Assembly: GCA_027625095.1 (NCBI GenBank)
Contig: JAQBXN010000005.1
Span: forward strand, 22,959 to 86,958
DNA from: Planctomycetota bacterium
GTDB lineage: Bacteria; Planctomycetota; PUPC01; JACPCR01
Direction of reading: 5' to 3'
Length of the DNA stretch: 64,000 nucleotides
Of the stretch, positions 1-64,000 are shown piece after piece. Every line of letters begins with the position of its first letter. Positions within the stretch are counted from its first letter, which is position 1. The notes below the pieces were generated by a model. That model was given only the letters and a program-made list of their open reading frames with translations, made no database searches and was not told the DNA's origin. The position numbers and the translations under genes were made by a program.

Positions 1-78
1 GAAGACAGCATCAGTCAAATGATGGTTATGGATGCGGTATTCCAGTCCATCTCCACCGGCGCCTCCGTTAACCTCTAA
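1..78 (+). CDS. C-terminal fragment of an unidentified CDS cut by the window edge
   Basis: Frame 1 is open from base 1 to TAA at 76-78 (EDSISQMMVMDAVFQSISTGASVNL*). Only 25 codons are visible, so no family can be assigned. Confidence 0.2.
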   Translation, partial: EDSISQMMVMDAVFQSISTGASVNL

Positions 79-127
79 TAGAGTCACACCCGCCGTGAAT
101 AGGGGTGCTGTATCCGCTGCAATGCAA

Positions 128-2479
128 TCATTTCTCTGCTGGTTCGTTGTATTCGCACAACGCTACTGGACGCACAATACCGCCGAGAAAGTTCTCTGAA
201 ATGTTCCGGTGGTCGAGAAGCAAGGAAACTGAGTTCTTACCCGGTTTCACCGCATCAGTGATAAACGACCAGATCGGCTTGCGGCGCTGCAATGACCACT
301 TGCCCCCTTTGGAACGGTTACTCTCCCACTTCATATTCTTACCGTTGATAAAGAGAGGAGACAAGCTTGGCTCGCCGTCAACGTCGCAGAAGAGGATTAC
401 AAGTTTCCCGTGCTTTTCCGGGACTTCAAAAGTCGAGCGGTACCACATATACGTAAATTTTTCTTCGACCTTTTGTTCATTAAGAGTCGCACTGTAAGTG
501 GCAACCTCCTGCCATTTGGAATCATCGAAATCCGGTTTGTGAAACCCAAGACCTTCACCTTTCAAATCCGGATCGTAAGTCATCCTCCACTTGTCAGGCA
601 AGAGTTGCAGGAGGCGATTGGGCGCTGCGGTGAATCTGTTTGCTGCATTCGTGGTGTATTTAAGGAAGCGGGAAATGTAGGAGTTTGTCTTGTTGTGGAA
701 GGCCACCTGGTCGCCCGCTGAGCGCTGAGACATTTGCATCACGATCTCGTCAGCCTTGGCAAATTCACCCTTGTTGAGATGCTCGCGATGCTCCATGTAA
801 CCGTGCGCCATCATCATGCCCTTATTCGCGAATTGAACTCTTGCGTGCTGAAGCTCATTACCCTTTGTGAGCTCCAGAGATTCATCCAGAAGGCCCTGCA
901 GTTTCTTACGGAATTCAGGCGTGTAGACCAGATGCAATGCGAAGAAGCATCCGGATTCGCTTCGTAGATTCTGGAACGCCTGATCGATGCTATTCCAGTA
1001 ATCCTTCATGAGTGGAGCAGCCTTGGGGCCGTATAACATTGTGTAGTAATCCTCCATCACCACATCCGAATCCATGTCTGGATCGTAGAGAATCTTGGCG
1101 CTGTGATATATGGTCGGCCCCATGATCGACCATGCAGGAAAGGTCTCGATATTAACGCCGAGACATCCCTTTGATTGCAGGTACGGGATGTCGTGATTCC
1201 ACGTCGAAAACTTGGCAAAAGGCACCGTCGATTCCGCAAGATTGAAGTTATAGGTTCGGTAGGCCATGTGGCTTGCTATCTCCCCCCATCCCTCGATAAC
1301 TCTTTTCAGCTCCATACGCGAGGGGCTGATGGGATTGCCGATGTGGTGGTATCGGCTGTAACGGATAGGCGCGACCCACGCGACCAGATTTGACGGAAGC
1401 TTGCGTTTGTCCAGAGGCGGTTCGGTGTAATCTGCATAACAGTAAAAACCGAGCCTCACGTCTGGGTACTTGGCCTGGACGCGCTTCGCGATGTGTTCAT
1501 AAAACTCCAGGTATCGCCTGGTCACGGATACCGTGCCGGACGATGGAACAATCTGGCGGGGATCGTCCTGGGCAACGCAAGGTTCGCACCGACAATATTC
1601 GCGATCGTCTGGTGGGGAAATGGATAGGTTGCACTTGCCATCAAACTTCTCAGCCTGCACAAAGATCTTCTGTACAAAAATGTCACGGACTTCCTGATTG
1701 CTGGTACAGAGCCATTCGCCCTTTCTTCGCTGCCCATCACGCAGTGCGAAGTATTCCGGGTGCATGTCAAAGTACTCGCTCGCACGGAGGTATCCCGCCC
1801 AGGAATGGCCTGCACTCATAGGTGTCCCGCCACAGCCATTCCAAACCTTCCATAGGTTGCGCCAAAACCAGGATGAACCCCACAGGTCACGGTAGACCAT
1901 CTTGGGCTTCTCGGTAATTGTCACATCCTCCGCCGTCAGCGTTTTGTTCGTTGGATAAATCTCGCCAAGAGCCTTGTTTCCTTCGCGCATATAGGAAGTG
2001 TCGATGAGATACCTGCAGCCAAGCTCCTCTAGAAAGCGGCAGACAGCTTTGCAGTTTGAAACATCATCCTGCCCAGCGATCAGCGCGTTATTCCCCTTGA
2101 CGACGATACGTACACCCTCGTTGGTTTCACTCTTGATATCATCAAGTTTCAGTCCCGCCTTGATTGCCGCCTGCCCTACATAGATAGCCGGAGTTTCCGG
2201 TTCGGGAGACCTGGTGAATGTGAGCTCTGCACCGGTTATTTTCCAAAGCCAGTGAGCAAGAATACCGGCCGTCCAGGTATCCGGAATTTTGCCTCCTGGA
2301 GTACGATACTGGCTATTCTGCTTTTCAAATTCCGCTGCATTGAATTGAACCGGTTCTGCCAACCCGTCAACCACGATAACAGCAACGGGCTTACCGTTCC
2401 TGGTGATTTCCAGAGCGTCAGATACGGAGATTTGAGCAACGAACAATACGAGGCTGATGAAGACAGATCTAGAATTCAT
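128..2479 (-). CDS. Exported DUF4838-like glycoside-hydrolase-type protein with C-terminal galactose-binding-like (GH2 sugar-binding type) domain
   Basis: 783-aa ORF with signal peptide MNSRSVFISLVLFVAQISVSDA. The N-terminal and central parts resemble DUF4838 proteins (LEITRNGKPVAVIVV..., AVCRFLEELGCRYL). The C-terminal part is jelly-roll-like (KWQEVATYS...FTYMWYRSTFEVP...LLDHRNISENFLGGIVRPV). Last gene of the minus-strand cluster. Confidence 0.6.
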   Translation of the reverse strand: MNSRSVFISLVLFVAQISVSDALEITRNGKPVAVIVVDGLAEPVQFNAAEFEKQNSQYRTPGGKIPDTWTAGILAHWLWKITGAELTFTRSPEPETPAIYVGQAAIKAGLKLDDIKSETNEGVRIVVKGNNALIAGQDDVSNCKAVCRFLEELGCRYLIDTSYMREGNKALGEIYPTNKTLTAEDVTITEKPKMVYRDLWGSSWFWRNLWKVWNGCGGTPMSAGHSWAGYLRASEYFDMHPEYFALRDGQRRKGEWLCTSNQEVRDIFVQKIFVQAEKFDGKCNLSISPPDDREYCRCEPCVAQDDPRQIVPSSGTVSVTRRYLEFYEHIAKRVQAKYPDVRLGFYCYADYTEPPLDKRKLPSNLVAWVAPIRYSRYHHIGNPISPSRMELKRVIEGWGEIASHMAYRTYNFNLAESTVPFAKFSTWNHDIPYLQSKGCLGVNIETFPAWSIMGPTIYHSAKILYDPDMDSDVVMEDYYTMLYGPKAAPLMKDYWNSIDQAFQNLRSESGCFFALHLVYTPEFRKKLQGLLDESLELTKGNELQHARVQFANKGMMMAHGYMEHREHLNKGEFAKADEIVMQMSQRSAGDQVAFHNKTNSYISRFLKYTTNAANRFTAAPNRLLQLLPDKWRMTYDPDLKGEGLGFHKPDFDDSKWQEVATYSATLNEQKVEEKFTYMWYRSTFEVPEKHGKLVILFCDVDGEPSLSPLFINGKNMKWESNRSKGGKWSLQRRKPIWSFITDAVKPGKNSVSLLLDHRNISENFLGGIVRPVALCEYNEPAEK

Positions 2480-2539
2480 GAGTCCAGTTAGAGTAGGGTT
2501 ATGGCGGCGTACGGAGCAACTTTACTTCTCTATTCTAGA

Positions 2540-4084
2540 TCAACGTTCAATCACCCAGATATTTTGGTAAACAACCGGGTTGCCGTGACCCTGGAGGTAA
2601 AGCGGGCCGGCGTCTGCACCTTCGGCTGCTCCGGACCTGGTGCCGCCGTGGATTTCAACTTTGTCGTGAACAAGCACCCCGTTGTGGTGAACGGTTAATA
2701 TGGCATTGCTGACCTTTTTGCCATTGTCGTCCCATCGCGGAGCTTTGAATTCGATGTCATAGGTTTGCCATCTAAGGGGCGGAAAGCACATGTTTACTTT
2801 CGGTTCGGCGACTGAATAGATGCCCCCGCATTCATTGTCCTTTCCCTCTAGACCAAAAGAGTCGAGAACCTGCACCTCAAATCGCTGCTGCAGGTAAACA
2901 CCGCTGTTGCCCCGTCCCTGGCCCCTGGCGAAAGGCTTGTAAGGGGTGCGGAATTCAATGTGAACAAATTGATCCTGAAATAATTTCTTGCTCTTCGTGC
3001 TACACCAGAGCAGCTTGTCATCAGTCATACGGCCGTTTTCAAAATTGTCAGCGCTCGAGCCATCAAACAGCACGATAGCGCCCACAGGGGGCTTCTTCCC
3101 AAGCGTTGGACTCTCACGTTCAATTCGTTTCAGCGTTCCAGATTCTTTGCCATCCTGCCCAAAGACAGTCATCACCTCTTTGACAATTCTGGCCGACCAG
3201 ACCTCGCCCTTTACTTCAGTAACGCCGCCCTCTCCCATCGCTCCAGTAATTCGAATCTTGCCTTCCTCCTTAATCCATCCGTCACCCGGAAGACCTCCGG
3301 GATAGAGCACCGCTTGAAATTTGCTGCCCCCATCCGACACCACCTGGATTCCAGTTTTGCGAGGCTTCTCGTCGAGAACCACTTCCCCGGAATACTCCCC
3401 CTGAATCAGGAAGTCTGGATCGTCTCTGATGGCTTCCTCCAAGTTTGTGTAGGTCTTGCCGCCACCATCGTGCTTCGAAGCAGGAATCTGATAGCTGGCC
3501 CATGCATTTTGATCCCACGCTATCTTCGCCGCCGATTCGAGGTGCGACAGCACGTGAGGGGGAAAAGGTTCCTCTTTTCCGCCGGGGGTTTTCATTCCAG
3601 CAATACAGCCGGCTCCGCCGCCAACCTCAAGAAACTCGACCAGCAGTTCGTGTTCACCCGCTTCCAGCTCGACCATACCAGATTTCCGCAACATGCCATG
3701 CACGCCCCCATTATTTACAACGACTTTTCCATCAATCCAAAGTCGCGACCCGTCATCAGATTCGGTAAAAAAGCTGTAACTGCCTCCGTCACGCAACGTG
3801 AGCTTGCCCGACCACCTGACGTAAAAACTGTCTACCAGTTTGGTCTTGTAAAATTCGCCCCCAACCGAAACGAAATTAACCGTTCCATCCAAGCGAACCA
3901 GGAACGGTTTTACGTCCTTCTCAATCTTCGGAAAGTCCTTCGGCGTCTGCCCAAGCTTAAAGTACTCGCCAATCAACCCAGGCTGTAAAACTTCATCGAG
4001 GAGTTCGCTCAGTTCTTCCGCGTACAGGCAAGAGTTCAGAACCAAAGTAACAAGACCACCGGCAACAAAACTATTTCGCATCAT
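2540..4084 (-). CDS. Exported PA14 domain + DUF1080 (3-keto-disaccharide hydrolase family) fusion protein
   Basis: 514-aa ORF with signal peptide. PA14-like segment: GLIGEYFKL...YVRWSGKLTL...FFTESDDGSRLWIDGKVVVNN. C-terminal DUF1080-like segment: HIEFRTPY...GNSGVYLQQRFEVQVLDSFG...ECGGIYS...WQTYDIEFKAPRWD...LTVHHNGVLVHDKVEI...LYLQGHGNPVVYQNIWV. Confidence 0.8.
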   Translation of the reverse strand: MMRNSFVAGGLVTLVLNSCLYAEELSELLDEVLQPGLIGEYFKLGQTPKDFPKIEKDVKPFLVRLDGTVNFVSVGGEFYKTKLVDSFYVRWSGKLTLRDGGSYSFFTESDDGSRLWIDGKVVVNNGGVHGMLRKSGMVELEAGEHELLVEFLEVGGGAGCIAGMKTPGGKEEPFPPHVLSHLESAAKIAWDQNAWASYQIPASKHDGGGKTYTNLEEAIRDDPDFLIQGEYSGEVVLDEKPRKTGIQVVSDGGSKFQAVLYPGGLPGDGWIKEEGKIRITGAMGEGGVTEVKGEVWSARIVKEVMTVFGQDGKESGTLKRIERESPTLGKKPPVGAIVLFDGSSADNFENGRMTDDKLLWCSTKSKKLFQDQFVHIEFRTPYKPFARGQGRGNSGVYLQQRFEVQVLDSFGLEGKDNECGGIYSVAEPKVNMCFPPLRWQTYDIEFKAPRWDDNGKKVSNAILTVHHNGVLVHDKVEIHGGTRSGAAEGADAGPLYLQGHGNPVVYQNIWVIER

Positions 4085-4094
4085 GTAGTTCCAA

Positions 4095-4874
4095 TCAGAG
4101 GTTCAAATCAGTAGTCGAAGAGTGTTCGCGGAGAGCATTGACAAGCGGATTTGCATCTGTCCTGCAGAAGCCGAGATGACTGTGCCGCCGCCATCCTTCA
4201 GCAAATTCATACTTTCCACTCAGATTTCCAATCGCTCTGCAGAGTTCCTTCATCGTGTGAACGTATGAATCGAGGCCCTGGCTGACGTCCAACCAATCCT
4301 TTTGTGATCTATGAAACGCAAGCATCTCAGCTTTTTGTTCGATAACACTCGTAACGTCAACAAAGATCTTCGGAAGGACTGGTTCCCATAATCCATCCCG
4401 ATTCCCGTGCGGCTGTGCATGGTAAACGGTGACGTCACCGGCAACGATATCGCGCGGGGGCTCGGCAGGGAAGTTCGGCATTCCACGGCAGAACGCCGCG
4501 CTCACGCCCAACCGACAGGCATTCATATGGTCTTCCATGTAGTCCTGCGGTGAGTGTAGCAACAGGATCTCCGGATCCACCTCTCGCATTATTGAGGCAA
4601 GCCGTGCCAGGAGCTTCTTTTCATAGAAGACCTCAATGTCGTTCGTGAGGCTTTCATGGAAATGCGCCCCGATGAATTCAGCCGCATTCTTTGCCTCCTC
4701 ACGCCGCATGGGAACGAGAGTGGCAGCGTCGTACTCGATGGAACCGCACGAGCCATTGGCAATGTTCATGTAATGCAATTCGTAACCGGCATCTTTGAGA
4801 AGCATCAAAGTGCCGGACATCACGAACTCGATGTCGTCCGGATGCGCCGCGATGGCAAAAGCGGTCTTCGCCAT
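4095..4874 (-). CDS. PIG-L (LmbE-like) family N-acetyl-sugar deacetylase
   Basis: 259 aa. The N-terminal AIAAHPDDIEFVMSGT motif and downstream His/Asp-rich positions are typical of PIG-L deacetylases. No signal peptide. Lies 2 nt downstream of the NagB-like gene. Confidence 0.8.
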   Translation of the reverse strand: MAKTAFAIAAHPDDIEFVMSGTLMLLKDAGYELHYMNIANGSCGSIEYDAATLVPMRREEAKNAAEFIGAHFHESLTNDIEVFYEKKLLARLASIMREVDPEILLLHSPQDYMEDHMNACRLGVSAAFCRGMPNFPAEPPRDIVAGDVTVYHAQPHGNRDGLWEPVLPKIFVDVTSVIEQKAEMLAFHRSQKDWLDVSQGLDSYVHTMKELCRAIGNLSGKYEFAEGWRRHSHLGFCRTDANPLVNALREHSSTTDLNL

Positions 4875-4876
4875 GA

Positions 4877-5803
4877 TTAATGCATCTCTGCATCACAGGA
4901 ACCGATGCCGCTACGCAGGAAGTGAAAGTGCACGTTTGGATGATCTGCCAGCAACGACATTGGAACGCTCGAATCCGGGATCTTCTTTGAGATCATGAAC
5001 GAGGTCAGACGCATACCGAATGGATTGTCATGGGTTCCCGCCTGCCAGATAGACACCTTCTCCGATTTCCATGTTTCGTCCGGCCCGACACTTACAGCCT
5101 GGGTTGGCACATTCTGAACAACGCCTCCTCCTGAAGTGCGAGCGTTCTGGATCAGCGTCATCGGGTGCAGATCGACCACGCGCGTGGTGAGCTTTCTGTA
5201 TTCTTCGGGCGGAGGCGGTTCGTCTTCATAGGGTGCTTCGCGCTTGGGCGGATCGTTAAAGGCCCAATGCTTTACCTCGCCCTGCCCGCCCTGCATGGTA
5301 ACACAACGGACCTCGTTGAATGCCTTTATGTAGTCTGTGGAATCGACACCCGGGAAATGCAGATTCTCTTCGGGCATTTTCAGGTCGTCACGAATTCGAT
5401 CGAAACACAAATCCATATCGGCCTTCTTGAAACTCAGCGGATGATCGTCAGGCACTTCCTTGCCATTTTCGACCCATTCATCCATCCCCCAAAAGTGTGC
5501 GTTCTTGAGATTCAGGTCCAGGGCATTCACAAGTCGTGCAACGAGCGGAAGTTGCTCGGTAGGCCCGATCGGCCCGCAGATTCCAGCAGGCTCATCATCC
5601 GTGGCTTGCTGCCAGGCATAGATATAGTCAAGCGCTTCGGCTAGATAGAAATCTTCTACGGTTTCGTAAAACGACACCTGAAATCCTTCCCTGGAGAGAC
5701 CGAGCAGATCCGCCGCAGTTAGCCGTGCTGCGTCATCTAGAATTTCACGGTCAAGGGTGGTGTAGTCCCACCATTCGGGCGCAACGATACTTCTTGCTCT
5801 CAT
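4877..5803 (-). CDS. Glucosamine-6-phosphate deaminase/isomerase (NagB/6-phosphogluconolactonase superfamily)-like protein
   Basis: 308 aa. The segment [19 protein letters not shown]...[11 protein letters not shown]...[18 protein letters not shown]...ENLHFPG matches the NagB-type pattern (G-x-TP..., DEY/W, hP.S). No signal peptide. Confidence 0.65.
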
Positions 5804-5908
5804 TTGTGTGTCTCCATGTTCAAGTCAGAGATGATTTGCTGAGTGTTGAATGTCCGCCGCAATATATCGGCGAATCCCACGGCCATCAAGAGCGCATGAA
5901 GGCGAGCC

Positions 5909-8900
5909 TTACCGCTGTTGAACCTTGAGGGCCAACACATCGTGTTTGGGAAGTTTCACAGCGAATCGTTTCAGAAAATCTGTCGATACTGACTTCTGCT
6001 TGCCAATAACCGAGGTCCGAAACTCTTCTGGCTTCTGCATAGAAACACCGATCATCTCGTAATTGCCTTCCGGCATGTGCACACCGACCTCAACGGATGC
6101 CTCGGCGCCCCAATTGAGAAGAGCGATGAATTTCGTTCGGGAATCTATTTCGAGGAGATGGGCCTCGACGTTGCTTCCGTGGGAAAGAAACAACATCGGC
6201 TTCCGGTCGCCAAGAAGTTTGTCTATGTTTGCTCGAAGGCGACTAATAAACTTCGGATCCGTTTCCGCATCCACCCAGTTCTCCTCAAGGCAAACTACAT
6301 CGCCGTTTGCCTGGCCGGTCTTAATCAAGTTTTGCAGAGCGGGCCCTTCATGAACAACACCAAGTTCGTCTACCTCGCCTTGCTTTTGTCCAATGAGAAA
6401 CTTCTTGCCTGACGACCGCGCTTGGGCAAGCAATCCTGCTACTTCTTTACTGACTGAATAAGGAAATGGCAGAATGAGTAAATCGTATTTAGCAGCCTCT
6501 CGAACCTGTTCGACGTGGTCGAGATAGTAGAGGTCGAATGAATAGCCGTTCCTGAGCAGAAACTCGTTGATGAACCGGCTCGACCAGAATCCCTGCTTCG
6601 CTTTTGGATTCCATCCAAGCCAGTAGGTGCCATTCAAGTTGTCCCACCAGTCTTCGGATGCGCGAGAGGTAAGGAGCGCGATACTGCGCGGCGGGCGAGC
6701 CCGGCGGATGCCCCAGCGTTCCAATGATTGAATAAATTTCAATCCGCTCTTGATGGAATCTGTTTTTTCCCAAAGCTCGATGTAGTTGTAGCGGTAGTGA
6801 TTGATTATCGACGCCCCTTGAAAGATGCCACTGATGACCCCAAGCGTACCATCGATGCCCACGCCATCCATCACGGTCGCCTGCCTGTTCTTGGACGCCG
6901 CAACAAAACGCCTGGTCTCCTGTGGCTGATAATCAGTGCCCATGTAATCCACGCTGGAGACATGACCAATCAGATCATAAGCAAGTCCGTAGGTCATGCG
7001 GTTGTTCCCTGAAACCGCTCCAGATCCGATGTTCAAAAGAGTTATGCATTTCGGATTAATTTTCTTAACGATCGCCTGCCGGCGTTTAAGCGCTTCCCCT
7101 GCTCTCTCATAATTCGAAAGAACATGCCGCCTGTAGTTCACCGATTGTTCCCAACCGTTGGGCAAATCGGCGTCCGGCCCCCACCGCTTTCGAAACTCAG
7201 CCCGGCTTGGATGATCTTCAGGAAGTTTCGCTCCACGGGGATTGGCAAGACCGAAAGTGTCTTCGTCCGGCATCAAGTAGACCCCATCCACACCGCGGGT
7301 CGCGACCTCTTCGCAGAGCAATTCGTAAGCGTCCTGGCCTTTCGGGCCAATATAGGTCTCGTAGATATCAGGACGAAACAGCACGAATACCTTCAATCCC
7401 TGCTCATGCGCGCCTTCCGTAAATTCACGCAGAAGATCCCGACCGATAGGAACCTTGATTTCAGGCCTGGGTTTCTCTGGCTGTTCCACATCTTCTTGCA
7501 CTTCATCATCGAACTCGTCCAGCTTCTCATTCTCATCTGTAAGCTTTTCGCCGACCTGAGGAAGCCCGGCCTCTTCAATCTTTTTGTAATAATCAGGATT
7601 GGTGATCGACTTGAAATTCTTACTGGGCCAGAAAGCTTTTGGGTCGGCCTCAATGAACAGCGTCATCGTATCCGCGCCCAGCTCCTTTACGCCCTCCAGC
7701 AACTTCTTAAAAGGGGCATGCGCCCGAATGTCCACTTTCGGCAACTGGTTCTCGTGAATGCCTGCCATCCAGAGATCCACCATGACGCTTTTGAGGATCT
7801 GTGTCGCTGCTGTTGGCTCTGGTAACTGAAGCTTCACCACCTCACCGAATTCAATCCACGGAGTTGACTCTGGAATTTTGGACTCGGGTCTCTGGTCCTT
7901 GGCGAGACGTTGGTAGGTCTCTTCATCTGAATAGATCTCTATCTCACGAATATCCGGATAACTCTTTTCCCATCCCCGCTGGCCCTGGAACGCACGAAGC
8001 TTCAGGCGATACAGTGGCGTCGTTTCAAAGGAAAGCTCTTGCCAGGCATTCGGTGCTCCATCGGCCGCATACACCAGAGCCTTGTCATACTTGCCGTCAT
8101 TCGTGGTATCAGCGTAAAGAAAATATTGAATGGCGAACAGGCCTCCCTGGAGGAAACGAACTCGCGACACCGAAACGGGCTGAGTGAATGTAAAGTCATA
8201 ATTTCCTCCGAGACCGACACCTGTTCGGAAGGATGCGACTGTTGCTTCGTCACCATCGACCAGGTTTCGAATACACATCCCGGTGGATGGGTGGGAGTGA
8301 ATACGGGAAGCAAACCTGGCGATATTCACCCCACTCCCCCGCGCCCCCGAATCTGGCTCAAGCACTTTTATTAAGAGTGCCGAGATTTTCGCCTTTTCCA
8401 GACGTGGCTCGTCTTCTCCCGGACCGACCTCATTTTCCAGTTCTGCGTCCGGGTCGTCCGATTGTTCTGTGAAGGGTTTGCCATCCAGTAGAAGGGCGCC
8501 CCCTTTGATTTGCAGACGGCTGGCTGGGGTCTGGACCGAAAGGCTGCCAGCGAAAGGACTCTGTGCCGCCACAAGTCCGAGGGCCGGATCGGTTCGTTTC
8601 TTCACAGGTGGATAGAAATAACGCCCCTCAATTTGAAATACCTTGTCCTTGTCGTGCAAATAGAGCCTGAACGGTACATCCGGTTTGCCGATGATTGTTC
8701 CGTGGTTGCTGACCAAGTCACGACAGGAACGGGATGGCTGGTATGTTTTCACAATGAGTTTTTCCTTCGGGTCAAAACGCCATTCCGGCGTCCTGAGGCC
8801 GAAGACAAGTTTTTGACCCTCTGATAGGTCCAGAAAGTTTCTTGCCTGAACCTTCAGGCCCGTGCAGTACAGGTCTCCGTTGGCTTTGACCTTCCCACCA

Positions 8901-9727
8901 GGCTTGTCAAGCATCAGCGGGGGAAGAATTCCCTGGGCTGCAATTTGTTGATCGCCCTTTCCCACCATACGTACCCATCCGGTGGACGCCTGGAGTTGCC
9001 GATGAGAGCCATCGCTCTCTATCGAGCCGTGCAGTTGGATGTCACCGATTAATGTGACGGCCGACAATGAAGGTTTACCGCGGAACAACAGGTCTCCCCG
9101 GATGCGCAATACCTGCTCAGCCTTTATCAGGAGGTGACCGCCACTTAGCATGACAGAGCCTTCTACCTCCGTGCTTTCCTCTATCGTCACACTATATGGA
9201 TAAACGGAAGGATGCAGCGTCAATGAACCAAAGATCACTCCTCCGGTTTTCAGTGATATCGATGGGTGTTTGCTATCAATGCTGAGAGCCGGTTTACCCC
9301 GGACCGTTCCCTGATTAGAAATTTGGCCCCGGCCAATAATTACTTCCGAAGTTGCAATTGAAGCATCGAGAAAAGCGTCTTTCTCGATATATAGGCCGGC
9401 CTCTGGCTGGTTGGCGCCGACCTGGTCGTAGTCGATCCTTGAGGACGTCGCTATTCTGACTTTGTGTCCGCTCAGATTCAGCCAGGCTTTTGAGCGAATC
9501 AAGAGCTTTCGATCCACTTCCCCATCGCTGCTCAGCGTCGGATAGTTTTCCAGACCAGCAGGAATGACCACATCGCTACCATCCGATAGCCTGGGCACAG
9601 AACCACTCGACCAGTTCGAAGGCTCGTGCCAGTCAGAGGGCCGTTCTGGATGCGTGCCTTTCCAGTTGTTCGACTCGGCCTGAATCGCGGCGCACAGAAT
9701 GATGAGGTGTTGAATGAATCGTCGCAC
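5909..9727 (-). CDS. Large exported protein: N-terminal beta-helix-like region + discoidin/F5-8-type-C-like domain + GH-like TIM barrel with GH42-middle-domain-like C-terminus (paralog of 10507..13161)
   Basis: 1272 aa with signal peptide MRRFIQHLIILCAAIQAES. Discoidin-like block: NLVDGDEATVASFR...VSVSRVRFLQGG...YPDIREIEIYSD. Motifs shared with the 884-aa paralog: DLWMAG, RGVDGVYLMPDE, SRASEDWW, YDLLILPFPYS. Confidence 0.6.
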   Translation of the reverse strand: MRRFIQHLIILCAAIQAESNNWKGTHPERPSDWHEPSNWSSGSVPRLSDGSDVVIPAGLENYPTLSSDGEVDRKLLIRSKAWLNLSGHKVRIATSSRIDYDQVGANQPEAGLYIEKDAFLDASIATSEVIIGRGQISNQGTVRGKPALSIDSKHPSISLKTGGVIFGSLTLHPSVYPYSVTIEESTEVEGSVMLSGGHLLIKAEQVLRIRGDLLFRGKPSLSAVTLIGDIQLHGSIESDGSHRQLQASTGWVRMVGKGDQQIAAQGILPPLMLDKPGGKVKANGDLYCTGLKVQARNFLDLSEGQKLVFGLRTPEWRFDPKEKLIVKTYQPSRSCRDLVSNHGTIIGKPDVPFRLYLHDKDKVFQIEGRYFYPPVKKRTDPALGLVAAQSPFAGSLSVQTPASRLQIKGGALLLDGKPFTEQSDDPDAELENEVGPGEDEPRLEKAKISALLIKVLEPDSGARGSGVNIARFASRIHSHPSTGMCIRNLVDGDEATVASFRTGVGLGGNYDFTFTQPVSVSRVRFLQGGLFAIQYFLYADTTNDGKYDKALVYAADGAPNAWQELSFETTPLYRLKLRAFQGQRGWEKSYPDIREIEIYSDEETYQRLAKDQRPESKIPESTPWIEFGEVVKLQLPEPTAATQILKSVMVDLWMAGIHENQLPKVDIRAHAPFKKLLEGVKELGADTMTLFIEADPKAFWPSKNFKSITNPDYYKKIEEAGLPQVGEKLTDENEKLDEFDDEVQEDVEQPEKPRPEIKVPIGRDLLREFTEGAHEQGLKVFVLFRPDIYETYIGPKGQDAYELLCEEVATRGVDGVYLMPDEDTFGLANPRGAKLPEDHPSRAEFRKRWGPDADLPNGWEQSVNYRRHVLSNYERAGEALKRRQAIVKKINPKCITLLNIGSGAVSGNNRMTYGLAYDLIGHVSSVDYMGTDYQPQETRRFVAASKNRQATVMDGVGIDGTLGVISGIFQGASIINHYRYNYIELWEKTDSIKSGLKFIQSLERWGIRRARPPRSIALLTSRASEDWWDNLNGTYWLGWNPKAKQGFWSSRFINEFLLRNGYSFDLYYLDHVEQVREAAKYDLLILPFPYSVSKEVAGLLAQARSSGKKFLIGQKQGEVDELGVVHEGPALQNLIKTGQANGDVVCLEENWVDAETDPKFISRLRANIDKLLGDRKPMLFLSHGSNVEAHLLEIDSRTKFIALLNWGAEASVEVGVHMPEGNYEMIGVSMQKPEEFRTSVIGKQKSVSTDFLKRFAVKLPKHDVLALKVQQR

Positions 9728-9769
9728 GATGACTGCCGAAAAGTTTTGGATCCAGAGATCGGCGAAACT

Positions 9770-10465
9770 CTACCCGGGGAACTCGATTCTTACCTCATCA
9801 AGCATGAGGTAACCCTCTGGAAGCCGACCACGCCAGACAGGATAATCCTTCTCAGGTCTCAGGATGTGCGGGTCACCTTCGATTGGCCCCATGGGTACCA
9901 CATCCAGCGGATAGAGCACAAACAGGATATTCGCATTGGCATCGCCCATAACGGTGGCCAACGGCGTGTGGCCATAGAAATCGGCACGGTCGTGACGACT
10001 TCCGAGACAGGTCCATTGTGTTTCGTCCGGCACACAGACCACAGTCTGGTTGGTCCACTCTTCGGTAACTGCGAACGCCTGCCCTGTGAGAATCCACCCG
10101 GTGCAAATGCCATTATGCACTCCCTGACAGAGCAAATGCAGTTGAGTGCCATGCTCCAACAATTCTCCCTTCAGGCGGAGCGTGATTCGTGCATGGGTAA
10201 AGTCAGTTCCAAATCCACCGGCGATATAACGATTCGTCCCTGCGATTTCTCTCTGGTGTTCGCCCGCAGTACCACTTGTAAGCAGAATATAGGGCAAATG
10301 CATGTAACCGGCCCCGGGCGGGGCATGGTTGTAGTCAATCCACCAGGGACTACGCGAGATGGCGCAACTGTCACTGATATCCAGCGCCTTTGGCCCCTGT
10401 GAATTACTGATCCAGCCAGTCCATCCTCCGGGTCCGTTATCAAAGTTTTCGAGATATGTCTTCAT
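9770..10465 (-). CDS. Hypothetical protein (no signal peptide, no recognisable family)
   Basis: 231-aa ORF, co-directional and tightly spaced (41-42 nt) between the two large paralogs. The composition is protein-like. The overlapping 258-aa plus-strand ORF (9626..10402) looks like a shadow ORF. Confidence 0.5.
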   Translation of the reverse strand: MKTYLENFDNGPGGWTGWISNSQGPKALDISDSCAISRSPWWIDYNHAPPGAGYMHLPYILLTSGTAGEHQREIAGTNRYIAGGFGTDFTHARITLRLKGELLEHGTQLHLLCQGVHNGICTGWILTGQAFAVTEEWTNQTVVCVPDETQWTCLGSRHDRADFYGHTPLATVMGDANANILFVLYPLDVVPMGPIEGDPHILRPEKDYPVWRGRLPEGYLMLDEVRIEFPG

Positions 10466-10506
10466 ATTTCAGCCCTCTCTGTTTCTGCTGAATGACAGCT
10501 TTCAAT

Positions 10507-13161
10507 TTAATTGCCCTGAATTCGTAACAGCTTTATCTCACCGGGACTCAAACCGATATTGAAACTCAGAAGACTGCCTGCACCCACGGCAGCTTTTCCA
10601 CCAACCAGACCACTATGGAGAGCGATATTTTCTCTAGTGCCTTCCTGTGAACTGCAGACCATCACGCTGTAATCCCCCTGCGGTAAAGGCAAACCAACAA
10701 GGGGCTGGGCACTGATAAGACGCTCCATGTTCCCCAGATAGAGAAGGTATTCCTTATCACTCAGCTTACGTGCCCAGTAGCGAACGTCGGCCCCGTTGGG
10801 GTTGAAGCTGTTCGCTGAATTCAGCAGCCGCCGAATCAGAACCAAATTCTCACCCTTCACCGTTCTTGATGACCAGTCTTTCATGAGGTCACTCTCGACG
10901 TGGGTTACATTCTTGTGGCCCACCAACGATGTCAGAAGAGGTTCTGGATGGTTCTGGCCATACTCGTCAGTGGGAGCAAGGAGATCGTAAATCAGTAATT
11001 TCGTGCCGGCTTCCACGGCAACCCTGATGGCTTCAAATGTCGCTTTGGGCATCGAGTAGCTGAAGGGCAGTATCAGCAATTTATATCTTCCGATTTCCTT
11101 AAGCGTCTCAGGTCGCTCTGAATACCGAACGTCATATTGAACTCCATTCGGCTTCAGTAGCTGCTCTATATATTGATTCGAATACATCCCCCGAAATCGT
11201 TCGTACTGATAATGCCGCACACGGGCGTCCGGTGTGAAGGTCTTGCGGGTCTTACTCCAGACAACGGCAAGGTCTTTAGGATCCATAAAGAGAAGATTCG
11301 AATCCTTTGAATTGATGTAGTCCAGAATTTTCGTATCCGCAGACACCTGCCACCAGTCCTCTGAGGCTCTGGAAATGATGACGCAAGTTTCTGCGGCGCT
11401 CTTGCTCTCGCACAACCCCCACTGCTCCAGCAGACGTGCCATCTTGCAAGTCTTAGTCACCGTCTGCCAATAGGGCTCCATGTAGTTAAGGCGATACATA
11501 TTGATTTTCGTGCAACCATTCATCAACAGTTCCATGAAGTAGTCTTGAAAGATGATTGGGAAATCTGTTGCGCCACTCGTACCAAGCGTCTGAATGCTGC
11601 CGAAACGCACTTTGTCTGGAAAGGCTGCCTCGGCCCGTTTGGGATCGCCACTGTAGACCTGTACTCCCGTGAAATTTTCCTGCGCGCCCATAATGTCCGC
11701 GGCAACACCATGTTCCATTCGGGTGTTTGACGGAAAGTACAGATTCGGGCAGCAGAGCAATTCGAGGTCGGGTTTCTTCTCCTTCAGTTTTCCAGCGATC
11801 TCGTTGAACATCTTTGCCAGCCGCGTGTACTCAAAGGTCTTCCACTTGCGGTAATGTTCGTTATCCGCCGCTTTACCGGGCAGGTTGTCATAACCAAAGT
11901 CAGCTTTGAAACGATTGGTGCAATCGGGGCAGTCAGTTTTCGGTAAATAGTGCCCTTTGTAATAGTACTCATCAGGTAACACGTAGACCCCATCGATGCC
12001 CCGGTCGACCACCTCACTTAAGAGAGCAAGCCAGTTACTTTGGAAATGATCGTCGGAAATAATGCATGGATACCGAACCTTGTATTTGTCTTCCAGACCC
12101 TTTGTAAAAATGAAATCCGACTGCTCATAGGGATAGTCCCACCGGCAGTACGGCATGGGCGCCCGCTGGTCTTTCTTCTGAAGAGGTGCAATCCAGGCGT
12201 GCATGAAGATGTAGCTTTTCAATCCATGTTTATGCAGGGCATCAATGAGCACCTTCATGGGCTCGTTGTCAAGATGCGGCCCGATCTTGCTCTTCCACGG
12301 CAACGTATTTTGGCTGTTGTAGGTTTCCGGAAATATTCGGACGCCCGTGGCATCGATTTCCTGAAGCTGCCGAAGCAGTCTTTGGAAACCAGGGGACTGC
12401 TCAAAATTTTTGAGGTCTTCCCTGCCGTAGACCATCCCCGCCATCCACAGATCAATGCAGGGTGTGATTTCGATTTTCTTCGGCCCTGACGCCGGCAATG
12501 GTAACTGAGGGCCGAGCGCTATTTGGCTACGAGCTGTCTCCGGCTTCGGAGACGGCGGGCTCGCTACTTTTTTGTCTGTGTAGATTTCAATTTCGTAATA
12601 CTGGGGATAGCTCCGCCGATAAGGTGGCTGCCCGTCCAGAGCAACAAATCGAAGACTTCGAATCGATTGTTTTACCGGAACCGTTATCCATTCTTCTTGC
12701 TGGTTCGGTTGCTCTGGGAAATTGAGTTTCGCAATTTGCTTGTCGAATTTGTCCGCCGATTCCCCCCCGGCGTTGATCTCGAGGACAGAGGCGCCCTCCA
12801 GGACGAATCGGACCTCGGTGACGTGAATCGCATCGCCAAAATGAAATTCAACCGTGCCCCCGATCTCCGGCCCCGAAGCGCCACGTGCACCCGTTTTTGG
12901 ATCGCCATCCGCCAGGCTGCGCAGCTCCGAATCCGTCAGATAAGGGACAGCGTTCACATCAGCGAGATTCAGCCAATCAAGCTTGTATTGGCGGGACCAC
13001 GCTTCTCTTTCAGCGTGCACAAGTCCCCCTCCACCCCATACCAGACAAACAAAAGATAGGCCGATAACCGCATGTAATTTCATAAGACGATGCCTGAAGA
13101 GCCTGGAAGCTGAAACTTTCGAAGGCGCTACATATTCGGTTCGGACAATATTCACGAACAT
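10507..13161 (-). CDS. Exported discoidin-like domain + GH-like TIM barrel protein (paralog of 5909..9727)
   Basis: 884-aa ORF. The likely true start is ATG 13083 (MKLHAVIGLSFVCLVWGGGGLVHA signal peptide). Discoidin-like block: VEFHFGDAIHVTEVRFV...YPQYYEIEIYTD. Shared motifs: DLWMAG, RGIDGVYVLPDEYYY, SRASEDWW, YKLLILPFSYS. Confidence 0.6.
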   Translation of the reverse strand: MFVNIVRTEYVAPSKVSASRLFRHRLMKLHAVIGLSFVCLVWGGGGLVHAEREAWSRQYKLDWLNLADVNAVPYLTDSELRSLADGDPKTGARGASGPEIGGTVEFHFGDAIHVTEVRFVLEGASVLEINAGGESADKFDKQIAKLNFPEQPNQQEEWITVPVKQSIRSLRFVALDGQPPYRRSYPQYYEIEIYTDKKVASPPSPKPETARSQIALGPQLPLPASGPKKIEITPCIDLWMAGMVYGREDLKNFEQSPGFQRLLRQLQEIDATGVRIFPETYNSQNTLPWKSKIGPHLDNEPMKVLIDALHKHGLKSYIFMHAWIAPLQKKDQRAPMPYCRWDYPYEQSDFIFTKGLEDKYKVRYPCIISDDHFQSNWLALLSEVVDRGIDGVYVLPDEYYYKGHYLPKTDCPDCTNRFKADFGYDNLPGKAADNEHYRKWKTFEYTRLAKMFNEIAGKLKEKKPDLELLCCPNLYFPSNTRMEHGVAADIMGAQENFTGVQVYSGDPKRAEAAFPDKVRFGSIQTLGTSGATDFPIIFQDYFMELLMNGCTKINMYRLNYMEPYWQTVTKTCKMARLLEQWGLCESKSAAETCVIISRASEDWWQVSADTKILDYINSKDSNLLFMDPKDLAVVWSKTRKTFTPDARVRHYQYERFRGMYSNQYIEQLLKPNGVQYDVRYSERPETLKEIGRYKLLILPFSYSMPKATFEAIRVAVEAGTKLLIYDLLAPTDEYGQNHPEPLLTSLVGHKNVTHVESDLMKDWSSRTVKGENLVLIRRLLNSANSFNPNGADVRYWARKLSDKEYLLYLGNMERLISAQPLVGLPLPQGDYSVMVCSSQEGTRENIALHSGLVGGKAAVGAGSLLSFNIGLSPGEIKLLRIQGN

Positions 13162-13172
13162 GTGTACTCAGT

Positions 13173-15095
13173 TTACTGGCCGAGTTTTTGAGCAAGCGCA
13201 GCCAGACCCTTAAAGAAATAGAGCAGTGTAAGAGAGGCGATGATGAAGACGCCGACCACCGCGAAGTAGAAGAATGTGCTTCGCCCTTTGAATGACTTTG
13301 TCCAGGCCTCGACCAGTTGAGGGTCTTCGTTGCGAAGCTCGAACATCTGGGCTGATTCTCCTTCCAGGCCGGCGACAGGCGAAAGAGCGGTGACCTTTCC
13401 GAAGTAAATTGGTTTGCCTGCAGCATGACAGTCCGTGCAGCCATTTACACCGAGCGATTGCGCTCCCGGCCGGACATCGTGAGCGAAGGCCCAGGTATAA
13501 GGCGCCGCAGCGGAATGGTCTGAGCTCACAAGAGTTTCATTGCCCGCTCTGTGAACTTTGCCAGCCGTAACATAGACCACTTCACCCTTCTCAACACTTT
13601 TCTGAAGCTTGCTGATGATTTGCGAAATCTGCTTCTGATCGGGGAGAGTGGCCTCCTCCTTCATGGACTTTTTTTCTTTCACGATGCCCTGGCCAGCATC
13701 TCTTACGTCCTCAACCGCAATTGGCTTCAGCACGTCTCCGTCGAGAGTTCCGAAGTAGGCGGGCCAGATCATTCGGTGCGGAGTAATTTTCTCGGATTCA
13801 TCTCTAAGAAATGCGGTGCCGGCGATGAGCGGCAGAGCCTGCCGATACCGGGTGGCTATACCAAGCTGGTGGGCCATCGAAGTTTTGAATCCGCCAGCAA
13901 TATGGCCAGGCCATGGCCCGGCATGACACGAGGTGCAGGACATCTTTTCAAGATGCAGAGTGGGCAGCCCTTTATGTTCGGGCCGCGGTGCGGCAAAGCG
14001 CCCGCCCAGGCCCAGGCCCTCTCTGGCTTCGGATTCGCCGAGATGGCATCCCTGGCATGAGAGTGCAGCGGGGGTGGCCGGGTCTCCTTCTATTCCTCGA
14101 TTAATCGCGTGGTCGAGCCCATTGCGATGACAATCGACACATTTCAGACCTGCGGCAATGTGGACGTCCGTATCCGTCTGCCAGTGCGTCTCCTCATGGC
14201 CGGTGCTGATAGCTGTATGGCAAAAGTAACATCGATCATTTGGCGGCGACTTGGTGACATTGAAGAAGAAGCGATCGTTCGCATCGAATTTAGTCTTGTC
14301 ATAGATGACCTGTGGAGGCTTCTGGTCCGGAAAATCAGGATTGGGGCCGGCGAAGGGGTCGTAATCCTCCGGCAGTAATTTTGCCTCGCCCCGCACCATG
14401 GCAAAGTCTGTCGCAGCGGTGGGTGCCCATTTAAAATTCTGTTTTGCAATTTGAACGCCCCATTCCACCGGGTCGTGTCGCTGGTCGGCAGAATGGCAGA
14501 GGAGGCAATCGACTTCCAGGTTGCCGGCGATCATCCAACGAGCGAGGAGATCTTCCTTATCCTTGTCACGCCTCTCCCCCACCCCGCTGCCAGGCATGTG
14601 CCTGCCGAATTCCTGAATGAACTTCCAGTATGTCAGCCCGACGTCTTCCGGCCGGAATGTGTTTTTCCAGCCGCGGTAACTTAATGGAATTTGAGTCCCT
14701 GTCGGTTCATCGACCAGAATCCACGGCTCGCCTGGCCTGCCGTGGTTCACGTCTTTGTCAGCAGCGTTGAAGTGCCAGCCTTTGTGGATCAGACCATAGG
14801 GATGGCATTTGCCGCAAGTATGGGATGGAGAGTAAGGCGGCGCCTTTTGATCTGATGGAGAGATGGCCGTGCCGCCCTCATCGTAAAGAGTAATGCGATG
14901 AACGAACCGAGAGCGGCTGTCAGTTTTTAGAAATTCGACCTCTGAATGCGCTGAGGTCAGGAGCAGGAGACAGAGGCCGGACAGGAGTGACTGAGTAATG
15001 GAGTGATGGAGTGAAGGGCTGGAATTTCGATGATTCCCAGGCCCGTCAGCGGATACCCGATCCTCTTTTCCTGCTACACATTCCTCCGCCATCAC
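13173..15095 (-). CDS. Membrane-anchored heptahaem c-type cytochrome
   Basis: 640 aa. Seven CXXCH motifs: CGKCH, CLLCH, CYFCH, CVDCH, CQGCH, CTSCH, CTDCH. Hydrophobic signal-like N-terminus (LLSGLCLLLLTSAHS) and C-terminal TM helix (FFYFAVVGVFIIASLTLLYFF). Its start region (GTG 15093-15095 / ATG 15090-15092) overlaps the stop codon of the upstream gene. Confidence 0.85.
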   Translation of the reverse strand: MMAEECVAGKEDRVSADGPGNHRNSSPSLHHSITQSLLSGLCLLLLTSAHSEVEFLKTDSRSRFVHRITLYDEGGTAISPSDQKAPPYSPSHTCGKCHPYGLIHKGWHFNAADKDVNHGRPGEPWILVDEPTGTQIPLSYRGWKNTFRPEDVGLTYWKFIQEFGRHMPGSGVGERRDKDKEDLLARWMIAGNLEVDCLLCHSADQRHDPVEWGVQIAKQNFKWAPTAATDFAMVRGEAKLLPEDYDPFAGPNPDFPDQKPPQVIYDKTKFDANDRFFFNVTKSPPNDRCYFCHTAISTGHEETHWQTDTDVHIAAGLKCVDCHRNGLDHAINRGIEGDPATPAALSCQGCHLGESEAREGLGLGGRFAAPRPEHKGLPTLHLEKMSCTSCHAGPWPGHIAGGFKTSMAHQLGIATRYRQALPLIAGTAFLRDESEKITPHRMIWPAYFGTLDGDVLKPIAVEDVRDAGQGIVKEKKSMKEEATLPDQKQISQIISKLQKSVEKGEVVYVTAGKVHRAGNETLVSSDHSAAAPYTWAFAHDVRPGAQSLGVNGCTDCHAAGKPIYFGKVTALSPVAGLEGESAQMFELRNEDPQLVEAWTKSFKGRSTFFYFAVVGVFIIASLTLLYFFKGLAALAQKLGQ

Positions 15096-16531
15096 ACTTT
15101 GAATTCCTCTGGTTTGAAGAAGTATTTCTGCTGTTCTTCTACCGCTTCATTGACACGCAGCACTGAGACAGCCGTCTCAAAGCCGACCTCTGCCGGACAG
15201 GAGAGCGGGGTACCGTTACGGACGGCGCTGAAGAAGTTTTCCAGGTGGAGCTGGTGTGGCTTCTTTTGGCTTTCGGCAAGAAGTTGCTGACCTTTCGGAT
15301 CCTTCTTGCCATCCGGAGTGAGGGTCTCGCCGATTTTCAATTCGAAAGCCTTCTTATCCATTTTGTCGAAGGTTTCTGACTGCTCTTCCCACTCGCGACT
15401 TTTTGCACCTACTTCTTTGAAGAAGAATCCCTTACGGGTATCTTCAGAAATAACCATCGAGCCCTGGTCGCCCATGAAGGTCTCATAAAAACCGCCATGA
15501 CTGGTGGTGTTCAGAACCTGGTAGGCGCCGCGGACCATACCGTATTCTTTTTCGTATTCGTAGATGGCCAGGATGTTGTCATACCACTCGCTCTTCTTGT
15601 AGTAGTCGGTACCACCGGAGGCCAGGACGGCTTTCGGATTGGCTTCAAGAAACCAACTGAAGACATCCACCTGGTGCGAGCCGAGGTCGGCGATAGGGCC
15701 GCCGGAAAACTTCCGATACCACCGCCAGTTGCGGAAGCGATCCATGGTGTCATAGCCAAATTTCTTCAACGTTTCCTCGTCAAGTGGCTCGTCCTTCGGC
15801 CAGCCGAACTCCAGCCGTTTGGCACGATTCCACTGGCCACTGAAGTGATTCATCTGACCGAGGACCTTGTCTTTTGTGATCAGCTTGATGGCATGGTGAT
15901 AGCGGATGTTGCTGCGCCGCTGGTGTCCAATCTGGAGAAGTTTGCCGGATTCTCTGGCCGCCACGACCATTGATTTGGCCCCCTCAATGGTGTTCGACAT
16001 TTCCTTCTCACAGTAGACGTGAAGTCCAGCCTTCAGGCAGGCGATGGTATGTTCCGCATGCAGCCAGTCCGGTGTGGCGACGATGACAGCATCCAGGTCC
16101 TTCTCCTGGGCCAGCATCTCGCGATAGTCGCTGTAGACATTGACGGAGTGCTTGTATGCCTTGAGATAGTTCTTTGCGTAATTCTGATGGTATGGCCAGA
16201 TGTCACAGAGGGCCTTGTATCGGATGCCAGGCGTCTTGACGCTGTTAAGAATGAGGTTACGTCCCTGGCTGCCTGGGCCGATGATGGCGAGGTTGATGTC
16301 GTCGGGAGTCGCTTCCTCAGCAGTGGCCGTCATCGAAGCAAGAAGCGCGCTGGCGCTGGCGGCCATCGATGTGTTTTGGACAAATTCACGACGCGTCAAC
16401 TCTTGAGGATCTGGCCCCGGCCTCGGATGTGGTTGTTGGCATCCCTGCTTATCCATAAAGTAGCCTCGTTTACGGTGATTACTGGAGTAGGATCGTTTTC
16501 GTAATTGTGGCGAACCTCTCAGTCGTGGCAA
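15092..16531 (-). CDS. Tat-exported Gfo/Idh/MocA family oxidoreductase
   Basis: Twin-arginine leader TRREFVQNTSMAASASALLASMTATA. Rossmann start INLAIIGPGSQGRN. Typical Gfo/Idh/MocA core: VIVATPDWLHAEH...AGLHVYCEKE. The likely true start is ATG 16456 (MDKQG...) rather than the ORF-track start. Confidence 0.85.
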   Translation of the reverse strand: MPRLRGSPQLRKRSYSSNHRKRGYFMDKQGCQQPHPRPGPDPQELTRREFVQNTSMAASASALLASMTATAEEATPDDINLAIIGPGSQGRNLILNSVKTPGIRYKALCDIWPYHQNYAKNYLKAYKHSVNVYSDYREMLAQEKDLDAVIVATPDWLHAEHTIACLKAGLHVYCEKEMSNTIEGAKSMVVAARESGKLLQIGHQRRSNIRYHHAIKLITKDKVLGQMNHFSGQWNRAKRLEFGWPKDEPLDEETLKKFGYDTMDRFRNWRWYRKFSGGPIADLGSHQVDVFSWFLEANPKAVLASGGTDYYKKSEWYDNILAIYEYEKEYGMVRGAYQVLNTTSHGGFYETFMGDQGSMVISEDTRKGFFFKEVGAKSREWEEQSETFDKMDKKAFELKIGETLTPDGKKDPKGQQLLAESQKKPHQLHLENFFSAVRNGTPLSCPAEVGFETAVSVLRVNEAVEEQQKYFFKPEEFKV

Positions 16532-16574
16532 GTGAGACAGATGAGCAGTCCTTCTTCAATCCCCCAAAATATCC

Positions 16575-17957
16575 ATGGCGAAAATCCTGATTGTCGATGA
16601 TGAATCATCCATTCGACTGTTGTTGAGGGAGATGGTGGCAATTCTTGGACATGAGGCTGCCGAAGCTGAATCCGGCCAGGAAGCACTCCGGATGATTGCG
16701 AACGCAGGTGCCGACATCGTTCTCATGGATTTTCGTATGCCGGGGATGAACGGCATCGAAGCTCTCAAAAGGATTCATAAGAGTAAAGCCCTGCTACCCG
16801 TCATCTTTGTCACAGGAGAAGATGGCGCCAGCACAGCAATAGAGGCCATGCGATTCGGTGCACATGACTTTTTGAAGAAGCCGGTATCCTGTGATGCCGT
16901 CAGAAAAGTAATTGAAAGTGCCATCGAGACCCTGCGACATCAGGTGCGCGTAGAATTCAAAACTTCCATGGAATCCGCGGAACCGAAGGAGAAGATCATC
17001 GGGCGTTCGCCCCAGATGCTCCCAATCTACAAGTTGATCGGGCAAGCAGCCGCTTCGAATGCCACGGTGCTGATAACGGGTGAGAGTGGTACGGGCAAGG
17101 AGCTCGTCGCACGCGCCGTTCACCAGCACAGCGGTCGCTCTGGCTGTCCCTTCGTTGCCGTCAACTGCGCGGCGTTGCTTGAAAACCTGCTTGAGAGCAC
17201 CTTGTTCGGACACGAAAAGGGCTCGTTCACTGGTGCTCATCAGCGTCACATCGGCAAATTCGAACAGGCGGCAGGCGGCACGATATTCCTTGATGAGGTC
17301 AGTGAAATGTCGGTGGCCCTCCAGGCAAAACTACTACGCATCCTTCAGGAAAAAACCTTCGAAAGGGTCGGTGCAGAAGAGACGCTGACGTGCGATGTGC
17401 GTGTGGTCGCTGCTACCAATCGTAATCTCGATGAAGAGGTTGAAAATGGAGGATTTCGTCAAGACCTTTACTACCGCCTCAACGTGGTTCAGATTCGCAT
17501 GCCTCCATTGCGTGAGCGTCGAGAGGACATTCCTTTGCTCGCAGAGTATCTGCTCGAACAGGTGGCCGGCGAACTGGGCCGCAGCGAGATTCCGGTGCTT
17601 TCTCCCGACGCGCTACAAGTCCTGCTGCGAAACAACTGGCCGGGAAATATCCGTGAGTTAAGAAACGAACTGGCACGTGCCCTGGTGACAGCACCGTCCG
17701 GTGTAATTCTTCGTGAGCACCTGAGCGTTGAGCCAGGAACGTCCGGCCAAGCCGATGACGGAACATTCTGGGCCTGTTCCAAAGAACAATTGGATGAGAT
17801 CGGAGAAGGGATCTACGATGCAATGATTCCCGATTTTGAACGCCGACTCATCCAATACGCATTGGACCGAACCGGAGAAAATCAGGTACAGGCGAGTAAG
17901 CTCCTCGGCATCTCACGCACCAAATTGCGGGACAGGATGGCACAGTTTGATTTGTAG
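16575..17957 (+). CDS. Sigma-54-dependent response regulator (NtrC family: REC + AAA+ + Fis-type HTH)
   Basis: N-terminal receiver domain (KILIVDDE...DIVLMDFRMPGMNG). AAA+ domain with GESGTGKE Walker A and GSFTGA (GAFTGA-like) sigma-54 contact loop. C-terminal HTH (QVQASKLLGISRTKLRDRM). No sensor kinase gene adjacent. Confidence 0.9.
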   Translation: MAKILIVDDESSIRLLLREMVAILGHEAAEAESGQEALRMIANAGADIVLMDFRMPGMNGIEALKRIHKSKALLPVIFVTGEDGASTAIEAMRFGAHDFLKKPVSCDAVRKVIESAIETLRHQVRVEFKTSMESAEPKEKIIGRSPQMLPIYKLIGQAAASNATVLITGESGTGKELVARAVHQHSGRSGCPFVAVNCAALLENLLESTLFGHEKGSFTGAHQRHIGKFEQAAGGTIFLDEVSEMSVALQAKLLRILQEKTFERVGAEETLTCDVRVVAATNRNLDEEVENGGFRQDLYYRLNVVQIRMPPLRERREDIPLLAEYLLEQVAGELGRSEIPVLSPDALQVLLRNNWPGNIRELRNELARALVTAPSGVILREHLSVEPGTSGQADDGTFWACSKEQLDEIGEGIYDAMIPDFERRLIQYALDRTGENQVQASKLLGISRTKLRDRMAQFDL

Positions 17958-18122
17958 TCGGCGTGCTGGATGGTTGAGAAACAGTTGTCTGAAGAAAAAC
18001 AGGCAGGTATTTGAGATTCACTGAGTGAGTCAGCGGACAACATTCCTCAACCAATTCTCAAACCGCTAATTCGTAACAACTTAAATATACCTGGGTGACA
18101 AAACGCCTGGGTAATGAAGCTA

Positions 18123-18137
18123 TGGCATCATGCTAGC
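18123..18137 (+). promoter_or_regulatory. Candidate sigma-54 (-24/-12) promoter element
   Basis: TGGCAT-CATGC-TAGC at 18123-18137 matches TGGCAC-N5-TTGC at 8 of 10 positions with correct GG-N10-GC spacing. Caveat: the predicted transcription start would fall only a few nt before ATG 18151. Confidence 0.25.
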
Positions 18138-18675
18138 TTTAGGGGACGGTATGAACACTCAAATCCGCCCTACCCACTCAATGGGATATGCAGTCGCAAT
18201 CGCTCTCGTTGCAACATCGGTCGTCCTCGCAGACCAGGATACTTCTCGAATCACCGTTCGGGTTCACAAATTCGATAAGCTCAGCATCACCGATGGCGGG
18301 GCCATCAACCTCAATCAGTCCATCGCTAACGTGGTGGGCAATCAGACTGTGCTCGGCCCGGCAAATGACTCCACTTCAAGGATGAGCTTTACTCACAATT
18401 CAACTTCCCCAATGAAAATTGTTGCAGAAGTGCAGAGCGTGCCTGGCAAATCGGATATCTCTCTGTCGGTTTCAGTTGACGGAGGCACCGGCAACAAAGT
18501 CATTGTGAACGCTGGCAATGAAACCGGAGTCCACGAAGTCATGACAGACATTCAGCCTGGTGCATTTACAGACAAAGCAATCACCTACACCGCTAGCTGC
18601 ACCAGCGAAGGCACTCCCGTAGACAGCCCGACTGACTTTGGTTTCACAGTCGTTTTCACCAGCATAGAAAATTGA
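18130..18675 (+). CDS. Small secreted hypothetical protein
   Basis: The likely start is ATG 18151, preceded by AGGGGA (MNTQIRPTHSMGYAVAIALVATSVVLA signal peptide). Beta-rich, Ser/Thr/Asn/Val-rich mature region. No family recognised. Confidence 0.5.
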   Translation: MLALGDGMNTQIRPTHSMGYAVAIALVATSVVLADQDTSRITVRVHKFDKLSITDGGAINLNQSIANVVGNQTVLGPANDSTSRMSFTHNSTSPMKIVAEVQSVPGKSDISLSVSVDGGTGNKVIVNAGNETGVHEVMTDIQPGAFTDKAITYTASCTSEGTPVDSPTDFGFTVVFTSIEN

Positions 18676-18700
18676 TCCGAGGACCATCCCAACCCCACAT

Positions 18701-19294
18701 TCAACGCCGCGCATTCTTGGGCCGAAAAGCATCGACGACTTGGGCCTTACACTCAATATAGGGCCCATCGAGCAGATCGACACAGTAAGGCACGGCTTTG
18801 AAAATCTCGTCTATTGTTTCCCGGATGGACTTGGGCCTGCCGGGGAGATTGATAATCAGGGATTTGCCTCTGGTTCCCGCCAACTGCCGACTGAGGATGG
18901 CAGTCGGCACAAACTTAAGTGAGATAGCACGCATCTGCTCACCGAAACCTGGAAGGATGCGTTCGCAGACCGATTCAGTCGCCTCGGGGGTGATGTCCCG
19001 GGTCGCTGGGCCTGTGCCACCAGTGGTCACAATCACCGAGCAGTCGTGCTCGTCGACAAGTTCGATAAGAGCTGCCTCAATGGCGTCCATCTCATCTGGC
19101 ACCACCCGATAAACAGCCTCCCATTCTGACTCGATGGCCTCATGAAAAAATTCGAGAAGCGCTGGCCCGCCCTCGTCCTCATACTCACCCCGACTGGCGC
19201 GGTCGCTCACGGTCACAATGCCAAATCTGGCAAAGTCGCCTTTGGACTTGGGACTGCCGCCCTTGCCGGGAGTATCGGTTGGGAACTGACTCAT
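18701..19294 (-). CDS. mogA: Molybdopterin adenylyltransferase MogA
   Basis: Near full-length similarity, from memory, to E. coli MogA: VSDRASRGEYEDEGGPAL, VTTGGTGPATRDITPEAT, PGFGEQMRAISLKFVPTAILSRQ, INLPGRPKSIRET, VPYCVDLLDGPYIE, AFRPKNARR. Confidence 0.9.
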   Translation of the reverse strand: MSQFPTDTPGKGGSPKSKGDFARFGIVTVSDRASRGEYEDEGGPALLEFFHEAIESEWEAVYRVVPDEMDAIEAALIELVDEHDCSVIVTTGGTGPATRDITPEATESVCERILPGFGEQMRAISLKFVPTAILSRQLAGTRGKSLIINLPGRPKSIRETIDEIFKAVPYCVDLLDGPYIECKAQVVDAFRPKNARR

Positions 19295-19356
19295 GTGCTC
19301 AATTCAGTAAACGGTTGATTTTGAATGTTTGCAGCTCGGCCTTCATGAAGAAATTC

Positions 19357-20652
19357 TTACTCATCAGTAACCAATTCACCCAGTAGCATCAGAAAACCGA
19401 CACGAAACCCGGTGCCATCATATTTCTTTGCATCGAAATTCGGTTTGAGCTTTTCCTCCGTGACGACCGAACTTCTGTCCGGCTGCTCCGGATGCAATTC
19501 TACAGTCACTTCGTGGATCTCATCCCTCAAGTTGCTTGCCACTCCTAAGCTCGCCAGGCGGTGATAGCGGCAGTATTTATCGAAACGTGGTCTGGGCTTC
19601 GGATGGGTGCTTCCATCGACCGTAATAATGACCTGGCCTCCATCAGGGCCGAGGATGTCATAAAGAGCGGCTGTCGTCCCTTTGAATTTAAACGTCAGCT
19701 TTGCTCCCGCCTTCGTAGCTTCCCACAATGCTGGCAGTCGATTCTGAAAGCTCTTGCCAAGACCCGTTGCTGGATCGAGCAGAGCCCACTCACCGCTCAT
19801 CATATCCTTGGATAACGGGACAAGTTTAGCGCGCTCCCAGTTGTCCGTGATGTAAGGCGTTTTGATTTCGTGCTTCCCCGGCACTGAATCCGCCATAGCA
19901 GCCAACGCCTCGGCGATAACTTCCGTGTAAACCGTGTGGCCACCGTCAAGAGGGTGGACGCCATCTTTAGAGAACAGAACTACATCATCCGGAATCGGCA
20001 TTTCCTTGCCGTTCTCATCCTTCGCCGGAACGTAAAGTAATTTCCCCTCACGGGCGAGTTCCGCGGTTTTCATCGCCGCATTGATGGATGGAATTCCATA
20101 GTGCTCCGCAAGCATTTCATCGGCGGACGCGGCCTGCGGACAAAGGCCCTTATCGAGATCTTTCTCGTAATTCACACGGAAGGTATACACATAGCAGATG
20201 TCGGTCGTCGGGTCGGCCTGCCACGCTTGACGGATGATGCCCTCCATCCCACGCCAGATGTTTTCGGGCAATGCGGCTCCGTCGTTCACCGCAAATTCAA
20301 CAAAGATCAGATCCGGATTGTGCTGCAACACATCCTGATGGCAGCGGTAGACACCCAGATCCGAACCTGTGCCGCCAATGGCTGCATTGATTTCACTGAT
20401 CTTTGAATCCGGATAGCGGGATTGAAACCACTTCAAGGATTTCACGCGCCAGCCAGCCTGTGCAGTGATGCTGCCGCCAAAATAAGCGATGCGCACATCT
20501 TTACCGGCCTTCAATTTGGTGAAGACATTACCGAGGCCGTCACGCTTGTGAAAAAGCTTGGCGGGAACGAGCCTGATCGTTTGGTGCTCCGAGAAACCCT
20601 CGAAACAGAAAACGACAGAAAAAAGGAGAGACTGTTTAAGCATTAATTTCAT
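19357..20652 (-). CDS. Exported SGNH/GDSL-type hydrolase with C-terminal extra domain
   Basis: 431 aa with a signal-like N-terminus. SGNH blocks: IAYFGGSIT, AIGGTGS, FVEFAVNDG, DGVHP. Its start overlaps the stop of the upstream PhyH gene by 4 nt. Confidence 0.7.
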   Translation of the reverse strand: MKLMLKQSLLFSVVFCFEGFSEHQTIRLVPAKLFHKRDGLGNVFTKLKAGKDVRIAYFGGSITAQAGWRVKSLKWFQSRYPDSKISEINAAIGGTGSDLGVYRCHQDVLQHNPDLIFVEFAVNDGAALPENIWRGMEGIIRQAWQADPTTDICYVYTFRVNYEKDLDKGLCPQAASADEMLAEHYGIPSINAAMKTAELAREGKLLYVPAKDENGKEMPIPDDVVLFSKDGVHPLDGGHTVYTEVIAEALAAMADSVPGKHEIKTPYITDNWERAKLVPLSKDMMSGEWALLDPATGLGKSFQNRLPALWEATKAGAKLTFKFKGTTAALYDILGPDGGQVIITVDGSTHPKPRPRFDKYCRYHRLASLGVASNLRDEIHEVTVELHPEQPDRSSVVTEEKLKPNFDAKKYDGTGFRVGFLMLLGELVTDE

Positions 20653-21458
20653 CCTGCGAGTTTGTTTACCTCATCGTCCCATGTGCCCTCGATTCGAACG
20701 CCGTATTCCCTCTCCCCGCCGGTGGCATCCGGGCCGGTTATCACCGGGGGCAATTTTTCCCACTTGTAATGTTCTGGGATGAAATCAGTGCGCAGGAAGT
20801 GATACGCACAACCAGCCCGTGGTTTGTCGGTCGTGTTTCCTTTGGTGCAGTGCGGGATTCCGTAATTGAAGAAGAGCACGCCTCCGGCCTTCATCTCCAC
20901 CGCGATTACGTTCTCCTCATCCGGCTGGCAGGTGATGTGGTGATCGCTATCCGGATCGCGTTCGTGGTCGTAAGCCTTTTTGTGTCCGCCGGGCTCAATA
21001 TGCATAGTACCGTTTTCGATGCTGGCATCGTGAAGAGCGATCCACATACCGGTTGCCTTGGTCGGATCACTGACCTTGAAGTAGCCGTTGTCCTGATGCC
21101 AGTTAGTGCCCGCACCGGTATGAGGAGGCTTAAAGAAAATCTGGTCAAGATGCCGAAGATAAGGATCCCCAATGAGCTTGCTGAGGGTGTCCTTCACTTT
21201 GGGACACCACGGCAATGCCCGATAGAGATCACTCTTGTTGTTGAGCGGTATGATTTGGTAATTCGTTTTCGTGTTCGAATGGGTTTTTCCATCGCCATCA
21301 GTAGAAACATTCCGGCCAAGCCCGTCTCGCACAAAGCGATTAAGCTCTGCGACCATGGCTGCCTTTTCCCGGTCATCGAAGAAGTCTTCAAGAATCAGAT
21401 AGCCTTCGTGCTTGAACTGCTGAATTTGGTCTGCCGTTATTTCCATTTCGGATTGCAT
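20649..21458 (-). CDS. Phytanoyl-CoA dioxygenase (PhyH) family Fe(II)/2-oxoglutarate oxygenase
   Basis: 269 aa. FKHEGYLILEDFF start, WHQDNGYF (HxD iron-ligand region) and a distal His (IPHCT) are typical of the PhyH family. Confidence 0.75.
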   Translation of the reverse strand: MQSEMEITADQIQQFKHEGYLILEDFFDDREKAAMVAELNRFVRDGLGRNVSTDGDGKTHSNTKTNYQIIPLNNKSDLYRALPWCPKVKDTLSKLIGDPYLRHLDQIFFKPPHTGAGTNWHQDNGYFKVSDPTKATGMWIALHDASIENGTMHIEPGGHKKAYDHERDPDSDHHITCQPDEENVIAVEMKAGGVLFFNYGIPHCTKGNTTDKPRAGCAYHFLRTDFIPEHYKWEKLPPVITGPDATGGEREYGVRIEGTWDDEVNKLAG

Positions 21459-21514
21459 AGCTGGTGTCGTTCAAAGGTGAAAGTACTTTCTGCCCCAAAC
21501 AGTCGAAATCCGGC

Positions 21515-22279
21515 TCACTGGCTGGCGGCCGCGCTCCCGTTCTCTTCTTCGATAACTTTGCGCCACTGCAATGGCACACCCGCCCAGGCTTCCATATAGG
21601 TCTGTTCAAGTGGCACGTTGATGTAGTAGCCCTCGTCAAGAAACAAAGGCATGTCAGGGAGGTTGGCATTAAGGGCGATGGGCTCGACGTACGCTCTCGG
21701 CGCCTGTTCAGCAGCTTCGTAGGCCGCGAGGGTGAATGCCTTGCCTTCGGGCATTTGGAACGGGCGACTGCATAACTGCGACCAGAGGGCTCCGTGGATG
21801 CCCTGCGGATCGAATTTGCCGGGAGGATGAAGATCAATGACCAACAGATGGATGCCGCTACGGAGGGCGGAAACTGCCTTGTCCAGGAATTGGTCAAGGG
21901 CTTTCTGGCGATTCTTGTTTCCTTGGGAAACGATTCCGATAATAGCGACTAATTCATCGTTGAGCGTATGTTTGATGAGAAGGGATCTTCTCTTAAGTGC
22001 ATAGAAATCCACATCCTCAAGCCTCTCGGTAATGCTGACCTGTGGTGGGGCTTCCGCGACGGCAGTCATCCCCAAATGCTCTTTGGGAGTGATTTCGTCA
22101 TTACCAGAATGCAGAGCCAAGACATCTGGTCCAACCTCGCGGGCAGACTGCTCAGCCAGGGCGTAGTGATCTGGAGGGAGCAGTCCGTTGTTTAGGTCTC
22201 TGGCGATTATCCCTATCCAAAAGGTGTGCAGGTGATGAAACATTCCTGCGATGACTTTTGTCCAATCATGAACCGGCAT
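21515..22279 (-). CDS. DUF4058 family protein
   Basis: 254 aa. The N-terminus MPVHDWTKVIAGMFHHLHTFWIGIIARDLNNGLLPPDHYALAEQ matches the characteristic DUF4058 start as I recall it. Confidence 0.65.
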   Translation of the reverse strand: MPVHDWTKVIAGMFHHLHTFWIGIIARDLNNGLLPPDHYALAEQSAREVGPDVLALHSGNDEITPKEHLGMTAVAEAPPQVSITERLEDVDFYALKRRSLLIKHTLNDELVAIIGIVSQGNKNRQKALDQFLDKAVSALRSGIHLLVIDLHPPGKFDPQGIHGALWSQLCSRPFQMPEGKAFTLAAYEAAEQAPRAYVEPIALNANLPDMPLFLDEGYYINVPLEQTYMEAWAGVPLQWRKVIEEENGSAAASQ

Positions 22280-22424
22280 GTTCTCCTCCTTAGTTATTAC
22301 TCACAAGGGAACGTCCACATCGTCGTATTCGTCGCATCTCAGTCTTCATGTCTCGCAGCTCATGAATCTCATCTTCAGCGCAACTGGGAAAGTTGCCGCG
22401 AGTGTATAAAAAGATCGGAGCATG

Positions 22425-22789
22425 TCATTCCAGTAGCTCTCTTCGCTCCTTCAACGATGACCGCACGATCTTCGAGAGCGTGACCTCCATGGCGACCGAG
22501 CGGCCGATCCCTTTGTCGCGGCACAACATGACCTTTCCCATGACGCCCTAGGCGATTTCCGATTCCTTTTCGATTGCTTTCAGGCCGACCCCTCGCGCTT
22601 CGATCTCGCTGATCGAGCTTTGTGGTTCCCCTGATTCCTGCTCGTTCGCCTGGATGGTCTCGCCTGAGTCACAGCACTGAAACGGGGCGCGGGTGACACT
22701 GGGCATTTGATCTTCTTGCCCGCCTTCTCTTCGGAGACAGTCAGTCTCTCAGCACAGCCGGTATTCGGGCAGATGAATTCAATCGGCAT
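22425..22789 (-). pseudogene. Possible degraded zinc-ribbon + Ser/Thr protein kinase N-lobe remnant
   Basis: MPIEFICPNTGCAERLTVSEEKAGKKIKCP... is a half zinc-ribbon whose second CxxC is lost by an apparent frame problem. After a frame change and a TAG (22548-22550) comes GVMGKVMLCRDKGIGRSVAMEVTL. This resembles kinase subdomains I-II (GxMGxVxxxRDxxxxRxVAxKV), with E where the conserved K is expected. The reading frame ends at TGA 22425-22427. Confidence 0.3.
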
Positions 22790-22898
22790 GAGAAGTAATA
22801 AAAGCAATCGTCCGTTCTCAGTTGCTGCGTATTTGTAAACTCACTGTAATTGATCTCAAATCCAACATGAATATAGCTGACTTGCCGTCGAGTCTTTC

Positions 22899-24161
22899 TT
22901 GGCTTTGAGATTTCCCTCTATCGCTTCCTCACACACCAGATCGATCATGAGTATCAAAATTGGAATCGTAGGCGTCGGTTCGTTCGCCCAGTGCTTTATA
23001 CCTCTATTCAAAGCACACCCTTTGGTCGAAAGGGTCGTCCTATGTGACCTCGACAGCGACAAGCTGGCCCAAAACGCCGAGAAGCACGGAATTCACGAGA
23101 CGTGCGGTTCACTCGAGGAACTCTGCTCCACAGATGTGGATGCGGTCGCGATTATCACACAGAACTGGATGCACGCGCCGCAGGCGATCACTGCTTTGAA
23201 GGCCGGAAAACACGTCTACTCCGCCGTGCCAACAGGTATCACGTACGAGGAAATCGCGACGCTTGTGAAGACGGTCGAGGAGACCGGTGGCATCTACATG
23301 ATTGGAGAGACGAGCACCTACTATCCCGGCGTGATCTATTGTCGTAACCGTTTTCGTAAGGGCGACTTCGGCCATGTCGTCTACGGGGAAGCCGAGTACT
23401 ACCACGACTGGGATCATGGCCTTTACGACGTGATGAAGTGGCGCGGTGGCAACAACTGGAAACGCTACGCCGGCGGGCCGCCCATGCATTACCCGACCCA
23501 TTCAACGAGCCAGATCATTTCGGTGACCGGCGCCCGAATGACTCAAGTGTCTTGCCAGGGCTTTACGGACACCAGCGACGACGGGATTTATCTGAAAGAG
23601 GTGAACGAATGGCAGAACATATTCAGCAACGAGTCCGCGCTCTTCAGAATGTCGGATGGCAGCTCATGCCGGATTAATGAATTTCGACGCGTTGGCCATC
23701 CAGGGACTGTGCGGATGGCGATGTGGGGAACGGAAGGAAGCTTTGAGCACAATGCGGCTGGCTCGATCTGGTTGACCAAAAAACACCGGGAGAGTGAGAG
23801 GCTTGACGATCTCCTGGCATGCAAAGGCGCTCCGGTCAAGAGGGAGAAAGAGGCCATGGACGTGGTGACCGCAGACGATGGCACGCACCTTCATGCTAGC
23901 GCCGTTCATCCGGTCGAACGATTGCCTAAAGAATTCATCGGGCTTTCCAATGGTCATTCAGGGTCGCACCAATTTCTCGTCGACGATTTCGTACGAGCTT
24001 GTGAGGAAGGAAGGCATCCAGAAATGAACCACGTTTGGGATGCAGCTCGATATGCGATCCCGGGCATCATCGCACATGAGTCGGCGGAGAAGGGGGGCGA
24101 GTTATTGCAAGTACCGGACTTGGGTGACCGGCCAGGGGGAGGATGCAATCAAGTCCGATAG
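22899..24161 (+). CDS. Cytoplasmic Gfo/Idh/MocA family oxidoreductase
   Basis: The likely start is ATG 22947 (MSIKIGIVGVGSFAQ Rossmann start). Core motifs: AVAIITQNWMHAPQAITALKAGKHVYSAVP. No signal peptide. Confidence 0.85.
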   Translation: MALRFPSIASSHTRSIMSIKIGIVGVGSFAQCFIPLFKAHPLVERVVLCDLDSDKLAQNAEKHGIHETCGSLEELCSTDVDAVAIITQNWMHAPQAITALKAGKHVYSAVPTGITYEEIATLVKTVEETGGIYMIGETSTYYPGVIYCRNRFRKGDFGHVVYGEAEYYHDWDHGLYDVMKWRGGNNWKRYAGGPPMHYPTHSTSQIISVTGARMTQVSCQGFTDTSDDGIYLKEVNEWQNIFSNESALFRMSDGSSCRINEFRRVGHPGTVRMAMWGTEGSFEHNAAGSIWLTKKHRESERLDDLLACKGAPVKREKEAMDVVTADDGTHLHASAVHPVERLPKEFIGLSNGHSGSHQFLVDDFVRACEEGRHPEMNHVWDAARYAIPGIIAHESAEKGGELLQVPDLGDRPGGGCNQVR

Positions 24162-25321
24162 ATTTTTTCGTGAGCCGCCACGCAGAAGTCTGTTGTAAAA
24201 GACTCTTGAATACGTTTCCGCGCATTTGAGCCCATGACTTTTCTTGTCTCTTCGTCATCCAATAGACAGCTCACCGTCACTGCCACTTTCGCGCAATCTC
24301 CAAATGGGATGAGCATCCCGGTAACTCCATCAATAATCGCAGGTCGGAGTTCGGGTAGTTCAAAAGCGACGACTGGCGTTCCTGCTGACATGGATTCCAA
24401 CACCGCGTATGGCAAGCCTTCGTAGTGCGAGGTCATAAGGAGTAGATCGAAGATTTGATAGAAGGGCATGATGTCTTCTCGGTGACCGAGCAGTCGTACT
24501 CGCCCTTCCAGGCCAAGCGCCTCTAATTCAGTCTGCAATCTTCGGCGTTGGCCCCCTTCGCCGAGCAGGAGGAATGTGACTTGAGGATTCTTCGCGCAAA
24601 CCGTGTTGGCGATCTGCAGCAATTCGTGGAGCCCTTTCTGTTCAGTAAGCCGGCCAACGAAACCAACGACTTTCTCCGTCTCGGAGATGCCTAAATCGGT
24701 ACGAAGTTCGGCGGAAAGGCCCGAGTCGGGCTGCGGAATTGCAACACCGTTATAAATGACCTCGATTTTGCTTTCGTGCTTGAGCCCTTCGAAAACAAAG
24801 CGTTCCTTCTGTTTCTCTGAGAGCGCTATCAAGATATCAGTAAATTCACCGGCGAAGCGTTCCATGATGCGATACATCCATTTCTGAAACCTGGAACAAC
24901 CCGTCGCCTGGAAGGCAAGCGTGTGTGGGGTGTGGATGACTCTTGGCACGCCGGCGATGGCCGCTGCAATACGCCCTAGAAGTCCCGCCTTTGAACTGTG
25001 TGTGTGCACGACATCGCACGGATGCCTGAGAAAGTACCGAACCAGCCAGACCACTTGAGCAAAATCCCGGGCTGGATCTACTTCACGCCGCATGGGAAGG
25101 ATGACCACTTCGATTCCGAGCACTTTCATGGCCTCGATATCAGCATCGAAATCGCTGGTGCGCAGATTGGAACAGATGACAGTCACCTGAAATCTTGACT
25201 GATCGAGGTTCTCGGTCAATTGCCGCAGATGCTCTCGAGTCCCACCGATGGTGGCTTCCATCAAGAGCGTGAGTCTTGTCATTGGTGCCGCAGACGATTG
25301 GTGCGAGGTGTCAGAGGTCAT
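24149..25321 (-). CDS. Glycosyltransferase family 4 (GT-B fold)
   Basis: 390 aa. N-terminal GT4-type domain (TIGGTREHL..., HTHSSKAG). C-terminal Glycos_transf_1-like block (VGFVGRLTEQKG...LLGEG...SHYEGLPYAVLESMSAGTPVVA). Its 3' end overlaps the convergent Gfo gene by 13 nt. Confidence 0.8.
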   Translation of the reverse strand: MTSDTSHQSSAAPMTRLTLLMEATIGGTREHLRQLTENLDQSRFQVTVICSNLRTSDFDADIEAMKVLGIEVVILPMRREVDPARDFAQVVWLVRYFLRHPCDVVHTHSSKAGLLGRIAAAIAGVPRVIHTPHTLAFQATGCSRFQKWMYRIMERFAGEFTDILIALSEKQKERFVFEGLKHESKIEVIYNGVAIPQPDSGLSAELRTDLGISETEKVVGFVGRLTEQKGLHELLQIANTVCAKNPQVTFLLLGEGGQRRRLQTELEALGLEGRVRLLGHREDIMPFYQIFDLLLMTSHYEGLPYAVLESMSAGTPVVAFELPELRPAIIDGVTGMLIPFGDCAKVAVTVSCLLDDEETRKVMGSNARKRIQESFTTDFCVAAHEKIYRT

Positions 25322-25362
25322 TCCAAAACCCCGTCGGTTAGCCTGAACATCGATAAGAGAAA

Positions 25363-27141
25363 TCAGAAGAAGACCACACGCTGCGCTTCTTCAAGAGTGG
25401 TTATCTGTGCCTGCATCTTCTGGGATACGTCGTCGACCAGTGTCTTCATCCCCTCATCTCGGGCCAGCGTTCGAATCGAAGAGTCGGACTCTCCCTTCAG
25501 GATCAGTTGCTTGAGGGCATCTGATACGATCAGCACCTCAAAGATACCAACACGGCCCTTGTAGCCGGTCTGATTGCATACTTCACAGCCACCCGGCCGC
25601 TTGATGACTACCGCTTCCCGGCCGCCCATATCCACAGTCAGGCCTTCAAGTTCGAGCGCTGTAGCTTCATAGTCCTGGGAGCACTTGACGCAGACGCGAC
25701 GAACAAGCCGCTGGGCCTGAACTCCAACGAGGGACGAAGCAACCAGAAACGGCTCGACCCCCATATCGACCAGACGGGTGACTGCACTGGGGGCATCATT
25801 AGTATGCAAGGTACTGAGAACCAGATGTCCGGTGAGGGATGCCTCAATGGCGATCTTCGCGGTTTCCGTATCGCGAATTTCACCCACCATGATGATGTCA
25901 GGGTCTTGACGAAGAGCGGCTCGCAGACAGGCGGTAAACGACAATCCACCGCGTTCATTGATTTCAGCCTGGGTAATACCTTCGACCTGAGTTTCCACCG
26001 GATCTTCCACCGTCAGGATATTATTGGCGGGGGTATTGACCTCATTGAGACAGGCATAGAGCGTCGTTGACTTTCCCGAGCCGGTTGGGCCGGTAATCAG
26101 AACTAATCCGTAAGGTCGTTTGATGGCACCCCGAATGCGGTCCTCATTTTTCTTATCAAAACCGAGCTGATCAAGTGTGACAATTTCGTCTTTATGCTCC
26201 GCCACGCGCATCACGATTTTCGATCCGCCTACAGAGGGCAACACAGACACACGACATTCAAACGCGCGGTTTCCGATTTTTACAGACATACGCCCGTCCT
26301 GCGGACTCATCCTGTTGGAGAAATCCAATCCGGCCATCACTTTGATACGGGCGGCGACGACCCTCATAAGACCGCGGGGAACCTGCGTGCCATCCTGAAG
26401 AATTCCATCCACTCGATACCGAACCTGCAGACGATCTGATTCCGGTTGAAGGTGGATGTCGCTTGAGCCCCTGCGAATACCTTCAGTAAGGATGGAGTTC
26501 ACCAGCTTGATAACTGGCATGTCATCAACACCGGTAGCCTGATTGCTGATCTGATGGACATCATCTGCATGTCTATCTTCGACGATGATCCCCATTTCCT
26601 CGGCTTTGTGGAGGACGTTTTGCACTTCCTCATCGGATTGCTTTTCGATAACGCTTTCTTCGTCCTCGTCCATCCCGATGCCCCAGAGCTCCTTATATTT
26701 TTCTCCCAGCGCAGCTCTCGAAACCACCATCGGACGGATGTCGTAGCCCGTGATCAGCCGCACTTCATCGAGCACATCCACTTTCAAGGGATCGAGAATG
26801 CCACATGCCAGAATGCCACCTTTAAGCTGCAACAGCAGGATACCTGCCTTCCGCTGATAACTGGCTTCTACCAACTCCACAACACTTCTGGAGATCTTGG
26901 AATGTCGCAGATCGACGAATGGCAGCCCCCACTGAACACTCAGGCATTTGGCCAGCTCTTCCTCGCTGATCGCGCCATCTGCTACAAGTTGCGCGCCTAA
27001 CTGCAGGCCGGATTCGAGGGAATGCTCAATCGCATGCTTGATCTGGGAATTGGTTACTTTTGTGTATTGAGCAATGATCTCCCCAAGCTTACGGGGATCC
27101 GCACGAGTGATGTGCGTCTTGTGCATCTCCCTCGCTGGCAT
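25363..27141 (-). CDS. GspE/PilB-type secretion/pilus assembly ATPase with N-terminal T2SSE_N (MshEN-like) domain
   Basis: 592 aa. Walker A GPTGSGKST. Asp and His boxes (VGEIRD, LVLSTLHTNDA). Tetracysteine motif (CVKC...CEVC). The N-terminal GSPII_E_N-like repeat contains LGAQLV...ISEEELAKCLSVQWGLPFVDL. Confidence 0.9.
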   Translation of the reverse strand: MPAREMHKTHITRADPRKLGEIIAQYTKVTNSQIKHAIEHSLESGLQLGAQLVADGAISEEELAKCLSVQWGLPFVDLRHSKISRSVVELVEASYQRKAGILLLQLKGGILACGILDPLKVDVLDEVRLITGYDIRPMVVSRAALGEKYKELWGIGMDEDEESVIEKQSDEEVQNVLHKAEEMGIIVEDRHADDVHQISNQATGVDDMPVIKLVNSILTEGIRRGSSDIHLQPESDRLQVRYRVDGILQDGTQVPRGLMRVVAARIKVMAGLDFSNRMSPQDGRMSVKIGNRAFECRVSVLPSVGGSKIVMRVAEHKDEIVTLDQLGFDKKNEDRIRGAIKRPYGLVLITGPTGSGKSTTLYACLNEVNTPANNILTVEDPVETQVEGITQAEINERGGLSFTACLRAALRQDPDIIMVGEIRDTETAKIAIEASLTGHLVLSTLHTNDAPSAVTRLVDMGVEPFLVASSLVGVQAQRLVRRVCVKCSQDYEATALELEGLTVDMGGREAVVIKRPGGCEVCNQTGYKGRVGIFEVLIVSDALKQLILKGESDSSIRTLARDEGMKTLVDDVSQKMQAQITTLEEAQRVVFF

Positions 27142-27293
27142 CTCAATCCCTCCATCTCTTCAAATGATTCATAATCTGAACTCGTATGCTTCTTACTCTA
27201 ACATATGTTCTGCATCAACAAACGCAGGTGCAGATTCGGTCACTTATTATATTCTGGCAACACGCAACCACCCTTTTATTTTCAGGAGACAAT

Positions 27294-27527
27294 ATGAAAC
27301 TCAGTATCGAATACTGCATGCAGTGAAACTACGCACCTAAAGCTGCCAGTATGGCAGAAGCACTTATGGTCGAGTTTAGAAAAGGTTTCGAATCGCTCAC
27401 CCTGATTCCCAGCGGCGGAGGCTGCTTTGAAATCAAGGCAGGCAACGAGCTCCTCTTCAGCAAGCTCAAGGAAGATCGGTTTCCGGAGGCGGAGGAAGTT
27501 AAGGAGCTGATTCGAGCGAAACTGTAA
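27294..27527 (+). CDS. SelW/Rdx-family selenoprotein (CxxU) with in-frame UGA = Sec at 27324-27326
   Basis: AGGAGA (27284-27289) then ATG 27294. Read-through translation: MKLSIEYCMQ-U-NYAPKAASMAEALMVEFRKGFESLTLIPSGGGCFEIKAGNELLFSKLKEDRFPEAEEVKELIRAKL, ending at TAA 27525-27527. The IEYCxxU, PSGGGxFEI and SK...RFPE blocks are Rdx family hallmarks. A hairpin lies 16 nt after the UGA and an intrinsic terminator follows the stop. Not in the ORF track because the UGA splits it into pieces under 60 aa. Confidence 0.8.
27343..27357 (+). promoter_or_regulatory. Candidate bacterial SECIS hairpin
   Basis: CTGCCA-GTA-TGGCAG is a perfect 6-bp stem (or a 5-bp stem with AGUAU loop) starting 16 nt downstream of UGA 27324-27326, inside the coding frame. 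A lower stem with bulges (27336-27342 / 27363-27369) is possible. Confidence 0.5.
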
Positions 27528-27553
27528 ACATTGAAAACAGCTTCCGAAGTACG

Positions 27554-27594
27554 AAAGGCCGTCCCGGTACAACACCCGGGCGGCCTTTTTCTTT
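27554..27594 (+). terminator. Rho-independent terminator of the selenoprotein gene
   Basis: AAAGGCCG(T)CCCGG - 8-nt loop - CCGGGCGGCCTTT, followed by TTTTTCTTT. About 10 G-C pairs with one bulge. Lies 27 nt after the TAA. Confidence 0.75.
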
Positions 27595-27774
27595 GCTGAC
27601 CGGAACTGAGATAGAATGCCAGGAGGATTCAGGCTGGCAGGACGCCGGTGTCCCCCAGAAATTCCTCACAACACGCGGAAGAGTCGCCAAGTCCTCAAAA
27701 TGCCCTCCCTGAACCCTGAATTCTGAACCCTCTATAATCTTGGAAACTTCAACCAGATAACCAACATTGATAGC

Positions 27775-28956
27775 ATGACTAATCCATCGACAGCATTCAG
27801 AACAACCGCGCTCGTCTTGGCCATCGCCTTTGCCACTGACCTGGCCACAGCGGGGAGCACGAGCAGACGGTGCGGGAAGGGCTTTGTTGAACAGGTGAAT
27901 GGATGCACGGTCCTCCACCTGAAAGGAACGCCCTATGAGATGGGTTATCAGCATGGCGCACTGTTGAAAGCCAACGTCAAAGAGTCATTCGCTGCCCTGC
28001 AGGAACTTTCAAGAAGAATCCGGTTGCCGCAATTTGGATACGAGTTCACCCCAACCAATGTCATTGCATTGATTATTGACATCCAGACGAAATACCTGCC
28101 AGCCGGATATAGAGAAGAAATCCAGGGCCTGGCGGATGGCGCCGGAATCAGCGAAGAACTCGCATTCCGAATGAATTTCATTCCGGAACTATTCCATTGC
28201 AGTGGCTTCGCCATCATGAACTCTGCCACCAGAGGCGGCACCTTATATCACGGTAGAGTGCTTGATTACGCAACGGATTGGGGGCTCCAGAAACACGGTG
28301 TACTCATTGTGTCGGAACCGGACGGGAAGATTCCCTTCGTGAATGTTTCATTCGCCGGTTTCGTGGGCTCTGTTACCGGAATGAACGCGGAGCACATTTC
28401 AATCGGCGAGATGGGCGGTCACGGCCTTGGTCAATGGAACGGTGTGCCGATGGCTGCGCTGGTTCGCCGGGCCCTCGAAGAGTCAAAATCAGTGGACGAT
28501 GCGGTAGCCATTTTCAGGGACAGCTCTCGAACCTGCGAGTACTACTACGTTGTAGCAGATGGAAAAAGCAATGAAGCCGTTGGAATGGAAGCGTCGGCAA
28601 ACAAATTCGCCGTCCTGAAACCGGGGGAATTCCACCCAATGCTCCCAAGTCCTATTCAAGACTGCGTAATCATGTCCGCAGATCGTCGCTACAGGAAACT
28701 CGTCAGTTGGGTAAAGGGCGGACACGGCGACTTCGATGAAAAGTCAGCCTTGGAACTTATGAACTGTCCTGTAGCCATGAAGCGCCAGAACCTTCACAAC
28801 GTATTGTTTGAGCCCAAATCGACGCGATTCTGGTATTCGCTTGCCAGCGAAGATCGAAAACCCGCCGCCAGTCAACCTTACCAGGCTTTTCAATTGACGG
28901 AACTTCTTAAGCGTCGGCCACCCGAGGGTGTGGAAGAGATAGCCCTGCGAAAGTGA
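27775..28956 (+). CDS. Exported peptidase C45 family (acyl-CoA:6-APA acyltransferase-like, Ntn hydrolase) protein
   Basis: 393 aa with signal peptide. GTPYEMGYQHGALLK and the candidate nucleophile region LFHCSGFAIM are typical of the C45 family. Confidence 0.7.
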   Translation: MTNPSTAFRTTALVLAIAFATDLATAGSTSRRCGKGFVEQVNGCTVLHLKGTPYEMGYQHGALLKANVKESFAALQELSRRIRLPQFGYEFTPTNVIALIIDIQTKYLPAGYREEIQGLADGAGISEELAFRMNFIPELFHCSGFAIMNSATRGGTLYHGRVLDYATDWGLQKHGVLIVSEPDGKIPFVNVSFAGFVGSVTGMNAEHISIGEMGGHGLGQWNGVPMAALVRRALEESKSVDDAVAIFRDSSRTCEYYYVVADGKSNEAVGMEASANKFAVLKPGEFHPMLPSPIQDCVIMSADRRYRKLVSWVKGGHGDFDEKSALELMNCPVAMKRQNLHNVLFEPKSTRFWYSLASEDRKPAASQPYQAFQLTELLKRRPPEGVEEIALRK

Positions 28957-29023
28957 TGAATTACCGTGTTCTCGTAGGGCCACAACGAAAAATTAATGCT
29001 GCTGCAAAGCGTCAGGCCCACAC

Positions 29024-29395
29024 TTACGGCTTAATCCGGCTCAGAATGATCTGCGGAAAACGCGGGTCACTCCTCACATTATCAAGATCCGGATCCTGAA
29101 GCATGTCGTCGAAATTCGAATACCCCAGGTCAACAGCCTTTTCCAAAGCATCGAAAGAAGCATCAATATCCCGGAGTAAAGAAAGGGAGCACGCGAGGTT
29201 GTAGTAGACAATTTTGTCGTACGGACGAAGCTCGAGGAGTCGCCGGTCTATTTCCAGTCCCTTCTTGAATTGTTTTAGTTGTGTGTATGCGTAACCAAGC
29301 GCCATCAGGGGCTCTTCAAAACCTGGTGAACGCTTGATCACCCCTTCAAGGAATTCGACTTCAAACTCAAGTTCTTCTCTTTCTTCACTTGTCAT
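29024..29395 (-). CDS. Small TPR-repeat protein
   Basis: 123 aa. TPR-like helices (ALGYAYTQLKQFKKGLEIDRRLLELRPYDKIVYYNLACSLSLL) and a C-terminal helical cap. Confidence 0.6.
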   Translation of the reverse strand: MTSEEREELEFEVEFLEGVIKRSPGFEEPLMALGYAYTQLKQFKKGLEIDRRLLELRPYDKIVYYNLACSLSLLRDIDASFDALEKAVDLGYSNFDDMLQDPDLDNVRSDPRFPQIILSRIKP

Positions 29396-29590
29396 CGGAG
29401 TGGGGGTATGTGAGGTCGGAAGGGGAGAGGAATACGTTGTCAGTACACAGGCGTCAGCAATAGTAATATCAGTCCATTCGACAACAAAATGATTCTAAAA
29501 TGCATCTGACCATGTTCAAGCGTGAGCCACTTTTGATGCTGGGAGTCCTCGTCTTATAATCCTCACTGCACGTCCCTCCTGAGACCATCC

Positions 29591-31156
29591 ATGAAGGCTG
29601 AAATCAAAATCATAGCAGGCAGAGAAGCAGGCCAGGTCTTCTCTGTCGGTGAGGGAGACACGCTGACCATCGGACGCAGCCTGGATAATCAGATCAGCAT
29701 CCTTGATGAAAAGTCTTCCCGCTGTCACTGCAAAGTCGAACACACTGGGGACGCTATCCTACTGATTGATCTCAACAGTTTGAACGGCACTTATCTGAAC
29801 GGCCGTTCCATCGCCCGGCGGCATCTCACTCACGGGGATCGTTTTAAGGTCGGCTCTTCACATTTTGAGATCCTGTTTGAAGGCAAATCGGCCCCCATAC
29901 GTGGCCTCATGTTGTTGCTGCTGCCGTTGACGCTTTCCTTCAAAGTACTCAGAGTCATCCCAGCGATTCTTGGAAGTCAATTTGTTACCAGATTGATGCC
30001 ATTCGCCGTTGCCGCATCCGTGATACTTGCGGCCTGGTCGGTCGGTGTGACATGGATGGCGGGTAAGAGCACCGTGACCGTGCATTCAAACCCTGTCTCC
30101 GCGATGGTTTTTATTGATGGTGAGTATGCCGGACAGACACCGGTAGAAGGCATCGAGCTGGAACGTGGCATGCACCTGGTGAAGGTGCAGAAACACGGGT
30201 ATGAAATTTTCAAGGAAACGGTCGACCTCGGCATGAAGGCCCACGAAGTCAACGCGACACTGCCGCCACTGCCGACGGGTAACATTGAAGTTGCAAGCAA
30301 ACCTGCCGGGGCTGAGGTCTATCTCGACGGCGAGTTCCAGGGCAAGACCCCAAGGACCTTGAACAACCTGGAAATGGGTGAACACGTTTTGCGCCTTGTT
30401 CTTTTCGAGCATCTCAGCATCCAGGAAAAAATAACGGTTTCTTCACCCGAGCTGACCAAGCAAAGTTACGAAATGAAGGAAGAGATGGTGCAATTCTACG
30501 AAGACCATCTTTCTCGGGAGCCTAACGACGCTTCCGCTCTCTCCGATCTGGCCCACCTGCACATTCTTGCCCTTCGATTCGATCAGGCGATCGAATCCCT
30601 CGAAAGCGCGTATCTCGCCGTGAATGAAGGCAAAGATACCAGTGATTATTCACGCCGACTCGATCAGGAAGTGCAGAAAGCTTATCGCGTCGATCATTAT
30701 GACTACGGCGATTACAACGACATCGCCAGACTCCGCACGATGCTTGAGGAATTGCTGGAGCGTGTAGTCGAGCGTTTCCCGACTCAGGAAAACCAGAAGA
30801 ACCTCGTAGGCTTTTATCAGCAGGCCGGGCGAGCGGATAAGATCACGGCCTTGTACGCCAAGCTCTATGAGAAATATCCAAACGTATGGGATAACGCGAA
30901 AAACTACGGATCGAGCCTCCTGAACGCTGGCAATTACACGGAAGCCAAGCAGGTTTTCGACAAGGCACGCCGCAATTCCGGCCATTGGGAAGTCCACTAT
31001 TATTACGGGGTAGCCTGCCTGGAGGCGAACCCCACCTCTGCAACGGCTAAAGAGGAAGCAAAAGAAAGCCTCGAGAAGGCTCTCAGAGGTTGCACCGAGC
31101 CAAGGGATCGAACAAAAGTCGAGGCTCAAATCAAACGGGCGGAACGCCGTAATTAG
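29591..31156 (+). CDS. FHA domain - TM - PEGA x2 - TPR multidomain protein
   Basis: FHA domain: LTIGRSLDNQISILDEKSSRCHCKV...LIDLNSLNGTYLNGRSI...GDRFKVGSSHFEI. Hydrophobic helices around aa 105-165. Two PEGA-like domains: VTVHSNPVSAMVFIDGEYAGQTP...HLVKVQKHGY and IEVASKPAGAEVYLDGEFQGKTP...HVLRLV. TPR-like C-terminus. Confidence 0.8.
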   Translation: MKAEIKIIAGREAGQVFSVGEGDTLTIGRSLDNQISILDEKSSRCHCKVEHTGDAILLIDLNSLNGTYLNGRSIARRHLTHGDRFKVGSSHFEILFEGKSAPIRGLMLLLLPLTLSFKVLRVIPAILGSQFVTRLMPFAVAASVILAAWSVGVTWMAGKSTVTVHSNPVSAMVFIDGEYAGQTPVEGIELERGMHLVKVQKHGYEIFKETVDLGMKAHEVNATLPPLPTGNIEVASKPAGAEVYLDGEFQGKTPRTLNNLEMGEHVLRLVLFEHLSIQEKITVSSPELTKQSYEMKEEMVQFYEDHLSREPNDASALSDLAHLHILALRFDQAIESLESAYLAVNEGKDTSDYSRRLDQEVQKAYRVDHYDYGDYNDIARLRTMLEELLERVVERFPTQENQKNLVGFYQQAGRADKITALYAKLYEKYPNVWDNAKNYGSSLLNAGNYTEAKQVFDKARRNSGHWEVHYYYGVACLEANPTSATAKEEAKESLEKALRGCTEPRDRTKVEAQIKRAERRN

Positions 31157-31226
31157 TGGCGAGTTATCCCAGACAGGTTAAACCGCGGCCACATTCAGGC
31201 GCTCTCCCCTACCGTACCCCACTGCG

Positions 31227-32480
31227 ATGACGGCGACCGACATCAAGGCACAATACAAAGGCCGAATTTTCTACGGGTGGTTCATGCTGCCCATTGCAGT
31301 AATTGCCCAAATCTGCACGGGGCCGGGGCAATCGTATGGCCTCACCCATTTTTATTCGTCATTCGAGACAGGGCTTTCACTCAGCAACTCACAGATTACC
31401 GGAGCATACATGTGCGGTACACTCCTGGGTTGCGTGCCCCTCGCCTTTGTAGGTGGCCTTATAGACCGCCGCGGTATTCGCCGGACCATGGCACAGGTGG
31501 TTGTCTTATTTGGCATTGCCTGCTTCTTTGCTTCACAGATTACAGGCCTGTTCTCACTCTTCCTTGCATTTCTGTTTCTGAGGATGCTCGGGCAGGCGTC
31601 TCTCTCGCTATGTGCAGCCAACATTCTTCCCATGTGGTTCCGGCAGAAGCTCGGCATCGCTACCGGCATAAAGAATCAGGCATTTCCACTGAGCCTCTTG
31701 ATTGTTCCCCAGTTCATTCAGTTCATCATCCTGGAGATGGGCTGGAGAAATGCCTTTATGACTCTCGGGGTTCTCGTCTGGGTGATTTTACTTCCAATAC
31801 TCGCCACTGTTTTCAAAAACAGTCCTGAAGACAATGGAGAGCATCAGGACGGTGAACTACCCCAAACTGCCGACGAGTCCGCGGCATTATCCGATCTGAG
31901 TCTGACACTGGAAGAAGCCCGGAAAGAACGCTCCTACTGGATTCTCCTTACCTTGAACGGAATTTGGGGAATGGTGTCAACCGCCATCATTTTCTGTGCG
32001 GTGCCACTCATCAAGAACAAAGGTTTTGAGGCCGATGTCGTGAACCACATGTTCACAACTTTTGCATTCAGCAGTGCTGTCGCCCTGTTCCTCGGGGGGA
32101 TTCTGGTCAACAGAATTCCCCTGCACTTTATGATGTCCGTCGCCCTTGGCGCGATGACGGTTGGAACTATCTTCGTGCTCGTCGCTGATTCCGAAATGCA
32201 CATCATTGGCTACGCACTCTCTTTCGGAGGCGGACAGGGATTACTCTCGACCCTCAACGCCGTGATTTGGGTTAGATACTTCGGCCGTGACCATCTTGGA
32301 AGCATCCGTGGCCGCTCGTGGCGGGCAGCAGTGGCGGGAAGTGCCCTGGGCCCGTTCGTCATGGGAGTGGCAAAGGATTGGTATGGCACGTATCAATTCC
32401 CGCTATCTGTCTTTGCCTGCCTTATGGGGTTGTGCGCGCTGACAATCTTGCTGGCCACTGCGCCAGTGAAGAACCATTAG
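31227..32480 (+). CDS. MFS transporter
   Basis: 417 aa with about 12 predicted hydrophobic helices. D-R-x-G-R-R-like loop (GGLIDRRGIRR) between TM2 and TM3. Confidence 0.8.
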   Translation: MTATDIKAQYKGRIFYGWFMLPIAVIAQICTGPGQSYGLTHFYSSFETGLSLSNSQITGAYMCGTLLGCVPLAFVGGLIDRRGIRRTMAQVVVLFGIACFFASQITGLFSLFLAFLFLRMLGQASLSLCAANILPMWFRQKLGIATGIKNQAFPLSLLIVPQFIQFIILEMGWRNAFMTLGVLVWVILLPILATVFKNSPEDNGEHQDGELPQTADESAALSDLSLTLEEARKERSYWILLTLNGIWGMVSTAIIFCAVPLIKNKGFEADVVNHMFTTFAFSSAVALFLGGILVNRIPLHFMMSVALGAMTVGTIFVLVADSEMHIIGYALSFGGGQGLLSTLNAVIWVRYFGRDHLGSIRGRSWRAAVAGSALGPFVMGVAKDWYGTYQFPLSVFACLMGLCALTILLATAPVKNH

Positions 32481-32530
32481 TCGATACCCATTGACTCTCC
32501 CGTCACCGTGGGATTAAATCCCCACCACAA

Positions 32531-32567
32531 ACGGGCAAGTCGAATCCTCGGCTGTCCGTGTTTTTTT
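32531..32567 (+). terminator. Candidate rho-independent terminator after the MFS gene
   Basis: ACGGGCA ... TGTCCGT is a 7-bp stem (one G-T pair) with an inner CGA-atcc-TCG helix, followed by G + TTTTTTT (32561-32567). Confidence 0.5.
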
Positions 32568-32605
32568 ATTGGAATTGCGAGTGAATGTCCGGCGGGGCGA
32601 AACCA

Positions 32606-32670
32606 GAGTTGGAGTAAAGCCTTGTAGCGGGTCTTGGGGGCAGACTTGGCTAAAGGCGTTACTCCAACTC
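32606..32670 (+). promoter_or_regulatory. Long imperfect hairpin in the guaA 5' leader (function unknown)
   Basis: GAGTTGGAGTAA (32606-32617) is perfectly complementary to TTACTCCAACTC (32659-32670). The helix continues inward: GCCTT/AAGGC, TAGC/GCTA, GGTCT/AGACT. About 26 bp in total, with a 7-nt apical loop. It ends 40 nt before the GTG start of guaA. Confidence 0.4.
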
Positions 32671-32710
32671 CGTCTCCCTGTCACCGGTACGCATTGGAAA
32701 AGAGTTACTA

Positions 32711-34264
32711 GTGAACCAGTTCGAACACGAATTTGTAGCCATCCTCGATTTCGGTTCGCAGGTAACCCAGCTTATCGCGCGGCGGGTACGTGAACAGAAT
32801 GTTTATTGCGAAATCATTCCCTTCAACGTCTCGCCCGAAGCACTCAAGCGGCGAGGCGCGAGGGGCATTGTTCTGTCCGGTGGCCCGGACAGCGTTTATG
32901 CGGAGAGAGCCCCCAGGTGCAGCGACGAAATCCTGAAACTAGGAATTCCGATTCTTGGCATTTGCTACGGCATGCAGCTCGGTTGTCAGATACTGGGGGG
33001 CGAAGTTACCCCCGCTGAGGCCAGAGAATTCGGCCGGGCCACCTGCAAAGTCGATACATCAAGCCCACTCTTTGATGGATTGGATACAGAACAAACTGTC
33101 TGGATGAGTCATGGCGACCACGTGGCCTCGGTCAGAGATGAATTCAGTGCCATTGCTTCGACGGACAACGCACCCAATGCGGCAGTCAAGCACCGAGACA
33201 CAGACTTCTATGGCGTGCAGTTTCATCCGGAAGTCACCCACACACCCAACGGCAAAGAAATACTGCGTAATTTCCTCTACAAGGTCTGTGGTTGTACAGG
33301 GGATTGGGACATGCAGTCGTATGTCGAACAGGCAACACAACAAGTCAAGGAACAAATTGGCGATGATGGCGTCGTCTGTGGGCTCTCCGGCGGCGTGGAT
33401 TCCTCGGTCGTTGCCCTTCTTCTGCATCGCGCTATCGGCGACCAACTGCACTGCATCTTTGTGAACAACGGGCTCCTTCGTCAAGGCGAATACGAAGAGG
33501 TGTCGGAGATATTCTGCAATCAGTTCCACATGAATTTTCATCCGGTGGATGCAAGTGATCGATTTTTGGATGCACTCAAAGGAGTTTCAGATCCGGAAAA
33601 GAAAAGAAAAATCATCGGTCACGAATTCGTTGCCGTTTTCCAGGACGAGGCGGTGAAACTGCCCAGAAACATCAAGTTTCTTGCTCAAGGCACTCTCTAT
33701 CCGGATGTCATCGAAAGCGTATCGGCCAAGGGTGGCCCTTCCTCCACCATCAAAACTCATCACAACGTCGGCGGACTTCCCGAAGAGTTGGGGTTCGATC
33801 TCGTCGAACCCCTCCGTGAATTATTCAAAGATGAAGTACGCCTGATGGGCAAGGAACTTGGGCTGCCGGATCACTTAATCGAAAGGCATCCCTTCCCTGG
33901 CCCTGGACTCGGCGTCCGGATACTTGGTGACATCACCCGTGAACGCGTCCAGGTACTTCAAGCCGCCGACAAGATCATGATGGATGAAGTTCGTGCGGCC
34001 GGCTGGTATCAGAAACTCTGGCAGGCATTCGCCGTCCTCCTGCCGGTACAAACAGTAGGCGTCATGGGCGATGCCCGCACCTATGAAAACGTTGTCGCTC
34101 TCCGCGCAGTACACAGCACCGACGCCATGACTGCCGACTGGGCTCACCTGCCATACGAACTCCTCGGCAGGATTTCCAACCGCATCATTAATGAAGTCCG
34201 CGGTATCAATCGGGTCTGTTACGACATCAGCAGCAAACCTCCCAGCACAATCGAGTGGGAGTAG
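32711..34264 (+). CDS. guaA: GMP synthase (glutamine-hydrolysing)
   Basis: 517 aa with a GTG start. GATase1 domain ([19 protein letters not shown]..., [15 protein letters not shown]). ATP-pyrophosphatase P-loop ([10 protein letters not shown]). Conserved C-terminus ending PPSTIEWE. Confidence 0.97.
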
Positions 34265-34427
34265 GTGGGCGTAATACTTGATTCTTAATGAGGAAGTCTG
34301 TAAGTGATGGCCGGTGTTGTTGAGATGGCGGATTCATGTGGTAGAGATTACGTTCATCTGGGAGAAGCCAAGGCTGCCTAGAAGCGAGATCCGAAATGTA
34401 GGCGGTGGTAGATCTCACTCTCAGAGC

Positions 34428-34453
34428 TTACGAGTTACGCATTACTCATTACG
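34428..34453 (+). repeat. TTAC-phased heptamer tandem repeat in the hisD leader
   Basis: TTACGAG TTACGCA TTACTCA TTACG (3.7 units). Contains CATTACTCATTAC (34440-34452), the same 13-mer found upstream of argC. Ends 18 nt before the hisD ATG. Confidence 0.7.
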
Positions 34454-34471
34454 TCTTCATCACCCCGTCCC

Positions 34472-35833
34472 ATGCCAGCTCTCAACATTGTCCGATACGG
34501 CAGCCCGGAGTCTGAAGCCCCGATTAAGAAGATCCGCGACCGTTTCGGCCTGCAACTTTCCCAGGCATCCGCGGTCGCTACAGAGAAAACTGTTGCTGTA
34601 TTTGGCGAAGCACTCACGCCTGTAGAATGTGTTCGGCGCATCATCGAGGCCGTTCGAGATCGGGGCGATGAAGGGTTGCTGGAGTTCGCATTTAAACTCG
34701 ATGGTCTGCAGAGCACCGCCGATCAGTTGCGTATTCCGGCATCTGAAATCGAAAGTGCACCAGCAAGGATAGACCCCGCGCTGCTCGAAACATTACGATT
34801 GGCCGCATCTAACATCCGTCGCTTCCAGGAACACATCCGCATCCCGGTGCCACCGATGCTTGAGCTTGGAGATCGACAGCTCGGCGTCGTTTACCGGCCC
34901 CTGGACAGCACCGGCATTTACATCCCCGGCGGAAGTGCCGCCTATCCTTCAACGGTATTGATGACCGCTATTCCGGCGGCCGTCGCCGGTGTCAAAAGAA
35001 TTGCCATGGTCTGCCTGCCCGGCCCGGACGGCAAAGCGCTGCCCGAAATACTCGCCGCCGCAAAGGTCGCTGGAGTCACTGAGATCTACAAAGTCGGTGG
35101 CCCCCATGCGATTGCTGCTCTTGCATTCGGCACAGGAACAATCCCACGCGTCGACAAGATCGTCGGGCCCGGCAATCTGTTTGTCACCATCGCCAAACGT
35201 GAAATTCTGGGCATGGCCGGTATTGATATGCTCGCCGGACCAAGTGAGGTGATCGTCCTTGCGGATGAAACGGCCAATCCCGCACACGTGGCAGCAGACC
35301 TCCTGGCCCAGGCTGAGCATGACCCGATTGCCTCTGCGGTTCTGGTAACTCCGTCCGCCAGCCTTGCATCTGCCGTTCAGAAAGAAACAGATCTACAGCT
35401 CGCAAACCTGCCACGGGCCAAGATTGCCGGCACTGCGATCCATGATTACGGACTGGCCGTGGTCGTGAATGACATGAATGAAGGCATTGACGTGGTCAAC
35501 CAATTGGCGCCAGAGCACCTCGAGATCATCGCAAGAGACGAAGAATCAATCCTTGCCGGAATCAACAACGCAGGCGCCATCTTCCTGGGCCCGCACACCC
35601 CTGAGCCGGTAGGTGATTATGTAGCCGGCCCGAGCCATGTTCTTCCAACCGGGGGCACCGCGAGATTCTTTTCAGGACTCAGCGTCAATGATTTCTTAAA
35701 ACGCACCAGCCTCTTGCGGTATCAACCGGAAGCACTGAAAGCAGAAGCCGATCATGTGACTCGTTTCGCATACGCCGAAGGATTGGATGCACACGCCAGG
35801 TCGATAGAGATACGGCAAAATGCGGCAGACTAA
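34472..35833 (+). CDS. hisD: Histidinol dehydrogenase
   Basis: 453 aa. Typical HisD blocks: YIPGGSAAYPSTVLM, GPGNLFVTIAKR, AGPSEV, AQAEHD, APEHLEI, GDYVAGPSHVLPTGGTARF. Confidence 0.95.
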   Translation: MPALNIVRYGSPESEAPIKKIRDRFGLQLSQASAVATEKTVAVFGEALTPVECVRRIIEAVRDRGDEGLLEFAFKLDGLQSTADQLRIPASEIESAPARIDPALLETLRLAASNIRRFQEHIRIPVPPMLELGDRQLGVVYRPLDSTGIYIPGGSAAYPSTVLMTAIPAAVAGVKRIAMVCLPGPDGKALPEILAAAKVAGVTEIYKVGGPHAIAALAFGTGTIPRVDKIVGPGNLFVTIAKREILGMAGIDMLAGPSEVIVLADETANPAHVAADLLAQAEHDPIASAVLVTPSASLASAVQKETDLQLANLPRAKIAGTAIHDYGLAVVVNDMNEGIDVVNQLAPEHLEIIARDEESILAGINNAGAIFLGPHTPEPVGDYVAGPSHVLPTGGTARFFSGLSVNDFLKRTSLLRYQPEALKAEADHVTRFAYAEGLDAHARSIEIRQNAAD

Positions 35834-35877
35834 GTATCGCACTGGCAATACAGACTGTTCGATTCCGGTTTTATTAC

Positions 35878-35910
35878 CCGAAGGCAGTTAAGATTTCCTT
35901 CGGAACTTTT
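35878..35910 (+). terminator. Candidate terminator hairpin after hisD
   Basis: CCGAAGG (35878-35884) / CCTTCGG (35897-35903) with a 12-nt loop, followed by AAC-TTTT. The T tract is weak. Confidence 0.4.
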
Positions 35911-35942
35911 GCGCGTTGTGCGTGTACTACCGTAGCAGCGTC

Positions 35943-35990
35943 GTAATAACGTAATGACGTAATGACGTAATGACGTAATGACGTAATGAC
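35943..35990. repeat. Octamer tandem repeat (GTAATGAC)x5 plus one degenerate unit
   Basis: GTAATAAC at 35943-35950, then five perfect GTAATGAC units (35951-35990). Lies in the 460-bp gap between the convergent hisD and HD-domain genes. Confidence 0.95.
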
Positions 35991-36163
35991 GAACACGCGA
36001 CCTCCCTTCGGTGGGCGCTTGAGATGCCAGCCTGCTGTAGAAGTCTAAGTGTTTGCAAGCTTACGTATTACACGGTTAAGGTTGAGTTTCTTGTTTTCTT
36101 TGAAAGATTTTGGCTTCCCCATTCGTTGTTTCCTTGAATTCGTTGGAAGCACTTCTCTTCCCT

Positions 36164-36237
36164 TTGGTTGCGGCCTTACGGCTGCGATATGTATTACGTA
36201 TTACGTGGCTCCGATTGGTTGCGGCCAAAGGCTGCCG
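36164..36237. repeat. Twin GC-rich hairpin direct repeat flanking a (GTATTAC)x2 repeat
   Basis: TTGGTTGCGGCC occurs at 36164-36175 and again at 36215-36226. Each copy is followed by a short loop and GGCTGC(G/C), forming a hairpin (GCGGCC/GGCTGC with one G-T pair). GTATTACGTATTACGT lies between them (36191-36206). Confidence 0.6.
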
Positions 36238-36293
36238 TAAGACACCCGCCGGGAATTACGGTCGGACGTTTAGGACGAAGGCTGATAAGGGGC

Positions 36294-36851
36294 TTACTCC
36301 AATCCGAGTGCATTTGCGATCCCCTGCATCGCCTGGATGACGTTGGAGATGTGATCTGAAACCCGCAGCCCCAGGAGTTCCGCACCATCCGTGATGTCCT
36401 CACGTTTGACGGCAGCGGCAAAGGATTTCTGCTTCATCTTTTTCAGAACACTCTTCGCGGTCATGCCACTAAGTTTTTCGGGCCGTACGTATGCCACGGC
36501 CATGATAAAGCCGCATAGCTCATCAACTGCAAACAGCGCCTTCCGAATCAACGTGTCGCGAGGGTAGTCCTCAAGATTCCATTCAGCATGCGAGAGAATG
36601 GCTCCAATGATTTCTTCAGCAACGCCCAGCTCACGCAGAAGTTTGCCGCCTTCCTGAGTGTGTTCTGGTGGTTCTGGCCAACGTTCATAATCGAAATCGT
36701 GAAGCAGGCCAGTCAAGGCCCATTTGTCCTGATCTTCGTTCAGCTTCTCCGCATAAAATCGCATGGCCGCCTCCACCGCTACGGCATGTTTGATCAGCGA
36801 TTCGGATTTAGTGTATTCCTGGAGCAAAGCGAATGCTTTGTCGCGATTCAT
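36294..36851 (-). CDS. HD/HDIG domain phosphohydrolase
   Basis: 185 aa. H...HD metal-binding pattern (LIKHAVAVEAAMRFYA ... GLLHDFDYE ... ILSHAEW). Confidence 0.75.
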   Translation of the reverse strand: MNRDKAFALLQEYTKSESLIKHAVAVEAAMRFYAEKLNEDQDKWALTGLLHDFDYERWPEPPEHTQEGGKLLRELGVAEEIIGAILSHAEWNLEDYPRDTLIRKALFAVDELCGFIMAVAYVRPEKLSGMTAKSVLKKMKQKSFAAAVKREDITDGAELLGLRVSDHISNVIQAMQGIANALGLE

Positions 36852-36945
36852 TGGTTTCTCCCGAGGTTAGATGAACTGTAATTTTTTCTTGAACCTGATA
36901 CCCGATACAGTCAGGGCCTGAATCGTAACAACCACTGCACGCATC

Positions 36946-37854
36946 ATGAAACAAATCTTCCAGAACGGCCTCTCAGCCAACCAACGCCTGCAGTTCGATG
37001 ACGATGGCTTCGTTTTGATAGAAAACGCCTTGGGTGCATCCGAAATCGACAACCTGGTGTCCATAGCTGATCGGCTGCATCAAGAGCATCTTCAACGTGG
37101 ATGCTGCACTCCGGATGAACCTTTCCAAATGCGTGACATTCCCCGGCTGGACAAGGCATTCCTTGAAATGGTTACACATCCCATCATGCTGCCACTGATC
37201 GTAGATGCGATTGGGTTCAACATTCAGATCCGAACCTCGCACATGGATGTACGGCCGCCGCAATCACCCGAAGCAGGCGAGAAGGGGCTCGGCGCAAAGG
37301 ACAGCTTTTTCCCCTGGCATTCGGACGGCCCTAATTTTGGTTGGCCCCAGATAAATGGTCAGATTCCTTTTATGGAGGTGAAAGTTGGTTACTACCTGAC
37401 GGACCTGGCCGAACACAACAGCGGCGCGATTTGCGTGGCCCGTGGCAGCCACAGAGAGTCCGTCTGGATTGAAAGAGATGGTGAGACAATCGTGGATCCT
37501 GATCGCGTCTATGAAGTCAATGTCCGGCCAGGAACAGCGATGCTCTGGCGCACGGCGTTGCTGCATTGCCTCACTCCGAATCTCTCTCCGCTAACACGCA
37601 AGTGTCTCTATTTTGGATATACCCATCGCTGGGTGCGGCCCTCGGATTACATGCACCAGCCGCCCGAACTCATTGAAAACTGCAACCCCATCCAAAGGCA
37701 GCTCCTCGGTGAACTGGGGACAGGTAAGGCCAACTATGTCGGCGATGACCCCAGCATTCAGCCTGTCTCAAGATTTTGGCGACCGGAAGAGGAAGATATT
37801 CCCTTAAAGGCATGGGCGGAAGATCGCGGACTCCCGCAGAAATCTTCATCTTAA
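36946..37854 (+). CDS. Phytanoyl-CoA dioxygenase (PhyH) family oxygenase
   Basis: 302 aa. FDDDGFVLIENAL start, WHSDGP (HxD) and a distal His region (ALLHCLTPN). Confidence 0.75.
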   Translation: MKQIFQNGLSANQRLQFDDDGFVLIENALGASEIDNLVSIADRLHQEHLQRGCCTPDEPFQMRDIPRLDKAFLEMVTHPIMLPLIVDAIGFNIQIRTSHMDVRPPQSPEAGEKGLGAKDSFFPWHSDGPNFGWPQINGQIPFMEVKVGYYLTDLAEHNSGAICVARGSHRESVWIERDGETIVDPDRVYEVNVRPGTAMLWRTALLHCLTPNLSPLTRKCLYFGYTHRWVRPSDYMHQPPELIENCNPIQRQLLGELGTGKANYVGDDPSIQPVSRFWRPEEEDIPLKAWAEDRGLPQKSSS

Positions 37855-38096
37855 ACTCGCTCGTAATCTCAAATCCTCTGTAACCCCAGCCAGGCACAAC
37901 CAGAGATTCATGCAGTAGATTCACGGGCCTGTTTCGAACCCGTTCAGTCCCATTCGTTGGGCCGACGAAATTGGCCGCGGCACGCTGGGAGAAGCCGAGA
38001 TAAAGAGTGAGACTGAGATAAAGAGTGGGTTGGTCTCTTTGAACTGGACAGACGCACTGGTACTATCCCCGCCTTCCAACCCACCAGACTCATCGA

Positions 38097-38657
38097 GTGT
38101 TCCATATGAAACTGCCAATGCTTCCCATCCTTTTCGCTTTGGGTACTGCCATCTGCTGGGGGCTCTACGGCCCAACCCTCGCCAATGCCAGGAGCCCGGA
38201 AAAACTGTGGAGTCCGTTCAAGCCTTACGTAGGGATCGGGTTGGCCTATTTGTTTATTGCCATTGCGGGCGGTCTCATCGCCATGAAAGTCAAAGGGGAC
38301 TCCTTCGAATTCCTGGGTGCACAATCCGCAGCGCTCAAATGGGGATTCGCGGCGGGCACGCTCGGTGCCCTTGGAGCACTCAGCCTCACCTCGGCAATGA
38401 TCTCATTTAATGGCCCGCCGAAGCCCCAAATCGTCATGCCGATCGTTTTTGGCGGAGCGGTAACGCTCGCAGCGATCGTTTCGGTGATTTCTACCAAATC
38501 CAAACCAAACCCCCTCATGGTCCTGGGAATCGCCCTGGTAGCAGTGGGTATTGTTCTTGTTGCCTACTTCACACCGCATGGCCCCCCCGCCAAGAAGCAG
38601 GCGACTCCGGCAGGAACTGCGGTGGAACAACCGACTCTTGATGCTGAGAAATCCTGA
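38097..38657 (+). CDS. Hypothetical integral membrane protein
   Basis: About five hydrophobic helices (LPILFALGTAICWGLYGP, VGIGLAYLFIAIAGGLIAM, and others). The start may be ATG 38106. No family recognised. Confidence 0.5.
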   Translation: MFHMKLPMLPILFALGTAICWGLYGPTLANARSPEKLWSPFKPYVGIGLAYLFIAIAGGLIAMKVKGDSFEFLGAQSAALKWGFAAGTLGALGALSLTSAMISFNGPPKPQIVMPIVFGGAVTLAAIVSVISTKSKPNPLMVLGIALVAVGIVLVAYFTPHGPPAKKQATPAGTAVEQPTLDAEKS

Positions 38658-38662
38658 GACAA

Positions 38663-39073
38663 ATGAGCTGTCAGCCATCAGCACCCACCACCAATTCGCC
38701 CGAAGAGGCAATGGAACGCATCAATGCGCTTCTTGCCCATGTCTGGATGGTTCGCACGTTCCTCAAGCATTCCGATGAATTAGAGGAAGACATCGAGCTG
38801 CTGGCCATTCCCCGTGCCCTCTTCGATTATGTGCGCGCCCTTGAAGGATCCTACAGGGATCGCAATATCGAGCGATACCTGAAACTCGCGCGGAATAAGC
38901 TCAAACACATCCAATCTGCATCCGAGCAGTTCACCCAGGAACAACCCGACATATCCGACCACACGAACTTCAAGATGGCCGAGCATTCCCTGAGAACATG
39001 TGTCAAGGACATCGAAATGATTCTGGGATCTGTCGGAACGGTCATGCTGAAGGCCCCTCCAGACGCGTCCTGA
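38663..39073 (+). CDS. Hypothetical helical protein
   Basis: 136-aa ORF, 5 nt downstream of the membrane protein gene. Predicted all-helical. No family recognised. Confidence 0.45.
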   Translation: MSCQPSAPTTNSPEEAMERINALLAHVWMVRTFLKHSDELEEDIELLAIPRALFDYVRALEGSYRDRNIERYLKLARNKLKHIQSASEQFTQEQPDISDHTNFKMAEHSLRTCVKDIEMILGSVGTVMLKAPPDAS

Positions 39074-39268
39074 AACCGCAATCAAACTTGCGGCTCAGCC
39101 ATTTCGGCTGCCGTAACAGGCGGAGCACCTTTCTCAATGTCACGCGGAGAGTCAGCACGTTGGGCTCTTACACCACTTTTGGAGGCAACCAAACTCGGAG
39201 GTCAGAGTAGCCCGCCGGAATTTCACGGAGAGCACCTCAGCGCTGCACGACACTTCCGGGAAGCACCC

Positions 39269-41515
39269 CTACTGTCCATCCATATATAGGTCAGGTACGG
39301 TCCCGGTCTCTGCATCCAGGCCAATACCAAAACTTCGGAAACCGAAATTCTGATGGTCTCTGGCGGGCGTGAGCCATGTCTTGTTGTTGCCGGATCGAAC
39401 AGACGGCTCGGTTGCATCCTGAGCGACCTTGTCCAGGTATTTATCATCCCCGCCGATATCGAGGAGCAAGCCGATCGAGTTTCCGTACAGGCTGTAAGGA
39501 CCATATTGATACGCAGGCGCAGCATAAGATTGAAGGAAACTGGCCTCACCGAATCCTGCACCGTTCTTGCCCAGTACGTAGGTGTCGTTTCCACCGATAT
39601 CGATCAGGAGGGCATTCGAGCGAATCTGGGCGTTGCCGATGCTGATACGATTGGCCTCGTATCTGTCGTCCCCCCCTTTGGCGATCAGGAGCGCTACGGT
39701 GAAGTCCCAACCAAAGGCCAGGCCGGCCCCTGAAGTCTCACGCAGGACGTGTTTATCATTCCCACCCTCATCAATGATGACCCCGATGGCAAAGTGCGCG
39801 CCCGACGCCTGAGTAAAATAGACGCTCGTATATGTGTCATCGCCGTCCCCATCATAAAGAATACCCGTGCCGAACCAGTAACCGGTTCCGATAGACCAGT
39901 TTCCTGATTCGTACTTGTCATTCCCGGCGATATCAATAAGCGCGCCCAAACCTCCTGCCCAGGCATGCCCGTGTGAACCGTCCGCCCTCATGCCTGCGCC
40001 ACAGCCCTGCGCCTGGCTGACCGTTATCTTGTTCTCCGAATGGTAATCAGGGCGGCCTGCCTTCGCCGAATCAGGTTCGGCGGTGTAGGTGTCATTACCG
40101 GTGACATTCGCCAGCACGCCGACTCCTCCCGTGCCGCCGAATCCCTGGCCGTCACCGAGAAGATAAAACATGTCGTCACCTGTGGCGTCCAGATGCAAGC
40201 CGATACCGAAGTAGCCGGCCCCCTGCCCAGAGTAACCGAGTGTATACTTGTCATTCCCAGCGTAATCGGCGAGCAAACCAAGGCCGAACAACCCAAAGCC
40301 CTGGGCGCCTTTCCTGGCCTCGTAAGTATCATCTCCTGCGAGATCCAGCAGGACGCCAGCCCCGAAGATGCCCGCACCTTGGGAACTACTCTTCTCCCCT
40401 TCAGTTTTATAAATGTCGTTGCCCGCCAAATCGATAGCGATGGAGATAGGAACATCCAGAGTCGTCGCCCCAACACCGCCACCATAGGTGTCATTGCCGC
40501 CCAAATCGATCACAATTGCTGCATCGGTGGCGTCGTGTTGATCATCGCCTGTTCCCGACAAGAGGACCATGCCTATCGGAGTCGGAATCTTGACTGAAAC
40601 ATCCTTAAAAGCATCAGGATTGGCGGCCACCAATGTTTTCAACTCTCGTCCGGCGTCATGCGCTGCCTGCACCGCCTTTTGCGCTGCGTAATAGAGCGAA
40701 GGTTCGTCAAGATCCTTTGCTACGTCATCGACCTGGTAGGGATAGGCCTGCCCGTCAGAGGAATGGCCGTGGAAATCGCGCATGCTGAAGACGTCTCGAA
40801 GGTGCTCCGCTTTAACATTCCGAAGCGCCAGTTTGCGCCACTGCCAGGCGTCAATGACATTCAACAGTAACGAAGCCACGATAATTTCGAGTTTCGGATC
40901 CATACCTTTTATCTGAAGGCGAATATCTGCTTCATAATCCGGCCAGTCTGCTTTCTTGCCAAAAACGATCGTTCGCATCTTGCCGCCGGACGCATCGTAG
41001 GCGCGGCGAACCGCATCGATGAGTGGCGCCTCCCCTGCCGGCTGAGGGTCGAGATTTGCGCTGTAGCCCCTAAAGATCCCGACCTTGTGGTCGATTCCCA
41101 GGAAATAAACCAACCTGAAGAGGGAATCATTCTTCTTCTCGAACTGCTCAAGCGAAAGCAGATCCCTGACCGCCTGTGACATGACCATGGTAAAGTCATA
41201 TGTCCTCAGCGGTTCGGCAAACAGGGAATCAAAGAAATGGAGCTTATGCGGAACTCGTGACGGATTCGGAAAGCGAGACCAATAGCCTTTCGGATGGAAC
41301 CCAAGGTCATTCTTGGTCAAACCGACGGTCTTTAAAGCCTCTGCCAGTTGGTCTGGCTTCGCCGGTTCGGAACAGAGCTGGGACAGACAAAGTGTCAGGA
41401 GAGTTACCTGTGTCAAGTTCTTCATTTCTGTTACCACCTGTTGGAGGATCGTTTGCAGGCCGATATCGGCCCCTAAATCATTTTGCGCTTGAATCTCGAT
41501 TCTTCTATCTTCCAT
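39269..41515 (-). CDS. Exported repeat protein: N-terminal domain + at least 12 G(N/D)D-x-Y beta-solenoid-like repeats
   Basis: The likely start is ATG 41425 (MKNLTQVTLLTLCLSQLCSEP signal peptide). The repeats run from about aa 318 to 693 of the ORF-track protein: GGNDTY, AGNDIY, AGDDTY, AGNDKY, TGDDMF, TGNDTY, AGNDKY, DGDDTY, GGNDKH, GGDDRY, GGNDTY, GGDDKY. Each is preceded by a Gly-rich GxGxxGxGxLxD segment. Confidence 0.6.
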   Translation of the reverse strand: MEDRRIEIQAQNDLGADIGLQTILQQVVTEMKNLTQVTLLTLCLSQLCSEPAKPDQLAEALKTVGLTKNDLGFHPKGYWSRFPNPSRVPHKLHFFDSLFAEPLRTYDFTMVMSQAVRDLLSLEQFEKKNDSLFRLVYFLGIDHKVGIFRGYSANLDPQPAGEAPLIDAVRRAYDASGGKMRTIVFGKKADWPDYEADIRLQIKGMDPKLEIIVASLLLNVIDAWQWRKLALRNVKAEHLRDVFSMRDFHGHSSDGQAYPYQVDDVAKDLDEPSLYYAAQKAVQAAHDAGRELKTLVAANPDAFKDVSVKIPTPIGMVLLSGTGDDQHDATDAAIVIDLGGNDTYGGGVGATTLDVPISIAIDLAGNDIYKTEGEKSSSQGAGIFGAGVLLDLAGDDTYEARKGAQGFGLFGLGLLADYAGNDKYTLGYSGQGAGYFGIGLHLDATGDDMFYLLGDGQGFGGTGGVGVLANVTGNDTYTAEPDSAKAGRPDYHSENKITVSQAQGCGAGMRADGSHGHAWAGGLGALIDIAGNDKYESGNWSIGTGYWFGTGILYDGDGDDTYTSVYFTQASGAHFAIGVIIDEGGNDKHVLRETSGAGLAFGWDFTVALLIAKGGDDRYEANRISIGNAQIRSNALLIDIGGNDTYVLGKNGAGFGEASFLQSYAAPAYQYGPYSLYGNSIGLLLDIGGDDKYLDKVAQDATEPSVRSGNNKTWLTPARDHQNFGFRSFGIGLDAETGTVPDLYMDGQ

Positions 41516-41600
41516 ACAACAACACCGAAGCCCAATCCAATCCTGGCGTTAGGCTGGGCAAACACTTTAAGTCATAGCTCACCCAACAACCTTCAACACT

Positions 41601-42383
41601 ATGTCCAATCTTTTAATACTTACCCCGGAACAGAAGAAGTTCTACGATGAGAACGGGTTCCTCCATCTGCCTGGTTTTTACTCCGAAGATGAAGTCCGAG
41701 CACTTCGTGATGAATTTCACACGATGATTACGGAGACAGAGGGACGGCCGAAGAACATGAGCATTTCTTTTATGAAACAGGCCGAGGGGTATGAGATTGA
41801 TCCTTTCAATCCCAAAAACGTCTCGGGCATGATGGATCATGTGCTTGCCAGCGATTTCTGGTTCGACCATTTTGCCGAGCCGCGTATCGTCAGTGTGTTA
41901 GTGGATTTGATGGGGCCGAACATCGACTTTCACAACGGCAAGGTTCGTAACAAACCGCCCGGTTTCAAATGCGACCAAAGCTGGCACCAGGATTTTCCAT
42001 ACGAACGGCATTCAAAGCCGGAACTTGCTGCGGCACTCACCTATCTTGATGAGACGGATTTTGAGGCAGGCGCCACCGAGATTGTTCCAGGCAGCCATTT
42101 AAAAGGAGAGTGGGAAAGTTTCGATGGCACGCGCATCAAGGATGAAAACGTCGAAGAAGGCAGTTGGGTAGTCTGCAAGGCCCAGCCCGGCGACGTAGCC
42201 ATCATCAGCGTGCTCGTGGTTCATCGTGCCGGACACAATTACACCAACATAGCGCGGCACGCGATCATCAATGAATACAAGACCATGGAAACGGTAGACC
42301 AATGGAACAATCGATGCGCTCTGGCCGGTCTTCCTCTGGCAAGGAACGGAAAACCGCTATGGGAGAAGATCCAAAACCGGTGA
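41601..42383 (+). CDS. Phytanoyl-CoA dioxygenase (PhyH) family oxygenase
   Basis: 260 aa. FYDENGFLHLPGFY start, WHQDFPY (HxD) and a distal HRAGHN. Confidence 0.8.
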   Translation: MSNLLILTPEQKKFYDENGFLHLPGFYSEDEVRALRDEFHTMITETEGRPKNMSISFMKQAEGYEIDPFNPKNVSGMMDHVLASDFWFDHFAEPRIVSVLVDLMGPNIDFHNGKVRNKPPGFKCDQSWHQDFPYERHSKPELAAALTYLDETDFEAGATEIVPGSHLKGEWESFDGTRIKDENVEEGSWVVCKAQPGDVAIISVLVVHRAGHNYTNIARHAIINEYKTMETVDQWNNRCALAGLPLARNGKPLWEKIQNR

Positions 42384-42791
42384 AGGGCACTGCGAGTCAA
42401 TCCTCAAGGAAGGTCGGCGAAATGCTTCAACGGCTCATCGAATCTGCCGGGACCTTTTGTAATACCACAGCGCCAGTTTTCCTCGTAACTGTTTTGTAAA
42501 CAAAACCATAAGCTCTCAGGTGCGTCTGGGAGTGGTGGAATGTTGGAGGGCGACATCCGCGGCGGGAGACCGCCATTCAGCAGTATTCCAACACTCCGAT
42601 ACTCCAATGAGGTCTTAGTGCAGGGCGAAGGTATCCGCGATAGCGTGGGTATTTACTACCTCTTTTCTTTTCATGTCCCGCCGGTTAAATTCAACATCTA
42701 CGGCTGGGAGGGATTGAATGCGGAATACCGGAACATCCGAGTCCGGCTCCCGGCGGAAGAAGCAGAAGTTTTTACGGCGGGCTACTGACTG

Positions 42792-43793
42792 TTGGTCACA
42801 GGCCCATCAAAGGAGTTTATCATGCCAAAGATCGGAGTCATCGGAGTCGGCGGAATGGGTTCTGCTCACTGCAGTTCTCTGAAACAGGTCGAACGAGCTG
42901 AATTTGTGGGCGTTTACGATCTGAGCAAAGAAGCGGCGGCGAAGGCGGCGGAGAAGTTTGGAGTCAAGTCTTTTGAATCCGAAGTCGACCTGCTGAACGA
43001 AGTCGACTGCGTCATCGTGGCCACGCCGGGCTTCTACCATACTGACCCGGTAGTGAGCGCGGCGAAAGCGGGAGTGCACGTATTCATCGAAAAGCCAATG
43101 GCCGACAACGTCGAAGACTGCGACAAGATGATCGAGGCGGCGGACGAAGGCGGCGCCATCATCCAGGTTGGAATGGTGCTGCGCTTCTACCCCACGCACG
43201 AGCTTGGCATGAAAATGGTACAGGACGGCATCATCGGCGATCTCGTCTATATCGAGACGGATTACTCAGGCAGTTACCGGGCGCCCCGAGAGAGGCCGGA
43301 AAGCTGGTATGGGAAAATGGGCGGCCTCCTCGAAAACGGAATCCATAAAGTCGACCTCATCAACTGGTTCGGCGGTAATGTGAAAACTGTCGCGGCCGAG
43401 GTGGGCAGCTTCTCCGGCCACGACGACTGGGAAGACTACGTCACTGGATTGATTCGTTACGACACGGACGTTTTTGGCATCCTGCGCTGGGGCGGCTTCA
43501 TGGGCGCCCGCGGCACGACCGATACAATTCTGGATGGTTCGAAGGGCTCACTTCGGATGAGCATCAGTTCCCAGTCGGTGTTCAAGAAACTCCTTGGCGA
43601 AAACGATTGGACGGAAATCGTCCCCGAAGACCAGAAGCGGAACAACGTTGCCGCTGAAGTGCAGCATTTCATCGATTGCGTCGAAGAAGGAAAGACCCCC
43701 ATCATCGACGGTCGACAGGGCAGGGCCTCCGTCGAGCTGGTGCATGCGATATATCAGTCGGCCAGGAATGGAGAGAAGGTACGGCTGGGATAG
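42792..43793 (+). CDS. Cytoplasmic Gfo/Idh/MocA family oxidoreductase
   Basis: The likely start is ATG 42822, preceded by AGGAG (MPKIGVIGVGGMGSAH). Core motifs: CVIVATPGFYHTDPVVSAAKAGVHVFIEKP. Confidence 0.85.
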   Translation: MVTGPSKEFIMPKIGVIGVGGMGSAHCSSLKQVERAEFVGVYDLSKEAAAKAAEKFGVKSFESEVDLLNEVDCVIVATPGFYHTDPVVSAAKAGVHVFIEKPMADNVEDCDKMIEAADEGGAIIQVGMVLRFYPTHELGMKMVQDGIIGDLVYIETDYSGSYRAPRERPESWYGKMGGLLENGIHKVDLINWFGGNVKTVAAEVGSFSGHDDWEDYVTGLIRYDTDVFGILRWGGFMGARGTTDTILDGSKGSLRMSISSQSVFKKLLGENDWTEIVPEDQKRNNVAAEVQHFIDCVEEGKTPIIDGRQGRASVELVHAIYQSARNGEKVRLG

Positions 43794-44157
43794 ACAACTG
43801 AAACGAGCCGGAAAGCGGTTCAAACCTACTGCAAACTTCATCGCTGGTAAGCTCATTTAGATCAGAAGACTAACGCGCAAGGCCTCTCTCAACTTCTTGT
43901 TCATCTTCAGGGAGAGAGAGAAGGGAGACCAAGATCAGATCTATTTTTAAGTTTTAGATTGCCTTGGCGGCATGGCCACCATAGTTTGCTGTCGATTTGA
44001 GACTAGTTTCATGTCACATCTTCGACATTGCCGGCCGCCAAGGTTCGAGGAGAAGGACATCTGAAGAAGGATAGGAAGCTGAGCGCCCTGGTCGCCAAGC
44101 AGGTCATGATTTAAAAAGCGATCCCCAAATCCGTCGATTAAATTTCGCGGGGCTTCC

Positions 44158-44991
44158 TCAATACGGCGCCACGAAAAGAACGACCAAATCCCACAGCAAG
44201 TGACACAGATAGGCTGGCACCAGGCTGCGAAATCGTAACGTCATCAGGCCCCAGAACGTTCCCATAGCCAGCGCTGCCATCACGACCAACAGCGAACCTG
44301 TGGCGATGTGGCCGATAGCGAAGACAACACCCCCCATCACGCTGCCTGTAATTGGCCCGTAGGCTGCAGCGAGCGGAACAGTGATCGCGCCGCGCCAGAG
44401 GATTTCTTCGCCGGGAATGATGATGAAAACGAGGAGCAGTAAGGCGAACATCGTACCTACCTGGTCCTTCCACGCGTAGATGTCTTTCGTCTGCTGTTGG
44501 AGTTCCGGCAGCAATAATCCAAGGACTGAAAATCCTGCCCAACCCAGACCATACAGAATCGCCGCAGCAACCGGCCCTGATGCGAGATGCTTCCATTCGG
44601 GATGCACCAGTTCGCTCCACCGGATCTTGATCGTGATGACGGCGAGCGGGCACGCCACGACATAGAAGAGCGCCATCCTAAACCAGACGTTTGGTATCAG
44701 GAACGTCTGAACTGAAAGCACAGCAATCGAAAGGAGGCCAAGCGCGAGGACAGATCTGAACGAAGGATTTTCTTCCTTGAGCCAGGCATCGGCCCCCGGA
44801 AAGAGAAGGGCTTGAAATTTATGGATCGTGTGCATTCGGGTAAAACCGCAATTTTGATGGGCGCTTAACTCGGTGAGGAAAGATAAAATCTCAGCCCTCA
44901 GACTTACGTCCTGGCTGTTGCCCAATTTTTCCACTCTTGAAAGTCTGCGCGTGGTGCGTGTAATTGGTGGGACAATCGTCTCGCTTGCCAT
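44158..44991 (-). CDS. CPBP family (CAAX/Abi-type) intramembrane metalloprotease
   Basis: Multi-TM protein with the EEILWRG, FAIGH and HLLWD motifs. The true start may be internal (for example MHTIHKF). Confidence 0.75.
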   Translation of the reverse strand: MASETIVPPITRTTRRLSRVEKLGNSQDVSLRAEILSFLTELSAHQNCGFTRMHTIHKFQALLFPGADAWLKEENPSFRSVLALGLLSIAVLSVQTFLIPNVWFRMALFYVVACPLAVITIKIRWSELVHPEWKHLASGPVAAAILYGLGWAGFSVLGLLLPELQQQTKDIYAWKDQVGTMFALLLLVFIIIPGEEILWRGAITVPLAAAYGPITGSVMGGVVFAIGHIATGSLLVVMAALAMGTFWGLMTLRFRSLVPAYLCHLLWDLVVLFVAPY

Positions 44992-45084
44992 ACCAGCCGA
45001 AACAAGTGTCCTACGGGCAAGAACTTTGAGGTTTCCGCTGAAACTTTCGTCTTGGACTACCCGCCAACTCCTTTCACTACGAAT

Positions 45085-45975
45085 CTAAGCTCTTGGATGC
45101 GCTTTATCGTAGAGTTTTCGCAGGCGTTCAGTAGTCACGTGCGCGTACACCTGGGTGGCGGCCAGGCTCGAATGCCCGAGCAGTTCCTGCACCGAGCGAA
45201 GGTCGGCGCCGTTGTCCAGCAGATGCGTGGCAAAGGTGTGACGTAACGTGTGCGGGCTGATTTTGTTTGAAAGGCCGCATTGGGCGATATACACATCCAA
45301 CATCCGCCGAACGCTTCGGTCAGAAAGCCGCGTCCACGACTTGTTGAGGAATAAGGCGTTCTCATCTCTGCGGTCAACCGGGCACTGCAGGCCGCGTGAT
45401 TGGAGGTAAGCCTTGATCGCGTTCAGCGCGTGTGGGCCGACAGGTACCTGCCTTTCCTTTTTGCCCTTGCCGCGTGCTATCAACACTTCGCTGATGAAAT
45501 CTATATTGTCGATGTTGAGACCTGTGAGCTCCGAGATGCGAAGCCCGGAACTGTAGAAGGTCTCGAGGATGGCGCGGTCACGCCGGCCCTTGAGAGTGAC
45601 CTTGTCCGGTGCTTCAAGCAGGCCCAGTATTTCCTCGCTCGACAAAAAGTTTGGAAGCTTGCGTTCACGTTTGGGGCTGCGAACCATGTCGAGCGGATTG
45701 TGCTTGCAAAGCTGTTCCCGAATGAGGTAACGATAGAAGGCTCGAAGGGATGAAAGCTTTCGATTAATCGTGGTCTTCGAGCAGGAGTTTTCGCGCAGAT
45801 GTGCCAGGAAACGGCGAAGTTTAAGATGGCTCACTTCGTCAGGATGAAATTCCACATCGTATCCAAGGAACTGATGAAACTGCCGAAGATCGGAACTGTA
45901 GGCCCGGAGCGTATGTTCGGAAACGTTCTTTTCCGTTTCGAGATATTCCAGAAAACGGTCAATGAAGTCGTCCAT
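45085..45975 (-). CDS. Tyrosine recombinase XerC/XerD
   Basis: Start placed at ATG 45973-45975 (MDDFIDRFLEYLETEKNVSEHTLRAYSSDL). The longer ORF-track start (46149) would overlap the upstream gene by 76 nt. Catalytic region: HTLRHTFATHLLDNGADLRSVQELLGHSSLAATQVYAHV. Confidence 0.9.
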   Translation of the reverse strand: MDDFIDRFLEYLETEKNVSEHTLRAYSSDLRQFHQFLGYDVEFHPDEVSHLKLRRFLAHLRENSCSKTTINRKLSSLRAFYRYLIREQLCKHNPLDMVRSPKRERKLPNFLSSEEILGLLEAPDKVTLKGRRDRAILETFYSSGLRISELTGLNIDNIDFISEVLIARGKGKKERQVPVGPHALNAIKAYLQSRGLQCPVDRRDENALFLNKSWTRLSDRSVRRMLDVYIAQCGLSNKISPHTLRHTFATHLLDNGADLRSVQELLGHSSLAATQVYAHVTTERLRKLYDKAHPRA

Positions 45976-46073
45976 GCGGTGAAGCTGAAACAGGGAACAG
46001 ATGACAGGACGGCGCAACATGGGCCGGCACATGACAACAGCCGAAGCATACCACGCTTTGCGTTTGACTTGGC

Positions 46074-47204
46074 CTAATCGCCAAGGCGCATCCCCGAATA
46101 CTTTTCCACACCATCCCAATCGATTTTTATACCCAGGCCGGGCTCGCATGGAATCTTCAGAAGCCCTTCTTCATCGAGGGTGAATGGCTGGGTGACAATT
46201 TCCTCGATATACGGCGAAGGGGTTAAATACTCGACCCACCGGGCCACGGGCATCGCCGCACTCAGTTGCAGATCCGCCGCCAGACCGACCGCGGTATTCC
46301 AGCCGTGGGGCACGAGGAGAATGTTGTGATCGTAGGCTTGCCAGGAGATGCGTCTCATCTCACTCAAGCCGCCAACTTTTGTGACATCGGGCTGAATGTA
46401 ATCTACAGCACCGCGCTCGATCCAAGGCATGAAGCTCTGACGACGAGTCAGCACCTCACCAGTCGTGATCGGCAGCGGGGCATGATCCCTGAGCCGGGCA
46501 AAGCCTTCGATATCGTCCGGTGGCAACGCCTCTTCAAACCAGGTGATGTCATAATCCGCCAGCATCTTTGAAGTCTGCAGGGCCCACTTGTAACCTTGGG
46601 GCCAGTATTGTTCGCTGCCGCCAGCATCCACCATGAGCTCAACGTCAGGGCCTACTGTCTGGCGAGCAGTCTTGACAAGAGCTTCATCCATTTTGGACGA
46701 AACACGTCCAAACGGGTTCCAGCCCATCTTTATGGCTTTAAATCCGCGGGCAACTACGGCCTCGAGCTTGGGGCCGAGCAATTCAGGTTCTTCAAAAAGT
46801 ATCGAGCCGTAAGGCTTGATTCGATCTCGATAGATACCCCCAAGCAGGCGTGAGACGGGCTGCCCGGTTGCTTTGCCCAGGATGTCCCACAGAGCGATGT
46901 CGATGCCGCTGATGGCGTGGGCAACGGTACCTCCCCTGCCCTGCCAGAAGGTGCTCTGGTGCAGTTTTTCTGAAATCCGTTCAGGCTCGAGCGCGTTTTC
47001 ACCGATGAAATAAGGACGCATCAGTTTCAACGCTCCCCTGACCAGAGTTTCGCTGGTAAAGACGGAGCCAATCCCCGTGATACCCTCATCCGTGCGGACC
47101 TGGATGAGGGTCATCAAGTTTTCATCGGGATCCATTCCCTGATCCCAACCGGTATCAGGCGTCCTGCCATAAAGTGGAATAGGTGTGACTTCTGTAATCT
47201 TCAT
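46074..47204 (-). CDS. Enolase-superfamily enzyme (mandelate racemase/muconate lactonising enzyme family, sugar-acid dehydratase-like)
   Basis: 376 aa. MKITEV...DEGITGIG capping domain, AISGIDIALWDILGKATGQPVSRLLGG, and metal-ligand blocks (LMVDAGG, WFEEALPPDD, YIQPDVTKVGG). Confidence 0.85.
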   Translation of the reverse strand: MKITEVTPIPLYGRTPDTGWDQGMDPDENLMTLIQVRTDEGITGIGSVFTSETLVRGALKLMRPYFIGENALEPERISEKLHQSTFWQGRGGTVAHAISGIDIALWDILGKATGQPVSRLLGGIYRDRIKPYGSILFEEPELLGPKLEAVVARGFKAIKMGWNPFGRVSSKMDEALVKTARQTVGPDVELMVDAGGSEQYWPQGYKWALQTSKMLADYDITWFEEALPPDDIEGFARLRDHAPLPITTGEVLTRRQSFMPWIERGAVDYIQPDVTKVGGLSEMRRISWQAYDHNILLVPHGWNTAVGLAADLQLSAAMPVARWVEYLTPSPYIEEIVTQPFTLDEEGLLKIPCEPGLGIKIDWDGVEKYSGMRLGD

Positions 47205-47911
47205 TCTGTGGTTTCGGGCTGGGGAGTTTTCTCAGGAATTTCGGAACGGGTGCTGCCTTCCTCGGATGCCTTTTCCATTGGCTCGCCCTCCTTCACTACC
47301 AGGACAACTTTGCCATCCTTCACTTCCAGCCGCTCGATACGTACGAGGTTCTTCCTTGTCTTTTCATCGATTTTCACATCAGCAGCCAGGTTCTTCCCTT
47401 TGATTGCGACCATGAATCGGTCGGGCAGAGGTTTACCGTTTACCTCCACAGAGTCCAAATACGCCTCCAACTCTCCATGCTTGATTCCCACGCTGATTGA
47501 CGCCTGGCCATTCAGATAACGGCCGCCGGCTAAGGGCACCCCATCCTCCAGTTTCACACTGATTTGGCCCTTAATCTGGCCCCCTTCAATGGTCACGTAA
47601 ACTTTGCCGGCGAGTTCCTTTTCTTTTGAGATCAGGGCATTGACATCGTCCTGTGAAAGAACCAGAGAACTGGCGTTCCCCGACTCAATCCTGCTCTTGA
47701 AACTTTCGAGTCGCGCAACGAGTTCCTGACGTTCTGCTTCCGTCACTTCATTGGTGGTAATGCTGGCGGGGGTCTCTTGAGTATAAGTTTCCACCGTACT
47801 CTTGACATAGAGATAGGCCCCAATCGAAGTCATGATTGCGAGCAGAATCATGCCCCCACAGCCAACCAGTAAACAGGTTACAAAATTTGGTTGTTTCTCG
47901 GCCATGACCAA
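47201..47911 (-). CDS. Hypothetical N-terminally membrane-anchored protein
   Basis: 236 aa with a single TM (FVTCLLVGCGGMILLAIMTSIGAYLYV), followed by a soluble domain and an acidic tail. Its stop overlaps the downstream gene start by 4 nt. Confidence 0.5.
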   Translation of the reverse strand: MVMAEKQPNFVTCLLVGCGGMILLAIMTSIGAYLYVKSTVETYTQETPASITTNEVTEAERQELVARLESFKSRIESGNASSLVLSQDDVNALISKEKELAGKVYVTIEGGQIKGQISVKLEDGVPLAGGRYLNGQASISVGIKHGELEAYLDSVEVNGKPLPDRFMVAIKGKNLAADVKIDEKTRKNLVRIERLEVKDGKVVLVVKEGEPMEKASEEGSTRSEIPEKTPQPETTE

Positions 47912-47938
47912 CCTCTCGTGGTGCTGAATAATGACTGC

Positions 47939-50110
47939 CTAAGCCAACAGCTCAAGCCCTGCTACTTCGGGATCCAGTCTCTTGACTCCGGATTTTTGAA
48001 ACCGAATTTTCAATTGTTCACCGAAATTACCATATTCGACATCCACAACCGTCCCTACACCGAAGTGATGATGTCTCACCCGATCTCCAATCTCGAAGAC
48101 CAGGTCACTGTCGCTTCCGAAATCCCCCTCGTCTTCATTTAGAGCATTCTCCTCATGAATCAGGTCCTCCGGAATTTCCCTCAAAAATCTTGAAGACATG
48201 TTGTTGAAGTATTGGCCGAACTGCCTGCGTTCCTGCGCGCACGAAATGAACAGGCGGCTCTCAGCCCTGGTAATACCGACGTAGGCGAGCCGGCGTTCCT
48301 CCTCCACTTTTTCGAGGCTCTCCATGGAATTCATGTGCGGCAGCAGCCCCTCTTCCATCCCTATAAGAAACACCACGGGGTATTCCAAACCCTTTGCAAG
48401 ATGAAGGGTCATCAGGGTCACTCTGGCCTGGGTCTCATCATAAGAATCCAGTTGCTGGACAAGCACTGATTGTTCGAGGAATCCCCGAACATCGCCGTCC
48501 GGATATGCTTGATCGTAAGCCTCCGCAGCAGAGATCAGCTCGAGGACATTCTCGATTCTGTCATCTGATTTTTCATCATTCGAATTCTCAAGAAACTCAA
48601 CGTATTTCGTCAGATCGAGCACCCGTTGAAAAAACGCAGCAACCGGCTTCAGCGGCACTCCCGTCAGAGTGTCATAGAGTGCGGCAAATTTCTGGGCTGC
48701 ATTCACGGCACGTTTGCTTAGACCGATGGCCGCCGAAGTCTTGAGTGCGTCGAGTATCGTGCCTTCGCTGGATTCCGCGTAATCTATCAGCGATTCGATT
48801 GTGGCCTGGCCAATACCGCGTGTGGGCACGTTGATGATCCGGCGGAGGCTGACACTGTCTCTGGGATTTACTACACAGCGGACGTAGGCCAGAACGTCCT
48901 TGACCTCCTTGCGTTCATAAAAGGCCACTCCGCCGACAATCACGTACGGAATTTCATCACGAATCAACGATTGCTCTAACACGCGCGACTGCGCATTCGT
49001 GCGATAAAAGATCGCGATATCTGAGTAGTTGAACTGACTGCCCTGAGCCAATTCTTTGATTCTTTCCGCTACGAGATCGGCTTCGTGGGTTTCGTCCTCG
49101 CAATTCATCCTGGTCAGGAGCTGGCCATCTTCGTTTTCGGTCCACAGACTCTTTTCTTTTCGCTGTTTGTTGTTCTGGATGACCGAGTTTGCCGCGGCGA
49201 GGATGGTCTTTGTCGAACGGTAATTCTGCTCCAGTCTAACAACTTTGGACTCAGGATAATCTTCTTCAAAAGCCAGGATGTTCTTGATATCGGCTCCCCG
49301 CCAACTGTAGATGGACTGATCCGGATCTCCGGTGACATGCAAATTCCGATGCCGGGCGGCGAGCATCTGGGCCAGATAATATTGTGCCCGGTTGGTATCC
49401 TGATATTCATCAATCAACACAAAACGAAACTGCTGCTGCAATCGTTCCAGCACCTCATCGCAGTCGACCATCACCTGCAGAAATTTGACCAGCAGATCGT
49501 CGAAATCCAGCGCGTTATTCTGCTCCAGGAGTTTTTCGTAATGGCGGTAGACTGATGCCGCTATTCGGCCGTAGTAATCGGTTTCTCTTTTACCGAATTC
49601 CTCAGGATTCAGGAGTTCGTTTTTCGCCCGGCTGATAGTGGCGGCGAGGCTGGACGGAGCAAAGTTGGCTGTATCGACATCGACTTTCTTTATCGCCTCT
49701 TTTACAAGCTTAAGCCGGTCGTCTTCATCAAAGATGGTGAACGTGTTTTCACGGCCGATTCGATTGATGTATTGCCGCAGCATCCGTGCCCCGAAAGAAT
49801 GAAACGTGGAAACATTCAGCCGGCCCTCAGGCACCATTGCTTCGACCCGCTTTCTCATTTCCCCTGCAGCCTTGTTCGTAAAAGTAATGGCCAGAATCTG
49901 GGAAGGCCGCACACCCTGGCTGATCAGATAAGTCACCCGCCGGGTCACCACTCGGGTCTTTCCACTGCCGGCACCGGCGAGCACAAGCAAAGGTCCTTCA
50001 ACATGTTTAATCGCCTCTGCCTGCGCCGGATTGACGTCCTGAAGAATACGTTCGAGGGGGATAGTTGAATGCATTGAAGGCTGGCAGATCAGCAGTAGGA
50101 ACAGCCACAC
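47939..50110 (-). CDS. ATP-dependent DNA helicase, UvrD/PcrA/Rep family
   Basis: The likely start is ATG 50074 (MHSTIPLERIL...). Helicase motifs: AGAGSGKT, TFTNKAAGEM, VLIDEYQDTN, GDPDQSIYSWRGA, YRS. C-terminal Tudor-like tail. Confidence 0.92.
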   Translation of the reverse strand: MWLFLLLICQPSMHSTIPLERILQDVNPAQAEAIKHVEGPLLVLAGAGSGKTRVVTRRVTYLISQGVRPSQILAITFTNKAAGEMRKRVEAMVPEGRLNVSTFHSFGARMLRQYINRIGRENTFTIFDEDDRLKLVKEAIKKVDVDTANFAPSSLAATISRAKNELLNPEEFGKRETDYYGRIAASVYRHYEKLLEQNNALDFDDLLVKFLQVMVDCDEVLERLQQQFRFVLIDEYQDTNRAQYYLAQMLAARHRNLHVTGDPDQSIYSWRGADIKNILAFEEDYPESKVVRLEQNYRSTKTILAAANSVIQNNKQRKEKSLWTENEDGQLLTRMNCEDETHEADLVAERIKELAQGSQFNYSDIAIFYRTNAQSRVLEQSLIRDEIPYVIVGGVAFYERKEVKDVLAYVRCVVNPRDSVSLRRIINVPTRGIGQATIESLIDYAESSEGTILDALKTSAAIGLSKRAVNAAQKFAALYDTLTGVPLKPVAAFFQRVLDLTKYVEFLENSNDEKSDDRIENVLELISAAEAYDQAYPDGDVRGFLEQSVLVQQLDSYDETQARVTLMTLHLAKGLEYPVVFLIGMEEGLLPHMNSMESLEKVEEERRLAYVGITRAESRLFISCAQERRQFGQYFNNMSSRFLREIPEDLIHEENALNEDEGDFGSDSDLVFEIGDRVRHHHFGVGTVVDVEYGNFGEQLKIRFQKSGVKRLDPEVAGLELLA

Positions 50111-50433
50111 TGGCTGTCAGATCGGGCGGGACGCCTGTCCCACAGAAGGCGTCAAACAGGCAGGAAACTGCCAATGAGAGAATCTAGCACAACCATCAGG
50201 TTGGACAAGCAAGGCTTCCCATAGGACACCGGCCGATACCTGTCGGTGAGGTCACCCCAACACTGCCACCGGCGAAACCGGCAAGCACATTTCCTCCGCT
50301 GTCGATCGGCATCCCCACCGGCCCGCATTGAGGCATACGGCATTGAAAAGAGTGCGAAGCAGACTCAGCCGAACTCTAGTAGAGTTGCGCAAGAATTCGC
50401 TTAACAAGTTCCAGGGAAGGAGATTGGGCCAAG

Positions 50434-52656
50434 GTGGAATACGCCGAAATCGTTCTGAACCGCCCCATGCGGCAAAGCTACCATTACCGAGTGCCTGAGC
50501 GCCTGCGTCCAGCGCTATGCCCGGGCAAGCGGGTGCTCATTTCGTTCGGAAAAAAGAACGATGCAGAGGGTTACTGCGTAGGCCTGGTTGATAAGGTCAA
50601 CTTCCCTCCCGAAAAGATAAAAGACATAATTGGGGTTCTGGATAAAGAGCCGTTGCTCACCCCGGTGATGCTGGCACTCACCCGGCAGGTTGCCGAGCAT
50701 TACTGCTGTTCCTGGGGCGAAGTTATTCAGGCCACGGTGCCGAGCGGCGTTCGAAGGACCGTCAGTGAGAAGACGATTAAAGTGGTTAAGCTTTTGATGC
50801 CGCTCGAAAACGTCAAAGCATTCGTCTTCGAACATCGCGGGAAAAAAAAAGACAAGCAGGCACGAGTGCTTCGAGTGCTGGCGGAGGAGATTCAGGGCGA
50901 CATTACACCGTTCGAACTAAGTTCGATCTGTGCGGTGAGCAGAGGCGTTATCAACAAACTTCGTAGCGACGGGCATGTTGAATACGAAGAGCGAGTAGTA
51001 GAAAAGGATCTGTTTGAAGCGCCGGCGGAAAAAGAATCACATCTTGAACTGAACGAAGAACAGCAGGCGGCACTCGATCACACGCTGCGGGCAGTCCATT
51101 CGGGGAGTTTCAGCGTCACTCTCCTTCAAGGAGTCACCGGTAGCGGTAAGACAGAAGTTTATCTTCAGGCCATCGAGGAAGTCATCAGCTCAGGCAAACA
51201 GGCGATCGTGATGGTTCCGGAAATCTCACTTACCCCTCAGATGGTACAGCGTTTTCGGGCACGGTTTGATGGCGTGGCCGTTTTGCACAGCCGGCAGACT
51301 GAAGCGCAGCGAAGGGAGCAGTGGAATGGAATACGAGATGGCAAAGCGACGGTGGTTATTGGTCCTCGCTCAGCCGTATTCGCTCCGGTGCCCGCGCTCG
51401 GTTTGCTTGTAATCGATGAGGAACACGAGAACAGTTTTAAACAGGATTCATCCCCGCGTTACAACGGACGAGATGTTGCCATCATGCGCGGCAAATTGGA
51501 AAACGCAGTCGTACTGCTCGGCTCAGCGACCCCTTCTCTGGAGTCGTTTATCAACTGCCGAACGGGCAAGTTTGATCGGGTGCTGCTAACTAAACGTGTC
51601 GCAGAACGACCCATGCCGCCTGTTCATATCGTGGACATGAACCTGGAACTTGAGGGGGCCAAGTATTGGAATTTTTTGTCCCGGCCTTTAACAGTACGCA
51701 TGAAGGAAACACTGGAGCGGGATGAACAGGTGCTGCTGTTCCTCAATCGCCGCGGCTTTTCAACCCAGGTGAGGTGCCCACGATGCAGACACCAGCTTGG
51801 TTGCAACCAGTGTGACACCCTGATGACCTATTATCAGGTTCGACATCTTGCAGTTTGCCTTCATTGTCGTCAGGAGATGGTTCCGCCCGAGTTGTGTCCT
51901 TCGTGCGGTGTTGGTCGTATGCGCTACCTTGGCATAGGTACTGAAAAAATTGAGGAAGAGGTAAAAAGACAGTTCCCTGAATTTCCAGTGGCTCGGATGG
52001 ACAGCGATACCATGCGGGGTCATGACGCCTACGAAAAACAGTTCGCAAAATTCAGGGAGGGAAAGACGCGAATCCTTGTCGGGACACAGATGATTTCAAA
52101 AGGGCTTGATATGCCAAACGTCACGCTGGTCGGGGTGATTTCAGCAGATACTTCGCTCAATCTTGGCGACTTCCGTGCCTTTGAACGAACTTTTCAACTG
52201 GTCGCCCAGGTGGCTGGAAGAGCGGGCCGCGGCACCAAGCCGGGTCAGGTCGTAGTTCAGACTTTTTCTCCCGAACATCACGCGATTACCATGGCCGCGG
52301 AACATGACTTTGAAAGGTTCGCCGCAAAGGAGAGTGAAGACCGGAAGGCTCTCCTGTCCCCACCGTTTTCGAGAAGCATGCGAATCATTTTCAGTGGCCT
52401 GCATGAAAAGGAGGTCGAGGATTTCAGCGAAAAAGTGGGCGAGAATCTTCGCAAAATAGCACCTGATGCAGTCACGTTCTTAGGCCCGGCGCCCTGTCTT
52501 CTGAGCAAAGTGCGTAACATGTATCGCTTCCACATGATGGGCTTTGCACCCAAGGTGGGAATGATCCGATACCTGGCCAGTTCACTGGACCCGGTACTTG
52601 GAAGAAAACGCAAAGTGGAGGTGGCTCTGGATGTGGATCCCGTAAATATGTTCTGA
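50434..52656 (+). CDS. priA: Primosomal protein N' (replication restart helicase PriA)
   Basis: 740 aa with a GTG start. GVTGSGKTEVY Walker A, DEEH box, and a Cys-rich zinc-binding insertion (CPRCRHQLGCNQCD...CLHCRQE...CPSCG). Confidence 0.95.
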   Translation: MEYAEIVLNRPMRQSYHYRVPERLRPALCPGKRVLISFGKKNDAEGYCVGLVDKVNFPPEKIKDIIGVLDKEPLLTPVMLALTRQVAEHYCCSWGEVIQATVPSGVRRTVSEKTIKVVKLLMPLENVKAFVFEHRGKKKDKQARVLRVLAEEIQGDITPFELSSICAVSRGVINKLRSDGHVEYEERVVEKDLFEAPAEKESHLELNEEQQAALDHTLRAVHSGSFSVTLLQGVTGSGKTEVYLQAIEEVISSGKQAIVMVPEISLTPQMVQRFRARFDGVAVLHSRQTEAQRREQWNGIRDGKATVVIGPRSAVFAPVPALGLLVIDEEHENSFKQDSSPRYNGRDVAIMRGKLENAVVLLGSATPSLESFINCRTGKFDRVLLTKRVAERPMPPVHIVDMNLELEGAKYWNFLSRPLTVRMKETLERDEQVLLFLNRRGFSTQVRCPRCRHQLGCNQCDTLMTYYQVRHLAVCLHCRQEMVPPELCPSCGVGRMRYLGIGTEKIEEEVKRQFPEFPVARMDSDTMRGHDAYEKQFAKFREGKTRILVGTQMISKGLDMPNVTLVGVISADTSLNLGDFRAFERTFQLVAQVAGRAGRGTKPGQVVVQTFSPEHHAITMAAEHDFERFAAKESEDRKALLSPPFSRSMRIIFSGLHEKEVEDFSEKVGENLRKIAPDAVTFLGPAPCLLSKVRNMYRFHMMGFAPKVGMIRYLASSLDPVLGRKRKVEVALDVDPVNMF

Positions 52657-52661
52657 TTGCC

Positions 52662-53651
52662 TCAGCCATATCTGCAGGGAAAGTATTTGTCGGCAGGGAT
52701 GCGTTTAAGGAGTTCAGCCTCACAGAATTTCAACATATCGGACTCTATTTCCTCCTGGTAAGAAATCATTCCACCGTGGCTGTAGGCCGCTGCGGCAAAG
52801 AGCTTTTCTTTCGGGTATAGCTTTACGACAGTCTCATGGACCGCTTTGGGTAAGCGGAAGGGCCCCATGCTGGCGGAATGGAGTTGTTGAACATCAACAA
52901 CACTGAATACCTCCTCATAGAGTCGAGTGTAATCCTCGCGGTAACCGGAGTTGAAAATAATGGGGTCAAAACGGAGTCCGACAGGCCACCCGTAATCCTG
53001 AAGTTGCTTAATGGCTTCGATTCGACGTCGGAGAGGAGGCGCCTTGTCTTCGTACTGTTCACCGATCCTCGCCGGCGTGAGGCTATAGGCAACAATAACG
53101 TTCGGAAGAGGGGGATGTGCCAGAAGCGGCTTAAGGTTGACGCTTTTTGTTCGCAGTTCGAAAAGCGCTGCTGAATTTTTCTGAAACAGGGGAAGGAAGT
53201 CAGCAGTGAAACTGGTGACCGATTCGAAAGCGAGGCTGTCGCAGTCATAGCCCGTGAAAAAACAGGTGTCGTTTTCAATATTGACTATGCGATCTACCTC
53301 AAACTGAAAATCCTCATAGTTCACGAAGAGAACATAATGTGCCGATTGATACATGCCCTGCAGAAAGCAATACCGGCAATCATACGGGCAATTGAGCATG
53401 TGCGAGAAGTAGTAGTTTCTGCTACTCCCGATGCCGTAACCTTCCGGTGTACCGAGTACGAAATGGTCATGCTTGTTCGCCAGAATCAGCGCAGGCCACT
53501 GCTTTTGAAGTCTAAAATTTTGGCTGCGCCGATTAAATACTTCGCCGTATCGCCCGCAGGGGATTCGGACTGCCTTCGGGAATCGATCGCAGATGTCCTG
53601 AACACGGGGGTGTTCTGAGATGGCCTCTTCTATGTAGATGGTGTGAACCAT
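52662..53651 (-). CDS. Radical SAM enzyme, spore-photoproduct-lyase (SplB)-like family
   Basis: 329 aa. CPYDCRYC (CxxxCxxC) cluster motif inside NCPYDCRYCFLQGMY, which is typical of SplB/COG1533-type proteins. Confidence 0.7.
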   Translation of the reverse strand: MVHTIYIEEAISEHPRVQDICDRFPKAVRIPCGRYGEVFNRRSQNFRLQKQWPALILANKHDHFVLGTPEGYGIGSSRNYYFSHMLNCPYDCRYCFLQGMYQSAHYVLFVNYEDFQFEVDRIVNIENDTCFFTGYDCDSLAFESVTSFTADFLPLFQKNSAALFELRTKSVNLKPLLAHPPLPNVIVAYSLTPARIGEQYEDKAPPLRRRIEAIKQLQDYGWPVGLRFDPIIFNSGYREDYTRLYEEVFSVVDVQQLHSASMGPFRLPKAVHETVVKLYPKEKLFAAAAYSHGGMISYQEEIESDMLKFCEAELLKRIPADKYFPCRYG

Positions 53652-53659
53652 AATTCTAT

Positions 53660-54511
53660 TCAGCTCACTCGCGCGGATAAGGAATCGACATGCCTGATAA
53701 GTTCCTTCAGCACGTCGCCCGCGCCAGGCGTATTGAAGTTGAGGTCCGGCGGCCCAACTCCTGGAGCAAGGGTCTCAATTCGCCTCATAATTTTCACCAA
53801 TTGATGTTTCTCATATGTGGTGAAATGAAATCTGGTTAATAGTGAATCAATGAATTGACTACTTTCCGACTCATGCGACAGACTGTTTCGAATTTCTTTC
53901 AACTGCTCAATCAGGTCTGAAAGGGTTTCGAGATGAGCAGCTACGAATTCCTCTATCTCCGACAACTGAAGGTGCTGGATGCCCGTCGAGAGATTGTCCG
54001 AAACTATCTTGAAACAATGCACGAGCTCGGCAGTACTGAATCGCATCGCCGCGTTGATGAAACCGGATGCTTCCATTTCGTACAAATCCTCCGACTGGAA
54101 TTCTTTCTCAGTTGAATTCACCGTGCGAACAGATCGCGTGACGCATGGAGTCTCGAACAGAATACTTGGATACCACGTCTTGCCGAGGGCATGATCCGTC
54201 ACCTTGTGCACAAGGGAACCTGTTCCTTGGGGCAAATTTCTATGACCACATACGCCGACATTCATCCAGATGTTCGGGGTCAGACTTGAGTTTCTACCTT
54301 CCAGCCATCCTGCTGCAGTACCGGCATTCAGTTTCCCGATACCACAGACAATGAGAGTGGCATAGTCCGACTCGTAAATGGGCATAACTTCGCCTGGCAC
54401 GGCCTTGAGACCGAAGTGCTTTACAATCGGACGTGCCTCACAACTGAGGGCGACCACGATATAAACCATAAGGGTTTGCGTTAAGAATTGTTGAGATCCA
54501 GAGGCCGTCAA
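53660..54511 (-). CDS. Nucleoside phosphorylase/nucleosidase superfamily (PNP_UDP_1, MTA/SAH-nucleosidase-like) protein with helical C-terminal extension
   Basis: The likely start is ATG 54469 (MVYIVVALSCEARPIVKHFGL). GIGKLNAGTAA and MEASGF blocks resemble the Pfs/MqnB-type fold. About 100 extra C-terminal residues. Lies 8 nt upstream of the radical SAM gene. Confidence 0.55.
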   Translation of the reverse strand: MTASGSQQFLTQTLMVYIVVALSCEARPIVKHFGLKAVPGEVMPIYESDYATLIVCGIGKLNAGTAAGWLEGRNSSLTPNIWMNVGVCGHRNLPQGTGSLVHKVTDHALGKTWYPSILFETPCVTRSVRTVNSTEKEFQSEDLYEMEASGFINAAMRFSTAELVHCFKIVSDNLSTGIQHLQLSEIEEFVAAHLETLSDLIEQLKEIRNSLSHESESSQFIDSLLTRFHFTTYEKHQLVKIMRRIETLAPGVGPPDLNFNTPGAGDVLKELIRHVDSLSARVS

Positions 54512-54659
54512 ACCAGCGTTACCGGTGCACTTTTCAGAAGTTTGACATTCCTGCCGGGATACTGTCTTCTAACGAGTGATGCGTATATTCGCCTTGATCG
54601 TCATGGCGTGAGCCGTTTTTTCCAGTGATTCGTTATCTGATTGGTTTTGGAGGGATGTT

Positions 54660-54989
54660 ATGGACCATGGGGAGCTTTACTCTGAAAGGGTTTTGGCCGG
54701 AAGAAGAACTTATTATTTGGATGTTAAAGAGAATACAGCCAACGATCTCTATCTGGTTATCAGTGAATCCAGGCCAAAGGGAGACGGGACGTATGAGAGA
54801 ACCAGGATCGTCATTTACGAAGAGCATGTATCAGCATTAAATAAGGCATTTAAGAATGCGGTGAGATTTATGATGTTTCAGGATGATGAACGCGAAAAAT
54901 CGGATTACGAAGGGAGGGAGCCTCACAGCAGAGCACCAGACAATCCTGTCCACGATAACGATTACGAAGACTTCGATGAAGAATCCTGA
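54660..54989 (+). CDS. Bacterial Pur-alpha-like (DUF3276) nucleic-acid-binding protein
   Basis: 109 aa. ELYSERVLAGRRTYYLDVKENTANDLYLVISESR...RTRIVIYEEHVSALNKAF matches the DUF3276/PUR repeat pattern as I recall it. Acidic tail. Confidence 0.7.
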   Translation: MDHGELYSERVLAGRRTYYLDVKENTANDLYLVISESRPKGDGTYERTRIVIYEEHVSALNKAFKNAVRFMMFQDDEREKSDYEGREPHSRAPDNPVHDNDYEDFDEES

Positions 54990-55071
54990 TCACTGAAGCC
55001 ACCCATGTATCAAGTGCCTGCTCGATGAGAGAGCTTTCTATTTTATGAAATTACTATTCAGGAGTGTTTAG

Positions 55072-56172
55072 ATGAGTCGCATTGAATGGGAAAAGATAAA
55101 GATAAGTGATGTTGATTATGAGACGGCCGGTGTCTTGGACGTTAATAACGACGGAATTCTGGATATCGTAAGTGGCGGATTCTGGTACGAGGGGCCGGAT
55201 TGGAAGCAGCACAAAATTTGTGACGTAAAAAAGGTTGCAGAATATTACAACGACTTTGCGACCATCCCAATGGACATTAATGGAAATGGTTTTATGGACG
55301 TTGTTTCGTGTAACTGGTTCGATCAGGCAATATTCTGGCGGGAAAATCCTGGTGCCGCCGGCGGGGAGTGGAAGACCCACCATATTGATCAATGTGGAAA
55401 TTCAGAAACGGCCATTGCATGGGATGTTGATGGAGACGGTGAACTGGAGGTGGTTCCAAATGCTGTAAATGGCCCACTGGCCTACTACAAGCTGGTTAAA
55501 GATTCGGCAGGGCGTGGTACGGGTGAATTCAAGAAGGTGGTACTTGCTGAAGAGCATCAGGGCCACGGGCTTGGCTTTGGCGATATCGCCGGTCATGGGA
55601 AAGGTGATTTTGTTGTTAAGAACGGTTGGTGGGAAGCACCAGAGAACCAAGGAGAGAGTTGGACGTTCCACGCTGACTTCGAGCTGGGTTCAGCAAGTGT
55701 TCCGATTCTTGTTGAGGACATCAATGGGGACGGCGTCAATGAATTAGTCGTTGGTAACGCGCACGGATACGGTCTTGATTACTACACCCAAACGGTAATG
55801 GAGGATGGTTCCAGAAAGTGGACCAAGCATCCGATCGATCCATATTTTTCTCAGTATCACTGCTTGATTTGGGCAGATGTTGATGGCGACGGGTCCAGCG
55901 AATTAGTTACCGGAAGCCGGTATCGTGCTCACAACGGCAATGACAAGGGTGAAACGGACGAAGTCGGACTTTACGTTTTCAAGTGGCACGGTGAAGGCTT
56001 TATGAAACAAGTTGTTGACCATGGCCGAGTTCCGGAGGCATCGGGGGCGGGGCTTTATTTTACCGTCGCTGACATAGATGGAGATGGACGACTGGATATT
56101 GTTGCCCCTGGCAAGGAGGGCCTGTACCTGTTCAAGAATAAAGGGTGGGCCAAGGGCGAGGCACCAGAATGA
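55072..56172 (+). CDS. FG-GAP/VCBS repeat beta-propeller protein
   Basis: 366 aa. Six Ca-binding-like loops: DVNNDGILDIV, DINGNGFMDVV, DVDGDGELEVV, DINGDGVNELV, DVDGDGSSELV, DIDGDGRLDIV. No obvious signal peptide. Confidence 0.75.
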   Translation: MSRIEWEKIKISDVDYETAGVLDVNNDGILDIVSGGFWYEGPDWKQHKICDVKKVAEYYNDFATIPMDINGNGFMDVVSCNWFDQAIFWRENPGAAGGEWKTHHIDQCGNSETAIAWDVDGDGELEVVPNAVNGPLAYYKLVKDSAGRGTGEFKKVVLAEEHQGHGLGFGDIAGHGKGDFVVKNGWWEAPENQGESWTFHADFELGSASVPILVEDINGDGVNELVVGNAHGYGLDYYTQTVMEDGSRKWTKHPIDPYFSQYHCLIWADVDGDGSSELVTGSRYRAHNGNDKGETDEVGLYVFKWHGEGFMKQVVDHGRVPEASGAGLYFTVADIDGDGRLDIVAPGKEGLYLFKNKGWAKGEAPE

Positions 56173-56174
56173 CC

Positions 56175-56921
56175 TCATTCTTTCAATCGGAGGCGTTTCA
56201 GTAGTGTCGGATAGGCATCCGGCCGGATGGTGTTCTGAGGTGTGAGGCTGGCTCGCAGGGCTCCTTCAACCTGTAGTTGTTCAAGGAGCAGTCCAAGCGC
56301 AAGTTTGCCGATGTCAGCCTCAATCACCTGGGGCTTGAACATGTTCATCAGAGCATTCGATGCCTGCTGGATTTGTTCTATGTGACAGCTCTCGTATGCT
56401 TCGACCTCGATTTCATAGTGACCGATCTGCAGCCCGGAAACCAGGTATGTCACCCGGTCCAGGACGATTTCTCCAATGTCCTGATTACCCGCCCTCAGCA
56501 ACAAAGTGGTTCGCTCATTCTTGCGGTCATGAATGATTTGCAGGCCCGTCAATTTCAGCGCTTCAAGAGGATCATCACAGTCGGACGCGGGTCGCCCGAG
56601 GGTCACTGCAAGTTGGTCGAGGGCCTTGTACACTGCATCGATTGCACCAGGCCACTCCCCTTCAATCTCAGTTCGTTGGGACGCCGAGGTTGGGCCCTTC
56701 AGTGCAATTTTGATCGATTCGGATATTCGCAATCTCAGAGCAAACATTCTGTCACTGAGTTCCCCTCCGACGGTGTCAAAATAGACATCCCGCAAAGCCT
56801 TGGTTTCAGGTTCGCTAAGAGTTAACCCGGCAAGCTCAGTCAGTGTTGAAATGCGACCGAAAACGCTCTCCGGCTGGTCAGCAACCACAATCAGCGTTGT
56901 CTCAAATTCGATGTCAGACAT
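56175..56921 (-). CDS. CYTH-like (triphosphate tunnel metalloenzyme) domain protein
   Basis: 248 aa. N-terminal IEFETTL (ExExT rather than the canonical ExExK), then RDVYFDT, ALRLR, IALKGP and later EIE/EVE strands. Its ATG (56919-56921) abuts the TAA (56922-56924) of the upstream gene. Confidence 0.55.
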   Translation of the reverse strand: MSDIEFETTLIVVADQPESVFGRISTLTELAGLTLSEPETKALRDVYFDTVGGELSDRMFALRLRISESIKIALKGPTSASQRTEIEGEWPGAIDAVYKALDQLAVTLGRPASDCDDPLEALKLTGLQIIHDRKNERTTLLLRAGNQDIGEIVLDRVTYLVSGLQIGHYEIEVEAYESCHIEQIQQASNALMNMFKPQVIEADIGKLALGLLLEQLQVEGALRASLTPQNTIRPDAYPTLLKRLRLKE

Positions 56922-57716
56922 TTAGAGATCGAGAACCTCATAGCTCTTCTGGAGATAATTGCTGCCGATATTCACTGAGCGAAGGCCGTTTGTTTCGTGG
57001 ATATGGTGCAGATGTGTATGCCCGCAGAAGTGGTGTCGGATTTGAGGATAAAGTAGCAGCAATTCACCGAGGCCACGGCTACCCATAAATGCATTGCAGA
57101 AGCCCCAGACCGGCCCTGGCCTCTGCACACGCATTTCTTCAAACGCAATCATGTGTGTGACCACCACGATCGTTTCCGTTTGGGACAGCATACTTTGAAT
57201 CCCCTTTTCCAGCGTTTCCAGACATTGGTTGTGAAATTGGGTATCGCTGATGTCCATTTTCACGAATAAACCATCATTCCAACGTGCATATTTTGGATGG
57301 TAGTTTTGCTCGAGATACTTTCGCGGAACTTCCAAGTCGGGGTCTCGAAAGCTGTAGTCGTACCATCCAATGCTGCCCGCGACTCCAATTCCATCGATAA
57401 CTACAGGATTTCCTTCCAGATATTCAAAGCCAGATTCTTGAGCCAGGGAAGCGAATAAATGGTCGTAGATAGCCAGTGAATCTCCGTCACGGGTCCATAA
57501 GTCGTGATTACCGCAGAGAACGAATTTTCTGCCCGGGAAACCGGAAAACAGTTGGAAACATTCGTAAAAGTGCGCGGCATCGAACGCTGCAGTGTCCCCG
57601 GCCAGAATCAAGGCGTCGGCCCCAGTAGAGTTAATTTTCCTGGCCATTTCACGTGTTGATGCATCACCAGTCTCATTCTTACCAAAGTGCAGGTCTGCAG
57701 TCAGGATGAGCCTCAT
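56922..57716 (-). CDS. Calcineurin-like metallophosphoesterase
   Basis: 264 aa. Motifs: LTADLHFG, ILAGDTA, CGNHDLW, VVTHM, CGHTHLHH. Confidence 0.8.
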   Translation of the reverse strand: MRLILTADLHFGKNETGDASTREMARKINSTGADALILAGDTAAFDAAHFYECFQLFSGFPGRKFVLCGNHDLWTRDGDSLAIYDHLFASLAQESGFEYLEGNPVVIDGIGVAGSIGWYDYSFRDPDLEVPRKYLEQNYHPKYARWNDGLFVKMDISDTQFHNQCLETLEKGIQSMLSQTETIVVVTHMIAFEEMRVQRPGPVWGFCNAFMGSRGLGELLLLYPQIRHHFCGHTHLHHIHETNGLRSVNIGSNYLQKSYEVLDL

Positions 57717-57808
57717 CGGTGGAATTCCGTCTGATTCAAGTTAAATCGGTCCCTTTAACATCGAGCGGGGGTTGGTAAAATCATCCCTTATCACCTTAAG
57801 GGTCACAC

Positions 57809-59242
57809 ATGAAAGTTCCAAAATTTTTCATCCTTGCTTGTATCCTGGCCACGGAGGCCACGGCAGATATTGTCTTTCTGAACAATGGTGGCAAGTTTGA
57901 GGGTACGGTGATTGAGGATGGGGACAAAATAATCATCGTTACCAATAACGGCGCTCGCATTCCCCTGCCGCTTTCCGATGTAAAGTCGATCAGTCGCAAA
58001 CAGTTGCCTGAAGAAGAATACCGCAAGCGTCTGGAAAGCCTTGACCGCACCAGCGCAAAGGCGGTGTATCAGCTTGCATTGTGGTGTAAAGCCAATGAGT
58101 TCAATGAGGAGCATGAAAAGCTTCTCGAAGACGTCATTGAGCTGGAGCCGGATCATGCCAAGGCAAAGGAGATACTTTACTCCTATCAGAAGACCTATCG
58201 ACGCCTGCCGTCGAACAACGAAGCAGAGGCCAAACTTGAATCCGAGCTCGGCCAGAAATTCAATGTTGTTCGAACCCAACATTTCCGCATTGCTTACGAT
58301 ACGGATTCAAGCTTTGCGGACAATCGAGGGCAGCTGTTTGAATCGGTGTATCGGGCGTTTTACGGCTTCTTCGAAAAGAGGAATTTCCCGTTGAAGACCA
58401 TGCAGGACAGGATGGAGGTAGTGCTTTTTGACTCCCACTCAGATTTCCTGAATTACGCTCGCAAACGCAGTCCTATGCTCGAGAGTTCTGCCGGTTTTTA
58501 CTCGCCGATGGAAAATCGTGTAGCCTTTTTCAATTCATTGAATGCCGCTGGGTATGAGCAGCAGCGACAAGCTATTCTTGAGGCGGAAGCTCGAATAAAA
58601 AATCAACGAAAGGAACTCTCCAACTCCAGGGCGACAAAATTCACCTTTACCGACTCTGATGGGAACAGGAAGGTGGTTTCCAAATCCGGCGCCATGAACC
58701 TGATGGCCAAGGAGGAGCGAAAAGTTCGCGATCAGAGGAGAAAGCTGACCAGTTATTACAAGAACGAAAACGTCACCACCACAGTTCACGAATGTCTGCA
58801 CCAGCTGGCCTTCAATCTTGGTGTCCAGGAAATGAAAGGAGACGTGCCAAAGTGGATTGGTGAGGGGCTCGCTACTTTCTTTGAGACTGCCAGCTATGGT
58901 TCGCTCCTGCAGATCGGCCAGGTCAACAAGGAACGGCTAGAGTTCTATCACAGGATCAGGCAGGCCGGGCCGTTGATTCCTATGGAAGTCATGGTCGGTC
59001 GAGATGAGATTTACGATCTCAGTTCGCCTGGGGCCGCCTCGGCTGCGTATGCTCAAGGATGGGGAATGGTCCACTACTTCTTTGAAAAGAAGGAAAAGGA
59101 ATTTCTTCAATTCCTGCAGATGTTGAACAAAAAAAACGGCAACTCCGATCCGCCGGTTCGAATACGCGATTTTGAGGCAGCATTCGGGAACTTAAAAAAT
59201 ATCGAGCAGGATTGGGTGGCCTACATGGACGGACTCAAGTAG
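57809..59242 (+). CDS. Exported DUF1570-like protein with HExxH motif (putative zinc metallopeptidase-like)
   Basis: 477 aa with signal peptide (MKVPKFFILACILATEATA). HECLH motif within TTVHECLHQLAFN. The overall layout resembles DUF1570 proteins. Confidence 0.65.
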   Translation: MKVPKFFILACILATEATADIVFLNNGGKFEGTVIEDGDKIIIVTNNGARIPLPLSDVKSISRKQLPEEEYRKRLESLDRTSAKAVYQLALWCKANEFNEEHEKLLEDVIELEPDHAKAKEILYSYQKTYRRLPSNNEAEAKLESELGQKFNVVRTQHFRIAYDTDSSFADNRGQLFESVYRAFYGFFEKRNFPLKTMQDRMEVVLFDSHSDFLNYARKRSPMLESSAGFYSPMENRVAFFNSLNAAGYEQQRQAILEAEARIKNQRKELSNSRATKFTFTDSDGNRKVVSKSGAMNLMAKEERKVRDQRRKLTSYYKNENVTTTVHECLHQLAFNLGVQEMKGDVPKWIGEGLATFFETASYGSLLQIGQVNKERLEFYHRIRQAGPLIPMEVMVGRDEIYDLSSPGAASAAYAQGWGMVHYFFEKKEKEFLQFLQMLNKKNGNSDPPVRIRDFEAAFGNLKNIEQDWVAYMDGLK

Positions 59243-59446
59243 CGGCCCAGGAACTGGATTCCGTGGGTCAAGTTCAATTCCTACCAGACAATCGCCAGGA
59301 GGCCAAGGCATTGCATCCTTGGGAGCCAAACCGAGGGGGATAAGAGCGATTCATGGGCCTGGTAAAACCCGGGGGATTACTCGTCCGTTTCTTCCCGGCA
59401 ACCGACTTTATTTAACTATTCGCTGAAGCAAACCAGGAGTTATCAA

Positions 59447-60373
59447 ATGATGAGAGAACAGGCATCCAGAAAGGGCAGGGAATACTTCGACAAACTGCAT
59501 GAAACGCCTTCGTTCGGTAAACACGGTTTCAACCTCGATGACCTGCGACGTTGCATGGGGTCGCGGCGGGAACCAACGATTCCAAATGTTCGGCTCACAA
59601 AAGTCGATGCTGCGGGAGTTCCATCTGAATGGGTCGTGGCAGATGGCGCGGACTCTGGTGTGCGAATGCTTTACCTCCATGGTGGTGGCTACATCTCCGG
59701 CTCGGGAGCGTATTATCTGGCGCTTGCCGCGCGGATTTCTGTTGCAGCCAACTGTGCGGTCCTGCTGCCGGATTATCGGTTAGGGCCGGAACATCCGTTT
59801 CCGAAAGGACTCGATGATTCTGTTCACGCGTTTGAGTGGATGAGGGAGACGGGCCCGGAAGACCACTCAACTGCAGGAGCCTGTTTTATCTGCGGAGATT
59901 CCGCCGGGGGTGGCATGGCCCTGGCAGCGCTGTTGAAGCTTCGGGATGAAGGCAAGCCGTTGCCTGATGGAGCTATCCCTATTTCACCTTATGCAGACCT
60001 CACCTTGTCCGGTGAATCGCTTGTTACGGAGGGCGAACTTGATCCCATCATGCATCCGAATTGCCTTCCGGATTTTGTGAGCCGTTATGTGGGAGATGCT
60101 GATGTTCACGATCCACTGGTGTCCCCGGCTTTTGGTGACTACACCGGGCTACCGCCAATTCTGATTCAAGTAGGGGAGCACGAGATTATCCGTGACGACA
60201 GTGTCAAGGCGGCAGAACGGGCCACACTTGCTGGCGTGGATGTCACCCTCGAAATCTGGCCGGGCATGTTTCACGTGTTCCAATCACACGAGCCGCTGCT
60301 GCCGGAAGGGCGGGAGGCAATTGAACATATCGGGGAATTTGTAAAGAGATGTTTGCGGGGCGAGGTCGCGTAG
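59447..60373 (+). CDS. Alpha/beta hydrolase fold-3 esterase/lipase (HSL family)
   Basis: 308 aa. Oxyanion HGGGY, nucleophile elbow GDSAGG, and distal Asp/His (DPL..., MFHVF). Confidence 0.85.
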   Translation: MMREQASRKGREYFDKLHETPSFGKHGFNLDDLRRCMGSRREPTIPNVRLTKVDAAGVPSEWVVADGADSGVRMLYLHGGGYISGSGAYYLALAARISVAANCAVLLPDYRLGPEHPFPKGLDDSVHAFEWMRETGPEDHSTAGACFICGDSAGGGMALAALLKLRDEGKPLPDGAIPISPYADLTLSGESLVTEGELDPIMHPNCLPDFVSRYVGDADVHDPLVSPAFGDYTGLPPILIQVGEHEIIRDDSVKAAERATLAGVDVTLEIWPGMFHVFQSHEPLLPEGREAIEHIGEFVKRCLRGEVA

Positions 60374-60382
60374 CATCGCGTT

Positions 60383-61798
60383 TCAATCGCATTTCAGATC
60401 CGCGGGATGTTCAAGCATTTCCTTCGTCTGCTTCGGGTCTATCTGTACTGGATAATTGCCAGAAAAACAGGCGTGGCAGTAATCCATCGGCTCATCCGGA
60501 ACGCATGAGAGCATGCCTTCCACAGAGAGATAGCCCATACTGTCGACATCAAGCATCTTTGCGATCTCATGTACCTCGCGGCCATTGGCGATGAGTTCTT
60601 CTTTCGTTGGAAAATCGATTCCATAAAAGCATGGGTTTCTGATGGGAGGGCAGCTTACTCTGAGATGAATTTCCTTGGGGCCGACTTCACGCAATTGCCT
60701 TATCTTTTCGACGGTGGTTACTCCCCGCACCACTGAATCATCCACGACAACGATACGCTTGCCGCGGATCACCTCCTCAACTGTATTCAATTTCATATTG
60801 ACCTTGCGGCCCCGGTCTTTGGCGTCTGGATCGATGAAGGTACGTCCAACGTAGTGATTTCTAATGAAACCCTGATCAAGGGGGATGCCAGACTCGAGTG
60901 CATAGCCTTGTGCGGCGGAATTGCCGGAGTCGGGCACTGGGAATACCACATCCGCTTCCACCGGATATTCGCGTGCGAGTTGTCGACCGAGCCGCTGGCG
61001 GAACAAGTGAACACTTTCGCCGTTCAGACGGCTGTCGGGCCGGGCAAAGTAAATCTTTTCAAAGATACATTGGGCGCGTTGTTTCTGAGGCTCGCCAAAT
61101 CGTCGGCTGTCAAGCCCCCAGTCATCGATAAACAGCGCTTCACCGGGTTTGATTTCACGCACAAATTTTGCGCCCAGCAGATCGAGCGCACAGGTCTCAG
61201 AGGCCACCACGTATGAGCCTTCGAGGGTGCCCAGGCAGAGGGGGCGGAACCCGTGCGGGTCGCGCACGGCAACGAGTTCGCGTGGCGTGAGAATTAGCAG
61301 GCAGAAGGCGCCTTTTATCCTTTGCACCGAATCCAGAATAGCTGCCCGGTTTTCACTGAAGCCCGGCCTTGCGATCAGGTGAACGATAGTTTCAGTGTCG
61401 CTTGTTGTCTGAAATATCGACCCCGCCGCTTCAAATTCGCGTCTCAGTACCTGGGCGTTTACCAGGGTGCCGTTGTGCGCCACCGCGACTTGGCCCCTCC
61501 AGTAATCAACCAAAATGGGCTGAGCATTCTGCAATGTTGGCGAGCCGGCCGTCGAATACCTGACATGACCGATGGAGATCGGGTTCTTGAGCAGTTCTAA
61601 ATCGGCGCTTTTGAATACCTCGGATACCAGGCCCAATCCACGGTGACTGCGCAGGCGCTCCCTGTTGGAACTGACGATGCCTGCGCCTTCCTGTCCACGA
61701 TGTTGCAGGGTGAATAGACCTCTGAACGTCAGTTCAACAGCATCCGGAAGATTCCAGACGCCAAACAGCCCGCATGCCTCATGAATCTCTGAGCCCAT
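60383..61798 (-). CDS. purF: Amidophosphoribosyltransferase
   Basis: 471 aa. N-terminal nucleophile CGLFGV, HRGQEGAGI, HVRYSTAG, and PRTase loop (VVVDDSVVRGVT). Confidence 0.95.
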   Translation of the reverse strand: MGSEIHEACGLFGVWNLPDAVELTFRGLFTLQHRGQEGAGIVSSNRERLRSHRGLGLVSEVFKSADLELLKNPISIGHVRYSTAGSPTLQNAQPILVDYWRGQVAVAHNGTLVNAQVLRREFEAAGSIFQTTSDTETIVHLIARPGFSENRAAILDSVQRIKGAFCLLILTPRELVAVRDPHGFRPLCLGTLEGSYVVASETCALDLLGAKFVREIKPGEALFIDDWGLDSRRFGEPQKQRAQCIFEKIYFARPDSRLNGESVHLFRQRLGRQLAREYPVEADVVFPVPDSGNSAAQGYALESGIPLDQGFIRNHYVGRTFIDPDAKDRGRKVNMKLNTVEEVIRGKRIVVVDDSVVRGVTTVEKIRQLREVGPKEIHLRVSCPPIRNPCFYGIDFPTKEELIANGREVHEIAKMLDVDSMGYLSVEGMLSCVPDEPMDYCHACFSGNYPVQIDPKQTKEMLEHPADLKCD

Positions 61799-61829
61799 AG
61801 TTAACAGCGTGTGAGCGGGGTTAGAGGAA

Positions 61830-62867
61830 TCAGAAAAATCTGCGGTTTAGAAGCCCTGTAGTTTCTTCCCTCCCGAATATCAGGTTCATGTTCTGCACAG
61901 CCTGACCTGAGGCGCCCTTGATCATGTTGTCTGTAGCGCTGAAAACCATGACCTTGTTTGAACCGGGATCGGCGAAGATGCTGATATCGCAGAGGTTTGT
62001 ATCACGCACACCCTGTAGATCAATCAGACTGGGATCATCGGTAATTCTGATGAAGGGTTCTCCGTCATAAAAATCCCTGTAAATCGCCAGAACGTCGCTC
62101 TGTTTGAGTCTTTCGGTGGTCTCAAGAAAACTGGTGGAATAGATACCGCGATCCAGCGGTACGACATGTGGAAAAAAAATGACCCGCTGTGAACGCCCTG
62201 AAGCCTCCTCAATTGCCTGCTCCATTTCGGGAGCGTGGCGATGCGTGCCCAGCTTGTAGCCTTTGACATTTTCGTTGCAGTGGACGAACAGGTTGGTCTC
62301 GTTGTAAGTGCGCCCTCCCCCGCTGAGCCCGGAAAACGCGTCGATGGGAATGGGTGCGTTGACTGCCTTGCCGGAAGCCACAAGCGGCGTGATGGCCAGG
62401 ATGGCAGTCGTGGCGTAGCAACCGGGATTGGCGACCAGGTCGGCGCTTATAATCTGCTCCCGGAATAACTCCGGAAGCCCGTAAACAGCCCGTTCGAGAA
62501 TTTCGGGGCAGAGGTGTTTGGTCTTGTAATGAGCCTCATACGTTTCTGCCGACTTCAGTCGAAATTCCGCTCCGATATCGATGACCTTACGGCCCGCTTC
62601 CAACAACGGCGGGACTAGTGCCATAACCTCGGGGGTCTTGCTGGCAAGGAATACGACATCAGAGCTATCGATGAGGCGTTCCGGAGTAATATCTTCGCAG
62701 GTCAGATCTATGGCGCCACGGAGCTTGGGCAAGATTTCCTGGATCTTCTTGCCTGCCGCGTGACGGGATCCTAAGAATGTGATTTCTGCCTCAGGATGGC
62801 CAAGGATGATTTGAATAAGGCCCTCGCCGACCATTCCGGTGGAGCCTACGATGCCGACTCTTATCAT
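61830..62867 (-). CDS. argC: N-acetyl-gamma-glutamyl-phosphate reductase
   Basis: 345 aa. MIRVGIVGSTGMVGEGL Rossmann start, active-site NPGCYATT, and the C-terminal DNMIKGASGQAVQNMN block. Confidence 0.95.
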   Translation of the reverse strand: MIRVGIVGSTGMVGEGLIQIILGHPEAEITFLGSRHAAGKKIQEILPKLRGAIDLTCEDITPERLIDSSDVVFLASKTPEVMALVPPLLEAGRKVIDIGAEFRLKSAETYEAHYKTKHLCPEILERAVYGLPELFREQIISADLVANPGCYATTAILAITPLVASGKAVNAPIPIDAFSGLSGGGRTYNETNLFVHCNENVKGYKLGTHRHAPEMEQAIEEASGRSQRVIFFPHVVPLDRGIYSTSFLETTERLKQSDVLAIYRDFYDGEPFIRITDDPSLIDLQGVRDTNLCDISIFADPGSNKVMVFSATDNMIKGASGQAVQNMNLIFGREETTGLLNRRFF

Positions 62868-62869
62868 AC

Positions 62870-62932
62870 GTAATGAGTAATGGGTAATGAGTAATGAGTA
62901 ATGAGTAAGAGGCTGTTCCCATTACTCATTAC
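62870..62932. repeat. Heptamer tandem repeat (GTAATGA)n with inverted partner, immediately upstream of the argC start
   Basis: GTAATGA GTAATGG GTAATGA GTAATGA GTAATGA GTAAGAG (62870-62911), then 8 nt, then CATTACTCATTAC (62920-62932). The 13-mer is complementary to 62891-62903 and, in a slipped register, to 62884-62896. In argC sense the leader reads (TCATTAC)n-GT-ATG. Confidence 0.95.
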
Positions 62933-62935
62933 TTT

Positions 62936-64000
62936 TTACTCTTTACGTATTGCTGACGCGCCGCTGCCAAGACACTCGGCCGGAACCAGCAGCAATTCTG
63001 GACTGGCAGCCGCATACGGCGGAACACCGAGAAGATATATACCCGCAGCGTCTTCACAACGGCTTATCTGAAATGACCAGACTGCACCGTCTGAGCCTGC
63101 TGGAACTGTTACTCCGAATTCTTCGCCAGGAGAATAGTTGCCTTTCTTATCTAGAATGATTTCTCCTTTGGCGTCACGTATCTCTATCTGCCCCCATCCG
63201 TCGGAAGTGGTCATGGCCACGGCGAATGACTTTGTGCCTTTGGGGACGAAGAAGAATTGTCTGCCGGATCCACCGATAACGTGGGCCCTCCCCCCTTCCT
63301 TCAGTACCCAGGCGTAGTGCCTCTTGCCGAAGTCGATGTTTGAGGCCATTCCACCGCACTCGAAAGTAATTTCGCTCAGAGACGCATGCCCCCTCCCGGG
63401 CAAGGGGCTGCTCTCTGGAATCAGGTAGGCTAGATCATATGGCTTGTCGCCTTCGAGTTTGCCCTCGATCAGCGGCTTCATATCGTCGATCGCTCTAATG
63501 ATATATTTGCCGGCGACCTTGCGAACGAATCCCGGCTGGATGCGAATGGTGACCGCTTCCCCTCTCTTGCCGGCAAAGACAAAACTATTGCTGATGCGAT
63601 ACCTGGGCGATGCCTTCTTTACCGGAGTGGCTCCCGGCGTTTCTGAAGGGAGTTGCACGAGATTGTCGGAATAGGTCGGAGAATCCACTTCAACGGCGTG
63701 GCCGTATTGGGCCAGGTCGTCCTTGAACATTCCCTGGATCTCTGCATGAGTGAACATCGGCGGCGGTTGGACTATTACGATTTCTTTTTCATTGATGGCC
63801 TCCCATTCGCCCGAAGCCTCCAAGTCATCCTCGAGGTCGAGAGCGGCCTCGTCCTTTTCCTGTTGATCCGGGTCTGAGCTCGTCAGATTCGCTTTTGGTT
63901 GGGCTGGGGCATCAAGTGGCGCATCGGAGGTCTTCCACCGCTCAATCTCCAGCTTTGGAGTTCGTTTGCTGACCCGCCAGAGACGCCGTTCACGGAACTG
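62936..64000 (-). CDS. Hypothetical protein, 5' end probably outside the window
   Basis: The ORF track starts it at a TTG (63823). However, the same frame stays open with no stop up to base 64000 (...WKTSDAPLDAPAQPKANLTSSDPDQQEKDEAALDLEDDLEASGEW...). No family recognised. Confidence 0.5.
   Translation of the reverse strand, partial: QFRERRLWRVSKRTPKLEIERWKTSDAPLDAPAQPKANLTSSDPDQQEKDEAALDLEDDLEASGEWEAINEKEIVIVQPPPMFTHAEIQGMFKDDLAQYGHAVEVDSPTYSDNLVQLPSETPGATPVKKASPRYRISNSFVFAGKRGEAVTIRIQPGFVRKVAGKYIIRAIDDMKPLIEGKLEGDKPYDLAYLIPESSPLPGRGHASLSEITFECGGMASNIDFGKRHYAWVLKEGGRAHVIGGSGRQFFFVPKGTKSFAVAMTTSDGWGQIEIRDAKGEIILDKKGNYSPGEEFGVTVPAGSDGAVWSFQISRCEDAAGIYLLGVPPYAAASPELLLVPAECLGSGASAIRKE

Follow-up and report, generated by a model that had tools for sequence, protein, structure and literature searches.

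How does an exported dehydrogenase with a bound nicotinamide cofactor dispose of its electrons, and could a multihaem cytochrome encoded beside it receive them? The question is raised by two minus-strand genes in a 64-kb stretch of DNA from a Planctomycetota bacterium (hereafter the window), where the open reading frame (ORF) of a Tat-signal Gfo/Idh/MocA oxidoreductase (OR; 15092–16456) overlaps the start of a 640-aa cytochrome ORF (13173–15095). The junction sequence is AAAGTGTGATGG; at the stop/start overlap GTGATG (15090–15095, minus strand), the OR stop codon TGA overlaps the cytochrome start by 4 nt if this is GTG 15095 or by 1 nt if it is ATG 15092, with GAGGAA some 12 nt before the cytochrome start. 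The close relatives L089 and L086 share the 4-nt overlap, as do several distant loci. The initial annotation had placed both ORFs and the TGA/ATG-GTG overlap correctly, and the stop of its OR span (15092–16531) stands, but TTG 16531 is a mechanical ORF start and is probably wrong as the start of OR. ATG 16456 fits instead, since it is preceded by GAGG and agrees with the N termini of orthologues, and it gives a protein of 454 aa.

Profile matches (PF01408, 73 bits; PF02894, 59 bits), orthologue alignment, and an AlphaFold model (pLDDT 87.8) assign OR to the Gfo/Idh/MocA enzymes. A twin-arginine leader, as proposed from the first inspection, is evident in residues 1–47 (16316–16456, minus strand), which comprise TRREFV, a hydrophobic region, and ATA/EE; AlphaFold confidence is low for residues 1–50. 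The arginine pair (R22 and R23, counted from ATG 16456) is invariant in two alignments of 26 and 69 orthologues, and RRx[FLIV] is kept in 53 of the 54 orthologues adjacent to the cytochrome. The GPGSQG motif and D85 at the end of β-2 are of the NAD type, and YCEKE, GHQRRS, and GGPxADLGSHQxD are catalytic-type motifs. The nearest folds are WlbA, glucose–fructose oxidoreductase (GFOR; 1h6d, 1ofg), levoglucosan dehydrogenase, and glucuronide 3-dehydrogenase, with 8tdi included; these are sugar 3-dehydrogenases and tight-cofactor enzymes. The structural neighbours also include 1,5-anhydrofructose reductase, and the sequence matches to solved structures include sugar 3-ketoreductases. The best NCBIfam match is the BT_2158 glycoside 3-dehydrogenase family (BT_2158_fam), but the score of 90.8 bits is far under the cut-off of 750, so the substrate of OR is uncertain.

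The second gene (13173–15095, minus strand) encodes a heptahaem c-type cytochrome of an uncharacterised family, with an N-terminal signal- or anchor-like helix and a C-terminal transmembrane (TM) helix. It contains exactly seven CXXCH motifs, beginning at C94, C197, C289, C319, C347, C387, and C553 (residues 94–557; 13425–14816), which form invariant columns in alignments of 20 and 97 sequences. The same alignments contain seven invariant histidines outside the motifs, H66, just upstream of the CXXCH region, and H108, H312, H329, H374, H381, and H539; if, as presumed, they are the distal ligands, all seven haems would be bis-His. The coincidence of seven CXXCH motifs with exactly seven other invariant histidines argues for an electron-transfer cytochrome rather than a catalytic one. 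The TM helix, at about residues 606–636 (13188–13280, minus strand), is indicated by hydrophobicity and by an AlphaFold helix at 605–639 and is kept in the family alignment. Both the motif count and this helix agree with the initial annotation, which had been unable to place the protein in a named multihaem family; profile and structure comparisons likewise gave neither a named family nor a solved structural relative.

Conservation of the pair as neighbours, on which the proposal of the initial annotation depends, was assessed from both sides and upheld. Starting from the cytochrome, an orthologous OR (380–690 bits) is encoded directly upstream on the same strand in 54 of 69 testable genome loci and within 2.5 kb in 4 more, and eight loci have no Gfo gene upstream. 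Starting from OR in an independent sample of metagenome loci, the cytochrome lies directly downstream in 52 of 71, or in about 59 when some seven loci are added in which over-extended ORFs masked the adjacency; solitary OR orthologues also exist. Pair loci span Planctomycetota, Sumerlaeota, Calditrichota, KSB1, Omnitrophota, and others. CXXCH motifs are scarce in the window, where a six-frame scan of the 64 kb finds just a single ORF of 60 aa or more, besides the cytochrome, with any; this scarcity, the invariance of all seven motifs in 97 homologues, and retention of the pair across phyla set the association beyond chance.

Neighbouring genes in relatives point to the membrane. Of 76 testable relatives, 73 have a PF01292-type cytochrome b either immediately after the cytochrome c (67 loci) or as part of the same protein (6 loci); in the fusions (6 of 80 relatives), the joining point is the C-terminal TM region of the cytochrome c. 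Downstream of the pair there are often genes for an F5/8-type-C protein, a PMT_2-like membrane protein, and ApbE, the last being conserved in the fuller operons. In Geobacter CbcL-type inner-membrane cytochromes, a HydC/FdnI-type dihaem cytochrome b is joined to a multihaem c domain, and quinol oxidation by CbcL serves extracellular electron transfer. The modules found here would resemble CbcL in having a PF01292 cytochrome b that adjoins, or is part of, a periplasmic multihaem c as a predicted interface with the quinone pool, but they differ in haem number and sequence family and sit behind a dehydrogenase, and the window's copy lacks the b subunit. No outer-membrane or extracellular cytochrome partner recurs in the loci.

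Two loci, L092 and L106, have no cytochromes; there, the OR orthologue is followed by two Rnf-Nqr proteins, an NqrF-like protein, RnfD, and an FMN_bind subunit that carries D..TGAT and is fused to an F5/8 domain, and the same F5/8-PMT(-ApbE) genes come after this NQR/RNF-like module. The NqrF-containing variant is also compatible with outward electron flow from the cytoplasm. ApbE in the fuller operons and the D..TGAT subunit in these two loci resemble the NQR/RNF-like flavinylated extracytosolic clusters of a published survey (Meheust 2021, PMC8238504), the replacement of cytochromes by such a module fits the flavin/cytochrome interchange that it describes, and a keyword search of that paper found no description of a like cluster. 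Unlike those clusters, the cytochrome variant of the pair has no detectable canonical flavinylation target: no [S/T]GA[S/T] motif is conserved in OR, cytochrome c, cytochrome b, or the F5/8 and PMT-like proteins. From the recurrent modules, we conclude that OR is probably connected with an electron-transfer module in the membrane.

Among pair carriers, the lineage of the window is unusual. No cytochrome b, F5/8, PMT, or ApbE gene occurs within its 64 kb, and its closest relatives likewise lack them, so that the proposal that the cytochrome is a conduit to the respiratory chain, supported by the relatives, lacks the expected partner in the window itself. The pair belongs to a co-directional minus-strand block of nine genes. 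An 884-aa protein of no family, with a weak GH42M-like domain (10507–13161), begins 11 nt past the cytochrome stop and is a paralogue of a 1272-aa protein (5909–9727; 25% identity over about 850 aa). There follow a NagB-like protein (308 aa, weak match) with an overlapping PIG-L/BshB1-like de-N-acetylase (4095–5803), a PA14 and DUF1080 protein (PF06439, the 3-keto-disaccharide hydrolase family; 2540–4084), and, as the last gene of the block, a DUF4838 protein (128–2479). The DUF1080 protein clusters with DUF1080 genes adjoining the pair in other loci, but the window has no TIM-barrel gene, and no GMC/FAD subunit was found among the window genes scanned. The initial annotation had the pair heading a cluster of glycan-active proteins that includes DUF1080; the DUF1080 gene is present in the block, and already the closest relative has the pair without conservation of this downstream cluster. 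On the plus strand, a divergent NtrC-type sigma-54 response regulator (16575–17957) adjoins the pair in the closest relative too; the 118-nt intergenic region between it and OR has no clear −24/−12 element.

A link to keto-sugar glycoside cleavage, also suggested at the outset, is supported by the BT_2158 match and by DUF1080 proteins in more than half of pair loci, often upstream of the pair and in many cases as fusions with an AP_endonuc_2 TIM barrel, equivalents of BT2156/BT2157; both DUF1080 genes and TIM-DUF1080 fusions adjoin OR. The BT2156–BT2159 and AL1–AL4 clusters of Bacteroides and Alistipes perform oxidative (3-keto) glycoside cleavage with a periplasmic, Tat-signal Gfo/Idh/MocA enzyme holding NAD tightly, partnered by DUF1080 and xylose-isomerase-like TIM-barrel proteins (Liu 2021, PMC8121099; Nasseri 2024 preprint, 10.1101/2024.03.25.586180). 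According to the same studies, these enzymes need no added NAD(P), are re-oxidised by 3-keto-sugars, and become stuck in the reduced state in vitro; the in vivo re-oxidant of AL3/BT2158 was left open, with cytochromes named as one possibility. The gut clusters contain no cytochrome, their cofactor being thought to be recycled by 3-ketoglucose, whereas OR is of a different subfamily and has a heptahaem c, and in most relatives a dihaem b, fixed beside it. LacABC/glucoside 3-dehydrogenase of Caulobacter, Agrobacterium, and Pedobacter likewise couples periplasmic C3 oxidation through a cytochrome subunit to the respiratory chain, with DUF1080 cleavage nearby (Price 2022, PMC9007349), but its catalytic subunit is a GMC-type FAD flavoprotein able to pass single electrons to haem, OR is a nicotinamide enzyme, and the seven-haem family is unrelated to the LacABC cytochrome. 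Zymomonas GFOR is also a Tat-exported Gfo/Idh/MocA enzyme with a non-dissociable nicotinamide cofactor; it has no cytochrome partner, and fructose serves as the second sugar that re-oxidises its cofactor in a ping-pong mechanism. Contrary to the assumption of the initial annotation, an exported nicotinoprotein need not have an external acceptor: in GFOR, DgpA, and AL3/BT2158, the cofactor is regenerated by a second sugar.

On balance, we lean towards OR and the cytochrome being a periplasmic redox couple, predicted to carry electrons from sugar or glycoside oxidation through bound NADH and the haems to a membrane acceptor, most likely as a glycoside 3-dehydrogenase:quinone route. OR would fold around NAD in the cytoplasm, be exported by Tat, and oxidise a hydroxyl of a sugar or glycoside, most likely at C3, to give a 3-keto-glycoside that DUF1080-type enzymes could then cleave. 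The seven bis-His haems of the membrane-anchored cytochrome, rather than a second sugar, would re-oxidise the bound NADH, and in most organisms electrons would continue through the adjacent or fused dihaem cytochrome b to the quinone pool. With no cytochrome b gene nearby, the window's lineage would have to rely on a b-type partner whose gene lies elsewhere, or on some other acceptor in the periplasm or membrane. We infer the substrate, the physical contact between OR and cytochrome, which way the electrons run, and their passage from hydride to haem. For this last, two-electron to one-electron step, covalent FMN is one possible intermediate, given the conservation of ApbE in the fuller operons. 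Several points count against the redox couple: NAD(P)H can give up its electrons only as hydride, no comparable flavin-free transfer from NADH to haem c is known, no flavinylation motif is conserved, related enzymes recycle with a second substrate, the window and its closest relatives lack the membrane genes, and cytochrome loci without Gfo and solitary OR orthologues occur.

Second-substrate recycling leads to a competing account, in which cleavage is redox-neutral as in AL3/BT2158, bound NADH reduces the released 3-keto-sugar, and the cytochrome or NQR/RNF-like module only resets enzyme molecules caught in the wrong redox state, by a small corrective flux instead of the main respiratory one. 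The stalling of AL/BT enzymes in vitro, their authors' mention of cytochromes, the TIM and DUF1080 partners conserved at pair loci too, and the solitary orthologues would all suit it, and sequence data do not distinguish it from the respiratory reading. We nevertheless consider it unlikely, as a seven-haem c, a dihaem b, and accessory genes beside OR in about 85% of loci, in many phyla, would be a heavy investment for repair. Should electrons instead run from quinol or cytoplasmic NAD(P)H through either module to OR, the enzyme would be a periplasmic keto-sugar or carbonyl reductase. The reversibility of Gfo/Idh/MocA enzymes, the reductases among its structural neighbours and sequence matches, and the NqrF-like, NAD(P)H-binding subunit are consistent with this, as is the outward flow generally proposed for NQR/RNF-like clusters with extracytosolic FMN-binding subunits (Meheust 2021, PMC8238504). 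Such reverse flow is very improbable in our view, because the TIM/DUF1080 partners act on 3-keto-glycosides, the products of oxidation, and the neighbourhoods show no obvious need for periplasmic keto-sugar reduction. Electron transfer from quinol to NAD+ is, moreover, strongly uphill by standard redox potentials.

The eight loci with cytochromes c and b (plus F5/8, PMT, and ApbE) but no upstream Gfo gene, together with the CbcL-like architecture, would also suit an independent quinol:acceptor oxidoreductase with which OR is merely co-regulated. This we hold to be very improbable, given the tight, often overlapping junctions in distant phyla, the same position of OR before a wholly different membrane module in L092 and L106, and the lack of recurring outer-membrane or extracellular cytochrome partners in the loci. 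Finally, GH109 proteins are exported Gfo/Idh/MocA-fold enzymes, and the α-N-acetylgalactosaminidase 2ixa is among the OR sequence matches (E 2e-8), so that OR might be a GH109/GH4-style NAD-dependent glycosidase that performs oxidation, elimination, hydration, and reduction in one site and needs no redox partner. That match ranks far below DgpA, GFOR, and inositol and 3-dehydrogenases, is confined to the Rossmann domain, and does not appear among the 50 structural neighbours listed. Such a glycosidase would also leave unexplained why the cytochrome and the DUF1080/TIM partners are conserved, making this the least probable account and a highly doubtful one.

Our literature search found no paper on an OR–heptahaem cytochrome system. 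The pair, found in hundreds of uncultured bacteria and usually accompanied by a membrane cytochrome b, suggests a hitherto undescribed route by which extracytoplasmic sugar oxidation may feed a membrane electron-transport chain.

On the minus strand of the window, the genes for the oxidoreductase and the heptahaem cytochrome form an overlapping pair. The oxidoreductase ORF (15092..16531) begins mechanically at TTG 16531, but this start is unlikely and ATG 16456 is taken as the true one, because GAGG lies 9 nt upstream of it and the resulting N terminus aligns with those of orthologues. The cytochrome ORF (13173..15095) follows, and at the junction, GTGTGATGG, the two genes share 1 nt if the cytochrome starts at ATG or 4 nt if it starts at GTG, with a GAGGAA sitting within the 3′ end of the oxidoreductase gene. 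Six-frame translation of the rest of the window gave a single CXXCH motif in one other ORF only. The initial annotation had proposed an overlapping pair encoding a Tat-exported Gfo/Idh/MocA protein and a seven-CXXCH protein with a C-terminal transmembrane helix, and the ORFs, domains, junction, and motif counts bear this out, as does helix 605-639 in the AlphaFold model of the cytochrome (pLDDT 84, pTM 0.83), which also contains a signal or anchor helix at 29-48. An NtrC-type sigma-54 activator is encoded divergently from the oxidoreductase (16575-17957), an arrangement kept in the closest relative (L089). We found no convincing −24/−12 element in the 118-nt intergenic region upstream of the oxidoreductase (16457-16574), and shuffled sequence gave promoter- and terminator-like matches at least as often.

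The oxidoreductase belongs to the Gfo/Idh/MocA family, with an N-terminal Rossmann and a C-terminal α/β domain (PF01408, 73.1 bits; PF02894, 59.3 bits; PF22725, 45.3 bits; all exceeding Pfam cut-offs). The motif GPGSQG is invariant in alignments of its orthologues, and the predicted catalytic-type residues, YCEKE (K151), D257, and H261, are invariant in the 69 orthologues from whose alignment they were read. Residue D85, acidic and located at the end of β2, suggests NAD more than NADP as the probable cofactor. The N terminus, MDKQ...ELTRREFVQNTSMAASASALLASMTATA/EE, is a textbook twin-arginine leader: the consensus S/T-R-R-x-F-L/V, the hydrophobic region, and the AxA site are all present (TRREFV...ASALLASMTATA/EE), and the protein is predicted to be exported. 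The arginine pair is invariant in the aligned orthologues, and RRx[FLIV] occurs in 53 of the 54 orthologues adjacent to a cytochrome. The nearest folds listed for the AlphaFold model (pLDDT 88) are WlbA, which is a UDP-GlcNAcA 3-dehydrogenase, GFOR, levoglucosan 3-dehydrogenase, the glucuronide 3-dehydrogenase 8tdi, and scyllo-inositol dehydrogenase, with TM scores of 0.73-0.82, normalised to the target, against WlbA and GFOR; nearest by sequence are DgpA, 1,5-anhydrofructose reductase, GFOR, and inositol dehydrogenases. This set includes several enzymes whose nicotinamide does not exchange and several that oxidise pyranose C3.

Two more specific assignments of the oxidoreductase were considered and rejected. 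Its best NCBIfam match is the equivalog BT_2158_fam (NF058561) of glycoside 3-dehydrogenases, at 90.8 bits against a curated cut-off of 750, in a partial alignment of residues 21-266 to profile positions 1-251 of 487, and we do not regard it as a member. A GH109-type NAD-dependent glycosidase was set aside as the main reading: similarity to the GH109 structure 2ixa is limited to the Rossmann part (E 2e-8 to 2e-16, ranking 24th to 40th), and 2ixa is missing from the 50 listed structural neighbours of the model.

The cytochrome could be placed in no named multihaem family by the profile searches that the initial annotation had proposed for it. The sole passing Pfam match was Cytochrome_C7 (31.8 bits), covering residues 308-391 only; no NCBIfam match reached 19 bits, where the cut-offs are 70-800; a PDB search with a profile of 20 homologues recovered nothing beyond 55 residues of NrfA spanning a haem pair (E 7e-5); and Foldseek returned nothing at E ≤ 0.001 for the model, the best hit being the octahaem tetrathionate reductase 1sp3 (TM 0.22/0.30). 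NrfB/NrfH/NapC, MtrC, OTR, HAO/c554, HmcA, DmsE, MmcA, and Ext were thereby rejected, on scores below the NCBIfam cut-offs and the lack of a significant structural match. Across 97 sequences of the family, all seven CXXCH motifs, putative sites of haem attachment, are invariant and are accompanied by exactly seven other invariant histidines (H66, H108, H312, H329, H374, H381, and H539), from which we infer that the protein probably carries seven bis-His haems and serves in electron transfer rather than catalysis. A word-indexed search returned more than 1,500 homologues, all annotated as "hypothetical," and an exhaustive profile search (E ≤ 1e-30) yielded 508 clusters at 50% identity; the family is carried by at least 548 species-representative genomes. 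Its longest members (870-1080 aa) contain cytochrome domains only, and candidate fusions of oxidoreductase and cytochrome were therefore rejected.

Whether the two genes are conserved as neighbours, a check set by the initial annotation, was answered in the affirmative from both sides. On the cytochrome side, 80 genome loci, all from metagenome-assembled genomes (MAGs), represented Planctomycetota (including Phycisphaerae and Pirellulales), Sumerlaeia/BRC1, Kiritimatiellota, Calditrichota, KSB1, Omnitrophota, Acidobacteriota, and "Cytophagia," with one further homologue in a Neomarinimicrobiota MAG. An orthologous oxidoreductase (380-690 bits) lay immediately upstream on the same strand in 54 of the 69 loci with enough upstream sequence; it lay within 2.5 kb in four others, two had a divergent Gfo paralogue, and eight had no Gfo gene, the two of these eight that were inspected by gene table having unrelated genes upstream. 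On the oxidoreductase side (80 metagenome loci and three look-ups, 71 testable), the cytochrome was directly downstream in 52 and adjacent in about seven more, where over-extended ORFs masked it; two loci encoded a different membrane complex and eight encoded neither. Identity across phyla is 60-67% within the oxidoreductase subfamily versus about 45% for the cytochrome. Solitary orthologues of the oxidoreductase with 62% and 60% identity to that of the window, and with the Tat signal kept, were found in L090 (CP054190.1, a 3.9-Mb chromosome) and L091, respectively. Within 7 kb of these genes we found no cytochrome, NQR/RNF-like, F5/8-type-C domain, PMT_2-like, or ApbE genes; these enzymes may do without a membrane partner, or the gene for it may lie elsewhere.

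Beyond the window and its closest relatives, the pair is typically part of a larger membrane module. In 73 of 76 testable loci of the wider family, cytochrome c is followed by, or fused to, a four-helix protein of 150-260 aa belonging to PF01292 (Ni_hydr_CYTB/prokaryotic b561), an architecture that we take to resemble that of Geobacter CbcL and that is absent from the window and its closest relatives. In hydrogenases and formate dehydrogenases, subunits of PF01292 serve as the anchors that interact with quinone. The four histidines that a dihaem b should have are present in both cytochrome b seeds, and two of them are nearly invariant in a coarse alignment; stand-alone seeds were used for the iterative HMM search, fusion proteins having made the profile drift. 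In six of the 73 loci (L005, L006, L019, L030, L036, and L053), the b domain is fused to the C-terminal helix of cytochrome c in ORFs of 760-830 aa, and this natural fusion argues that the two cytochromes would form one complex. Further downstream, about 45 loci encode an F5/8-type-C protein of about 250 aa, about 38 a PMT_2-like (GT-C) membrane protein of about 530 aa, and about 40 ApbE (for example, L081:14949-15926, L083:16685-17599, L008, and L037), the last at times fused to the PMT-like protein. The flavinylation motif [S/T]GA[S/T] was detected in none of 61 oxidoreductases, 81 cytochromes c, and 73 cytochromes b, was rare in the accessory proteins (F5/8, 2/46; PMT-like, 2/38), and was conserved in no conserved protein of the cytochrome-type loci nor in nearby ORFs. 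Because no conserved flavinylation target was found, the ApbE of these operons is an "orphan."

In two loci, L092 and L106, the same oxidoreductase orthologue is followed not by cytochromes, of which there are none, but by two Rnf-Nqr membrane subunits, an NqrF-like Fer2/FAD/NAD protein, RnfD, and an FMN_bind protein, with an RnfC-like Fe-S protein also seen in L092. Only in these NQR/RNF-like variants was a target for ApbE flavinylation found: their RnfG/NqrC-like FMN_bind proteins (L092:12997-14244; L106:12012-13991) contain a canonical D..TGAT site and are fused to the F5/8-type domain that the cytochrome-type operons encode as a stand-alone protein. The set is followed by the same F5/8, PMT-like, and ApbE genes in L106 and by F5/8 and PMT-like genes up to the end of the available sequence in L092. 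Since FMN_bind is fused to an F5/8-type domain in both loci, the F5/8 protein can be tied to the electron path, which suggests that the lectin-like protein of about 250 aa is part of that path or of a docking site. A few loci (L119, L127, and L133) have the oxidoreductase and F5/8 genes, with or without the PMT-like and ApbE genes, and no cytochromes. The simplest reading is that a membrane module for electron transfer, either haem based or flavin based, services the exported oxidoreductase. An interchange of flavin and cytochrome modules is noted by Meheust et al. (PMC8238504), with which the exchange in L092 and L106 agrees.

The window carries a reduced version of this system: in its 64 kb, we found no cytochrome b, F5/8, PMT-like, ApbE, or TIM-barrel gene. 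In the closest relative, the oxidoreductase is 88% and the cytochrome 84% identical to those of the window, the 4-nt overlap is kept, and so is upstream synteny (sigma-54 response regulator, MoCF, and GDSL), whereas the downstream genes are unrelated and there is likewise no cytochrome b. The conserved unit in this lineage is therefore the regulator, oxidoreductase, and cytochrome. A more distant relative (52% identity, on a Tara contig) has a fuller operon, with a 129-aa membrane protein at the position of cytochrome b. The initial annotation had placed the pair at the head of a cluster of glycan-active proteins that includes a DUF1080 protein; the cluster is present in the window but is not conserved with the pair in the closest relative, and it is a local addition. 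Its genes are co-directional with short gaps, in the order 884-aa, 231-aa, 1272-aa, NagB-like, PIG-L, PA14-DUF1080, and DUF4838. The 884-aa protein (10507-13161, minus strand), which has no family, starts 11 nt past the cytochrome stop; a 231-aa orphan (9770-10465, minus strand) separates its gene from that of the 1272-aa protein (5909-9727, minus strand), a paralogue with 25% identity over about 850 aa. Searches of Pfam, NCBIfam, and the PDB gave only a weak GH42M-like (β-galactosidase trimerisation) domain for the two paralogues, and they may be glycan-active enzymes of a family not yet described. A distant NagB-like protein (TIGR00502, 24.7 bits) and a PIG-L/BshB1-like de-N-acetylase (together 4095-5803, minus strand) are encoded with a 4-nt overlap, and hence there is a hint that the local cluster may handle N-acetylated amino sugars. 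Elsewhere in the window are three PhyH-family (phytanoyl-CoA dioxygenase-like) genes within 22 kb (20649-21458, minus strand; 36946-37854 and 41601-42383, plus strand), two more Gfo/Idh/MocA genes whose products are apparently cytoplasmic (22899-24161 and 42792-43793), and a XerC/D-type tyrosine recombinase gene (Phage_integrase with a SAM-like N-terminal domain; 45085-46149, minus strand) adjoining an enolase-superfamily (MR_MLE) gene.

DUF1080 genes are frequent upstream of the oxidoreductase in relatives, where they are often fused to an AP_endonuc_2/xylose-isomerase-like TIM barrel, and the 3-keto-glycoside pathway of Bacteroides/Alistipes uses both as its partner enzymes (PMC8121099; 10.1101/2024.03.25.586180). 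Compared with BT_2158-type systems, the window has the Tat motif and a DUF1080 gene (11 kb downstream, in the same block) and lacks the TIM-barrel homologue. The systems nearest in function are the BT2156-2159/AL clusters of that pathway and the flavoprotein-cytochrome glycoside 3-dehydrogenases LacABC/G3DH with DUF1080. In LacABC/G3DH, catalysis falls to an FAD-dependent (GMC) subunit, which is accompanied by a small subunit and a cytochrome c subunit, whereas the catalytic subunit here is of the Gfo/Idh/MocA type and no GMC or FAD-oxidoreductase domain was found among the window genes scanned. Because the oxidoreductase scores below the BT_2158 cut-off, there is no FAD subunit, and the cytochrome is of no described family, the locus belongs to none of LacABC/G3DH, BT2156-2159/AL, and CbcL. 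Full-text literature searches found no paper pairing a Gfo/Idh/MocA enzyme with a multihaem cytochrome.

In the path that we propose, the oxidoreductase would oxidise a glycoside at C3 in the periplasm, electrons would pass from bound NADH to the heptahaem cytochrome and, where the b subunit exists, through cytochrome b to the quinone pool, and the keto-glycoside would be cleaved by DUF1080 enzymes, with or without the TIM lyase. Its weak link is chemical, since NADH gives a hydride whereas haems accept electrons one at a time, and the cytochrome-type operons show no detectable flavin site even though ApbE is conserved there. Its chief competitor is a redox-neutral cycle already published (10.1101/2024.03.25.586180), by which the oxidoreductase itself would reduce the 3-keto-sugar product and the cytochrome would only re-poise the enzyme. 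How Tat-exported, tightly NAD-bound dehydrogenases of glycan pathways are re-oxidised was left open by two experimental papers, one of which proposes a second sugar, while the other (10.1101/2024.03.25.586180) adds "specialised proteins such as cytochromes," speculating only that cytochromes might re-oxidise AL3, the dehydrogenase of the Alistipes cluster. Reverse electron flow and simple co-regulation of the oxidoreductase and cytochrome are less likely explanations. For experiments on the proposed path, the exchange of cytochromes for NQR/RNF-like proteins at the same gene position provides a natural control and a built-in comparison.

A broader reading, which we hold only tentatively and think more doubtful than probable, is that the c/b module, F5/8 adaptor, PMT-like protein, and ApbE form a dedicated "nicotinoprotein:quinone oxidoreductase," a membrane system of general use for re-oxidising Tat-exported Gfo/Idh/MocA dehydrogenases. 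It would turn bound hydride into single electrons directly or via an unrecognised covalent flavin, would make 3-keto-glycoside cleavage an energy-conserving respiration, and would be interchangeable with the NQR/RNF-like flavin machine.

We rate the locus as a putative periplasmic dehydrogenase wired to a membrane chain within a 3-keto-glycoside route, assembled from a cytochrome family not described before and a nicotinoprotein as an unusual donor. The cytochromes constitute a new c-type family without a solved relative, and the locus family, which comprises about 500 sequence clusters and occurs in no fewer than 548 species-level genomes, is a concrete and widely conserved candidate for the re-oxidant. 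The system is thus widespread, addresses an explicitly open question, and is directly testable, with functional claims that rest on comparative genomics, and it poses a sharp chemical problem in a hydride donor feeding one-electron haems. If the nicotinoprotein:quinone reading is true, it would explain how the numerous exported Gfo/Idh/MocA paralogues found in Planctomycetota and neighbouring phyla stay oxidised. If the proposed path is true, glycoside cleavage in these bacteria would be coupled to a membrane electron-transport chain rather than being redox-neutral, and the energy balance of polysaccharide degradation would have to be reckoned differently for abundant, uncultured lineages of sediment and marine habitats.

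Follow-up and report, generated by a model that had tools for sequence, protein, structure and literature searches.

A probable SelW-like selenoprotein gene with a putative coding-region SECIS hairpin in an uncultured Planctomycetota lineage

Bacterial SelW-like proteins with a CxxU motif outnumbered every other selenoprotein family in the Sargasso Sea survey, with 48 genes against seven Cys homologues (PMC1088965), and SelW-like proteins are counted among the bacterial selenoprotein families with few or no Cys homologues (PMC1794560). The literature covers both these proteins and the errors in their annotation well (PMC1088965, PMC1794560, PMC13188914). Truncated gene calls at Sec-encoding UGA codons are a recognised annotation problem, which has itself been used to find selenoproteins (PMC13188914), and NCBIfam provides dedicated '(seleno)protein' models for SelW-like CxxU proteins. 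Among the Planctomycetes, complete Sec machinery has been documented in several members (PMC4807772).

The gene described here lies on the + strand at positions 27294-27527 of the window, by which we mean the whole 64 kb stretch of planctomycete DNA that was analysed. It is a real and ordinary small redox-protein gene, a previously unannotated member of a bacterial selenoprotein family that has been on record since about 2004. In our preferred reading, to which we give a probability of about 0.9, it is a complete, single-gene transcription unit encoding a SelW-like protein of 77 residues with a Cys8-x-x-Sec11 motif, in which a UGA codon is recoded to selenocysteine.

The reading frame and its surroundings

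The coding sequence runs from ATG 27294 to the TAA stop codon at 27525-27527 and comprises 77 codons, with Sec at codon 11. When the TGA is read as U, the full product is MKLSIEYCMQ-U-NYAPKAASMAEALMVEFRKGFESLTLIPSGGGCFEIKAGNELLFSKLKEDRFPEAEEVKELIRAKL, which continues after U as NYAPKAAS and ends in IRAKL. The in-frame UGA, the likely selenocysteine codon, occupies 27324-27326 and closes the CxxU redox motif at 27315-27326 (TGC ATG CAG TGA, C-M-Q-U). By direct reading, a Shine-Dalgarno-like AGGAGA is found at 27284-27289, 4 nt 5' of the ATG, and its AGGAG core is also present in two orthologue lineages (L007 and L012). The first-pass annotation had placed the AGGAGA, ATG, TGA and TAA at exactly these positions, and its translation is identical to ours letter by letter. 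It had also stated that only an out-of-frame ORF is listed here. This is correct for a length cut-off of about 60 amino acids or more but not below it, as the mechanical ORF list contains, besides the out-of-frame ORF 27074-27340 and an antisense ORF 27282-27575, two in-frame pieces at 27186-27326 (46 amino acids) and 27351-27527 (58 amino acids). Neither the upstream in-frame ATG 27186 as the real start nor the antisense ORF as a real gene was retained: in homologues, stops interrupt both the upstream extension and the antisense frame. A scan of the whole window for other CxxU or UxxC read-through candidates returned only off-frame noise apart from the codon at 27324. The C-M-Q-U codons are crossed by a perfect 12-nt palindrome, ACTGCATGCAGT, at 27313-27324; it is restricted to the window's own clade and absent from distant homologues, and is probably due to chance.

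An intrinsic terminator was located at 27553-27594 (+) both by folding and by a pattern scan; it has a G+C-rich stem, GGCCG(U)CCCGG...CCGGGCGGCC, and then a U run. Its minimum free energy (MFE) is -30.9 kcal/mol (z = -4.78; none of 200 shuffles was as good), and its stem shows compensatory changes in L007 and L012. The strong terminator that had been proposed 3' of the TAA is thus well founded, and together with the Shine-Dalgarno-like sequence it bounds a monocistronic gene, in agreement with the earlier description of a complete transcription unit. A σ70 promoter scan upstream of the gene detected none. In the 5' region common to the divergent gspE-like gene (27223-27283), a conserved block ACGCAGGTGCAGATTC...TTATATTCT is seen in three orthologue lineages. 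This block may be a non-canonical promoter or operator, as is suggested by the negative σ70 scan.

The neighbours are those named in the first-pass annotation: a gene with MshEN and T2SSE domains (GspE-like) upstream on the minus strand and, downstream, an ORF with a weak match to PF03417 (C45 peptidase/AAT). One of the Logan assemblies from this organism (L004:7505-9283) has the gspE-like gene split into pieces of 420 amino acids (T2SSE) and 160 amino acids (MshEN), owing either to misassembly or to a disruption at the strain level. When neighbouring genes were clustered across all loci, recurrent neighbours were obtained within the Marinimicrobia/Fidelibacterota clade only, and the one with a Pfam match is a FecR-domain protein. 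No partner gene recurs from phylum to phylum, and the surroundings of the gene therefore offer no clue to a substrate. The Pfam content of the window includes DUF1570, DUF4838, many GFO_IDH_MocA domains, PhyH and PEGA/FHA, and DUF1573 occurs in the orthologous locus L007. This content, taken with a best-scoring homologue from Pirellulales (see below), points to Planctomycetota. Three ORFs on the minus strand have no Pfam match at E <= 1e-5, namely 5909-9727 (1272 amino acids), 10507-13161 (884 amino acids) and 39269-41515 (748 amino acids), the first two of which form a same-strand run with a multihaem cytochrome-like ORF at 13173-15095.

Family membership and conservation of the UGA codon

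With U written as C, the read-through product matches Pfam Rdx (PF10262) with E = 1.2e-21 and 77.1 bits (cutoff 22.6) over profile positions 2-73 of 74. The 58-residue piece alone reaches 46.9 bits, which is also above the cutoff, over profile positions 19-73 only; the 18 N-terminal residues, which include the CxxU motif, therefore add about 30 bits. The product also passes NCBIfam TIGR02174 (CXXU_selWTH) with 65.2 bits (cutoff 34.2), while its 83.7 bits against NF041051 (SelTWH_Campy, a Campylobacter-type equivalog) fall just under the cutoff of 88, so that it is close to this equivalog but not a member. Membership of the Rdx family (SelW/SelT/SelH-like), as first proposed from the sequence, is borne out over the full length. 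Solved Rdx structures, comprising the bacterial entries 3dex, 2fa8, 2ojl, 2p0g, 2obk and 2oka and human MIEN1 (2ljk), also align full length (E = 9e-12 to 4e-6), and a thioredoxin-like fold is predicted for the product. The CxxC of the solved homologues (IEYCTQC in 3dex, IRYCTQC in 2fa8) aligns on C8-M-Q-U11.

A scan of 185,579 species-representative genomes yielded 80 loci, and 84 loci were examined overall. The 80 loci come from Planctomycetota (Gemmataceae, Pirellulales), Neomarinimicrobiota, Fidelibacterota, Chloroflexota, Actinomycetota, Verrucomicrobiota and Bacillota, the last including the cultured Desulforamulus putei and Aneurinibacillus tyrosinisolvens. All 84 have CxxU or CxxC at the motif position. 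The codon at the Sec position is TGA in 77 loci and TGC in seven, all of the latter belonging to a single clade (Tepidiformaceae/Dehalococcoidia). This agrees with the expectation that the second redox residue of the family is Sec or Cys, here at one and the same codon. The window's own species was not among the genomes recovered by the scan; the closest relative in the genome collection is 52-58% identical, and the best-scoring homologue comes from a Pirellulales MAG. The syntenic orthologue lineages L007 and L012 show 85-90% amino-acid identity to the window copy, have the same gspE-like and C45-peptidase neighbours, and retain the ATG, the TGA and the terminator. At about 50% identity the TGA is still retained behind a conserved N-terminus (IEYC-TH-U-NY, IVYC-DD-U-NY). 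Conservation of the ten codons 5' of the UGA, a check proposed with the first-pass annotation, thus extends from the orthologous to the distant loci.

Among the stops of the 47 long ORFs of the window, TGA is the commonest (23, compared with 13 TAG and 11 TAA), which argues for site-specific recoding at codon 11 rather than an altered genetic code. Domains of SelA, SelB and SelD and a tRNA-Sec were sought in the 64 kb window and in 10 kb on each side (about 84 kb) and none was found, a result that says little for the whole genome. Within the window, ARAGORN found no tRNA and Rfam at gathering thresholds gave nothing relevant. In a Verrucomicrobiota MAG (L097), a tRNA-Sec (ARAGORN; Rfam RF01852, 65.7 bits) lies no more than about 90 nt downstream of a homologous CxxU gene. 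The order in L097:10001-13922 is rdx(U), tRNA-Sec (10311-10408), selA (11289-12950; PF03841, E = 1e-116) and a Transglut_core gene (12957-13922). The same association, a transglutaminase-core gene in a Sec operon, is reported from a planctomycete (PMC4807772). The L097 cluster ties the gene family to Sec decoding and so lends indirect support to the present case, in which the host organism presumably decodes UGA as Sec.

Public copies of the scaffold exist as ENA ERZ23495043 scaffold_168 (132.9 kb) and as several Logan and JGI contigs; further sequence from this organism occurs in JGI 3300004369 and in the runs SRR217001xx. Their gene calls give the 58-residue piece every time, or a 53-residue piece in an orthologue, which is what had been anticipated of standard callers (a 58-codon piece from ATG 27351), and the 77-residue gene is absent from every public record found. 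At L014:1311-1541, and likewise at L015-L017 (P0004-P0006), the public calls show W at the Sec position (IEYCTHWNY) where the DNA has TGA. These calls are an artefact of code-4 (TGA=Trp) gene-calling models on short marine contigs, and such mis-annotation disguises selenoproteins as apparently full-length proteins.

A putative SECIS hairpin downstream of the UGA

The hairpin that the first-pass annotation had noted after the UGA is indeed present and conforms to the published description of bacterial SECIS elements. Its core at 27343-27357 (+) consists of a 6 bp stem, CUGCCA/UGGCAG, with arms 27343-27348 and 27352-27357 and a GUA loop (A-GU-A-U), and lies 22 nt after the UGA. The bSECIS model (PMC13188914) specifies an apical loop of 3-9 nt with a G in its first two positions, an upper stem of 4-16 bp, a spacing of 16-37 nt from the UGA and an MFE <= -7.5 kcal/mol. 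The window hairpin agrees with this model, having a loop of 3 nt starting G-U, a stem of 6 bp and a spacing of 22 nt; the energy is -7.1 kcal/mol for the core hairpin and -13.5 to -16.1 kcal/mol (MFE) for the full post-UGA region. Among shuffled versions of the window sequence, about 1% produce a qualifying hairpin of the same quality, and folding the post-UGA region as a single sequence gives modest z-scores (-1.25 to -1.65). A search of the region around the gene at E <= 10 returned no Rfam family for the hairpin.

The MFE structure suggests that the core may be part of an extended SECIS with an additional lower helix (27326-27377), the value of -16.1 kcal/mol being obtained for the 67-nt stretch 27324-27390 and again for the 60-nt stretch from the UGA. 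The extended form is tentative because the register of its lower helix is not conserved across phyla. It overlaps a near-invariant block of DNA in the three orthologue lineages, which is considered further below.

Support for a SECIS comes from comparison of the loci and is much stronger than that from single-sequence folding. In a gap-free alignment of the 77 TGA loci, 75.7% of the cells in helix columns 18-25/29-36 are paired, compared with 17-50% in controls in which the 3' partner was slid. Covariation scores 0.319, as compared with 0.154 +/- 0.012 for shuffles, and none of 500 shuffles reached the observed value. RNAalifold alone recovers only three pairs, 21-33, 22-32 and 23-31, which belong to the same helix. 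Pair 21-33 occurs as CG, GC, GU, UA and AU, while pair 23-31 is CG, UA or UG and is broken in none of the 77 loci. Columns 21 and 33 are both four-fold degenerate third positions, and they pair in 62 of 71 cases where 29.3 would be expected (permutation p < 5e-5). The choice of codons is equally restricted: the serine in the loop has an AGY codon throughout, never UCN, and the following codon (residue +9 after Sec) is almost always NUG. Residues +7 and +10 after Sec, corresponding to columns 22-33 (window 27345-27356), covary as A/A (43), V/T (15), V/A (12, with a G-U pair) and I/M (2). These patterns are not explicable by protein constraint. That a SECIS within a coding sequence constrains the protein is a principle already known, of which the 77-locus comparison is a clear illustration.

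A qualifying hairpin is present in all 77 TGA loci, with a spacing of 21-22 nt in 61 of them. In the seven Cys loci a hairpin in a common register was sought and none was found. One of them (L091:10031-10081, Tepidiformaceae) contains an 8 bp hairpin, CGCCCAGU-GGAU-GCUGGGCG, at the 22-nt SECIS spacing that is absent from the other six; it may represent what is left of a SECIS where Sec was replaced by Cys.

The near-invariant block corresponds to nucleotides 1-81 of the coding sequence, from the ATG to the end of the hairpin region, and is 98.8-100% identical across the window and its two orthologues, whereas the remaining 150 nt are 81-87% identical. Fisher's test of the block against the rest gives p of about 4e-5 for the window versus each orthologue and 0.002 between the two orthologues. 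In principle, these first 81 nt could act beyond the SECIS as a selenium-responsive translational switch that couples initiation to selenium supply: the UGA is only 30 nt from the start codon, and an extended structure or SelB bound nearby could link initiation to selenium. The selAB genes of Escherichia coli, which are regulated by a SECIS-like element, offer an analogy. We nevertheless consider such a switch unlikely, since the portion of the block 5' of the UGA is conserved only marginally above expectation.

Decoding of the UGA and comparison with known systems

Three other accounts of the locus have to be weighed against Sec insertion. In the first, the UGA is a true stop, the true product is the 58-residue protein from ATG 27351, and the upstream part is a ten-codon leader or non-coding. 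It has the backing of all public gene calls and of the Pfam score that this piece attains by itself, yet it is highly improbable. The piece is without the redox motif and the domain start, and the AUG at 27351, the start used by the gene callers, sits within the SECIS core with no Shine-Dalgarno-like sequence 5' of it (AAAGCUGCCAGU-AUG). In most homologues this codon is moreover Leu (UUG in 31, CUG in 23) and not Met, whereas the ten codons before the UGA (M-K-L-S-I-E-Y-C-x-x) show protein-level conservation across phyla, and their Met and Shine-Dalgarno sequence recur consistently.

In the second account, the locus is a pseudogene, a Cys-type Rdx gene in which TGC has mutated to a TGA nonsense codon, so that no full-length product is made. 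Cys homologues do exist, both as the seven TGC loci and, with CxxC, among PDB structures; no Sec genes occur in the scaffold sequence of roughly 84 kb, and the Sec trait of the host is one that we infer. Nevertheless, a nonsense mutation is hard to reconcile with a TGA that is retained in 77 of 84 loci from many phyla as well as in three diverged orthologue lineages. Coding constraint is evident on both sides of the TGA, with more synonymous than non-synonymous changes downstream and a fully conserved N-terminus, and the covarying SECIS hairpin follows the TGA in TGA loci only. Judged by these comparative data, a pseudogene is effectively refuted and its residual probability is slight. The third account, that the UGA encodes a standard amino acid, either Trp or Gly through a reassigned code (tables 4/25) or Cys or Trp through near-cognate read-through without Sec machinery, can appeal to the public calls with W at the homologous TGA (P0004-P0006) but is scarcely credible, as TGA terminates 23 of the 47 long ORFs under a standard code, homologues without the TGA have Cys at this position in every case, never Trp or Gly, and a covarying SECIS-type hairpin would be pointless for plain read-through.

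The in-frame UGA thus most likely encodes selenocysteine, a reading drawn from sequence comparison, and the selenoprotein interpretation of the first-pass annotation is supported by the conservation of the UGA, the Rdx matches and the covarying SECIS. We propose that the UGA at codon 11 is recoded as follows. The mRNA hairpin 22 nt downstream, with G-U in its small apical loop, would act as a bacterial SECIS and recruit SelB-GTP-Sec-tRNA(Sec) to the ribosome as the UGA enters the A site. The resulting protein is likely to be a small thiol/selenol oxidoreductase that would cycle via a Cys8-Sec11 selenenylsulfide. The outcome is mainly a correction of annotation: the catalogued 58-residue fragment is wrong and should give way to a CxxU selenoprotein of 77 residues. 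If this call is right, an uncultured lineage of Planctomycetota uses selenocysteine, and the gene could serve as a starting point for finding its other selenoproteins.

Compared with the E. coli fdhF-type SECIS and the bSECIS consensus (PMC13188914), the window hairpin is likewise a stem-loop directly 3' of the UGA in which G-U opens a small apical loop, and its spacing, stem length and energy are all within the ranges of the bSECIS model (PMC13188914). Its sequence is unrelated to that of the fdhF element, its loop is of 3 nt, or of 5 nt with the A-U closing pair open, and SelB binding is a prediction. The eukaryotic proteins SelW, SelT, SelH, Rdx12 and MIEN1 (2ljk) belong to the same Pfam family and have the CxxU or CxxC motif at the same position. 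Their SECIS elements are of a different type and lie in the 3'-UTR, whereas the SECIS of the window gene would lie within the coding sequence, as is usual in bacteria (PMC1088965, PMC13188914).

The solved Cys-type Rdx proteins 3dex (SAV_2001), 2fa8 (Atu0228), 2ojl, 2p0g, 2obk and 2oka are homologous over the full length (E = 9e-12 to 4e-7), with their CxxC on the CxxU of the window protein. They differ in having Cys for Sec, in being about 25-30 residues longer (103-108 amino acids), and in carrying W or L at the position of the A-S-(L/M)-A codons that, in the Sec forms, also encode the SECIS. The closest resemblance is to the bacterial SelW-like proteins. Like these, the window protein belongs to the size class of about 75-80 residues and has the N-terminal (I/V)-x-Y-C-x-x-U motif, the PSGGG-x-FE core and the SK...RFP(E/D) tail; like theirs, its gene has a SECIS-type hairpin with a G in a small apical loop just 3' of the UGA; and here too Sec forms are far commoner than Cys forms. 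We see no substantive difference from this family, the window copy being one that comes from an uncultured lineage.
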